In this document: positions 1 to 64,000 of the stretch, in pieces | How positions within the stretch are numbered: position 1 is the first letter of the stretch | Layout of the letters: each line of letters starts with the position of its first letter | Source: Oikopleura dioica | Lineage: Eukaryota; Animalia; Chordata | Direction of reading: 5' to 3' | Length of the DNA: 64,000 bases | NCBI GenBank assembly: GCA_907165135.1 | Contig: OU015566.1 | Span: forward strand, 11,346,001 to 11,410,000 | The notes under the pieces: generated by a model | Databases searched by the model: none | The model's input: only the letters and a program-made list of their open reading frames with translations | What the model was told of the DNA's origin: nothing | Made by a program: the position numbers and the translations under genes

Positions 1-208
1 ACTAGTATCATATCGGTAGTAGCTCTTTTCGTATCATTTTAAAACATTTTTTTTCTCAAAGTTCTCCGTTTGGACAGCGCCTGGGGCCAATCGCCAATCG
101 CGCAAAAAGAGAAATTAATTCCTCCAAGGAAAAAGGTGATTCCTTTACTGTCCGGTAGCTATAGTAAGAACACAGTGAGAGTATAATAAGAAGAAAGAGG
201 ATGAAAGA

Positions 209-3200
209 ATGTCATTGATAAGGAAAGGCCGCGAAAATATAGAAGTGAAATCACTAACGCGAAAAAGTTTTATTTCCATATTTGTAATGAATTACGCTCA
301 AAGCCGTATAAAGACACAGCAAACTTGTGAGCCGACGGACATTGTCCTGCGGTGTGAACAGCTGCAACGAATGTCTACTAGACAGGCGCCAGCATCTTTC
401 GTCACCTTTCCAGAGGCGCCAAGTTCGTGAGCTGGGATTCCTCGGCGCTGTTGCTAGGACTATTCTGACCAGAGCAGCAGTTGTCGGTATTATTCATCAT
501 CCTTTGTTCACGAGGAAGAAAAGTATGAAATTAAGTGGGAGGGCTTGGAGCAACCGGATATGCGATTGACAAGAAAGTTCGAACATGGGAAGGAAAGAAG
601 TCGTGAAATAGGATTTCCATATATTCTTTTCCGCCTGCTGTGCATTAATCTGGCGGATTTCAGAAATAGAGAGGATCGGATAATGAAGTAAGACGTCAGA
701 CTAAGCACATCCTGTCGGACGGAGCGGGCACCCCATCTCGGACAGGAACCTAGACGTCTGAAATTTTGGCAGACTTGGGATCTATAAACACTCCAGATTT
801 TGAATTAGCAATCATATTTATATGACCAGTAAATAAACTTCAAATTTTTAATTTTTGCCTTTCAGAAGAACTTTCGGCATGAACGAAAGTAAACTCTAAG
901 ATTTCCGAATACAACTTATTTGAAGAAAGCCGCGAGCGGCTTATCTTTGAAGAAATTCTAAGCTGTCAGAAAAATAGAAGAAGCTCTTTTGATTCTTCCG
1001 AAAATATTTCGTTTCCTTTTCTTTGGAAAATATTTATCATTTTTTTCCGCGAGGATGAAAAAGATAACGCCCACTCGTTCGAATCCTCAGCTGGCTCATA
1101 ACCTTGTTAGAGAAAAAAAGAGAAAACGATCGACTTCTGAAATCGATCGTGCTCTGAGGCTCGGGCGTTTTTTTCAGGTTGTTTTTGTGTGTATACCCAA
1201 GTTACGCATACATTTTATTTTACACCTTTTTCTATATTCTTTCACGACTTTTATAAAGACGAGTACTTCGGCCCAGTTGTTGAAGGATTAGATGCAATCA
1301 AAGGTAATTTTATAATTAAGGTAGTTGCTGAAATAACTGTTTATTTTAGGCGTAGCAAGGCCAGGTGCAGATTTGCTCAGAGAGTTCAAAAACGACTTCT
1401 TTTCAAAATTCAATGTGGAGAAAGAATTCAAAGACTTTGAAACCATCGTCGAGGAAAATAAGAAACAAGAAAATTCTAGCAATGATGATGACCCGCTTCC
1501 AGACGGAAAATTACCAGCTACAGTCGCTGCGGCGATTTTTCTTTCGGGGGTAAGGGAGAATAAAAATAGCAGATTTTTTTTAAGGATTTATATTTTGAAT
1601 TCATGGAATTGAAGATTTATAATTTAGAAAGAAGATGAAAGTGACGCAAAGAAAGATTTCGAGGGAAAAGATTTGGCGAGTATGGCGCTCGAATTGGAAG
1701 AGCTTCGAAATGAACTTGCGGTGAGTCGATCGATCACTTATGAGAATCGAGAGGCGCTTATGAACGATCATTAGAATGCGTTACGCGAGCGGAGAATCTA
1801 CGAAGAAAGACTCGCGAAATCTGACAACGATTTTGCGGAAGTTCAGAAGGAGAGACAAGAGCTGCTCAGTACTATTAGACGATTACAAGATCTTGCTAGG
1901 TGAATTTTATTTTTGTATCAATAAAGAGGTTATTTAATTAACGCTCCATGCGCTTTTTTATACCATTTTTTTGTGTTAAATGGAGATTGACTGAATTTTG
2001 TGATAAAAAGCATAAATCATTAAAAGTTTTTTTTACTGAATCATTCTTTTTATTTATGAATCATTTTGTAATTGTGATCTTTTCCAGATCCGATAGATAT
2101 TTATACCCACAAACAGCTGGCACATCTGCTTACTTTCTTTGATGAAATTCTGGCCAGAAATCATCCCCATCATTTCTTTAAAAAGACAGCTGCAGAAACA
2201 TCAATAGAATCTCAATAACATCTTTTTTTAGCCAGCAAGAAGTTCGCCACCACCGAAAAGTTGAAAAGCTCGAGTCCGAATGTTCCGACCTTCATCAACG
2301 GCTCGCCCTCGCCAAGAGCCAAAAGAAAACAAGCTCACAAGCACATGCCCCGAAGAGCATGGTCGAGCAGTATTCCCAAGTGTTGGACGAATTGGAGCAC
2401 GCTCGATTAGTTTGCCCTAATGTGGACCCGCCAGATTTGCCCCGTGTCATCGTCGTCGGCGACCAGAGCAGCGGGAAGACGTCGGTGCTCGAAGCCGTCG
2501 CCAGGTTAGTTTATTTTTCATCACTATTGTGTGCTTACGTGAATTCGACGCATGTTTTTCATAAATAATTGAGTTAACTTACTTCAGAGCTCGTATATTC
2601 CCCGAGGTGGCGGCCAGATGATGACGCGCTCGCCAGTGAAGGTGACAATCGCAGACGGGCCGCGTCATATCGCCAGCTTCCCAGATGCACCAGATAAATA
2701 CTATCGCCTCGACGATGAGGACCATCTCAAACAGCTCCGATCGGAGATCGAGCATCGTATGGCTAGGGCCTGTCATGGCGGACTCACAATTTCATCTGAA
2801 GTTGTTCCAATTAATGTTGAAGGACCTGGACTTAGGAATGGTTCAAAGCGCTTTTCCTGGTTACTGGGATCGAATTCGATAGTGAACCCTTTTAGACGAA
2901 TGGTGCTGGTAGATTTGCCCGGCCTTATCTGCACAGAAACCGCTGGAATTCGCCCTGGAACTGCTCAAGAAATTTTAAACTTGGCGCGCGAGCAAATGGA
3001 CTTTCCAAACGCAATCATACTGTGCGTCCAAGACGGCTCTGTAGACGCTGAAAGGTCACAAGTGACTAACTACGTCCGAGAGGCGGATCCAACTGGCGAA
3101 CGGACACTTCTAGTCCTTACCAAAGTAGACAAAGCGGTGGCCGATCCAGTCAGGCTGAAACAGATTTTGGATGGGAAACTGTTCCCGCTCAGAGCGCTCG

Positions 3201-5965
3201 GCTACTTCGCTGTGGTGACGGGAAATGAGAATAAAGATGCATCGATCGGGGAGATTCGGAAAGGGCTTCGCTATAATCTTCGCCAAAGAAAGAAAAAAAA
3301 ATCATTTCATATTTTTTATGAAGATTCTTCGAGTGAAATAAAAGCCCTAAAAAAGAACCCACGAAAATCAATTTTTCCAGCGCTCGCCCTTGCTCAATTC
3401 TGGGATTCTCCAGCCGGACCAGCTCGGCACCAATAACCTGTGCGATGCGGTTTCGAAGCTCTTTTGGCGCATTGTAAAGAATAGCCTCAGCGGGGAGCTT
3501 CAGAAGCTCAAAGAGCAGCTTTTTATCCTTGAATCTGAATGGAAGGCTCAGGTAAAACAGGAGAATCAGAGCTTTAATTCTTAGATGGATTTAGTACCGG
3601 CACAGGAGAGAGTTGGATAGAGACCAAACTTTTGGGCGAGTCAAGGAAGAATTGTTTGACCGGATGGTTCTTTTGAAGAATTTAGGAAAGGGCGACTTTC
3701 CTAAGATCGAAAATATATCGTCACAGGAAAAATGAAACAGAATAAACCTTATCAAGTGTCTAACGGACAATCCTTTACGGTAGGCGCGGTCAAGATCGGC
3801 ACTGTCTTATTGTTTATCAGCACTTATCGATAGTAAGGGGATTTACCCAAGGGACTATAAAAGTGAGCCAGTCTAACTCAAATTAAAAAAATTCTGCTAC
3901 TGATTACGATTTTTATACAAAAGGGATTTCAAGAGAGCTGTTTTTGTGACGTAAGAAGCTAATTCCCTCCCGACGTTTTCGAAAACATGATTAAACGAAA
4001 TGATAGCCTTGAAAATAGATCCTGGGCAGTTTGAAAACGACTTGAAAGCTAAATTATGGGATACAATCGAATCTCATTTTCTCAACGAAGTATATCTCGC
4101 CGCTGAAGGATCGGTTTCCATATCTTTTTTCTTTTTTTTTTTGAAAGAAAAAAGAAACAAAAAATGAGATGTCCATAAACTTTATGAAGACTTCTTTAAG
4201 AAGTCTGCATGTTTGTTGACCTTTTAAAAAATTGAGAAAAATAGGTGCTCAGCAAATTTCTATACTTATCTCTGAAGTCGAGAATCAATCACAATTTCTG
4301 ACTAGGGACAATAAGGGCGTTTATGAGACTTTTTGGTAACCGTAAAACTAAGACAGCGCTAAGTCAAAAGAAGAGTTCAAAGCTATCTCCGATTTGAGAC
4401 TGAGGAAATTCTCCAACCAAGAGCTGCCAAATCAGGTACGACTGTCAAAAGAGATTCAAAGAGAGTCAAAGAGATTTTTAGTGACCGTTTTTGGCATATT
4501 CTTTTCTTCAGAGAAAGTTTCAATTGATAAAAAGCAAGATCTATTTGACTTTTTGGCACTTTTTGAATAAATTATTCAAGTAATTATTGAAATCGAAAAG
4601 TGTGCCCACATCTGCGCGCTTGTAGGATATAGCAGCAATTAGCCCTGTCAGAGGGCGAGTTTTCAACAAGAGTTTCTTTCTACCTTCATTTTAACTGCCT
4701 TTCCTACAGTCATTGAGCGTGTAATTAAGTCGCTGGCAGCAGTAAGAGATTTACTGATTGAGCGATTTGCCGAACTTGTCCTACCTGAATTGGGCGAAGA
4801 TGCGAAGGCGGAGCATAAACCGCTCTATCAGAAAGTATCCGATGATGTCAAAAAAGGATTTGAGCTTTATTTCAACGAGAGTAGAGTTGCCAGAGCATCA
4901 GGTAATTCAAACTTAAATTTTTTCTATTGTCAATACGATAAATTTAAATGAGGGAGGGTTTTATGGGAGAATTGTTGGATTTTTTGAGTTTTATTTTTAG
5001 AAACTGTTTTTGATGGTAATATAAAATACATAACTTTTTGTTATTCTGATTATAAATATAATTGCTTGATGATAGAGCTTTGATTTTTGCTCATAATTGC
5101 TGAAATACTTTTGGTGCACGTTATATTAAGCATATACTATTTATATGAACAAGAGTGTGTATAGAACTGCGGGTGATCCAACAATCGACAATCGAGAACA
5201 GATTCATCAACTCAAAGATCGAGTGGCAGTCTGCCGCTGATCGACTGAAAAGAACACTTCAAGGCGACCACGAGAAGCGATGGGCGCGCGTTTGGGATAA
5301 TGCCGGGCCGGTTTGGTATCAACAATATTGGAACTGGTCGGCGAGGACGAAGGATCAGCACAAGTGGGATAGGATTAAGAGAGTGCTGCAGATCTTGCCG
5401 ATGAGTACGCAATCCAAATTGACAAAGGATCAACTAGCTCAAGGTACAGCAAAAATATTAGGGTTTTTTCTTGTTAGGGTTAAAATTCCGATATTTCCTT
5501 TATCAAATTTTTTCTCCAGCTCGATTTGATCTTCAAAAATTCTTCTCAATCGAAGCAACCGAAGCCGAAATCGACGATGTCTGGCGCGATCTGTACCCGA
5601 CCCGTTGGATAGCAGCGCTGGAAAAGAACGCTACTCACTGCCGCGGATCGTTTCAAAAGTACAAAGACGGTAAAATCTCGTTTGAATCATCCCGGCTCCA
5701 GTGCGAAGATGTAATGCTCTGGTGGCGAATGGATCGGGCGCTAGAAATGAGTGCCGCGAATTTGAGACAGTTTATGCTAACAGAAGGCGTTGAAACCTTG
5801 GCAAACGAGTTGAAGAACTCGCTGGAGAATTTATCAGAATCGGACATTGTTCAATTAATCAAAGGAAGACAAGTTGAGCTGGCGGAAGAGCTCAAATACA
5901 TCAGGAAAATCCATGGACTCTTACACGAGCTGAATCGGATGCTCAACCAAGTCTACGGACATTGA
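209..5965 (+). CDS. OPA1: Mitochondrial dynamin-like GTPase OPA1 (multi-exon; 5' exon boundary uncertain)
   Basis: Spliced translation contains DLPRVIVVGDQSSGKTSVLE (G1), IFPRGGGQMMTRSPVKVT, GPGLRRMVLVDLPG (G3) and LTKVD (G4). It also has GKLFPLRALGYFAVVTG and a C-terminal GED-like GRQVELAEELKYIRKI. The Arg/Ser-rich N-terminus resembles a mitochondrial presequence. Confidence 0.92.
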
Positions 5966-6212
5966 GCCTTTTTCTTTGAATTTTACCTTCATTCCCTTCT
6001 ATTTATTTAAAACTTTTTCACCGTCGCAATTTTTTTTCTTATTTGTAATTTCAATCTAACCAGAATGCACCTCTTTCCAACCAATCGTTCTTCAAGACCA
6101 CTCTTGTCCATCCAACCTTGCAATACTTTTATCTATGAAATCAAAGTGGATAAATTAAAGGAATAACTAATTAAGAATTGTATTTTAGAAGTAATTATAT
6201 AGATAATGTGTC

Positions 6213-8994
6213 ATGGGTGACTCTTCGAAATCGGGGACACGAGTTTTTAAGAAATCTTCGTTTCGGGGTTGAAAATGAGTATCGTAAAATCTTCGTCGAA
6301 AAATTATCTCGAAAAATATAAATTTCAAGTTGAAAATTTCAACCCTTTTTCCAGCCAAATGGAAAGATCACGGCCTATCTCGGAAAGCGAGATTTCGTTG
6401 ACCACATCCACTGCATCGACCCTATCGACGGCATCGTTCTGATCGACGAGGATTACCTGAAATGGTACGTTCGCCATTCGATTGAATAACGTTAACCAAA
6501 ATAGTCCTGAATTTTCTAGTGGCGCGAAAAAAGTGATGGCGACGTTGACGTGCGCCTTTCGCTACGGTCGCGAGGATCTCGACGTTTTGGGGCTGACGTT
6601 TCGGAAAGAGTTGCACACCGATTTGCAACAGGTGTGAATTCATTGATAGAATCAGAAAGAATCAAAGTCACACAGTACCAAAATCAACCTAACTTTTCAG
6701 ACCGTGCATTTTCAACTAACTGCGCAAGTATGTGTTGTCACTTAAAATAGACATTTCCTAATGGTGCTGTTTTTTCTGTTAAACTGGTTCTGATGAATTT
6801 GATTCAGGTCTACCCGCCGACGAGAGAAAACGAAAGACGATTGTGCACCAGGCTACAAGAGAGGCTGCTGAGAAAGCTGGGCAAAAATGCATATCCATTC
6901 TTCTTTGAATTGCCACTCAATTCTCCTTGCTCAGTTACATTACAGGTTTTTTTTTCAAAAAGATTTATTTCAATTGCATGCCGTTAACTATCTGCTTATA
7001 ATCATGATTTATGAATGAATCTGATTCAACCCTTGAACAAGTTCGTGACAGATTTTTTCATCCATCCTCCCATCTTCTTCAATTTTGACTTTTTCTTCAA
7101 GGAGACCTCTTTTCGTAAGGACACAACTTGTTCTGTCAATGCTGTGACTTGTGACATTATTGACTGGAGCATTGTATCCCGTTCAATCCCATTTGTAACA
7201 AGAGTCGTAAGGGAAGCGGTTATAGAAGGGTCAGTCGTATTGTACCTTAAATTCGTTTCATTCGAAAATTTCAAAAATAGGAAATTACCTATAATTTGGG
7301 ATAAACCCTAGGTTTGGTTGGTAGTTGTCATTGTTCTCGTCCGAAAAACCTCCCGAGAAGAAGCTCTCGGACTCCTCGTTTATCACTGGGATTTCTCCAG
7401 GGTCTAAACATCTTTTTGAAGAAAATCTCAAAATACTCAAGTAAACCTTCTTGATTTCCTCTGAGCATTGTCTGGCTATCAAGTCGTGTTTGCTTCGAAT
7501 TTGTATACGCAAAAGGGAAAATAAAAGTTCATGTGATGTAAAGACCCGCCCCAACGTACTTAAAGAAGGATAAATCCTGAACAAGCTTCGATATGACTAA
7601 ACATATCGTGCGATATTCTTGATAAAGTATTTACGATTATTTTATTTCCTGCGGTCCAGCTAAAGGTCGTTTCAGCCTGCCCCAGGAGACACAGGAAAGC
7701 CATGTGGTGTCGACTACGAACTCAAAGCTTGCATCGTATACGAAGGCGAGGAGGTAATAAAAGCATCTATCTGCAACAACTAAGAAAGTTTAGCCCGCGC
7801 AAGCGAACAGGAAAAACTCCGTCCGCCTGGCAATTCGGAAAGTTCAATATGCTCCCGATCGACAAGCTCCTCAGCCGTGCAAGGAAATCTCCACGAAGCC
7901 AGTTCTTTCAGAAAAACCTATTAACTTAGAAGCTACATTAGACAAGGAGCTCTATTATCATGGCGAAACGATGAACGTCAATGTTCAGGTACTCTTTTAT
8001 CCATCACTAAGAAGCCATACCATTTTTAGATTACAAATAATAGCTCAAGAAGTGTAAAGAAGATCAAAATATCAGTTAGACAATTTGCTGATATCTGGCT
8101 CGTTTGACAGCTCTCAATCTTAAAATTGATCAAATATAAAAGCAAGTAATCAAACCAAAAAAAGTATATACAGCTCTGCGCAGTACAAATGCCCTGTTGC
8201 AAACTTAGAACACGAAGTTTGCGTTCCTCCAAGTTCTACTCTTTGCAAGGTATTCATCAATAATTCTCTCGAGAATTAAGAAGGATTAAGGTTTTCCAAA
8301 TAACTCCAAATCTGAGCGAAAATAAAGATAAACGAGGTCTCGCTCTTGATGGACAGCTAAAACATGAAGATACCAATCTTGCTTCTACGACACTTATTAA
8401 AGTAAGCTTACCTTTGAAACGACAAGGGGCTTATTTCTTTGAAGGACGGAATTTCCCGAGAAACGCTTGGAATCGTGGTGAGCTACAAAGTGAAAGTCAA
8501 ACTCGTTCTCGGAGGAATCGGCTCTGATGTTTCGCTCTTCTTGCCATTCTCGTTGATGCACTCGAAGCCAGTCAATGATTCGGATAATCAGAGGAGGCAA
8601 GATGCACAGGATGCTCTTTCAATTCGTCAAGAAATCAACTCGGTAGCATTCTATTTTTCCTACATGTTTCATAACTGATGATTTTTAGACATCTTCGCGG
8701 CATAATTCTTATACTCAAGAACCAAAAGGAACAAGTGGTCAGCCAGTTCGTCCTCCGGATGCGGAGTCAGTTCATTTGATCAATTTCGACGATCCTGTCG
8801 CTACAAATAACCAACCTGGATTCGAACGTAAGCCATAAACTCCCTTCATCCAATAACGAGTGAATTTTGAAGCCATGCCTGGCCAGGGATGGGACTACGA
8901 CGATGAGCTACAATTCATGGAATTCACGCGATTGCGGCTCAATGCGCAGAATCCAGAAGGACAACAAAACGGAGGTCCGGCAAGCCAGAACTAG
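6213..8994 (+). CDS. ARRB: Beta-arrestin (multi-exon)
   Basis: [63 protein letters not shown] and [21 protein letters not shown] are present, with a clathrin box LINFD and an AP2 motif EFTRLRL; stop TAG at 8992-8994. Confidence 0.95.
7026..7468 (-). CDS. Nested antisense 3-exon orphan gene (~118 aa, coiled coil plus basic tail) inside the arrestin intron 6946-7675
   Basis: Exons 7468-7447, 7403-7289 and 7245-7026 are joined by two 43-nt GT-AG introns into one frame: [18 protein letters not shown]...[41 protein letters not shown]. Confidence 0.7.
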
Positions 8995-9714
8995 AGGCAC
9001 CAGAAAACATGAGTTTTCCGTGGAAAGAAAGTTCTTTCCAAACAACTATGAACAAAAATAGATCTTTTCTGCAGAAACCCACTTTTCTACATACATTCTT
9101 TATTTGGGAAATGATAATAAATTACCTCTTTCAATGTATAATTATGACCGCGGTGAAAATGAAATATCTTGTGTTGTACATTGCTTCTATGATACAGGAA
9201 TCGTTCTATCAGGCTCGTGCATTTTGAGACACATTTTCAAGCATTTCTCTCTCTTCGAAAATCCTTTATCAGTGTTATCACTACAAGTAAATCAAAAAGA
9301 ATCTATCAAGACATGTTACTACTAACAAACTACGCAGCAATACCAGTATGTCTTTCCGCCCTATCCTTATTTTGCGACTAATAATTCATTCTGAATATTC
9401 TTCTTTCGTTTATTTTCCGCTGTGATTATTTTTATAATTTTACGCTGATCTCTTTTTATTCATTTTACCAGTTATACATTTTTTAATTTATTTTATGCAA
9501 CCGACAAGTTACAAAAATTCATGCTACGCTGTACCTCACCATTTTCTCTAAAACCTCTTTTCTCCCTTGACTAAAATATATCAAATTTACAGACTTGTTT
9601 TTAATGCAGTTTTGCTCGTTTTTGGGTTTTCGAAAATCCCCGGACAACAATGAAATCTTTTAACAAATAAATAAGACCACAATGAACCTTTCTACTGAAC
9701 TTTTTTGATTCAGA

Positions 9715-10597
9715 ATGTTAAAGAATATCCGCAGAGCATATTCTTACATTTCTCTGGAGCAAACTGGAGCGCTTTCGATTTTGAAATTTAACCGACCGAA
9801 GAAATACAATGCGATCAACCCTGACATGTACGATGAGATCGGAGATGCATTGAGAAAAGAAAAGGCTAATGATTCTTCGTCACTATTGGCAATTACTGGC
9901 GAAGGTTCCTATTATTCTTCCGGAAACGACCTGACTGCTTTTGCTAAATGGATGGCACAAGTAACCCATCTTTATAAAACTCAAAAAAACAATCTTTCTA
10001 GGGCAAATCGCAAGAAGAAATGGCCGAAACAGCGCATGATATCATGGTCCCTTTTGTCGATGCTTTTATCGAGTTTGACAAGCCTATGATCTCTGTTGTG
10101 AATGGACCGGCTGTTGGAATCGGAGTTTCTCATCTTGGCCTTGCTGATTTTGTTTATGCTCATGAATCAGCAACTTTCTACATGCCCTTTACGATACTTG
10201 GTCAATCCGCCGAGGCTTGCTCTTCAGTGACATTCCCGAAGATCATGGGTCCTTCAGATGGGCACGCTATGATCATGTTCAACAAGAAAATCGACGCCGA
10301 AGAAGCGAAAAACTCGAAGCTCGTTGGAGAAATCTATTCTGATGATGGACCTGTTTGGCAAAAAATCGAGGAATATTCTAAATTGCCGAAGAAGTCGTTG
10401 AAATACTCAAAACAGCTCGTTAGGTACTTCGATTAACTGTTTCAATATTTTTCTCATAATAACTTGATTGTAGGACTGCAGCAGATGTCGAATTCTTGAA
10501 ACAAGTAAATCTACGGGAAGCAGCTCGACTTCGAGAGCGCTGGGCGAGTCCTGATTGCGCAGAAGCAATCATGAAGTTTTTGATGCGAAAGGGTTGA
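9715..10597 (+). CDS. Enoyl-CoA delta isomerase (crotonase family, ECI2-like catalytic domain, no ACBP domain seen)
   Basis: FNRPKKYNAI, YYSSGNDL, VNGPAVGIG and PFTILGQSAEACSS are present in three exons; stop at 10595-10597. Confidence 0.88.
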
Positions 10598-10659
10598 AGC
10601 CCTTACTGTACATTTATTTATTCCTTCCCCGAAAAATATGCGAGCGAATTCTTTCAAAT

Positions 10660-10685
10660 TTAAACCTTTTCCTTTCGCAAGAATG
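10660..10685 (+). promoter_or_regulatory. Putative spliced-leader trans-splice acceptor before the zinc-finger ATG
   Basis: Unpaired pyrimidine tract plus AG (cttttcctttcgcaag|aATG); the ATG is only 85 bp after the upstream stop codon. Confidence 0.5.
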
Positions 10686-13600
10686 TCGGAATCGGACTCG
10701 ACAAGAACAGAAGCGACGAAAAAATGGCTCCCAAATTTGAAGCACCCGAGTTTTATCGGCCGCCCGGCCTCAATATGGCTCGATCTTGGGAAAAATAAAA
10801 GCTCGGCTGGAAAAATCATGTGCAATATCTGCCAGACATCCTCGGAAACGATGAAGGCGGCGCTTGCTCATTTGCGCAGCAAACACAAAAATCAGAAGCA
10901 ATATGAATGCGATCAATGCTCAGAGAGATTCAATGTTTTCGAAAATTTACAGACTCACAAAACCTCACATGAAGCGAGACTATCGTCAGAAGGAATTGTC
11001 AAGTGCCCGATCAAAAACTGCAGCAAGGAATTTCGTAGGATGGTCGTTTTCCGCCACCATGTTCAAAAAGAACACCAAATTAACGACGATTTTCATTGCA
11101 AAACTTGCAATTTTCCGTTTCCGACTGTTTTCGAACTCGAGCAGCATCGACTTGCCCACGTTTCACGCGAAAAACGGCGGCTGGAGAGGCGCAAACGGGA
11201 GCTGAAACAAAAATTGGAGAATCCGCCCGTCCCGGATGAAATTTCAAATTCAAAGCAAAACATCCCTGAGCCGCCTGTATTTCCTGAAACAAGAGAACTC
11301 ACGAGCATCCAAGATGAACTTCCAGAGACGCCTATTCTTGACCCTCCAGTGCAAGAAGTCATGGAACTCGTCAGAGAAAAGAGCAAAAACAAGCGCGGAT
11401 CTGTCACCAAGAAACTTTCGACTTTCGAAGATTTCACTTTCCAAAAGCCTCAACCCTTGAATGATGCACTAACAGCGCTGGATGAAATTGTTGGAACGAT
11501 AAGCGATCCCGTCGTTAATGCTACAAGAAATCAAGGAAGAGTACAAAATCATTTTTTGGTAGAAATGACTTTTTAAAGAAAATATTTTGTATCTCTTATA
11601 AGAACAACCGGCACCAAAGCCGATCCGAAAGAAAGTCCGAAAATCAACAAAGCAAAAGATCCCCGGTCCACTGGCTGGCCCGCTTCAAGTGGCGCCGCTG
11701 GACGCTATTCCGAATCCCGTCCCCGCCTTCTCTGCCCAAAACGATCTTGATTTTCCCTTCGCTTCTGGAACTTGGGGCTACGAAGCTGATTCAGCGGCTC
11801 AGTATTCCTCTCAAATTATGCCAAATTACGGATATGAGAGTGTGGCGCCCGGAGTTCAACCGCAAACGCCTCATTTTGACAATTATATGGGAAACATTTT
11901 CTACGGAAAGCCAAAGTCAAAATCGCCTGCTCACGTGTGTAATTACTGTGGGCGCGTTTTCAAAACCGCAAGGATCGGCTCATTTCGATACACGAATCAA
12001 TACAGTCCATTGTAACTTCCATTTCATTAACAAGACCCGTCCCAAAATGAGCCTATTTAAGATACTTACGCCATCACTTAGTTTCGCATTCCGGGGTGAA
12101 GAAACATATGTGCACATTATGTGGCAAGACTTTCTCCCGCATTTCGACACTCACAAAGCACAAACAGTCCGTTCATTTGAAGACGATATTCTATCCATGT
12201 GGGCGCTGCGGAAAACATTTCTACCGAAAGGACACTTGGAGGAGGCACCAAATTCAACACCAGACTGCTAGAAACTGGGCATGTCCGTACTGTTATTCTA
12301 GATTCAAGACTCGACAGAATTGCTTGAAACATATCAAGACTCACCAAGCTACGACTAGAGACTATCAACTTTCAGGTTTTTCGACATAGGCAAATTGTAA
12401 TCTTCATGTTCGTATTTAGAGGGTATGAGCCATGAATTCTTCAATCCAGACGGCTATTTCGAAATGAATCCTATCGGTCCCATGACTGAGCTTTTGCAAA
12501 ACGCCCAGGATGAAGGCTCAAATCAGACTCAAGGCGTTCAAGATATGATTCCAGGAAAGGATGCTATTTATTCACTGATTACTTATTACAGTAAGTAAAA
12601 AGAGATTTTAAAGATTTAGCATCTTAATTGGAAGGGAATTCGTCAAGTCTTATGCCAAGCACAAGTAGTAAAAAGGGGTTGAAAGAGGGAGAATGCGTTG
12701 CATCAAGCAGCAGCTGCGCTCAGCGTCTTCAGCTCCCAACGGGCGGCGCCACTACCCCAATCGATAGCATTTTGCCAAACTTGCCTCAAACAGATCAGGA
12801 TCAAGACTCGGCGAAAAATCTGATCATCGATGAAATACTCGGCGCAGAGTTATTCGGCTCCAATTCGAACACCAACTCGGCAACGCAAAGTTCAAGCTTG
12901 CCACAAACGACAAGTAGCAATCCAGTGAAGAGGGATGACCCGCAAGGCAAAAAGAAGGGCCTGAAGGAAAGAGTTTAAAAATTATTGCAATCGAGAGACG
13001 ACTATAAGAGCAAGTATAAAAGTTATTGTATGCTTCGATTGCTGTCGAAACCCTTTCATTTTCATGATGTGAGAGAGTAAATAGAAGCGAAATCAGTTTT
13101 CCAATATTTTTCGACGTAGCGTGTCGGATTGCCAATTATAAACTCTATCTATTGACTTGCTCAGCTCAAGCTGTGACGGGCCAAGAATACCAACAATTGC
13201 CCCTTGATTGCGCCGAGTCAAACTTGCCTACTGATAATGCCAGGGGAGAGACAATGCCAGTTCAGTCAAGTTCGAAGCCACAAAAGCAACAGAAAGCGAA
13301 ACGCGTGCGTCCGAAAAAGACTTCTCAAGCAAAACAGAAGAATAACCGACAACTTGAAATTGCAAATGAGGAAACAGATACAGATGCTAACAGAGCAATT
13401 GCACAGAGTTTCGTTACGGGGTCTCAAGATAACAATATTGTCAATGCAAAATGAAAAGAATGTTTAAAATATGTGCAACCCTTTTCTCAGACGCATATTC
13501 AATTCAAGCCGACATCGATACCGCTACTGTCAAGAAGAAAAAAGAGAAAGAAACTAACCAAATAAAAATTGCAGAAGCAGACGTTGACGAATTGGCAACG

Positions 13601-14460
13601 GTGGAAGAAGTCACTAACCAATGCAGAATTAAATATAATATCAGCTTATCGGAGAAGTGAGTTCCCAGTGGCATGTTTGATGGCATCATAGAGTTATCTC
13701 GCTTGAGATAATTGAATGCATAGAAATCATTATTCGTAGAGAATCTCTACTAGAGATAGAGACAAGGCCACCAGTTTTCACGATCAATATTAAGAATCTT
13801 AATTTAAGATATCTCATCGACACTTCGAAAGAGAAAATAACTGGAATACCCTCGCACTCAAGCGGTGCGCGAACGACAAAGGGCGTGTACCGATTTCACT
13901 GCGACGATCCAAGTTGTAACAAGTCCTTCACAAAGCGCTGCGATCTCAATCGGCATATTCTGACGCACACCGGCGAGAAACCCTTCAAATGCGATAAATG
14001 TGAAAAGCGCTTTAGCCTGAAATCGACGCTAGTCAAGCACGCTCGGCGGATGCATTCCGACGAGAAGCCAGACAAGTATAACTGTCATGTCTGTGAGAAA
14101 CGATTCACAGATTCAGGGGGACTCAAGCGGCACATGAGAATACATACGCAAGCTAGGAATGTGTTTCATATCAATTTGGAGACATGGAAGAGTTTTTCCT
14201 TGATCTGCGTGAAAACGTATCAAATTCGCATTGGTTTTTTTTAAACACAGAAAAGACCCTTCAAATGCGAAGATTGTACAAAAGTCTTCAAACGCAGTGA
14301 TCAGTTAGTACGTCATCGCAAAACGTGCGAGAAGAATCTTTCAAAAGAAAATCCGTCGACGCCTAAATCGGTCTATGTCGTCATGACGCCACTCTGCAAG
14401 GAGATGATGGAAATGTTTGAAAATGAGCAAAGTGCTAAGCCTGCATCAACGACAAATTAA
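10683..14460 (+). CDS. Multi-C2H2 zinc-finger protein (about 13 fingers in three clusters)
   Basis: Repeated CxxC...HxxxH units, including HTGEKPFKC linkers, at ~10818-11160, ~11935-12345 and ~13890-14330. The intervening exons are low-complexity and their boundaries are uncertain. Confidence 0.8.
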
Positions 14461-14535
14461 CTGCCATGAGAATTGTTCTCAAAAGACGGATAATGAGTAG
14501 ATAAGAAATTAAAATTGAAATGAGTGTAGTTCAGA

Positions 14536-15988
14536 ATGGCGGAATCGTACCCCAACATGCACCTCAATGGACACAAAACAGAAGGCGAGCATGAGGCACG
14601 GTCAAAAATCTCAAAATTTGTTGCGAAAGAAATTTTTGTGTTCGCAACGAAATTCTCTAGATCAATGCAAAATTTTTATGACGCCAAGACTTTGCCGGTT
14701 CAAATAAGACATACGCATCTTGTTATGTCTCCAGAGATTTATAATAAACCCTTTTCCGAGATAAATTTGCAAAAAAACTAACTGTAGCGCTTATATATTT
14801 TCGAGAAATTTCGAGTGTTTAATTTTAGAGGTCTTCCTTGATTTCAATGGATTTTGAAAATTACTTAGGCGGTAAGCCAATGTATCCGAGAGATGAGACC
14901 CCTAAGCAGGAAAAAATGATGTGGAAAAAGAGGATGGTCCAGTCCCAAACGACAACGATGGAGATCAACACCAAGTTCCTCGCCGATCTCGACTCGCGAC
15001 TTGAACCTTTGAACCCACTTCCTGAACAAGTCAAGCTTATGCTCTCAATCTTGCAAGAGTCGAACAGACAGCACGAACTACAGATGAAACAGATGAGTGA
15101 ACATCTTATCAAAGAGATCCACAGAAGCGAAGCCAGACAAACGGAAAACTTGAATAAAGCTACACGCGATTATAACTCTAAATTGGAGCTCATCTCTAAA
15201 CAGATTTATGACATGCATGCGTAAGTTTCTATTTTTCAAATTTCTTGGTTCTCTTCCTTGATTTCAAAGCTAATCTAAGACTTCAGAGAGCTCCAGACAG
15301 TCCGAGGAAAGATTCGCGAAGATTTCATGCTTGTCGATACTGTAAGTAAAGCATACTATACATATGAGAAAAGTTTTTTAGAATACTCACGACAAAATCA
15401 TCGAAGTCCAAGAAAAATGCACCAAAGCAGCTGAACGGCTTCACGATATCAACTGTGATACTCTCAGTCTCAACGAGAAACTCGCTGAGATGAGAGACAA
15501 TGTAAGTTTCACCTGCTTTTCTCTACGATTACAATTGATGCTACTAGATAATTGATGACCGTCTGGCCTTTATGAAACAACATGAAGACATGGTGCGGAT
15601 GAAGGAGAATCAAGAGAAAATCTTGCGCCTCATTCGAGGTCCCGAAGCTGTTCTCAAGCAAAAGGACAAAGAGAAGCGCACGAAGCATAGATCGGGAGAG
15701 AGCGATGACGAACGATCTTGCAAAGAGGAGAACGGCGTGAAGCGCGAATACCGCGACCATGATTCACACAGTTCCAGACGCAGCAGCTTTGATCGTGACT
15801 CCGAATCGCATAGCTCTCACAAACATCGTCCAAGTTCATATGATCGCAATAGAGGAACCTACAATCCCAGTTATCGCAGGCCGTTTGCGACGAAGAAGCA
15901 GAGGCGCAGCGAGTCTCCGGGCCCAAGCTACAATAATAATAATAGCAGATCGACGAGACCATCGCGATTTCCTCGGGCGCGCAGCTAG
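14536..15988 (+). CDS. Orphan protein with coiled-coil middle and Arg/Ser-rich C-terminus
   Basis: ATG follows ttcag|a. Short introns join heptad-like exons (14838-15220, 15285-15340, 15382-15501) to a last exon ending SRSTRPSRFPRARS*. Confidence 0.65.
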
Positions 15989-16749
15989 GAATGGGGCCTT
16001 TTTATTCCGTCAGTTCAATTTTAAGTTAAAAAGAGAGCCTCCAAAGAAGAGAAAAACAACCAGGAAATCCGTACTCATCTTCCTTTCAAAATTCATAAAG
16101 CAAAGCTTACGAAAAACTCAACTTGAATAAAGCTGGTTTAAACATCGTTCTAGCCATTTTATTACCTCCCTGTATTTGCTGCCATTATAAATTTTGAATG
16201 TAAACAAAGTGACTGGTTATGCGTTATTATCAACTAGCCAATTGTCTTAAAAATATCCTCGCAGAATTTAACTAAATCTGTAAATATATTAACACGTATT
16301 ATTTTCTTTGACTGGACCTCGCCAACTTGCTACTTCTACCAGTACGAAGCGATCTTCTTTTTGAGCAATCTTGGTGTTGGGAGACCCCGAAGCCATGATA
16401 TCTTCCTTTTTGTATTTAAACCTATTCCAGTCAGCTTAAACTTTTATGTAGCTTTTACTTTTACCAAGTGTTCAGTTCTCACATTTCAATAGTACTTCAC
16501 GAGATTCATAAAAATTCACGAGCCCAATTTTTTCCTTAACCTTTTTTCGTATTTAATTCTACAGTCCTTACTTCAGCGCGCACTTTTTCTTCTTGGATCC
16601 TTATCTTCACTGTAGAAATCTTCACGAGCATTTTTATCTTCACTTTTAAATAATAATAAAAATCAGCGAAAACAAATCTCATTCGTTTTTCAATATTCAG
16701 ACGACGCTAAATGTCGTGAAATACACGCGATATCGGTCCTGAAGGAGAA

Positions 16750-19287
16750 ATGTCGCGGTGGGTTGGGGACAATGACAAATCATCTATTTCGGCGGTCGAT
16801 CAGCTGTCAGAATGCTTCGAAGAGCTTCTGAAAAATGGCCAGGATCTCTCTGATATCACGTTCGTCGTGGATAACAAAGAGTTTTACCTCCACAGATGCG
16901 TTTTGGCGAGCAGAAGTTCTTACTTTCGCGCCTTGCTCTTTGGGGGAATGCGTGAGTCGCAAGAAGACAAGGTAGAATTAAGAGATACAACAGATGCAGC
17001 ATTCTCAAAACTGATTTTCTTCATTTACACCGGACGCATCGAACTTCAACTACTCGACAAAGACCTTGTATTGGACATACTCCGCCTCGCCCATCGATAT
17101 GGATTAGGAATCGTGTTGAAACGGTGACTTTTATTATGCATACACAGAACGGAAAAAGGCTGGAAATGCTGTGCTCTGAGTATTTGGCCCGCCGCGGATC
17201 CTAGGCAGCATTGGCATCAAGCTTCTCTTCTTGATGAAAAAGTAGTCATCATTCAAGTCTGGCGAGTCGCTATGGGTGGGAGTTTCCCCTCGATCGCGAT
17301 CGAAAAGAGCTCTGAAGGCGTCCAAAGAGGTGAAGGCTTCAGTGAAGGCTTTAGTGGGGTCAAATGAAAATCCGGTAAACAAATTTCCAAAATCAAAAGA
17401 GCTGCCCGTTCCTAACATCAGGAGAAAAATTCTCATCTTTTAGAATCTTTGCGAGTAACATTCTTCATTAGTTCCCCGACCTTTTATTCGTATCGTTATG
17501 TTGCATATTTAATAGGCTCGTTAGTAGTTTTAACGCAATTTGAAACTAACGAGTGAAAAGTCTAAAATGTCAACACGAGTTAGAACAGCTTGTCAGTTTG
17601 CTGAGCAAGTTCCTGAATTCAACCTTGCGCCTTAGGGATGTTTGCAAGATCTTCAATCATGCGATTATGTTTCAGCTTGATGATTTAGGTTCGGAAAGAC
17701 AGGGTCCTGGTTTTGATTAATGGAATCATTCAGTTCAGTCTACCTCTGACTTTATGGATCGTCACGCGACGGAGATCCTGGAAAGCGAGGAGCTCCTTCA
17801 TTTGTCCGATGATGCATTAATTAAAGTATGAACTGACCCAAATAGTAGCTCGATAATGAGTTCTTTAGCTTATTTCTCGCAACTCTTTCTGCGCTTCTGA
17901 ACTGGTTATTTTCCGCGCTGTTGCCGCCTGGTGCGAGTACCACAATGTCGTTGGGTCAGATGCAGAGCCGATTCTGGAATGCGTGAGACTGCCCTTGATT
18001 GGAATGAAGGAACTGCTTCATGAAGTTCGGCCGATGGGGATAGCCTCGCCCGACTCGATCATGGACGCGATCTCGTTGAAAGTGGAATCTCGGGATATGG
18101 AGCTACCCCACCGTGGGGTGATTTTTCCAGATCGAAATATGGCTGTAGGAACGGAAGGAGCGGAAGTTATCGATGGAGAGTTCATTCAGTTTCTGCTCGA
18201 CGGAAACTCGAAGGATTATAACAACGATAAGGGATTTTCAAGGCATATTATCGGCAATAGGTAAATTCAGAATGAAGGAAAAAGCAAAACGTTCTTTTCA
18301 GCGAAACCGGCGAACCAAAAGCAATCGTGGTCAGCCTTGCCCAGCCAACCATCCTCAATCATCTGAAACTGCTCCTCTGGGACAAAGATGATCGAGCGTA
18401 CAGTTATTATGTTGAAGTGTCTGTCGACGGGAAGGACTACCTGAAGGTCATCGATTATGCAAGCTATTTTTGTCGCTCGTGGCAGAATTTGTACTTTCCC
18501 CAGCGAGTTGTTCGCTTCATTCGGATTGTTGGAACTGCGAACACCGCGAATAATGTATTTCATTTGGTGACCCTGGAGGCGTATTACAGGGAGAATGTTC
18601 CTGAATTCGATCAGAAGGTAAAATAACCCGTTTTTCTTTGACCTAACTTGTTTTAGGGAATCATCAAGCCTGTCAAAAACGTAGCTTGCGTTCGAGAGGG
18701 TGCAACAGTCATCGAAGGAGTTTCAAGAACACGAGATACTCTAATTTCCGGACAGCTTGGCGAGTATGACTGGGAACAGGGCTACACCTGTCATCAGCTG
18801 GGCGTCGGAGCTATTGTTGTACAACTTGCCCAACCGTATGTTCTTGGAAGCATGCGATTACTTCTCTGGGACTGTGACGATCGACAGTATACTTTTGATA
18901 TTTATGTCTCTACTGACAGGTACACAAAACCTACATTCACAAATAAAACTCTTCAAGGAAAACATGGCAGCTAGTGGTAAAGAAAGAGCAACTTTGCCGA
19001 AGCTGGCAATACATGGAATTCCCCGCACGCCCTGTTGTATTTTTCCAAGTTGTCGGAACACACAATACTGCGAATGAAGTTTTCCATGCAGTTCACTTCG
19101 AATCCCCTGCGCAAGTCGGCCAAGAAGAAACCGAGGCACGATGGAGGCCAAGCCCAAATCAGTACCAAAATCAAAATCAAGAGCAAGATGAGAATACGAA
19201 CTCCGAAGAAAGTAGGTTATAAACTCTTTCTATCCCTCATTTTTTCTAGCGGAAGATGATAATTTGTCGAACCCTGAACCTACGTAG
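16750..19287 (+). CDS. BTBD9: BTB/POZ-BACK-F5/8C protein BTBD9
   Basis: BTB domain SDITFVV..HRCVLASRSSYFRALLFGGMRES, BACK domain VRLPL, and two discoidin-like repeats LLLWDKDDRAYSYYVEVS and YDWEQGYTCHQLG...LLLWDCDDRQY. Confidence 0.92.
17134..17436 (-). CDS. Nested antisense intronless ORF (100 aa), candidate secreted peptide precursor, inside the BTBD9 intron 17108-17583
   Basis: ATG is directly preceded by aaaag. The protein has a short hydrophobic N-terminus MRIFLLMLGTGSS, an acidic spacer, a KKR site and a C-terminal 29-mer. Confidence 0.55.
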   Translation of the reverse strand: MRIFLLMLGTGSSFDFGNLFTGFSFDPTKAFTEAFTSLDAFRALFDRDRGETPTHSDSPDLNDDYFFIKKRSLMPMLPRIRGGPNTQSTAFPAFFRSVYA

Positions 19288-19420
19288 CCCAGCAACTAAC
19301 CATACTAGAAGAATGTTATTTCAAAGTATCTAAATGTCCCTAAATTCGCTTTCACCAGTACTGTCTGTTTATTAACTAATAAATTATGCGCTGACTTCTC
19401 TCAGCTATTCCTCAAACCAG

Positions 19421-22008
19421 TCAATTATCTAATGGAAGAGATCCTCTCTTCCAAAAAAATTTATTAGTTTGCACTTTAAAAACTGCTCATTTATCGAGCA
19501 AGTTACAAGATATTGCTGTAGTTGTCCATTGGCGTTCCATATCGAGCGTCTATAATTTGATTTTTTCGCCTTCTTCAAAACCTGCTTACTTGATACAGAA
19601 CTTGAAGTTGACGAGAGGGGTCCTCTAATCGGCGAGGTCGGAGATAGCGGCCGGAGATATCGAATAGATCCCGTTTCAACAAGCCAGCTTCTGTAATCAT
19701 TATTCAAATCTGCAGCTGAGTTATTCAAGTAGTAGTGCTGTGGGAGACTGAGTTCGGAGCTCGCTCGGAGAATGGATGGCTTTTGTATATTTATATCAAG
19801 CACGGTATCCTTTCTTCGACCAACGTAGTTGTACGCCGCTTTGAATCCTTCGTAATAGTGGGTGAATGATTTTCGTTCGGAACGCTCGTGGCTCCATGTG
19901 AGTCGGAGAAGGTTAGCCACGTCGGAGAAGACCTGCGAAGATCAATTTTAATTGCGCATTGATAACTTACCTCGACGTGTTGATGCTGGTTTAGAATATA
20001 AGGCAGTTCATGCCTGATGTCCATGTTCTGCTTGTAACTTTTTATCAAGTCCCAAGTGTTCAAGCCCGTCACGCCATCAAGAGGGTGACCTCCTCTATTG
20101 AATACTTCCCAAATTACATATCCGAAGGAAAATATGTCAGAGTATGTGGAAAACTCGAAATTGAAAACTTCAGGTGCAAAATTTCGAAGCGGATGAGGTT
20201 TGTCATTATTCTTCATCGTATAGTAGCAGCTTCCATACTCTTCCGTTGTGTAGGACGACAGCCCGAAATCGGATATTTTTGGGACAAGGTTGTCGTCAAG
20301 GAGGATGTTTTTTGCTGAAATATCGCGATGGAGAATTTTATTTTGCGCAAGAAAATCAAAGCCAGAAGCACACTTAGAAAAGTAAATCAGCTATTGTAGC
20401 AAAGAAAAAATGTACCTGAAAGAGAATTTTCAGAGCATGCGTGAATCTAATGACGTTCGAGGATTTACTGACGTATTCGCTTATACTCCTATTTTTACTG
20501 TACAATGGCATTACGATGACAGGATGATTACCATCTTCGATTGCTGTAAAGATGGTAACTAGTTTGTTCCTGAATTGATAATAGGTAAAATTTTGTTTTT
20601 GCGTTGACCATTTCCTATGCCATAAATTTCCACAACATATTTACTCTTTGCTCGAAGCACAAAAGAAGCCTCCTTGAAATAGTCCGTGGTATTCGGACAA
20701 AAATTTTTAGGAAAGCCAGCGCAGCACTTTTCTTTCTTGAATCTTTTCACGGCAACAGGAACAAACGATGTTTTATTGCTTGATATTGAATTCTGTCCTC
20801 GGTCATAATCTCATGTTTATGAAGAAAGTAAAACTGATTAATTTGCATTTTTACAGGAGTAAATGACCCTATCCTGGTATCTCAGATGACCTTTGTATAC
20901 GTTTCCAAAATAACCAGCACCGATTTCCCTGCTGTCAACCTTGAGCATTTTCTTCGAGATGTAAATCTTCTTCAGGTCAGCTTTGACTTCATCAGAGACT
21001 TCTGCTTTCTGGAAACTATTTATAGTTCTTTCGTAAAATTCTTTCCTTGTCTTCTCCAATCTTTTGTTCTTTAGCAGGAATAATTTGGTCGCTGATTGTT
21101 TTACCAAATGTCTTGATTGCGAGCCCCTTGGGAAACAGGTCAACCACACAAGATGGATCAAGAGCAGGACAATTGTTGGCAAGAACGTCATCATAATTAT
21201 AGTTTCTTCTGCCTCCTCTTTTTCTGTCCCGATCGTTACTGTTATCGTTTTTGTGGTGTTACCGAACTCGAAATCCGTCCACATTCTTTTCAATGTTGAA
21301 TATTGCACTTCGACAACTGGGAAGTTTTCTATCACTCGGGTTAAAAAAAGTAACGGCAACTAATTCTGAATTAGTAATTCATAACAAGCATCACTTATTT
21401 TTCAACCCGACGCTAGTATACTTGTCGGCGAATTGTCGGATAATGATTTGTCAATGATACTTTCTGAGACCACATCAATGATGAGAAGTCCAGCTGGGTT
21501 CCCTGTATCATCATTCATGTACTGTTTAGCCATCTCAATCTTGTCCTCATAGTTACAGTCGCCAGCGTTTACGAGAAAAATAATTGGCTCGTCATCGTCA
21601 GGATGAATGGTTGGCTCGTTGTGCTGGTACTGATAATCTTGACAACCGTCTTCAATACTAGCCCATGGTCCGGAATCATCAGATTCGGAAGGTTGAGAGA
21701 CAATTATTAGCTTTGCGGATACCTCTTTGCAAATGTTTAAAAATATTCTGTTAGAGAATGCTTACCGTCAGAAATTCTGTACATTGTTTTGTCAATCCAT
21801 TTTCCACTATACTCTTCCGTTTTAGAAGATTCATCATTTTGTCCCTTGTCCTCTAATTTGATCGTCGTGTAGTTCTTCCTCGTTAAAACGGCGATGTAGA
21901 AAATGAAGTAAATAGAAATGTAGTACACCCCTGAAAGCGCGTTAGCAAATTCTCTTGATTTTTGGTTCTACCGATAGCAATTAAAAGATAGACCCATTTT
22001 TTCTCCAT
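19421..22008 (-). CDS. Receptor tyrosine kinase-like protein with PA (protease-associated)-like ectodomain, TM helix and kinase domain
   Basis: Kinase motifs are EIGAGYFGNVYKG, VAVK, HRDISAKN, KISDFGL, YY in the activation loop, FAPE and SDIFSFGYVIWEV. The TM is IIMMTFLPTIVLLLIHLVWLTCF. The ectodomain reads DGC...IIFLVNAGDCNYEDKIEMAKQ...AGLLIID...FPVVEV. Confidence 0.85.
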
Positions 22009-22806
22009 GCTAGTGCTTCTTACAGATATATATTTCAACAGAATAAAAAAAGCAAATATATGCCGAGAGTAGTTTTACATTTTGCAAATTTTATTTCCGC
22101 TTCGTGACGCACTTTTCTCTCTCTTTATCATGGAATTTGCAGGGGCAGATGGCAGTCTTTTCGCCCGTCGGGATTTCTACTGGGAGTTGGACAAAATCAA
22201 TTTCGATCCTGATTGCTGTGCTCACACTTGAGCCTTGACCTCTCTGAAAACCTCATTAGTGCTCGAACGGGCTTTCCGTGTTTTTAATCTTGTTATTTAA
22301 ACTCATTTTTCTAAATTTAAACCTAGTCCTTTTGTTTGGTTGCTACAAATTATCTAATAGTGATCGAAACATATCACTAAATAAAATGAAAAAGATACAG
22401 TCAGCTACTTCTAAAGACAGTTAGGAAGGTCGAGTTTTGAATGGGTGACCATACCTTTGCCTACAAATTCATTTTCGACCGTCTTCTCTTTTTATTTCTT
22501 TGTTTAGATTAATGAGGCTAGTGGACAAGCAAAGAGTCAAAGTATTTGAGTACTCTGAACTTCGCTTGGTTTACTGTTGTTCACGTCGAGGCCAACTTCT
22601 CAATCTGTCCTAAGCAGATTTTATCACCACAAATTTATGAGAAAAGAAACCTCCTAAAACATGATACACGTGAAACAGTTGTTTATCAAAAATAAGAAAT
22701 CACATGTTTACAATTTTCTCAACAAGAAAGCAGTAGAGTCTATTTGTATTTATATAAGTGACTTCAAAGTCAAATTCATCTTTACAAGCTTCTTTTTGCA
22801 GTTTTT

Positions 22807-23774
22807 TCAGGCAAAAATCAAGCTGTACAAAGAACCGCATACACAGGCCAACCAGCATGTCCCGCAAAGCATTCCATAGCAGTAATCCATGTCAACTAAA
22901 AGGAACCTAATCGACGAGTTCTACTTTAGTACTCACTTCTCTCGTTAACAATTTTCAAGCCATCATAAAGCTGTTGTTGAGTCCATCCAGTCTTAAAAAC
23001 GTATTTATTGTAATTATTTCGCAAAGTAACTCACAATTTCCATGATCATCATATCTTCTCCTGTTGGGGGCATATCTTCCTTCCAACCAGGTATGACCCC
23101 GAAATATTCCACATCAACTGTATATTTGTACAATCGGTCATCGTAATCATGCTGGCAGAAACAGCAAGCTTCAGGATTACCAGGGTTTCCTGAATGCTGA
23201 AATTGTTATTCAAAAACATCATTTTCTAACCTGGTAGAGCGCGAATGAAATCAGCTATTTCGGAGGGGGAAGCCTTAGAAAAATTGTGGATCATTCGAAT
23301 GACATTTCTAGGAACTTCGTGACCTTGCACAGCGGGGTCTTTGAGTTTTTCAATGAATTGAAGCAAAAGCTCTTTGCGAGAGTTTATGTCAGCGCCTTCT
23401 TCAGCTCTAAAAAAGGATTAGCTACATCTATCTTATTTGAGGGTTTTCAACGTTCCTGAACTGGTCTTCTAATCTTAAACCATTATTTGAGCTTGATAAG
23501 TTAGTTGTTTCTTTCGTGACCGGTTGTTGGGTAACCGTTGCAGGAAGTTGATCATTATTAGATCCAAAGTGAGTGTTCGGCCGATCCCCAGGCGGGTCGG
23601 GCAAAGCAGGAAGTGCCTTATCCGGAGTCCATTGGTTATTCTGAATTTCAGGAGACGTTCTCTCGGGCTCGTTCTGATGAGCTGGCTGAGAATCCAACTG
23701 AGAAGAAAATTGATAACCCCCGTTGACCAAGGATCAGTTCCGTCTCCGAATTTATAATCACCAAAAGAACTCAT
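22807..23774 (-). CDS. Protein with Pro/Gln-rich N-terminus and Cys-rich hydrophobic C-terminus, distantly CHIC/Erf4(Golgin-A7)-like; one apparent 1-bp frameshift
   Basis: Five exons. The C-terminus is DVEYFGVIPGWKEDMP...LKIVNERIDMDYCYGMLCGTCWLACVCGSLYSLIFA*. The frame break is at the C5 run 23717-23721. Confidence 0.6.
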
Positions 23775-25754
23775 AACTGATCCTTTCACGATCGTCTTCT
23801 GCGAGATAATTCCCTATCTAGAGACATGACGTGCTGTATTTTTGATGAGGAAGATAACTGACGATAGAGGAATATTCTATAAACAAAGAAAAGGTTTGGT
23901 CTTCGAAGTACTGGTATTTCCAAAATAAATTCCGCGCTGCACGTTTCTTAGGTCGCGATACTTTGTTTTATCTGTTTAGTCTCTCAACGCACTCTTATGT
24001 TTTAATTTACGATTGAATTAAGGTATAAGCATGTCGAAAGTTTAGACAAAAACCCTGTCTGCTAATTGATTTACTTTGATCGATAGGTTACTTGATGAAA
24101 CTTTGTAATATCACCTTAGGGTCCACAGGACATGGTACTTCATCCTACAAAGATTATTTTCCTCAAATTTCAAATGCGATTTTTACGGGTTGACTTCTAA
24201 CAAGATTATCAATCGAAATTAATAGACGTAAAATGAAATCTCTTTAGTATTTATGTATGTTTTATAATCGCGATTTGGCGATATGGGCTGAGAAAAATAT
24301 ATGTTTGAAGCTTAGGTTCCAGCCCATGTTGGACTCTAACGTGGCTCGAAAGCTGCTTATAGCTTCTCATATAGAAAGATAACAGAGTAATCACACTAAA
24401 CCATTCTTGAACTAAGTGATGCAGATTAATTCTTGCTCAGGAAGCAATTTATCCCTGGTAGCAAAGAGATGCTCTTGGATGATAAGGACTCAATAGTGTT
24501 TTCAACATCCTGTTGTTTACTTGAGCCTGGGTTCGAGGTACTGCAAACCCGAGGCATCCGAAGTTCCAAATGAGTCAAGGATCTATACGATCCGGCCGGA
24601 AGAAAATTATTTATTGTACAACGGACTGTAAAACGAAACTATTTAGAAGCGTCAAATTTTTATATGTTAATCCCTTGTTTACTTTTGAATAAAAACACGT
24701 TACTTGCATAATAGGAAGGCTTGAAATTTGAGTAAGAACTTTGGTTAACCTCACAGCTTTAATCCGCTGACAGCGGACCGCTGTCATTATCGGCTTGACA
24801 TTGTTCTTTTAGAGGCCTATTTAGAAGTACTGCTAAACATGAGCTTTTTATAACAAAGTTTGACAAAAATATAGTTATCAAAATTTCAAGGTGTAGTTCC
24901 ACCCGCGATTCAGCTTCCGCACAGCATGAAAATTTGACCGTTAATCATCAAGCTGGCCTCTAAAATTGCTGTCCGAATTTTAAGAAGCTAGAAGGCATTC
25001 TTTTGGAAATAACAGCCAATTGCTTGTGGTCGTTCGATTTAACTGTTCTCAGGATGTTTCCTTTGGAAGTTATTCGAATTATTGAAAGTTATTTGAGGTT
25101 TTACGGTGAAAGGTGGCTCCGGTTCCTATCGCAGGTCGATTTTCGCACGTTGCAAATACGGGCCCTTGAAAATCAACCTTGCTTCGTCGTTGTTGATTTT
25201 AGTTAGTAACAGTTAACACGTTACGAAAACGAAAATCTTGCAACGAATACTCTAATCTTTACCCAAATCTGAAAAAATAAAAGATGTGCTTTCTTAGATC
25301 TATCTTATAGAAGAAACGCAATGTTGACTACAAAATTGGTTCGTGTAAGTGTTGTGAGTCTGAATTTGAGGCTTTCAAAAATAAAATGACAAGATACAAT
25401 GCAGAATTTGATACGTTTATGGAGATTTCATCGAAGACATTTACGGAAAAGTGCTCCCTATCAACAAGATAAGTTCTTGTTAAACCGGTAGCCCCTCATA
25501 AAATCCCTTTCTACACGTTTCCTGCTAGATTGCCACGATGTCCAGGAAGAATTCTTCAAAGATAAAAACTTATCGTAAAAGATCATGAGGCGCTCTTGCG
25601 TGGTACAGCGCCCGTCGCTCGGAGTATTTAAGGAAGACAACGAAGCATTTTCTTTATTCTAAGTCCGAGTTGAGTTTTTGAAAACAACAGGTAAAGATAT
25701 TCAGAGGTTCTGAATTTAAATCAACATTTCTAGCTCGAAATAGAATAAGAGAGG

Positions 25755-28700
25755 ATGAAAATTTTTCAAGGGCTTTTAGCCTACGCGCTTGGCAGAACAG
25801 TCGAAGACGTATCAGTCACGAAAGATTTGGGAAATGATATTCGAATCACCAAAGAAACAGTAAGTTTGATTTAATATCTATTATATAATTTTTCCTCTCA
25901 ATTTTTCGGAGCTAAGTTCAGGGCGTAATAGAGCTTTAGAAAATCTCTAAAACGTTTATCTGAGATTAATTATCTCTAGGCCGAAGCACTCGAGTTACAG
26001 GGCATGGATATCACCGGCTGGAAAATCGTCGGCAACAAAGATCTCGATAAGAAGCTAAAGAACAGCGCCAAAGATGCTCAAACTCGAGGCTTAGGGTCTG
26101 TTTACGGTATGTGGCAGCCCATAGAAGACGGGGGAAAAGTAATGGTTCCATTCACCGTCCACAGTTCCTACTCACATCGAACCGAGCAAATCAAAGAAGC
26201 GATGGCCGAACTTCAAGATGTACTTGGCTGCTTTGAGGTTCCATACGTAGAGAATCCGCTGTCGGACGTTTATGGACAAGGAATCGTCTTTGTCGCTGAT
26301 GGCTCGTGCTACTCACTTCTTGGCCGAGGACCTGGATTCCACAATGGCATGCAAGGGGCAACATCAATTTCTGACGTAAACAGAACTATCTATATCGAGT
26401 TCGTGAAGATCATAATATTTATTTTCTTACATTACTGGAAATGAAAAAAATATTAAGCTCGGTGTACCAAATGGATGGCAAGCTATTGCCCTCGATGACG
26501 GCTGCAATCTTGCTTCTAATCCATCGACAGTTCAGCACGAGGTGCTTCACGCACTTGGAGTTTTCCACGAACACTCAAGACCAGATAGAGATAGCTACAT
26601 CGACTATTGGGAAGACCGAACATCAGCCCCAGGTAAGAGTATTATTTCTTATCTTTATAATTCATTATTTAGGCTCCTGGAGCAAATATCCAACAAGTAA
26701 CTGGCATAGCATGGGCTCAATCTACGAGCCTCGATCTGTCATGTCCTACGGCTCGTATGCTACATCTACTACCAGTGGCGTTCCGGTCGCGCTCCTGAAG
26801 GATGGCGGCCAAATCTTTGATGGCGAAAGAATCACAACCGAAGATGCGCTCCAAGTACAATGGATGTATTGCAAAGAGCAGCCGTCGAAATTCCCTGGAT
26901 ACGAATATACTGAGACTGCCACATGCACATCTCAAGACGAAGTAGGAGCGACGAGAAAAGTCTTTACGTCTCGATTGTGCGATGGCATAAGTGATTGCCC
27001 GAACGGAGAGGATGAAGGAGATCTCGCAGTTTGCAAAGAAATCGCTCCAAGAACCCCAAATGGTTGCTGTGGCGCCATTGTGAGAGGCGGGCAGACCTGC
27101 ACCCATAATCCCGACTACTCGTACGGCGACAGAGAAACTTTTGCTTGCGAAGATGGCACCGGAGTAATGTTTGTTCCGTGGGCATCAAACCGATGGCTGC
27201 ACGTCGTTGCCGCGACATATCCTATTGAAGGATCGGTCTCCTGGATGAGCTCAATCGCTGACACTGGAATTTGCCCTCCGACGACCTGGGCTGCATGCGC
27301 TGTAAATGGATACGATGCTACAGACAATTGCGAAACAAACGATTGTGACCCTAACGCGACCTGCACAAGCGGATTTGAGAGCTATACATGCGAATGCAAC
27401 GAAAATTACACCGGGGACGGAAATACCTGCACTTTCATCCCTGAGGTCAACGAATGCGCTGACGGAAGCCATCAATGTGACGAGAATGCCTCTTGTAGTG
27501 ATCTTCGTGACGGATACACGTGCAGTTGCAACGCTGGCTGGAAAGATTCAGGGCTTCAACCGATCAATGGTAGAGACTGCGTTGAAGAGGCTGCCTGTTG
27601 CGATGCTGTCCAGTATGATTTAAGTTTTATAATTTGAAAACTTACTTTTGTTTCATAGATTTTCATTTCCATACGAACAGCTTTGTACAATTGACGGAAC
27701 CTTCGACGGCAAAAAGAGATGGAGCTGCACTGGCGCACACAAGTTGTTTGAAGTTAAATACCACAGTGGTACTTCAACATTCTACTTGTTCGAACTAGGC
27801 ACATGGACCTATCACGCAGTTTTGGCAGCTGATCCGGATTTCTGTTTTGCAGAATCTGATAGCGACTACACTTGCTTGGAGTATGAGGGCGGATCTGTAG
27901 TGACATCATCAACAACGACGACGACAACCACAACAACAAGCACAACTACTACTACAACGACCTCCACTACGACAACATCAACCACGACAACGACAACAAC
28001 TACAACCACCACCACAACAACCACTACAACAATAACTTCTACAACAACAACTTCTTCAACAACCACAACCACCACTACAACATCGACTACAACAACCACA
28101 ACCACCACTACAACATCGACTACAACAACAACTTCTGCGACAACTACAACCACCACTACAACATCGACTAAAACGACTTCTACGACAACAACGACAACAA
28201 CAATTTCGACGACAACTACAACCACCACTACAACAACTACTTCTACAACAACTTCTACAACTACAACGTCCACTACAACAACATCCACAATAACATCAAC
28301 AACTACGACTTCAACAACAACTACGACCACTACTACAACTACCACCTCTACTACCACCACGACATCAGCTACAACAACAACAACGACAACAACAACCTCA
28401 ACAACGACATCGACGACATCATCAACACCTGCTGAGATATGTTCTACTAGTTCCATTCCCGCCGACCTCATAAGCCCTGGAAAATTTGAATGGGATTGTA
28501 AAGAGAAGTCTAAATATCATGAGTGCAAGGTGATATGTGAGGGACAATCTAAACCGGATAAAAAATTCGTGATCCGCTGCACTAAAAACAATAGCGTTTG
28601 GTCTGTTCATAAAGGCTCAGTTCCAAGCTGTGCTCCTCCGCCTCCAAGAGCTGGATGTGAAGAGTCGTTGATCGGTGAAGACTTAACGTCCCCTGGTGGA

Positions 28701-29084
28701 AACACGTGGACTTGCGTAGAAGGCAAGAAGGATAAAAAATGCACGGCAGTTTGCGATGACGGAAGCTCGAGTGAAAATTTCGAAGTCAAGTGCAAATATT
28801 CCAAAAATGGTGACTCAAAGTGGTCAAAATCCAACAAAAAATCCAGTCCACCTCTATGCGGTGCCGAAGGACCTAAAATCTGCCACGAAGATGACATCGA
28901 CCCAGATTTAATTCCGGAAGGCTCAGTTGTTTGGGAATGCAAGGCAAACTCAAAACAAAATGTCTGCAAAGCAAGTTGCTCCAACGGAGCCGATGCTGAT
29001 AAGACATACAGCGTAAAGTGTCAGAACAAAAAGAACACTTGGAAAGTCGAAAAGAAGAAAATGACGATTCTTAACTGTTTATAA
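25755..29084 (+). CDS. Secreted astacin (M12A) metalloprotease with LDLa, 2 EGF, Thr-rich mucin stalk and three Cys/Lys-rich CCP-like repeats
   Basis: Signal peptide MKIFQGLLAYALG, zinc motif HEVLHALGVFHEHSRPDRD, Met-turn SVMSY, LDLa CDGISDCPNGEDE, and EGFs CDPNATC and VNECADGSHQCDENASC. Confidence 0.9.
27900..28428 (+). repeat. Coding low-complexity (ACN)n Thr/Ser repeat (~175 codons, mucin-like stalk)
   Basis: Imperfect ACA/ACT/ACC/ACG codon run translating to TTTTS tracts. Confidence 0.95.
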
Positions 29085-29478
29085 AACGCTTGGAAGAAGT
29101 GTCTATCATTTTGATCTGGTTTATTTTTTATTCGTTTCTCAATAAATGCGTGTATTAGCGCTTTTCATAATCGTTTTTAATTTTTTAATGCAGGAAGTGT
29201 TTTGGCTCTAGCGCTTGTGACACTCAGCTTCGAGGATTTGTAGAATTATCGATCAATGCTCTTATTGAGTAGCTGAATGAACAGTAGTTTTTTGATGATT
29301 TGTTCGAGAGAATTCCATGCTAATAAATATTTATCAGAGGTTATACCGCAATAAATAAGCGCGTTTATTTTGAGCGTGATTTTTTGTATTTCTTCGTTTA
29401 TTGACAATAACTTATTCTTCAAAATGTATAAAAAGAAACATGTAGAAAAATGCAGTGCAGTCTTCACTGCGGTAATCT

Positions 29479-29730
29479 TCATTCCTCGGAGAGTAACTCG
29501 CCTCGCTTTCTTTCAGATTTCTCCATGTATTTCCCAAAAGCTGATGAGAGTCGTTTCAAATCGTTTCTGTCGAGAATCATGTTGTGTTTCCAGCAAGTAT
29601 GGACGTAGTAATCCAGTTTTTTATCAAGCAACGAAAGGAGCTTCGACCATCTTTCGGAGCAGCAAACGGAGCTAGCCAAGAGCGCTAGAATCACGAAAAA
29701 GACGTTTTGTAAAAATCTCTTGATGTTCAT
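29479..29730 (-). CDS. Small orphan secreted protein (83 aa)
   Basis: ATG follows tttcag|aaa. It has a signal-like MNIKRFLQNVFFVILALLASSVCC and an RKR near the C-terminus. Confidence 0.5.
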   Translation of the reverse strand: MNIKRFLQNVFFVILALLASSVCCSERWSKLLSLLDKKLDYYVHTCWKHNMILDRNDLKRLSSAFGKYMEKSERKRGELLSEE

Positions 29731-30312
29731 TTTCTGAAACTATTTCTTTTTTCAACTAAAGTGGACAGGCAACTAAGCCGATTTTATACTGCTGCCCTCT
29801 CTTTGCCAATTCTATTAAATTTAAAATGAATACAACATTTGGCGGAATTAATGCATTCCCAGATACACGGCCTCAATGGGCACGCACACGATAACATGCA
29901 TGCACGATCTGGCGGTCGGTTTAGTTCGACTATTTCTTTGCGGCGAATTGGATGCAAAAGTGGAATAAAATAAATTCGAGTTTGGACTCGTCTCGTGGTT
30001 TGGAAGTGACCTTATTCGAAATTTAATGCACTCAAGTCCAGCCTTTTTCACATCATATTACTTAATTACTTTATAGCTTTTGAACAAGATAAAGAAGGGC
30101 ATTACAGTTTGAAATTCTAACTTTGAATTGCAGACTGTGATCGAATGCGGCTCCGAAAGGGAGTTTTCCAGCAGAAGAAGTCCTCCGGCGAAAAGAGTCC
30201 TCCGGCTAATTTACGGCGCTCGGCAATTTTCGGGGAGTACGAGAAGCCCAAGAAAATGAAATGTAAGAAACGAAAAGAACGATCTGGGAACTAAGGATTT
30301 CGGAAAAAGAAG

Positions 30313-33300
30313 ATGGAGGACCTAATTCAGCTTTCAAATGTATGGTAAAAATATTCTTTTCAACATCGTATCATTTTCACACTAATCGTCTTGTCTTTTT
30401 TGTTAGATTCAGCACTACTTTTTTATTGCTTCATTAAATTGCTTGATGAATTGAGCAAATGACAGTGACTCACTCATCATATCGTACTCTGAGAACAAAC
30501 TGAATGATTATTTATCGGAAACGTCATCAAAATGTTCACTTTTAATTTTCCCTTGAAGGAGAATGAGCAAATATTCACGCAAGAGGATATCTTGGCCATA
30601 TTCGACCCAATTTCATCCTCAGAATCGTCATCTTCGGCCGTCTCAACTCCACAGCTTTCTTCCAACAGTTCAAGGCAAAGTTCTAGTCAGCTATCCGTCT
30701 TCAATCAACCGGGTCAGCGAAATCGACCGCCTAGTGATCTAATCCTTCGACCTGCCCGAGAAGACGATATTTCTCTTCCGACACCCCCTTATGTTCCTCC
30801 AATAAATGATTTAGCCAGGGGCTTGAAATTTAGTTCTAGCAACGAAGTTATCAAGTATTTTTGATACATTATAATGAGTAAGCCCTCGCTTAGTCCCTCC
30901 TATTCCAACGCGAACGCAATCAACTTTCGTACGCCCTCAAAATGTTCCCAAGCCACCGAGACGAAGACAAAGTCTTGGCCCAGCAGTAAGGATGAGAAAC
31001 ACCAGTCAAACGATCGAGAGAAGAAATAGGATAAGCTCAGATAGAGCCAGTAGCGTTTATTCAAGGTAGGAGAGACAAGTTGATAATCTCTCTTGAGAAA
31101 CTAATTTGAAGAGAATTCAACTTTTTTCAAGGAAATCTGAAATGCAAGAGCCCGATTCTCCCGCTTCTGCGCTCGCTTTCAAAGTCTACTGGTTACGAAA
31201 CTCGGAGAAATACAGATGGACGAATTCGGAAACGAATCGTGGAATCGTTTATGCGCGGGAGAACTCAAGAATCAGCCACGCGACGGAAATCAAGATTGAA
31301 CCATCGTTGATTACTGATGAAAAGCTGCAAGCATTTACGACAGATATAAGAAGATCTGTGGCTGAACTGATCTTCGACGTGAATGGGAAGCTCAGAGATG
31401 CTCAATCAGACCTGTACAATAAAAACTTCTATTTGCAAGGTGAGTTTGTTTGGGAATTTATTCAGTTGAGTTTTTGAGAGACAAATAATAATAATTTTCG
31501 GAAGCATGCAAATTTGGAAAACAAGAATTTACTGAGTTACAGGGTGTAAAAATATTCGATTTTTCGTTAATTATTCTTTCTTTTCGACAGTCTTTTCCGG
31601 CATCTTTTTCTTATCGTTTTCTTTCTCCATCGTTTTTGGAGAAGATTTCTCGGTAGCTGGTTCTTCCTCAGAGATTTCTTCCTTCTTGGCCTTTTCTTTG
31701 GCTTTTTCGGCCTTTTCTTTTTGTTCCTTCAAGAACTCCTTGATAGGTCGGAATGGTTTCCTGGGCGCTTTTTCTTTTGGCTTTTCTTGCTCTTTAGCCC
31801 GCGCTTCTTTTTCTGCCTTGAGCTGCGCTTCTGAAAAGGGTTTCAGACGGCCAAAGGGTCGTTTTGTTTACCTGTTGGAAAATTAAGCAAATGAAAATCG
31901 AAGTTCATGTAAGTTCTATCTTGCTTGTTTCTCTGCTTGTTGGTCATTTGCGCTCGATCTCTCGGCGGTTGAGGTTGCCAATCGGGATGTTTCGGGTATC
32001 CAGGCTTGGGGTAGATGCTAGCGAGGTAGAAGATCATGTTCGAATTTTTCGCTTTTTGGGAATGTATTTATTCAATATTTCTTTCGATTTTAAGTAAGTC
32101 ACTAACTGTTAGTGAAAATAGATCCCCTTCCTAGCACCGCGAGTTTATGTGCCTCAAAGATCTTTTCTTTCTTCGCTGGTTCACCGACGTAATCCCGAAC
32201 AGCCTTAGCGAGAGCATCCTTGTGCCAGTCCAAGTTTGTCTCATGCCAAGCTCGGACTTGCTCGCGAGAAGGTCGGAATTGCGGAAATGAGTACCAGTTA
32301 TTGTTGCTCATCGTTAAAAATCGGCGATTTGCTATTTTCGAGAAATGCGATGACTTCAGAGAATAAACAGCTTATATAGTCGGCTCGGATAAGTCACGAA
32401 ATTTTATGAAGGAACGAAGATTTAGTCGAATGAGAGAGAGAAATAGCGAATGGAAGTGATCATAGTTGATATTTTTTGCGTATTCAGTGGTTTCAGAAAC
32501 GATTTGGGCCCCAAATTTTGGGGGGAGGGGGTAATTTTTTGTGTTTATCGGGCGCTAGAATTACTAAAAATCATTAGTCGCTGCAACGAAAGAAATTCTC
32601 CACAAAGAAAGTCGTCTAAATCGCCTTCAAGTCGTCCGTGAAATGCTCAAAGTTCAAAGTCCACTGAAGCTCAAAGTAATATCCGAATATTCCCTCGACA
32701 CTTCCCTCATCCGGACTGCTGCTGACGATGCCTTCTGTGACTCCCCGCCTATTGAAATTACACACAAACTCAACACACAAAATGACCTTGCGAAAATGGC
32801 CGAAATCGAAAAGCTAGTTGCTCTTTGCATGGGCGAATGCGAGAAATTACAGAATTGTTCGATCACCAGCACAGAGCGTCATTTACATCTGATTCATGTT
32901 CAACAAGCAGTAAAAGCACTCATCATTCAACTGAACGAAGTTGAGATTTTCCCCATTTCTAACGCTTCTATTAGACTGGCCGCAGCTGTAAATAATTCTA
33001 GCGGCCCAGAAGATGTGAAGCTTTCCATAGACAAGGTTATCAAAACATCCTTCTTTAACCTTTTATCTTCAATTTCAGCTTCGAGCAGCAATAAACGATT
33101 TAGTCCACCTCTACAAAATCTCCTGGACGGATCTCGAACACAACATACCCCACCAGTGCGACCCGTCTAACGAAGTCCACGATCCCCTTTCTCTTCAAGT
33201 CATCAGTCTTCATCAAGTTCCAGAAAACTACCTTCATTCTTTAAAAATCGAATATCTTTGGATTGCAGTATCTATCATTCGGGGCGATCGTGCTTCTTGC

Positions 33301-36300
33301 TGTAGAAAAAGTCATACAGGTACCTTGATTTTCTCATCCTTATTTCTCACAATCTCTTTAGGAAGATCGCGTGTAAAAAGAAGCCTCTTTCCCCGAGTTC
33401 TTTGGGACCAGCAGCTCACCCTCAACTTTTCCATTTCCCAACTTCCACTTGACGCAACTCTTTTCATCGAACTTTATGGCACCGAAACTGTCAAAACGTC
33501 CAAAGAAACGCCCATCGAACGAGAACACGAACTATCATCTGCCAAAATCCCTCTTTTTGACTTCAAACGACGCCTCTTGAAGGGCGAGAGCCTATTTCGT
33601 CTAGAAAAACTCCACGAAAAATACCCCGAGCCTATAATTTACATTGAGCTTCCCTACCACTGTATTCAATTTCCGGAAATCGCAATTAGTTCGCCAGCAA
33701 GCAATCCGAAGGAATCGCCGGATTGGCCTCTTGCGTTGAAATTATTGCAGTCAACTTATGAAAAGAAGAATTTAACGGATTTAGAGAGGCAGTTGATTTG
33801 GAGAAATCGGTCAAATGCGATGCGAGATTTGCCGGAGGCTCTTCCTTTTATTCTCAGATGGTATGTAAAGAATCTTATGTAAGAAAACTGGGTTATGCAT
33901 AATTTCACCTCAAAATTTATTGTGTGTTGTCAGAAAGAAGGCTATCGAATATTTGCTTGTTTATGGTTGAGCTTCATTTTATCAAAAGAATGATTTTTTC
34001 ATTTTTTAAGCGTTTCCTACCCGTACCTTATTTTAACCATCTTCGGCCATCTAGTGGCAAAGAGTAACAAGAACTTCCGTTTACTTTAAATCAATAGAAG
34101 ATCAATGATCGATCTGAAACTGATTTTTCAACCGATTCAATTTCAGTGTCGATAATTGGAATGCTGAGACATTATCTGAAGTTTCCGGCCTCCTCTCCAG
34201 CTGGCCAACAATCAAGCCTCTCATTGCCCTTTCCCTTCTCACGAAAGAGTTCATGTCCGTGCAGTTCGTCCGTGATTTCGCTATCAAATGTCTCAAACGT
34301 GCTAACGAAAGCGTTCTCCTGTCAGTCCTCACGCAGCTTGTTTCCCTATTGCAGTACGAAAAAACTCAAGACAGCGTTTTGGCCGTGTTTCTTCTCGAGC
34401 GCGCTTGGAACTCAATTAGAATCACTTTCCACCTCCATGCAGCGTTGATAACAGCTGCCGATCACACTGCAGCGCCGATTTTCTATGTGATGCAAGATCT
34501 TCTAGAGTGGTCCTCAGGCGCTGCGTTGAAAGCAGAATTGACGAAGACGCAGAAGATTTTGAACATTATTAACTTTAATGCATTGAGAATCAAAGACGAC
34601 CGATCCAACTATCTACAGCATTTTGAGTCCCTTTGGAATTCGATCGCTGAGTTAAGCCCCTTTCGCCTCGCTGAATTTCCAACAGTAGAATTTGTCAATA
34701 TTGTCATAAGCAAATCGAAGCCATTTTCATCATTTACTGCGCCCTTATTATTGACCTTAGAAGCGAAAAACGGAGAACGGTATTCGTCAATTTATAAAAA
34801 TGGCGATGATCTGCGACAGGATCAACTTGTTACGTCTCTCTTTCATATGATGGAAAATTTCTGGCTTTCTCAAGGACTTGATTTGAGAATGCTCGGCTAC
34901 TCTGTTTATCCAACCGCCAAGAATTGTGGATTCATTGAAATTGTTCAAAATTCTGTCACTCTCAGGTAAAAAACCTTTGTTCTTTCCGATTCTAGCGTTA
35001 CTTCAGACAGGTTCAAGTTGGCAATAACCAGAAAGAAAGATGCCTGCATGACTGGCTTGCTGGTCAAAGAAACAATAAATTTGAACTCATCGACAATTTC
35101 TCCCGATCATGCGCTGCATATTCCGTCGCGACTTATATTCTCGGCCTTGGGGATCGACACAATGACAACATCATGATCACTCGCCGAGGGCACATGTTCC
35201 ACATTGATTTCAACAAAGCATTCGGTCATTATCAGAAAATCGGAGGCGTGATCAACCGAGATCGAGCCCCATTTGTCCTTTCCGATGACATGGTTCTCGT
35301 TATCAACCACGGAGCGACGATGGAAACAGGTCGCAAGTTCCCTGCTTTTGTCCAGCAATGCGCAGAGGCTTACAACATCGCTAGACATCATTGGCGAGAA
35401 ATCATCTCAATGATCATGGTTTCTGCGCCAATGAATATGACAGCGCTAAAAGAGGGAGGAAATGAAGTACAAGTCGTGTTCGAAAACCTCTCCCCGACAA
35501 TTGGTTAGTTCACCTTAATATTTGATTGATTTATTAAACAGATATGACAGAGGATTCTACCGATTTTGCATTATGCAAAAGTTAACGCGTTTTTGAGTTC
35601 ATTTTGAAAATAATTCGCGCCAAGAGTCTTTGAAAAATTTAAGTGCACGAGATAACAAGCATTTCCCTAGACGACATTGCCGCACAAGAAATGTTCTTCA
35701 ACCGCGTCAAGAAATCGTACACGTCGTTTTCCACTCGTCTCAATTTCTTCATGCATACGTTCGCTCAGCTTTTCCAAACAGGTGGCTGGGATGGAGTTGA
35801 ACCTCTGCCCGACCCGGTCAAATACACTGTCCAAGAAGTAGGGCGCCCGATAGACTTTGAAATTGAAGGCTTCGAGATGAAATTCCGCAATACAGACAAA
35901 TTTTATTCTTATCGCCTAAGAGTGCGCTGGCCAAATCGAACAAGTTTCATTTTACGCTCCTGGATTGAATTCACTCAAATTCGATCAGTAATCGAAAAGT
36001 TTCAAATCGAACGCGGAGGAGAGCCAGTCCCGCCTCTTGGGAAGCTAGAGCTGAGTACAAGAGGTGATAAGGACTCAGTGGCGATAGCAAGAAAATCAGC
36101 AATTTTCGACTTTCTACAGTTTGCCAATGCCGAGGCACAGGTTCGAGATCATCCAGCAACGATCACCTTTTTGTACGAAGATGAAAAGCGGCCACCTCCG
36201 GTCACAAAATCCAACAGCATTCCCACTGGAAGCAGACAAGGCTACATAAATATAAACATGTTCTTCGAGAAAGATAACTACCTGAAAATTTTGGTGAAAA

Positions 36301-36654
36301 ACTGCTTCGACCTTCCATCGAGCGAAGGAAGAGCACCGGAGAGCTATGTCAAGGTGTATATTCGCGATGAAAGTGGAAATAACATAAAAAGTACGAAGCA
36401 AAAAACGACTACGGAGTACTCGCACAATCCCGTTTTCAACAAAGTCTTTCGTAAGTCGAGAAATTTCGGCTTCGAAATATTTATCAAACATTTTAGATTA
36501 CGATTTAGAAGACATCCCGTCTTTTTTGGAAAAAGATATTGAAATTTCGGTGTGGAATTACTCTGGAATTTCCGCCTCGAATTTCATGATTGGCCGCGTA
36601 ATTCTTCCTCTCAAGCAGGTCAAGGAAGGATATCTTGAGCTTCTCTCGCCCTAA
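30313..36654 (+). CDS. PIK3C2: Class II phosphoinositide 3-kinase (RBD, C2, helical, kinase, PX, C2)
   Basis: YKNGDDLRQDQL, YILGLGDRHNDNIM, HMFHIDF and RDRAPFVL are followed by a PX domain (YSYRLRVRW...RSWIEF) and a C-terminal C2 (SYVKVY...NPVFN), which is diagnostic of class II. Confidence 0.93.
31571..32311 (-). CDS. Nested antisense 3-exon orphan gene (~206 aa, Lys/Glu-rich C-terminus) inside the PI3K intron 31440-32577
   Basis: Exons 32311-32131, 32051-31872 and 31830-31571 are joined in frame by a GA-AG (79 nt) and a GT-AG (41 nt) intron: MSNNNWYSFPQF...FPTEAQLKAEKEARAKEQEK...VEKKE*. Confidence 0.72.
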
Positions 36655-36857
36655 GAATCAAAAAATGCACTTATTTCTTTGTATATTGTTCAGTTTTCAA
36701 TTCTTCTAACTTTTTTTTCTGATGCACAAAAAGCTCCATGATTCTCTCATTCTAATTGCTGCCCTATTCCCTTCTATTTATTCTAACGCTTCAAATAAAA
36801 CTTATTTAAAAGAATCAAGTTTATTAATTTACAGGAAAACAAAGAAAAATACAGTTT

Positions 36858-37923
36858 TCAGCAGGTGCCTTCAGGAAGAGCTTCAGTTCCAGAACAGCAT
36901 TGATTTTCTCGTCTTGGCTTGTTGAATGGGAAAGTGGAAGTTGTTCCGCAACACTCGACGAAAGGAACTGATGGGCCGACGGGTCGGTGACAGTGGTCTT
37001 CTCGGACAAAGCCGCCTAGAATTTGTTTCTTGGTCTGTTTGCGTGAAAATCATTTTTTTACCTTTGAACTCATGAAGTGCTGGATTCCACTCATTTTCAT
37101 GCTTCGCCAAATTCTTGGCCAAAGCTTTGTCACACTCGCAAATGGCTCTTCTACAGGTTCCTGGTGGATTTGTACAGACGATGTCTCGATCGGGGTCTTC
37201 TGCAGCTCCAATGAGATCGAATCGGTAGCTAGAAAGTAATTGTTACTCTTGAATTTCGATCTGATCTTTTTACCCAAGCAATTCTCCTGAGCATTTGTCC
37301 ACTTGGCCACCAGCCCAGGTTTTTTCGGGCTTCATTTCTTCGAATTCAGAAACAAGACATCTGTAACAATTTCTCAAAAAACAACTCTCGTTTAGCTGAA
37401 ACTTGAGTTCGGGAAAGTGAGAGTTTTGGTAAATGTATGTTAACTATTGAGAAACTTTCCTGTAGCATTGCTTAAAATCAAAACAGGCCTTGTCAACCGA
37501 GTCCTGTGGCTTTCCATATCCTCCCGACGCGATATTGTGACTTCCTTCGGGCAAGCAGTAGCATCCATAGAAGCAGTATCTTCCAAACTTCTTCGAGTTC
37601 TGGAGCCAGAGGACAAGAATCTTCATCTGTCTGAATTTTCGCTCTTCCTCAAGATTCATGTCCATTCGAGTGTCGCCGCCCATGAGATTTCTGATCATTT
37701 CGTCGATCTCGTCGAAAGTGCCCCCAGTGATCTGGTCCAAAATTGCTGTCAGCTCATCTGGGGATTCTTCACCAGTGAAAGCATATGTGATTTCTCGAGT
37801 TGCTCTAGAATTATTTTTAACCTCTTGTGCCTGCATGAACAACAAATTTGCAAACGAGCAATCTTACCTTTGCAATCTGGAGGCACTGGCCAATGAAGCG
37901 GTCAAAAAGTTGAAGATTTTCAT
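36858..37923 (-). CDS. Secreted phospholipase A2-like protein lacking the catalytic His-Asp
   Basis: Signal peptide, then YGCYC...GYGKPQDSVDKACFDFKQCYRC and CRRAICECDK; five exons. Confidence 0.85.
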
Positions 37924-40088
37924 ATTCTATCTTCTTCTTTTTATCGTTATTGGATAACTTGATGGAAAAATCTGAGATTTCATGATTTTATAAGCCGTTG
38001 CTCTGAGCGCGCCACCGCGTGTCACTTCTTCCGCGTACCCGCATTCCCCCCGCAAAGTACTTTTGATAGCAGTTATTCGCAGTCAAATCTGACTGAGAAA
38101 AAACTTGAGGCTGACGTATGATCTAACACGTAAAAAACCTTGTGAATATCAAAATCACTACCGGCTATAAATTGGTTTATGTTTCCAAGCGAACTTTTCT
38201 GATGTTTTTATGATAATGATCAACTAAAACCGCGAAAAGAAAAAAAATCCCATTTCGCTCGTATAAAGGACAAAGATTTCCATTCATCGCTTGACAAAGC
38301 GAGCGATGAAAAAGCTTTACGTTTTTGGATTTTTCGGTAATAAAAATCTTCGTTTTTGCGAGAGAAAATGCTGTTTTTAGCGTGGGTCTACTTGGGCGTT
38401 GGAAGTTGTCCCTGGAGCTTGATCGGTGACACGGCTTTTGCTGGTGAATTGAGTGTGCTGAGTAGAACGGCGATTTACACGAATATTGCGAGTTTTTTGG
38501 TCATTTTGATGACCACGATCAATGGAACTTGCACCAGCGCTGTCAAAAGTATGTTGTGTGTGAACTTGAAACGATCATTTTCTTTCTTAGCTGGGATGAA
38601 GAGGTTTTATTTCCCAATAATTTGCATCTCCTCTCAATTTGCATGCGTCTCGAGCTCAGCCATCCTCGTCGAGATCCTCAAATCGCCAGAAGCGTTTTCA
38701 AAGAATTTATGGGTCTTTGAAATTTATCGAAGCTCAATAAGTAAGGTTTTTTACCATAAAAGTAGATAAACGTTTAATAGATTGGATTGTGTCAATGTCT
38801 GTTTGTCTTGGTAGCCTGGTGAAAATAACGATGGACAGCATCGAGACTGATTTGATCAAAACTGAACGATATAGGGACGGATCAAAAGTTTTTGAAGAAT
38901 AATTTATGCATTCAATTATTGATGGTACCCTATTCTGATCCGAAAACAGCGACCCTAATAACAATGATAATAAGGAAGACTTACCATATCGAGCTTCAGC
39001 TATGAACTCGATAGTTTAGCGTTTACTCTTGATTTTCGATACGTTACTGCCACCACTAGATTGAAATTTATCTATTTAATAAAGCCACAGAATTGATTTG
39101 ACATGAACTAACTTCAACTTGACGTCAGAATTTATCAAGAACATCTTGGCCTTTATAAAAAAATTCTGTTTCTAAAATCAATTTCATAAATTTTCATTTT
39201 GAATTGATTTGAACGCGATAGCTACAAGACTACAGCGCGAGAGCACTTTGTAAGACACCGATAATTTTTATGAAGAAAGAAAACGCTGAGCAGTTTGAGC
39301 AGCAGGAATGCAGGTGTGTTTATAACTCATGCTCTAAGATTTCTAACGCATTTTGGAAGGGTTGAAATTTTCATGATAACGTGCTGGCCCAAACTTCAGC
39401 TGGAAATTCAATAGAAGACAGTACATATCACCCGTAACATCTGAGCTTTTCACACACTATAGTTTCAAAATAATTCACCTTTTATTCAGCTTTATGGACC
39501 TTTTTTCAAAAACAGAGCAAAATTTTCTATGACGCCTTTCAACTAAATATTATCATGCCTCCTTTCGCCGGCTGAATTTCAGGAATTCTTCGCTCTTCAA
39601 ACTCTTGATATCCAGTGTCGTCTTACGTAGATTCTTCGTCCTTTGAAATAAATGAAGATTTCTAAGAGGCATAATATCAAACACAGAAAAACATGGCACT
39701 GGAAGAGAAGGTGTGTGTTTTTATGAAACGTCTACCATCATGGCCAAGTGTAAATTAAAAATGACATCACTCGGACCAAAATTAAAATTGGAGAAATTCC
39801 AGAGCCAGATTAAACTAGCCATGAGTACGAAAGTTTACGACTTCAACAACAAGTCATTTTTGCAAGAATCGATGAAGTCACCTTAGGCTTTATTGAGTTG
39901 GCATCTCTTAGCACAGAATAAACACTGAGCACCATCAGTTGTACAGGGTCAGTACAATAGAAAAGAAAAAAATAGACTGCAGTAGAAAAGAAAGGAATAA
40001 GATCAGTTATTGAACAAGTAGTGATTATCTTTTGTTTTGTTTTTGAATGTAAGCAAAATTCGACTATAAAGAATAAATAGATATTAGG

Positions 40089-43000
40089 CTAGTATTTTGA
40101 GCTGTCTTTCAGGAGCTCGTGCATTTTTCGCACGCAATCGGCGGGGAAGTCGGCGTTCGGGCGGAAGATGCAGGTGTCAGTGGAGATGAAGCGCGTTGCA
40201 TCCGATACTGCAGGTCGAACATGAGGTAGTCTTGAGAAAATTTGAATGGCAGTTGAATTTGTTGTACTTACGAGCAAGAGCGTTGGAGCCATTCTTGACT
40301 TGTTCTCCTAAACTTGGCCGCGTCCTGCACTGCCACCACCTGGTTGTACGATTCGAACATTTTCCTCATTATCAAGTAAAAAGGAAAAAATTTGTAGTTT
40401 TGCTCAGTTCGCGCGGCAACGTACTGGAGAAATTCTCTGTGATTTTTATCACTTCGAACTTTTGAAAGAGGAAATCCAGTTTCCGGGAGTTGTTCCTAGA
40501 ATAAAAAATATCCAGCTTATGAGATCATAAAAGATGTACCTGAGCGCATGAAATCTGTCTTTGAAGATTTTCACATTCTCTCCTCAGTAAGTCGATTTCT
40601 TGCTGCTTTCGCTTTTTCTCCATCTGATGGCGAATGATGGTGTCTTTTGCCTTCATCAAAAGTCCTGCTTTTGAGATTTTCGTTGGCACTGAATGACCAG
40701 GGGTGTTGTTTGCCATGGTTTCGTTGAGAAGAGCTTCAAGATGGTCAAACCCTTGTTTCATTGTGGATCTTCTTCGACGCTCGGCACTTTGTTCCTAGAG
40801 GACTTTTAGCTATCAGCAAATAGTGATATTACGAAGAATAAATTCTAATTTTCGGTTAATTTTTAAGGACATCTATAAAATAAAATATCACCATTATAAA
40901 TTGAAGAATCTCGAAATTCATAAGTTTGGCCACCATATCATGACAGACACCATATTTCACCTTTCACCATTTTTATCTTACAGTTTTTACTACGATCTCT
41001 TCCTTGACCTCTTGACTTACGTCTTCCTGCGCCTGTTGATACTGTTGGACATTTATGCCGTTATCTTGACTCATTCCGTTGTCGATTTCTGTCTTCTGCT
41101 CATAATCATTGTTTCCGTATTGACTACTCTGAGCTTGAGGCTGGTAAGAGTCAGTCGCTGAGTTGGATATTCTCACTGCGTGACTATCTTTCGTTTGGCT
41201 GAAGATGACATTTTTTGAGACACTGTCTCCGCGAATCTGAGCGTAAGATCCATCTTCAAGGAGCTAAAAAATTTTCATGATCTCCGCTTTCATAAAGACA
41301 GCCATATTAAGAATTGATTTACCTGTAGTAGAACAATTTGCTTTCCATCTGGCAGTATCACGTGACTCTCACGATCAATTTGGTCAATAGGAACGGTACC
41401 AATCTCCTCAATCGGAAGATCCATTTCGGAGTTGACCCGGACCCGGGATGGTGCCATTTGTTGCTGCGTTTGCTGAGGTGGCTCGAATTGCGTTTGAGGT
41501 AAGGGCGGTCGTAATGGCGGAGGTTGTCTTTTTCATGTTTCAAATTTTGCTGTTTTGTAAAAATGTTTTTTATGAAATGATGAAATCTTTCCTGTTAGGT
41601 TGGCTGTACTCCATTGCCATGGGTTCCTGAGCTTGTTGTTGTTGATGCTGAATGTGACGTTGAGGTGCAAGGGTTTGTTGGATCGGTTGTTGGAGCGTTC
41701 GGGGTGACTCGGATTGGATATACACAGGCATATTCTTTGAAGCAGCCTGAAAGTTATGTAATAGACGCTCAACGATTTAAGGGAAAGCCTTTGCGTCTGA
41801 ACAATGGTCTACTCTCTCTTTGTCAACTAATATTTTACAACAAGACCAAGTTTTTTTGAACGAAGATTCAAAAGTCTGCATGATCATCTGACGAAATTCT
41901 AACGTGCAATTTGACCTATGATCTTGGACAGGAAAGAGCGTTCAACAACTCAACTCAAATGTTTTCAAGTTTTCAGTTATTTTTTGCCGTTTATTTCGAA
42001 CGTACCTGGTATCGATGGTTTTGGTTTTCGCTGTTTTTGCTGTTGAATGGTGAGTCGTATGGAGCATGCTCACTGTTTTTCGGATCTAAAGGACGTCTGA
42101 ATTTGGGTGGCAGTAGGTTTACGCTTTTTTTGAAGTTTTTAGGGCTAAAGGGGGAGATTTCGTGGAGAGTGAGGTTCACCACGCTTTCGAGGTCTTTCGG
42201 GCACATGCTCTCAAGTTGGTTGGACTTGGAGTTCCAAAGTTGGGAGAATCTCAATCTCGTGCTCGTTGAAGTTCTCAAAGTTATCTCGCCTTCATCCAGC
42301 GAAACTGGAGGATAGTCAGGCGCCATCAGCAGTTATGCTGCTGCATATTGCGCAACACTGGCGCCCTTGCAAGCTGATATTATCCCCTTATCTAAAAGTT
42401 GGAAATTGGAAGAGTTTACGAAGAGTCAATCCAAGATCAACCCAAAAGAACTACAAGAGAAACTACAGCTACTGCACCGCCAGTGTTATAATACCATTAA
42501 AGATATTATACTCACATAAGAAGTCCATCGACTCCATTGGATCCATACCAATGTCGTTGAGAAAACCTTGGCCGTTATCCGAAAGAAAACCAAATGATTC
42601 CATGTTGAAGAAACTATCCGTTGGGATAGCATTAGAAATCTTTCAGTGGGTTTCTTATGAACATCGATAAAATCAAATGAAACATGGTCTTTAGCTTGTT
42701 GAAACCCTTGGCAAAGAATCGGGAATATCGTAAAAATGGCCAGAATCGATAACAAGCGCGTTGTCCAAGGGTTGCGTGTCCACAATGGGCACTGCCGGAA
42801 AAGGCTTCTGTTTCAGCCGCTTTAGAGAGCGTTCTGCTTGTTTCCAAAAGAATTTACGCCACGTTTTGTACTCGTCGATTACTGCCTAAAAATTGGTCTT
42901 ACTTTAAATTTAATGACGATCTTCAAATCTGAGTCTTGGAGACAAATTAATGATGAAACTGAATATTAATTTTAATGATCTTCAAACAGCTCGGAGCTAG

Positions 43001-44201
43001 ACTTAACGATTAGATTATGCTAAGAATACGACAAGGGAGACTTTGCTGGTTGGCTCAGCCCCTAAAGAAACAATTTAACTGTGTCTACTTCAGAGGCGAT
43101 CCTCTTTTTTTCAAAAAAAAATCGATTGATTAGAATTTATACCTATCATTTCTTATATTTTTAGGAAAAAATGAGATTCTCGAAGACATTTATCTATTGA
43201 ATTATAAAAACGGTCTAGCCTTCCCCTTAATTCGACGACGATGTTTGAGCCTCGGGGTCGGCCTCGGCCTCAATTCGAGTTACGCCATTCTATCGTAACA
43301 CCCATATAACTATCCTTTCTTTGGCGACCACGTGTATCGCGAGAAAAGAAATGCCGGGCTTTGGAATCAAGGAAGAGTACCTGAATCTGCTGACGCCAGT
43401 AATTGCCTTCTAGCAAGTGAACGTCTGGTTTTGCAGTGTAATCAGCTGAGTCTAGTGGTGTGACGAACTCGATCAGCTTCTTTCTTTTAATTTTGGAGAG
43501 CCCATCGAGATCTTGAAAATATATTGAAACCTGGGTTTTATTAGTATTGTTAGCTAAAGTAAGTATAATAAAATCATAAGATTTCCATGGAAGCGCGAAA
43601 ATTCTTCACAGGAAAGCTCACGTGAGGGTACACTTCCTTACCAACTCTGCTGTCTAACTTACATTGAATGTGCCAAGTTCGCCAGATGGCATTATTGAGG
43701 CGGATGCGATCCTTGAGGCGGATGTTCATGTTGTTGAACTTTTTCCATCTCGGAGTTGTGACACCATGTCTAAGGAAGAGTATTTTAAAGAATTAATGAT
43801 TCAACTCAATGGATGATTTTTACTACTCTTAGAAGATCTATCCTAGCCCTAACCCTGACTGTTCTATTTGAACATATTCACGAAGAGGTAAATATGCGAA
43901 AATGGGGAAAACCCCGATCAATCTCAGTTAATTTACCCTTGAACCTTCTGTTAACAAGTTTCGATTGCATAATCTATTGTTACGTAAATTCTAGTTAATA
44001 ATTACTTGAACGCAGTATTCATACAGTCGAACAAGTCCTGAAGATTTCGCTCGAACGTGGGCCTTCCATCGCGTCTTGGGGTCTAAATGGAGGTTGTCAG
44101 GGACTAAGAACGTCTACGAAGGGTACCATAAAACCGGTAGGATCGGCATGGGGGTCGACGACCATAAAGTTGCCACTAGAGATGACATTTTGCTTATCCA
44201 T
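40089..44201 (-). CDS. MLXIP: Mondo family bHLH-ZIP transcription factor (MondoA/ChREBP)
   Basis: Mondo conserved regions VISSGNFMV, LQDLFDCM, TPRWKKF...DRIRLNNAIWRTWHIQ and LEGNYWR; bHLH SAERRRRSTMKQGFDHL...ISKAGLL; C-terminal LPHVRPAV. Confidence 0.92.
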
Positions 44202-44898
44202 CGTGTTGTATGCTCTAATTGGCTGCACGGGGGGCTCCCGCGCGCCACCACCAGCAAAAGGGATCGAGGGGAGCTCGCCGACGATGAGTCAGTGTCACTT
44301 GCAGCGAGAAAATCGGGCGCGCGTCTCTGCTTGAAAAAAGGCGAAAAAAGTAAGTCTGGTCACTCACGCGACGGATGATATCCACGCAGGCCCCTTGTGA
44401 GCCAGAGCGCCGCAGTGCGCTAAACGCCTACGCCCACGCCAAATCCTCTCCACGCAAAGTCAACTCAAGGCGCGCCCGGATGACCCTGGAAATCTCTTCC
44501 AGCTAAAAAGTCCTCCGTCAAAATTAACTTGCCAATTTCGGAAGATTTCAGCGGTAGCTCAAGAAAGTCTCTTTTCAAGACATTTCTATTCTGTGAATCG
44601 GCGAATTAAGGGTTAGAGAGAATTTTTTTTATTAAAATAATTGAGAACCTAATTCAATTATTTAGCAATAAATATCAAAAAATCAAGAGTCCAAAAATAC
44701 GATTGTTTAAAAATTTATTCAGTTTTATCTCTCTCAGACTGAATGACGAAAAAATAACTTTTCTTTCTTTCTCCCTCTCAGAAAAGTTATCATATGGAAT
44801 GGCGAAGAAAGCGAAATACACAGTAAAATATAACATTTGGTTAGTAACGAAAAAGAAGCTTTACATGTCGGGAACCACTTGGGTGATTATTGTTGACT

Positions 44899-47102
44899 CT
44901 AAAGTTGATCAGCGAGGAACTGCTTGCCGATCTTTTCGACAAGACTTCGGAGAAGAACAACGTCGGCTTTCTTGTTTGGTCCGGGTGGACCTTGGAAGCC
45001 TTGAGGACCGGGCTTTCCATCCGGGCCCTTTCGACCTTGTGGTCCGGGTTTGCCATCAGCTCCTACGTAAATTGTATAACTTCGGGTTTACTATAATAAA
45101 TTACCAGTAGCACCGCGGGGACCAGGATTTCCAACCGGGCCGTCAGGTCCAGGGGCACCGTCTTCACCATCATCACCATCTGGACCAGGTAGACCTGGGG
45201 CACCATTGGGCCCAGGAACGCCATCGCGGCCATTGACAGTTGGTCCTCGTGGACCCGCAGGTCCTTGTGGTCCATCAGGACCAGGTTTGCCAGGAGCTCC
45301 CATTGGTCCAGTAGAACCTTTTACATTTAGTCAATTTTGAAAATAAATTTGATCTTACCTTCGGGTCCTCTTGCACCATCTTTTCCGTTTGGTCCGCGCT
45401 GTCCAGGTGAACCTTGGCGACCTTGTTCTCCTTGTGCTCCAGCAGGTCCATCAGCACCTGGTGGTCCTGGAGGTCCGCATTCGCCGTCTAATCCGTCAGC
45501 ACCGTCGAGGCCATTTTTACCAGGCATGCCTGGAAGACCAGGAATACCATCAGGTCCTTGAGGACCTGGACCTCCGTCGGGAGCTCGAACGTTTTCTCCA
45601 GGGATTCCGTCAGGACCAGGTCGACCTTCTTTTCCGGCTTCTCCGTCAGGACCGTCCTGACCATCACGTCCAGGATCACCGTCGCGACCGCGCTCACCAT
45701 CTCTTCCGGGTTCACCTCGCTCCCCATCTCGTCCACGCGGTCCCGGTGGTCCTTCAGGTCCTTGATCACCTCGACGTCCTTGTCCTGGTTCTCCAGGGGT
45801 CCAACTGGTCCTCTTGGACCCTCAGGACCTTGTTCACCGGCTGGACCAGGTAGACCAGCATCTCCGTCGGCACCATCAATACCTGGCTGACCTCTGTTAC
45901 CTTGAGGCCCTCGCTCACCGGGCTCTCCAGGTTCACCACGCCGACCAGGTCGACCTCTTTCTCCTTCTCTGCCATCTTCCCCATCTTTGCCAGGGGCACC
46001 AGGAGGACCACGAATACCAGGAAGCCCTTTGTCATGGTTTTCTGGAATATCAACTTCGAAATCACAGACATAGGTTACTGGAGGACACTCATCATCAGTT
46101 TCGCCAATCACAGGAGCTTCTTCGACCATTTCTTGAGCCATTTCTCGGAATCTTGTTCCAGAAAGGTCTTCAGGGTAGACATAAAACTCAACAGATCGAT
46201 CTTGCGAGGTAAATTCTTGAAGAGCAAGTTTGTTTGGACAGTCACGGAAGGGATTTGCTCGGTCGGCGTCGTCGCAGTAGGTCAAAGGGACAAACCAGGT
46301 ATCGTACTCGTCAAGGAACTCCTTACCATTTCCAAGTACTTCCTGAGAATATTTTCCGTTGGAAATGATCACAACAGTAGCCTCTTCGTCGGAATTTGAG
46401 TATGTTCGGAAGTGAGACTTCGCTTCGTTTAGTGCCAATCTCATGTCAACACCTATTGCAAAAAATAGTCAAAGTCATAAAATTGCTCGAAAACCTTGTC
46501 CAAGATAAGAAATTTCTTCGGCCACATTCTCCGCCAACAGCTCATCACTTGTGTAAACCTTGTTGTCTCCAACATACTCGAAGCTGTTGGAAAAAACGGA
46601 GATAGAGTATTTGTAGTTTGTGGCGCCTTGAGCGTCAATATTGGCGACAAGAGTTGATACGGTTCGTTTGACTAATGTAAAGTTGTAAAAGCCGTAAAAT
46701 TGATGTATTTCCGGGCGTACCGTATGGAAGAAATTTATCGATGCAAATTGATGAGTCGATTACAAATAGGACATGACGCGGCTTTTGCTCGGGACGAGCG
46801 GCTTTGCAATTGCCGTTTGACTGGATAACTTCATCTTTCAAGAGTCATTTTGATATTTTTCGGTAAATTGAACCTCTTTACAGTACTCATACGGTATCTA
46901 AGATAAAAATTCATGACTCTTTCCGAATGGAACTTCGATTGCTCTCTTCGCCCTGTGTTTAGTAACAGCGTTCTTTGAACCCTTAATACTTATTAAATTC
47001 AATAAATTCAAGCCCTAAAACCCGTCCGATAATATCTCCAATGTTCCATGTCCAGGCGTCTCCCGTCGCCAGCAGCGTCGTGAAAAAAGGAGCAAGTTTC
47101 AT
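44899..47102 (-). CDS. Short-chain collagen with N-terminal vWA domain; one apparent 1-bp frameshift
   Basis: Signal peptide [16 protein letters not shown] and vWA motifs HVLFVIDSS and VVIISNG precede ~300 aa of interrupted Gly-X-Y and a short C-terminal tail. The frame break is at the G4 run 45796-45799. Confidence 0.85.
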
Positions 47103-47336
47103 CTCAAGTGGCGAATTTGAGTTTTTCGCCGGTACTTGAACTCTCTCTCAATTTCGCTTTTAGCGAATTGACGAGCAGATTGATTAGCCATGGAATTATT
47201 AGGATCGTAATAAACAGCGTCGATAACCAACTGATTTACGATGTATTAAATTCACGTCCAAACTGCTCTGCTTGGAATTTTTGGCTTATTTATGATTGAT
47301 TTTTTCCTTTATTTGCTGATCGATGTACTAAATTAA

Positions 47337-47930
47337 GGGAATGACGACTAGGTTCGTGAGGACTAGGTTCGTGTGACTAGGTTCGTGGTGGGTTCTGCCA
47401 GACTATTGAAATCGGCCTATATTTTGGGGCAGTAAGGGAAATGGGTTGATGACTAGGTTCGTGTGACTAGGTTCGTGAGATTTTAAAATTTAAATAGAAA
47501 AATTTTGGGGCAGTAAGGGAAATGGGTTGATGACTAGGTTCGTGTGACTAGGTTCGTGTGACTAGGTTCGTGAAATTTGAAAAATGAAAAAATGTGGGAC
47601 TATATTTGCCAAATGAGGCCTCCACGAACCTTGTCTCACGAACCTAGTCTTCACGAACCAAGTCTTCACGAACCTAGTCACACGAACCTAGTCATCAAGC
47701 CATTTCCTTTACTGCCCCAAAATTTTTTCTAATTAAAATTTCACGAACCTAGTCACACGAACCTAGTCATCAACCCATTTCCCTTACTGCCCCAAAATGG
47801 TGAAGATACAAAAAATACATATAAAAATCCAATTTTCACGAACCTATTCACACGAACAATTTTTTCCGACATGGCACCCACGAACCTAGTTACACGAACC
47901 TAGTCCTCACGAACCTGGTCATCGGTCTCC
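47337..47930. mobile_element. Non-autonomous foldback/MITE DNA transposon (Merlin- or MULE-like), 594 bp
   Basis: Flanked by a TAAATTAA direct repeat (47329-47336 and 47931-47938) with GG...CC termini. The left arm has 8 copies of GACTAGGTTCGTG and the right arm ~12 inverted copies. Each arm carries two copies of TTTTGGGGCAGTAAGGGAAATGGGTTGA. Confidence 0.9.
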
Positions 47931-48484
47931 TAAATTAAATATCAAGATAAAATTCTGATTAACATTCAAAGCTTGCAGAGAGGCATCGCAAACCAAAAGA
48001 TTTTATGAAATGACAATCTTTTTTAGGATAGGTATAGTAGTTTATTGCAGAAAAAATCCGTCAGTCATAAGAGCAGTTAAATCTGTCCTCAACATAAAAA
48101 TATCCTTATCCGTCGTTTCGCGGCAAAAATTTCCAAAATAGAGCAGCGACGAACTATTGTGGAAACTGTCAGATGCCAGGACGCGATGAACTTTGACATT
48201 TTGCTGTTGAGTTGAAAGTAACGAGCATTCATCGTAGTACGTGAAGAGATACTCACAGCACCGTGCGCTGGAGCGATTCTCCTCCTTGATTCCCTTTTTT
48301 CGATCACCGAGACAATTCTTCAGGCCGCGATGCCACAACAAGAATTTTCTGATGCTGTGTGGGCGCGGAAAAATGTTCCTTCGCCCGGAAATAATGAAAG
48401 GTTGAAATTATGTTCTAAAAGATTCGTTTAAATTTTGGGATCCGAATTTCATATTTACCCATAATCGTTGTCAGTCCATTGCAT

Positions 48485-51400
48485 TTAGCCGTAGAAGCAG
48501 ATGTCGCTGATACTGTAGCCGTATTTCTGAAAATAATTGTTAGAAAATTCTGTTAGCGATCGCTCAAAAAATAAGTCTGCGAAATTAGTTCTGAATATCA
48601 ACTTACACCAGCGTTTTCGTCATTGATCTTAAAGTCGACAATTGGAAGGATATCGACGTCTCTGGTGTTGAAGTCAACGATGACCTGACCATCGGAGCTC
48701 TTGCCCTAGATTTGAAGTTAGAAAAAGTAATCGAAATACAAGACTTACAGAGCAGGAGTCCTCTGCGATGGCGAATCGAGTTTCTTCTGGTGAATAGGTC
48801 ACTTCGGTGTTGTCGTAAGACTTCATCGTCAGAGCGTTCGAGTAGTCCTGGGTAGTTTCGTCATACCATCCCACGGTGTTGTGGCAGGAAAGTGTGAACT
48901 TTTGCTCGGCCTTGGAGCTCAGTAGTCGCAAGAACTTGAACTGTGGCTCAGTGACATTGTAACCGATCTAAAATAGAAGGTTTTTGGAAGATCGGAATTG
49001 AAATCATTACCACGCCGCCGCCTTGCTTGTACTCAGAGAACCAGCTGCCTGGATTCTCTCCGGTCCATTTTCGCTTTCGGACAGAGCTCATTTCAGGGCT
49101 GATGCACGTAACACCGGCCTTTTCCATGTCACACTCGACCTTGATGGCGTCGCGGTTGCTTCCGCCGTTAGGATCGATCCAGTATTCACCTGGAATAATT
49201 TTATCGAATGATTATTCATTTTGCTTTACCTGAAGGCTTCTCTGGGTGACAAAGATGGAGATCTCTGCAAGATCGAGCAGGGTTCGTGATTGTACCCTGG
49301 GGTTCTTTCATCGTCTTAAAAGGGATTTTATCAACCAGTCGAGAATATCTATGATTACCTGGAGCTCGTCCTTGAGAGACTCAAGAGAAGAGAAGATTTC
49401 ATTGAGACCAGAGTCATGAGATCCGTAGTCGAGGTAAGACAAGTCAGAGCTATCAATGATGTCCAAGTACATTGGTTCAAAGCCTTCAATGACATCTCGT
49501 CGCTTTCTTGCCTTCATTGAGTTAGGAGCGGGAGCCATGATGGGAGGGCTTGGGGGTCCGGGAGGACCAGGAGGACCAGGTCGACCAGGTTCACCCTTTG
49601 GACCAGTAGGACCTTGAGAACCCTTTGGTCCGAGAAGACCTTGAGGACCAGGGTTACCCATGAGACCAGGAGGACCAGAATCACCAGCGTTACCGCGAGG
49701 TCCAGGCTCACCAGGCTCACCAATAGGACCCAAGTAACCTTGAGCACCTCGGTTACCCTGGGGACCTTCGGGACCAGGAGGACCAGTAAGACCAGTAAGA
49801 CCAGCGTGACCTTTGTCTCCTTTTGGTCCTGGCTCACCCTTCTGTCCAGCTGGACCGGGAAGACCAGCCATACCAGGAGCGCCATCGATACCAGGATCAC
49901 CACGAGCACCGTCAAGACCATTCTTGCCAGGAAGACCTTGGGTTCCTTGAACACCAGCGGGACCAGCATCACCAGGTCGGCCAGTTTTTCCAGGGACACC
50001 AGGCTGTCCTTCAGGTCCGGTATCTCCCTTAGAGCCCTTCTCGCCTTCTTTGCCTTCGCGGCCCTGAGGACCAGGCTCACCACGATCACCAGGAACACCA
50101 GCTGGTCCAGGATCACCTCGATCACCCTTGACACCGAGTGGACCTCGAAGACCTTCTTGACCAGGCTCACCCTTGTTTCCATTGATACCAGGGGGACCAA
50201 TTTGACCTTGGTCACCTTGATCTCCAGGTTGTCCAGGAGGACCGATTTGACCTTGCTCTCCTTGGTCACCAGGGGGACCTTGAGGACCAGCAGTACCTTG
50301 AGGGCCAGTTGCTCCGTCTTCTCCACGTGGGCCAACTTCTCCTTTTGGACCCATAGCACCGGGAATACCAGGAATACCAGCTGGGCCAGCTTCTCCTGGT
50401 TCACCCTTAGAGCCAGTTCGACCTTGAGGACCAGTGCTTCCAGGAGGACCTTGAGGTCCATCGGGACCCTTAGCACCTCTTGGACCAACTTTGCCAACAG
50501 GACCAGTAGGTCCAGCAGGACCTTGATCTCCAGGTTCACCTTTCAGTCCGCTAGCACCAGGAAGACCCTGTCCACCAGGTGGACCTTGTTCGCCTTGATA
50601 ACCTCGTTGACCTTGGTTACCCTTCTCGCCAATTGGACCTTGTGGACCAGGAATACCAGGAGAACCATCACTTCCAGGAGCACCTTGCTTGCCAGGAGGG
50701 CCGACAACACCAGGGTTTCCAGATGGACCGGAGTCACCTTTGTCACCTTTGGGTCCTTGCACGCCAGGCTTTCCAGGGTCACCAGTGTCACCGGCTTCTC
50801 CGGGAGGACCTTGGGGACCAAGCTCTCCAGGCTCACCACGATCGCCAGGAAGACCATCTCGTCCAGGTGGGCCAGGGATTCCAGGGCCACCAGGAATACC
50901 CTTCGCGCCAGCAGGTCCCATATCTCCAGAATTACCTCGAGGACCGGGAGGACCAGGTTCACCTTGCGAACCAGAAGGACCGCGAGGACCAATGCCACCT
51001 TGTCTGCCTTGCTCACCAGGAGGACCTTGTTCACCCTTTGATCCAGGAACACCAGCAGCGCCAGGCAAGCCGCGATCACCAGGGTTTCCTTGAATACCAG
51101 GCGATCCCATTGGACCAGATGGACCAGGAAGACCTCGGTCGCCCTTTGCACCAGGAACACCACGATCTCCAGGGTCGCCTCGATCACCAGGCTCACCGAT
51201 CTGACCAGGCTCACCAGGAATACCTTGTGGGCCCTTTTCACCAGTAGCACCAGCGGGACCGATGACACCTTGAGGACCCTGCTTTCCGATCTTTCCTTCG
51301 AAACCTTGTTCACCACGAACACCGGGATGTCCAGGGTTACCATTCTTTCCGGGAAGACCAGGGGGTCCCTTTTCTCCGTGGAAGCCTTGCTCACCAGGAG

Positions 51401-54400
51401 GTCCAAGTGGGCCTTGCTTTCCAGGAAGACCAGGCGGACCTTCTTTGCCGGAGGTACCCTTCTCGCCAGGTTGGCCGATTTCACCTCGACCACCTCGCTG
51501 TCCAGGCTTGCCTCGTCGACCACGTTCACCAGGTCGACCAGATTGTCCAGGGGGACCACGAGAACCATCTTTGCCAGGTTCACCAATAGCACCAGGGGGA
51601 CCAACGTTACCTTTGGCCCCTCGTTCACCTTGGAGACCAACTTGACCATTGATACCCATGTTACCCTTTTCTCCAGGAGATCCGACTGGACCAGGTTCGC
51701 CACGTGGTCCATCTCGACCCTTAGCACCTTCAGGACCTTCTTGACCTCGTTGACCGATAGCACCTGGTGGGCCGGTTGATCCCTTTTGTCCAGCAGCTCC
51801 CTTTTCTCCGTCGTAACCTTGGTCACCCTTCTTACCATTGGCACCAGGATCACCAGCATCACCAACGTCACCCTTGACACCACGAGGGCCAGGATATCCA
51901 GGGGCACCAACATTACCAGGTGGACCAATGTCTCCCTTATTTCCAGGTTTTCCAATAACACCGGGATGTCCAGGAAGTCCATCGGCACCGGGTTGTCCAG
52001 GAAGACCGGGAATACCAGTGGAACCCTTTGGTCCAGGGACACCCATCATACCCTGAGGACCAGGCTGGCCCATAACGCCAGGAGGACCAGGGGGACCGTG
52101 GGGACCATGTTCACCTTGAGGACCTTGAGCACCTTTGGATCCAGGTCGGCCGTTATCACCAGGAAGACCAGGAGGACCTTGAATGCCCTGGAAACCTCGG
52201 ATACCTTTAGGTCCAGCTGGGCCAGGTTCACCTTGAGGTCCGGGAAGACCAGTGTCACCTTGTTCTCCACGTTCACCAGGCTCTCCAGTTTTACCTCGAT
52301 CACCGGTTGGGCCTGGAGGACCTCGATGACCCTTTTCGCCAGGGACACCGGGATATCCAGGAGTACCAGAAGTACCCTTGAGACCAGGAGGACCAGGAGC
52401 ACCTCGAAGACCATTCTTTCCAGCACGACCTCGTCGACCAACCTGACCAGTTGGTCCAGGAATGCCAGGAAGGCCGGGATCTCCATATGGTCCAGGCTCG
52501 CCAGGAAGTCCTTGTTTGCCTTGCTTTCCAGGTGGACCCATTGGACCAGGGTTTCCAGTGAAACCAACTGGGCCAGGTGGACCTTGAAGCGCAAGTCGAG
52601 CTTGTTGAAGAGCCATTTGAGATTGGAGTTCTGCGCGAGCAGCAGCACCAGGTCCCTTGAGCTCATCAGGAGTAGGAAGTCGGAACGGGATCATGATATG
52701 AGTACCAGGGGCACCTTGAATACCCTGAGCACCGTCAAGACCATCACGACCATCATTACCGGGTGGACCAGCTGGGCCCATCATACCAGGGGGACCTTGT
52801 GGGCCTGGAGGTCCACGAGCGCCACCACCTGATGGACTGACAGGACTTGCTGAATCGTAGTCGGGACTGGAGTCGGGAAGGTTAACAATAAGGCTATCGG
52901 AAGTTTTGGCTCCACTATCGCCATAGTTATTGTAGTTGTTGTCATAAGTGCCATAGTTGGAATTGTAGTTGTCATCATAATCGCCATCATCATAGTCACC
53001 ATCATAACTGTCATAGTCGTCAGTAGATGGGACATATGCCTCACCAGTGCCAGAGTCGTATGCAGAGTCAGAGGATGATTGATCTTGGGGGAATGATTGC
53101 GAATCGATGGGTGCAACTCGTGCAGCCATGTTGCTATCATTGTCGCACTTGGTAGTGTACGATGGGTAGTCTCGGCAGAGATTATCCGTTGCCTTGACAG
53201 CAATCATGGGGTCGTCGTACATATCGAGCTGTTGAATGTCACCCTCGAAGACGGCGTCGTTGTTGAATCCGTTGCGACCAAAGTTGACGATACCTCGGGT
53301 TGAGATCTCGCCTGGTCTGGCGTTTCGGACCAGTCGACGGACATCTACCATTTGACAATCGACAAAGAGCTCGGCGATTGACTCGTTTTCGCCAGCACCG
53401 AGGTAGACGCTCCATGCGACTTTGTGCCACTTGCCGTCGGCCAGTGACACTTGCCATTGAGGATCGTCAGCGGAGCTGCCAGAGAACTCGTTGTTGATTC
53501 CATCGCGGTAGATGAGACGTGGGTTGTCGTCCACTTCAATCGCGAATTGAGTCAATCCGGTCTCGTCCATCAAGGAGAAGAGGCTCATTGGAGAACCAGC
53601 TCGCTTCTTGTCCTTGACACGGACTGTGGCAAGGATGGAGAACTCGAGGGGAAAGCCATCGGGCCCAAAAACAGTGTCCGTCGGAACGCTGATCTGAGCC
53701 TTGCGCTTGATTTGGTAAGCAAGTCCATCAGGATTGTCGTTATTCTAAATAAAGATATCAAAATGAAAGCTTCTTGGATAGTTCTCAAGCGCGCAATGGA
53801 GAGGAAACGGTCATCCTGACGGTTTTGCCGTTATTGGACTCATTAATAATCGTAAAAGTGATGAGAGAGCCTAATGACTCTCATGTCTGAACTTGGGATT
53901 GATGGCCTAAGAAATGTTTATTTAGTCAAACGCAGCGTTTCAAACGCTACTTGATTTCAAAGTATCAATTAAATTCCTAAAGGTGCGTGAATTCTATTAA
54001 AAAGATCACACGAGGGAATTTCAAAATTTCTCGTGTAATAAAACTCTACGGAAAGAGTACCCTCTTTTCTTTTACTACCGAGCGATAAACCCTCATGAAA
54101 AGCCTTTTCAAGTCAAATTAACTCCCTCATAATCCTTTGCGCACTTGTTTAAATTTGCCCATTTGGCGTTTTGTCAGCGAAATCTCGCGTCAAATCAAAA
54201 TTTGCTTTCTTACCTCGCCACAATAGTTTTCTCTTGAGGCTTTTATTCCGGTCTGATAGGGAGTTTCTTGATCGTGAACAAGTCCAGTAGATCCCATTTG
54301 ACAGGGTCTCGGTATGACGAGTCATAATCGTCTGCCGAAACACCGCCTTTGAGTCCTAGATGGACCAGTGTCCAGAGGATGCCGCGTTTCCATTTTACAT

Positions 54401-54407
54401 CCGGCAT
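48485..54407 (-). CDS. Clade B (type V/XI-like) fibrillar collagen: signal, TSPN, acidic variable region, minor and major helix, COLFI; one apparent frameshift in exon 1
   Basis: TSPN motifs [10 protein letters not shown] and [10 protein letters not shown], ~1000 aa of Gly-X-Y, furin site RKRR, and COLFI motifs [17 protein letters not shown] and [17 protein letters not shown]; stop at 48485-48487. Confidence 0.95.
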
Positions 54408-56483
54408 TATCGTATACACATGATCCTAGGGGTAGGCCAGCGTGGACCGAAATGGGATAGAAAATTATAATCTCAATTTGGTTCTCCTCTATGATTTCAT
54501 CATTTATAAATTAAAGTTTTCTCAATATTTGTCCTTCAAACTTTTAAATTAAATATTTTGAGAATTGAATTTTCTATCCCAATCTCTCGCTTAGCCCCTT
54601 TTTACTATGGAGCAGCGGCTTACCGGTAGACTTTTGACTGGTTGAGAAGTTGAACTTTTCCCCTCTCTCTTAAAGTTGGTCTATATCCAAAAATGAGGAT
54701 CGAGGTGTTGCTCTTGTTTCTCAGCCAGTTCCTGTACGGAGATCGTAGCAAACTGATCGCCGATAGCTCTACGTGGCGACTCTAGGGCGAGGGCATCCTT
54801 GATATAGCCCCATCGCGCGCATCACCTTGCGGGCACAGTCCAGCGCCCAAATACTCCAGCTTAATTATCACCAAAGCTCTAATAAGCTCGTTGACACCTT
54901 TGTACCAAAACTTTAAAAAGTTTTGAGCCTCTCGGACTTCCCAGGTTCATCTGTCGGATGTAAACACTTATCGATCATAAAATTGTCGATTCTTGTAAAT
55001 CTTTCGTCTAGCAAAAATAATTCAATATTGGTAAACAAATTAAACAAGAACTCAAACCAAAAGTTCATAGACCCATCGAACCATTCGATGAAATAGCCTA
55101 ACGGAAACTCTTCAAGATGTTCATCAACCAGCTAAATTCATGCGTAACTTTTCTACCTACCTACTTTCATAAGTCCTGCTAATCCAACCTTATTCTGTCT
55201 TTGCGAGAAAATTTCACCTTGTCAAAATTGCCCGGCGAGGAAAACAACTGGCGAAATATCTGTGGCGTAAAGGCTTTCTGACATTGTCACCTGGTAAAAA
55301 GTTCAACGTGTTAAAAAGCTATCAACAAATATTTATATTTTGAAATCAACAGACTCATTGTTGTCTTTGAAATTTCATAACTCGACTACAATTGATTGAG
55401 TTGTATTCAAGCGGCTCTTTCCTGGATAGCTGCAGTTGAACAATATACAGTCTCTCAAAATGCAGTGATATTGAATTGACCAGGCATTGATAGACCAAAG
55501 AGGTCTATTTCTGGGACAAGGGACAAATGAGTGAGAATGCGTTGTATCTAAACTCATTCGGGTAAAAGTGAGTGAAGTGGCATTCAAGTGCAGTTCGATC
55601 AAATGAGAAAACACGGACAACAGAAAGCTTCTTTTTCGTAGAGTCCCTCTTTCTGTTTTTAGATTATATTTCGGGAATTCAACAACAAGTAACGATTAAT
55701 ACTTGTCAAGCCCATTTAATTTCCTTGGAAACTCGAATCTCATACCATCAATTGTTCAAAACAAAAGTCTCCTAGCCATGCTTCAGTGGAAAGCCGGGCG
55801 AAGTAATTATCTCACTAAAGTCTGAAAGAAAGGTTGAGCAAATAAAAGTAGATCTAATTTGGTACTTATCTATCAGAATACTTTTCTTGACAACAACGGA
55901 CTCTTCTTTGCCTATCATCCAAATAAAGAAATACAAATACAGAAAATAAAGAAGAATACAAAACTACTCAAAACTTTCAGAATCATGGTAAATTAACTTT
56001 GAAGATGAGGCTATTACGCTATATTTGATATTCATCCAAAGTCAATCAAGCAGTTTATGACGACAAATTTTTCCGGGAAGTCGCAAAAAAATTATTTGAT
56101 GAACCAAGTTTTCAAAAAAAAAGTTCAGTTCTCAATCATTCCAGAATAAATTGAAGATGATGACGTTTCATCACTCCTCATTCGAACGAGGGTTCTTAAT
56201 TTGGTCGAGTGATTGATCTCTGTGCCGGCCGGATGGCGAGATCAAATATTTGTCAACCTTGCCACGTGACACTCTAACCTTTTTCTACTTCCCGGTTCAT
56301 GACCGTGCTACCCGAAAAAGATGAAATCTTCCTTGATTTCCACGTATATTTCGTGTCAATCTTCCATCTTGCATAATTGTTGATACGACCGTGGCTTATC
56401 GGCGAAAAATTATCAATGTTAATATTCCGAATTTTTCAAACGAGCAGAAGCGGACCTCGATTATTATCGAATAGTCCTACATA

Positions 56484-57476
56484 ATGAATTATGATAGCCC
56501 GTTCTTGATTTTAACTTTACTTTTACTTTGCTTACTGAGGATCGCGAGAATAGAATTCACAGAAGAGAACATTGGAATCGCTTCTTTGATGAGTCTCAAA
56601 AAGTTAGAGAAATCAAAAACCGAGACGCTAAAATTTTACGACTTATCGAAGCCATTTTCAAAGGAAAATGAAGTCTTCGAAATTCAAGAAGCAAGACGAA
56701 AAAGAATTGAAACATTTTGCTCGGAAAAACGAAGCGACGATTTTCTACCTCAAGATTCCTTACGTTTTACAAAAGTAGGAGGCTTCTTTTGCGCTCTCCA
56801 AGATGATAAATGGTTGAATACATTCTCCTTTCGTATTTCTCAAAAGATGCCCAAGTTTGAGTCAATTTACGAATTCACTACAGAGGACGTCCAAAATCCA
56901 CCAGCGTATATAATGACCGAAGACCCTATCAAGCGATTTTTGAGATATTATCACGCAAATGCTCGATCATCAACGTATTCTGAAGCTTTAAGAATAGTAA
57001 TAAATATTTATTTATAGCAAAAAGCCTTCAAAATTCATCCTTTCTGCGATAAAATGGAAATACTCAATCCTCATTCCTGATGGAATAAAGGTTTCTGTTG
57101 ATTTGAGCATCGATGAATTCGCGAAGTTTTTTCTTCTGACTGCAAAATCGAATCAAACTGAAATCCCTCTATCGCTCAAGAAGCAAGGTGAAAGAAATCG
57201 TTACCTTGATTTATTTACATTATTTCAGTCGACAAATGCCATATTTGCAGCACACAGCCAAAATTTCAAGCAAAAATTGAAACCGTGTCAGAAGATATGA
57301 AATTTCTGTACGATCAGTTCAATATTCCCGCTCCCCATCAAAAAGAAAAGGACGAGAAAAATTATATTGACCTGTATAAACCGAAACTGAGCACGTCTTT
57401 ACTGAAAGAACTTTTAGAGTTTTACAAAGATGATTACTCTACGTTTGATTACAACGCAGATCAGTACCTAAAATAA
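56484..57476 (+). CDS. Golgi type-II carbohydrate sulfotransferase-like protein (HNK-1ST/CHST fold), divergent
   Basis: N-terminal TM, RRKRIETFC, EDPIKRFLRYY (cf. RDPxxRLxSAY), CxxC and C-terminal FYKDDYSTFDY. Confidence 0.65.
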
Positions 57477-57556
57477 ATTTCTCCCGAATAACTCGACTTG
57501 CAAAAGAAACGGATAATTAGCATGAGAAAGAAATGAAAATTTATTCAGAGTACTGA

Positions 57557-58537
57557 TCAAAATAGTTGAGAAAACCAAGAAATAATTTGTTGAAAGAAAT
57601 TCCCAGATCCAGATGCAGGATCAACAGTTTTTCGAATCCAGTTTTTCGTAGAACGGTGGGCAGTAGAAGAATAGATTCCGGGAAATCCTTCAAAGGCACA
57701 TCCATAGCCCCAAGAAACGACGCCGACGAGAGCTGCTTGTCCGTCGACATTACAAATCAAAGGCCCGCCAGAGTCACCCTGGCAAGAATCAACACCACCG
57801 TCTGTTAGCCCATCTACGTTGCTATCGAGTTTTCCAGCGCAGATCATTTCTTTTGTCAAGCTGTAGTAGGGATAGTTTGTCTTCGCTCGGCAGTAGCTCT
57901 TGTCCATAATATGAACATTAGCTTGCAAAAGTGGATCAGAAATGGAACCGCCGGCGCTTGTTGTTCCCCACCCGGCGATCCAGCAGTTTGACGCATGTTT
58001 TGGAATAGTATTGGTCAAACAGGCCATGTGAACATTTTTCTCTGGATCCAAAGCGATGATGTCTTCGGAGAATTCGATCAGGCAGACATCAAATCGTGGA
58101 GCACCAAAACTTGACTTTCGATATTTTGGATGGTTGAAGAAATTGTAGGAGCGAAGAGTATACTCGCTTGAATCTTGTGTAGTTATCACACAATCGCCGA
58201 AAGTAGCATCGATCCAGCGAGCTCCTTCGCAGCAGTGAGCAGCGCTGTGAAAAATTTTAAAAGATAAGGTCAAGGCCTGCTCAGTGAGCAGTGCTCACCT
58301 TAGAACCCATTTATTGTCAATGACAGTTCCCCCGCACAGCATTTGCTGCCCATTCTGGTTTTCGATGATGAGTCTTACGAGGTAGGGCCATTGATTTTCT
58401 CCTGCAGCGATTCCACCGACGATTTTGGTCGAGTTAGCGAACCGGCCATCGAAGTTAGACTCGTTAGTGCATGTCTGAAGGCTTGGAATACCACTTGTTT
58501 GGGCTTGAAGACCAAGTAAAAATACCAAAAAAATCAT
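57557..58537 (-). CDS. Trypsin-like serine protease (S1A), 2 exons
   Basis: Signal peptide, activation site K|IVGG, SAAHC, FDVCL, and DSCQGDSGGP with the S1 Asp. Confidence 0.95.
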
Positions 58538-59089
58538 ATTTTTAAATGACAGCCTCGAAAGAAAACGGGGGATATTTATGGGAGCTCAAAGACTATTTAT
58601 CCGGAAAAGAATAAGAATTGGTTCTGTAGGACAAGCTGGAAAAGAAACCGGCTTTGAATGAGGTCGAAGAATCTGAATATTTGAACAGCACCGCAAAAAG
58701 CTCCTATCCTAGGATTATCTTAGTCTAGGAAAACTCAAAATTTTCCACTTAGACTCACTTTTCTTGCTCCTAACTATCTATTGTATTAAAATTCTCTTTG
58801 TCTTTTTTTCAACAAAAATTCATTAAATTATGTTCCCCATCGATATAAGCAAATAAAAGATGAGTGAATAACGCGCCCTAGGGGAAATAAAGAAGGATAC
58901 ATCCTAAGGCGCGAATTTATCATCTGTGTTCATTCATGCTGTCAGGCGCGTATTCCATTAGTATCACATTACTGTCAGTGCATTTCGTGTCTTTCCAATT
59001 TATTTCGGCCACAATACACCCGCTCGATTTCAATTCGCAGAACTCAGAACTCAGAGATTAGAAGCAAACCCAAAACCAATTTTTCAACT

Positions 59090-61779
59090 ATGGAGAAGCA
59101 GACTTTCAAGAAGCATTATCTCTCGCCAGAATCATGCAAAGTTTTATTCAGGGATTCAAAATAGCTCAAAATAACTGGCTCTGAGCATGCTGATCATTTA
59201 GTGGCAGAGTCATTAATATGAAATTAATTATTCCATTCGAATTCTAATGAAGCAATAGATGAATTCATACAAATATCAGCCGGCGCTCCAAAACCAAATC
59301 CACGTGCTATATCAGCGTGAGTCTAATTTTTACAGACTTTTTCAGAATTAATTTTTTAAAAATTCATTTCATGGCAATATCTAGCTCTTCTTGCGCAGGA
59401 AAATTGAAAAAGAGAAAAAGAAATGATGAAAATTATTTCTACTAAAATATTCTTTCATCAATAAAAGATTTGCTCTCTGCTTCGGTGAAATTCGCAGATG
59501 ACTCGACCAGGACGTCGAAATTTTCCAGCTACTCGGATCTCAAGATTGAAATTGAAGATCCTCCCAAGTCACCAAAGCAGCAAGAGTTCGCCTTCCCCAA
59601 TTCGGTTCAGGTAGATGCGGCGCTAGATAAAAAGGGTTTATTTTTTAAGGAAATGATTTCACTGACCGACAAAAAGTTTAAATTCTACGCATCCTGCCCC
59701 TGCGATCAGTCTTTTATGCTCATCTTTGGAATGCTTTCAATTTATTTACTGTATATTTTCTGCGGCAATTATTTGAAAAATGGAAATTTACAGAAAGAGC
59801 TAGACTAATAAATTATGTCAAAGAGCCGGTCTGGCGGACATTCATGTAATTTGCACACTTCCGAGTACAATTTCACCAAATTACAAAAAAAAATGGATAT
59901 TCATTCAACTCACTTGGCCTCATCCAAAATTTCACTTTTTTTATCAAAATTTGAATGTTTTCAGTAATCAGAGATCTTCTTGAGAAATTCTTCTATGTCT
60001 TCTTTTTATCCCTTTTTGCACCAATATACTGTATTTGGATGGTTTTATGGGGAGTAAAGTTAGGCTATTTGGCAATGGTGTATGTTTCAAAATTGAGAAG
60101 TTTTGGGTACAGACCGTTTTCAAAAATGGGGCTCATTTCAAGAAAACATCCGAATGTCTATGATGTGGTTTCGGTTTCTACGTGGGCAGACCTTGAATTT
60201 GTTTATCATCGGCAAGAGTTTATAACTTAAAATTGCCTATTTCTGAAATATTGATTTATCTTAAATAAACTCCTTGAAGATCAGCCTGTTATCTCAGAAG
60301 AATGGCCAGCTCCACTGCTCAGAATTTGGCGGCTCTTTTTGCTGGAAAATTGAAGCCGTCTGTGTTATCAGACAGAGAAATCATCAATTTCTTCTTGCAC
60401 ACTGGTGCTGCCTCGTATCTAAAATACGACAAGAGGAAGAAGGTCTTTGGATATTGCTTCGAGTACATAAAGTCGTACATTCTGCACAAAGGATACTACC
60501 TAGACGTCCGAGAAGTGAGATTCACGAAGGAAGAGGTGATAGCGATTGCTGCTGGTGGAAAAATTTATTTCAAATCGAAAGTCTCTGCGGCCGATTGGAA
60601 GCTTCTCAAGCTGCATCTTCAGACTATCATGGGTTTTATGATTCCCGCCACTCAGCACAACTGGGTCCATTTTTGCCTTCCTTCCGCCGTCGCCGTCAAC
60701 TGCGAAAAGCTCCTCCCAAAGACTTCTGTGCTCAGGCAACTGGTTGAGCCACATTACAGATTCACAGAGCGCCTCAATCATCAAGCGCTCTTCGTTTGTC
60801 ACTCCTCTGACAATCGGAACTCGTTCTTTGACAAATATCTCAAACCCTGGCTTGCATTTCCCATGACCAAAGAGGTGTTCATCGAGCAGCTAAGTAAGGA
60901 ATGCCAGCGGTACTACAATAAGCGACCCGAAGAGTTCTGCCCCTCGCCATTTTTGCACGATGAAAATTTGATCGACATTCCGTGAGAGAGCTTTATCCAT
61001 TTAATTTTCAATATTTACCTAGATACATAAAGATGTTGAGAAAGTATCACAGCGTTGTCAGAAGATTTGTCTGCCAAGTCGCTCTTTTTATCGATCCCGA
61101 AGGAAAGAATTTAAGAATATGCAGCAGTAATTTCAATACAGTATTCCTCAATTCTATAAGAATGGCAAATAATTGCTGAAAGTATTGGGATAACACTTTC
61201 TGGAATCGAAGTCCTTCCTATGGCCGATCTTCTGACCACCTTCATTTGGCAAGTTTCAGTCGTCCATTCTTTGGATCACGAAATCTATGTCAATATGCTG
61301 AGTCGAAATTATCCGTGGTCTCTTGCTATCAACGGTTTGCATACGATTTTATCAAACAACAAAATTTTTTGCAGTTCCTTTCGAACCATACTCAAATACA
61401 AAGTTTTGGGAAGATTTCTGTGAAGAGAGAGGTTTGAAGCTTGCTGAAATCATGAAGGATCCTGCTAGAAAATTAATCACTTCGGTAGAGTTTCGCAAGA
61501 AATAACCGACTAAATCCGCTTTTTTAGGGCGATTGCCTCAGATCAGCTTCGTTTGCTCAAGTTTGGGCAACTTTCATCCCTCCTCTTTTCAACGAAAAGG
61601 CTTTACAGTTGACATCTGTCGCATATCAGTTCGAAGACAGAGAGTTACAGCAAGCTGCCAAAAGCTTCAAGGCAAATTTGATTGCTGCTGAGCAAGAGCT
61701 GCGCGAAGAGTTCGAAAAAGACGGCGAATTAGAATATTTTTCTGGCTTGGATTGTATTCGACAATCCATTTGCTTTTAA
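59090..61779 (+). CDS. Atypical lipoxygenase-like protein (5' end uncertain)
   Basis: WKLLK...QHNWVHF...LPKTSVLRQLVEPHYRFTERLN and FIWQVSVVHSLDH match the LOX iron-ligand helices. The C-terminus is CIRQSICF*. Confidence 0.75.
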
Positions 61780-62934
61780 TAAACTTTGAAACAAAAAAAA
61801 AAATAGAACAAGAAAACTGGTAATGAATTTTTTCGAAGTTATGTGCATGTAATTGCCCTGTAAGGTGCGCTTGTGTGGTTGGATTTCTCTGCGATGGAAA
61901 ACCGCAGGCGCTTTTGTCCCGGCGCGGGTGATTATGCCAAAAACAAAAATTGTCGTCGCGTACTAAGTGAGAGTGTATTTTGGGTGGTGTAAATTCATTC
62001 AATCAAAAAGAGATAGATCGGTAGGGGTGTAGGTGGAGGTGCACAGATCGGCGATATTCGACACCAGACTCAGCAGCATCAGGACTGCTCCCCACTAGCA
62101 GCACCCCTGCCTCTCGCACCCTCCGCCCACCTAAAAACCTTCGACGCTACAACTCATCAATCCTAATCATCAAAAGCTTAATAAGTCAACCAAAGCGCTA
62201 ATAATCAAACACATCACTAGAAAAAAATATTTACAGAGAAGAAATTAAAGAAACTGTATTTGGAAGTTCAACTTAACAATTTCAAGTAGGTATAATTTCA
62301 TATGAATTATTCAATTTACACATAATAAAAGGGGTTCTTAAAAATTCAAAAGGAAAGTTAAAATGGTTTTCTATAGTTGACTTTATTTTATCAGAACAAT
62401 AATGCTCTATTCATTGAATAAAAAAAACAAGAAAATCATCATTTCCTACTCCAATTTTTGATAAATTTTCTTCATAAAAACGCATTTGTTTTCGTTCTCC
62501 CAATTAGAAGCTCTGCGCGTTCACTTTATCAGCAGTTTAAATCACCACGGGGAAAGTCCCTGCACAAGGGGCCCAATTGAAACGTGTTCATGCAAAAAGG
62601 TTTACGTTGACCAGCCCACTTGACTTTTACGAACCCCAGTAATCAAAAAACACGTAACAAGATCAGAAAATTAATAAATGATTTAGGAAGAGCGAGTCTT
62701 GCAAGCTGAAAGAATAAAAAAAAACGCGGCGGGAGATGACAACGTGATAATGCGTCAGTTGTAGTGGTCACACTTGTGATCAACTCAAGTCCCAAAGTCC
62801 AAAATTACATTCCAAAGGACTCAGAGGACTCATTATGAGGAACGGGCCTTGAACAGAAAAAGGTTGAATCAGAGAGAATAAAAAATTGTTAAAAAAGAGA
62901 GTTTGAGGACCCAAGAAATAGTCCAAAAGCCGAC

Positions 62935-64000
62935 ATGACGAAGAGAAAATTAGTTGTTGTAGGAAACAGTTTTAAAATCATTCAACTGAAGGTTACTCAT
63001 GGTCAGGAAAATAGGTGGTACACTTGTGAATGAGGTTATTCTTTTTTAAAACTGTTAAAAAGGCGATGGAGCTTGTGGCAAAACCTGTCTTCTTATCGTT
63101 TTCAGCAGGGATGAGTTTCCCCGAGCGTAAGTGTTCGCCTCAATTATTCCCAATTTCCACACAGCTTTAGATACATTCCAACTGTATTTGACACGTATAT
63201 TTCGCAGATGGAAGTCGGCGGCAGAGAAGTTCAACTTACACTTTGGGACACGGCCGGGCAAGAGGAATTTGACCGTCTTCGGCCGCTGAGCTATCCTGAC
63301 ACTGGTAAGGAAGTTTGATTCGCACGCCCCTAAATGCAAAAAAATGAGATAGACAGGAGAGTTTCAACAAGTTTTTACTGATTGATTGATTGACACGACG
63401 CTCAAACCTATTTTTAAAAATGATTCTGATGTGGTTATTTGTAATTATAAACAGTTCATCAAGAGTCTTTTCATCAAAGAGTAAAATTGGCAAAGCTCCT
63501 TCAAAATGTCAACACTTTTTTTCCTTCAATTAGATCAAAATTTTTTGCTTCGATCTGAAATAAATTTTCAGATGTTATTCTGATCTGTTTCTCCGTCGAT
63601 TCCCGCGACTCACTAGAAAACGTATCAAGAATATGGGTGCCTGAAATAATGCATTTCTGCCCCAACATCCCCTTCATTCTTGTGGCGAATAAATCCGACC
63701 TGCGCGACGAAGACAAGGACCATATAACGTAAGTTTTTAAGTGGATGTTATTCATGAAAATGATTTTCTACCTGATCCCCTGCGGCCGGTAAATATTTTT
63801 GGTTGGTGGTTTTTTGGAGCTCCGAAAACCTGAAAAGACAGTCAATTAGCGCTCGTCCTCGCAGTAGATTCCCTCTAATTACATAATTACGAAAAATGTC
63901 TAAAAGCACGCCAGGCAGGTGATATAGAGCCATTTAGGTACGAGGAAGGGCTAAGTGTTGCCAACCAAATCAAGGCGCAAGGATATCTTGAATGCTCAGC
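62935..64000 (+). CDS. RhoA-like small GTPase (truncated by window end)
   Basis: [58 protein letters not shown] and YLECSA. Confidence 0.93.

Follow-up and report, generated by a model that had tools for sequence, protein, structure and literature searches.

In Oikopleura dioica, one gene places a PA domain before the transmembrane (TM) helix of a divergent TK-class kinase domain; both parts are present on one transcript of its ortholog, and the gene is under purifying selection. The gene lies in the window, which denotes the whole stretch of 64,000 nucleotides that was analyzed. It is the ectodomain that defines an RTK family, and in chordates new families are rare. Membrane ubiquitin ligases, sorting receptors, and proteases are the proteins that otherwise carry PA domains, and to our knowledge, no metazoan RTK (MET/RON, FGFR/VEGFR, Eph, or EGFR) uses a PA ectodomain. 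The sequence-only reading had claimed the same for the classical metazoan families. In the literature, neither an already described PA-RTK family nor a PA-bearing RTK was encountered, including in kinome surveys, the coverage of the literature being incomplete. As far as these surveys show, the architecture is quite probably undescribed in animals. The preferred reading, to which a probability of roughly 0.55 was assigned, is that the O. dioica lineage possesses an orphan receptor kinase, in which, by analogy, partner binding to the PA domain would lead to clustering, kinase activation, and SH2 docking.

Gene structure and the spliced ortholog

The receptor kinase gene occupies positions 22008-19503 on the minus strand and comprises nine exons with 690 codons and a stop codon, as determined by three-frame reading and splice-site inspection. 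From the N- to the C-terminus, it encodes a hydrophobic segment, the PA domain, the TM helix, the TK-class kinase domain, and a Tyr-rich tail. Exons 1-5 are located at 22008-21972, 21930-21766, 21724-21407, 21328-20874, and 20792-20615, and exons 6-9 at 20543-20416, 20372-19971, 19932-19590, and 19549-19503. The eight introns measure 38-81 nt each, and as their phases agree, the model is frame-consistent. GT-AG ends occur in six of the eight, and GA-AG was read for introns 4 and 5, the former on the basis of a spliced ortholog and the latter from sequence conservation. In the ortholog, intron 3 has a GA donor a little further upstream, which leaves the donor of the window intron uncertain within a few codons. 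Orthologs were found in other O. dioica-like lineages (L010-L014, L042, L043, and L045-L047), and the intron positions were kept where checked. The features of the gene are as follows.

21972-22008, minus strand: coding part of exon 1, with the ATG and the first half of the N-terminal hydrophobic segment; exon and intron position shared with L010, L045, and L046, and spliced in L042
21884-21996, minus strand: N-terminal hydrophobic segment of ~23 residues, spanning intron 1; Kyte-Doolittle 19-mer value of 2.36 in the spliced ortholog
21766-21930, minus strand: exon 2, with the end of the hydrophobic segment, a linker, and the lead-in to the PA domain; ~50% identity to orthologs
21407-21724, minus strand: exon 3, with the PA core and both ectodomain cysteines (EDGC; AGDCNYEDK); Pfam PA, 28 of 30 PA in the ESM Atlas, and invariant G, C, K, and A
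21228-21328, minus strand: 5' part of exon 4, with the final PA strand-helix-strand (FPVVEV ... TITVTIG); FPVVEV aligns with IPIVWL of PA domains, and the model has strands at 124-129 and 150-154
21132-21203, minus strand: transmembrane helix; Kyte-Doolittle 19-mer value of 2.37 in window exon 4 and 2.55 in the ortholog
20946-21131, minus strand: basic juxtamembrane region of ~60 aa, conserved in orthologs
19828-20945, minus strand: TK-class kinase domain in exons 4-8; Pfam PF07714, PDB matches that are all tyrosine kinases, and ortholog identity
19590-19827, minus strand: C-terminal tail in exon 8, with the conserved YYLNN at about 19734-19720; 92% identity and the motif list
19503-19549, minus strand: exon 9, which holds the actual stop codon; also conserved in both L010 and L012, and spliced in L042

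The sequence-only reading had set the 3' end at 19421, but this end results from reading through intron 8; the true stop codon is the TAA at 19505-19503, and the last exon and its stop are confirmed by the spliced ortholog L042. The motifs EDGC, PIIFLVNAGDCNYEDKIEMAK, and AGLLIID were present in exon 3 where that reading had placed them. Moreover, FPVVEVQY, KTITVTIG, the TM helix, and the Gly loop of the kinase follow in one uninterrupted frame in exon 4 (21328 to about 20874), this window exon alone joining the last PA strands to the juxtamembrane region and the start of the kinase. The N-terminal hydrophobic segment may be a long signal peptide or an uncleaved signal anchor; if uncleaved, the PA domain may form a loop between two helices. 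The 5' untranslated region (22030-22260, minus strand) contains short blocks showing conservation across lineages as well as an upstream intron, which is spliced out in L042.

The expectation that PA and kinase exons occur in one mRNA was borne out by an ortholog; among the reads and contigs of the Okinawa population, from which the window derives, none reached from PA to kinase. The contig L042 (Ga0115100_10585276), found among JGI contigs, carries the exon matches back to back, with seven of the eight introns excised at the positions known from genomic orthologs; as the introns are missing, it is taken to be RNA-derived. A single open reading frame at 425-1588 of L042 encodes the PA domain, the TM helix, and the kinase N-lobe, with Pfam matches to PA (E 4.4e-4) and PK_Tyr_Ser-Thr (E 4e-4), so ectodomain, TM helix, and kinase are joined in one polypeptide, as in RTKs. 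The remaining exons are on the same molecule, and the rest of the kinase was matched further along the contig at E 5e-33. The sole retained intron is intron 5, which has the GA donor; this GA-AG intron (L042:1572-1629, equivalent to window 20614-20544) ends the protein after the kinase N-lobe. Its retention probably reflects slow splicing and would yield a kinase-dead PA-TM form. RNA reads of another population covered mainly the kinase and tail exons, with little coverage of exon 4 and the 5' end and none of the PA exons, owing to the divergence of the population that was sequenced. These reads gave no called joints, and the exon 6/7 junction was seen as a loose end.

Ectodomain and kinase domain

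The window exons were searched individually, one by one, and the results for the joined ectodomain refer to the ortholog L042. In Pfam searches, PA was the sole match of window exon 3 alone (E 0.18, 12.3 bits), an ortholog exon matched PA at E 0.0076, and the full spliced ortholog ectodomain matched PF02225 at E 5.9e-5 and 23.6 bits against a cut-off of 23.9, covering profile positions 10-91 of 95. PA clusters made up 28 of the 30 ESM Atlas matches for exon 3, and a second search yielded 30 of 30. The ectodomain carries the PA signature, C ... hydrophobic strand-x-G-x-C-x-[FY]-x-x-K-x-x-x-A ... hydrophobic strand ... P-V/I strand, whose G, C, K, and A (G-x-C-x-x-x-x-K-x-x-x-A) are invariant across 21 alignment rows including canonical PA domains; the Arg before the G in RGxC is Ala here. 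The PA region has exactly two cysteines. On these grounds, the PA assignment made by the sequence-only reading was upheld, and we consider it very likely that the ectodomain is a divergent but real PA domain.

Profile-profile comparison with PA by hhalign was weak (probability 25%, E 7.6e-4), and PDB sequence searches with the PA exon, the PA-exon profile, and the spliced ectodomain returned no PA relative because the ectodomain is too divergent. The AlphaFold model based on an orthologs-only alignment was poor (pLDDT 43) and had no significant fold match; Foldseek ranked PA proteins 1, 2, 4, and 5 for this model, but at E values of at least 0.44. When canonical PA rows were included in the alignment, pLDDT was 57.5, and the top ten matches of this partly circular model in VIA were all PA-type (Z 4.8-7.4), including the PA domain of VSR1 (7.4), SBT3 (6.1), and the PA domain of GRAIL (6.0). 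Against atlas structures, the same partly circular model reached TM scores of 0.50-0.56. It shows compatibility with the PA fold. The structural comparison with GRAIL proposed earlier gave a match with the canonical-row model and no significant one with the orthologs-only model.

For the kinase, exon 7 matched Pfam PK_Tyr_Ser-Thr (PF07714) at E 2.3e-27. All universal catalytic residues (GxGxxG, beta3 Lys, alphaC Glu, HRD, DFG, and APE) are present. The landmarks are GAGYFG at 20921, the Lys of VAVK at 20747, a Cys-rich insert at 20726-20697, the alphaC Glu at 20672, HRDISAKN at 20330-20307, DFG at 20270-20262, the activation-loop YY, and PLRNFAPE at 20192-20169. TK-specific constraints include the catalytic-loop AAR and the Trp of the activation segment (PMC8662651). 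Both hallmarks are replaced here: AAR (or RAA) is SAK within the HRDISAKN of all orthologs, and the P+1-loop Trp is Asn in PLRNFAPE, where the Pro is retained. With these two hallmarks replaced, the protein may or may not belong to an RTK family in the strict sense. The kinase has the TK-type P+1 Pro and lacks both the Ser/Thr-type HRD-x-K and the alphaE His, and its PDB matches were all tyrosine kinases, with no family favored. Since its scores were nearly equal against MET, SYK, FGFR, VEGFR, and Eph (71-76 bits), no RTK family could be assigned. An assignment to MET was not supported in view of this tie, and neither the Sema-PSI-IPT ectodomain nor a clearly MET-type kinase of MET/RON was found, the ectodomain being PA. 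The motifs make tyrosine specificity probable. The earlier proposal that PA recognition is coupled to tyrosine phosphorylation was therefore retained in part: the catalytic residues are complete, but two TK hallmarks are replaced, and phosphorylation itself is a prediction. In the tail, YYLNN contains YLNN, a Y-x-N motif of the Grb2-type SH2 consensus that is kept in all orthologs, and the tail-end motif YSNI is FSNI in L042.

Conservation, relatives, and possible origin

The receptor gene is under purifying selection, with dN far below dS. The identity between the window and its orthologs was 54% in exon 3 and 90% in exon 7, and ortholog identity was 85-91% in exons 5 and 7 and 71-76% in exon 6. 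For exons 5-8, with kinase and tail, dN was 0.04-0.14, and for exons 2-4 it was 0.29-0.36, with dS mostly saturated. Exon 3 had a dN of 0.36 and exon 7 of 0.065, and the exon 8 tail, at 92% identity, 0.04-0.05, all with saturated dS. A phmmer search with exon 3 against 1.84 billion representatives returned O. dioica-like lineages and two spurious repeat proteins and nothing else, and the exon 4 protein search returned seven proteins with 59-93% identity. No homologs outside the O. dioica complex were found in searches limited by length windows and word matches, and the known range of the gene is the O. dioica complex only.

Downstream of the receptor gene, a convergent BTB and F5/8-type gene (BTBD9-like; window 16750-19222, plus strand) ends ~280 nt from the receptor stop, and this neighbor is kept in L010 and L043. 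Elsewhere in the window, a gene at 26004-29084 (plus strand) combines EGF repeats with a long mucin-like region rich in Thr and, at the C-terminus, cysteine-rich repeats; its N-terminal part appears astacin-like by eye and had no Pfam match. The regions 2618-5965, 31106-36542, 37444-37845, and 45488-53588 hold a dynamin-family gene, a PI3-kinase, a phospholipase A2-like ORF, and collagen-like Gly-X-Y genes, all of them ordinary.

In animals, the PA-TM module is known mainly for receptor ubiquitination. The PA-TM-RING ligases (Goliath/GRAIL RNF128/130/149/150, RNF13/RNF167, RNF43/ZNRF3, and PLR-1) share with the receptor an N-terminal hydrophobic segment and a two-cysteine PA domain directly before one TM helix, and the sequence-only reading was correct in likening this juxtaposition to theirs. 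However, a kinase follows the juxtamembrane region instead of a RING domain, for which no exon tested in Pfam gave a match. Unlike theirs, the receptor PA domain has extra residues inserted ahead of the first Cys and behind the K-x-x-x-A helix, and it lacks the Arg of RGxC. Metazoan RTKs (MET/RON, FGFR/VEGFR, Eph, and EGFR) share the order of ectodomain, TM helix, juxtamembrane region, and TK-class kinase, as well as the activation-loop YY and the Tyr-bearing tail, and differ in the PA ectodomain and the altered AAR and P+1 Trp. The receptor is no PA-TM-RING ligase; it has the layout of an RTK and, in the proposed mechanism, would work like one. Among lineage-restricted shuffled RTKs, Venus kinase receptors (PMC3703292) and Met-LP (PMC6374515) likewise carry a recognition module from another receptor class on a tyrosine kinase, but here the module is PA and the known range is far narrower. 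The PA domain of VSR1, a plant vacuolar sorting receptor, was the best structural match of the canonical-row model (rmsd 3.8 over 123 aligned residues). It binds protein cargo; in contrast to the receptor, VSRs carry additional luminal domains and lack a catalytic one, and sequence identity is 11%.

The receptor ectodomain is single-copy in the genome, and ordinary PA-TM-RING genes are present at other loci (L004 and L005). Apart from a young duplicate, the closest kinase, itself an orphan receptor kinase, is at G000:C5 about 2622600-2626500 (L017/L037:4600-8500; intron-less ortholog L044:127-3741). Its cysteine-rich ectodomain of ~830 residues is unrelated to PA and had no Pfam match. The Cys-rich insert that follows the beta3 Lys occurs in both kinases, as do the Trp-to-Asn change and a motif in subdomain IX; the catalytic loop of the G000:C5 kinase reads HRDIALRN. 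In the kinase tree, the two form a moderately supported clade with L034 (86/93). Related kinases with unrelated ectodomains imply ectodomain shuffling, in either direction. The young duplicate at G000:C4 about 6281300-6283000 (L016; L036:6776-8473) groups with the Okinawa receptor gene (90/86) and is 77% identical in exon 7. Its TM helix and kinase are under purifying selection (dN below dS), no PA exon was found in ~16 kb upstream, the Gly loop is GAGHFS, and the YLNN motif is lost. It may act as a kinase anchored in the membrane or as a decoy partner.

Concerning the donor, the receptor PA domain scored somewhat higher against PA-TM-RING-type domains (shuffle Z 2.6-4.6 for Goliath-like and 1.7-5.7 for RNF13/167-like) than against PRADC1-/EDEM3-type domains (0.3-2.9), with overlapping ranges. 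The scores weakly suggest descent from a PA-TM-RING ligase, and their overlap leaves several donor subfamilies. The idea of a Goliath origin of the juxtamembrane helix was set aside, as the TM/juxtamembrane similarity was no better than that of a control TM. A gene with a signal peptide and a PA domain is located at G000:C5 about 12156000-12157600 (L006; L039:3020-4630). Its PA exon gave the top score against the receptor ectodomain (Z 6.3), and tblastn detected no RING within 7 kb; the gene is a candidate relative of the PA donor. We see an even chance that the gene arose in the larvacean lineage when a kinase was fused to the PA(-TM) module from a PA-TM-RING ligase, that this architecture is undescribed in animals, and that the product is an active receptor kinase converting client or ligand recognition of the PA-ligase type into phosphorylation.

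Proposed function and alternatives

The PA domains of RNF43/ZNRF3, GRAIL, and VSR1 bind protein partners. In the proposed mechanism, the PA domain would face the extracellular space or the lumen of endosomes and would bind a protein, either a secreted ligand or the ectodomain of another receptor. Binding would cluster the receptor, the kinases would trans-phosphorylate the activation-loop YY pair, and phosphorylated tail tyrosines, such as that of YLNN, would recruit Grb2-type SH2 adaptors, a docking step predicted from the motif. The outcome of PA recognition would be a phosphorylation signal and not ubiquitination. PA domains act in partner recognition (PMC3937510). The replaced AAR and P+1 Trp, the Pfam score just short of the cut-off, and the poor orthologs-only model weigh against this reading.

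A different possibility is a substrate-recruiting membrane kinase, in which the PA domain would hold a transmembrane client that shares its membrane, for example a Frizzled-type or other receptor, perhaps in endosomes. The tail of the client would then be phosphorylated by the kinase, and the protein would be a receptor modifier and not a ligand-gated receptor. This is considered rather unlikely: the PA domains of GRAIL and PLR-1 do recognize substrates (PMC3937510), the PA domain lies ~8 residues from the TM helix as in PA-TM-RING ligases, and the altered P+1 pocket suits a narrow, dedicated substrate, but the activation-loop YY and the strongly conserved Tyr-bearing tail suit autophosphorylation and docking. 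The same architecture could instead carry a kinase of shifted specificity (Ser/Thr or dual) or a near-inactive one serving as scaffold or allosteric partner of another RTK, as the AAR Arg and the TK Trp are lost. Lmr kinases are a precedent for shifted specificity. However, the universal catalytic residues are all invariant across lineages with saturated synonymous sites, the change from Arg to Lys retains the charge, and no Ser/Thr-type determinants were gained; this explanation is likewise considered rather unlikely.

It is highly improbable that the gene does not encode a true PA receptor, whether through chance resemblance to PA or because the join in L042 is an assembly chimera. The sub-threshold Pfam score, the hhalign result, and the PDB sequence searches lacking a PA match leave some room for it; however, independent methods concur on PA, the junctions of L042 fall exactly at intron borders of the separate genomic contigs L010-L014, and a single genomic exon holds the final PA strands together with the TM helix and the beginning of the kinase. 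Splicing in L042 and the PA searches have already largely refuted this explanation.

As an orphan receptor kinase, the protein represents a natural experiment: a kinase has been wired to a PA-TM module of the ubiquitination type. We know of no PA-domain ligands for most Goliath/RNF13-type ligases, and the small ectodomain with its phosphorylation read-out could ease their discovery. The apparent range of one complex, together with several other odd Oikopleura kinase fusions, points to a lineage innovation and not to a general pathway. The receptor, its sister kinase with an unrelated large ectodomain, and the young duplicate devoid of an ectodomain record ectodomain exchange within one kinase subfamily of a fast-evolving chordate.
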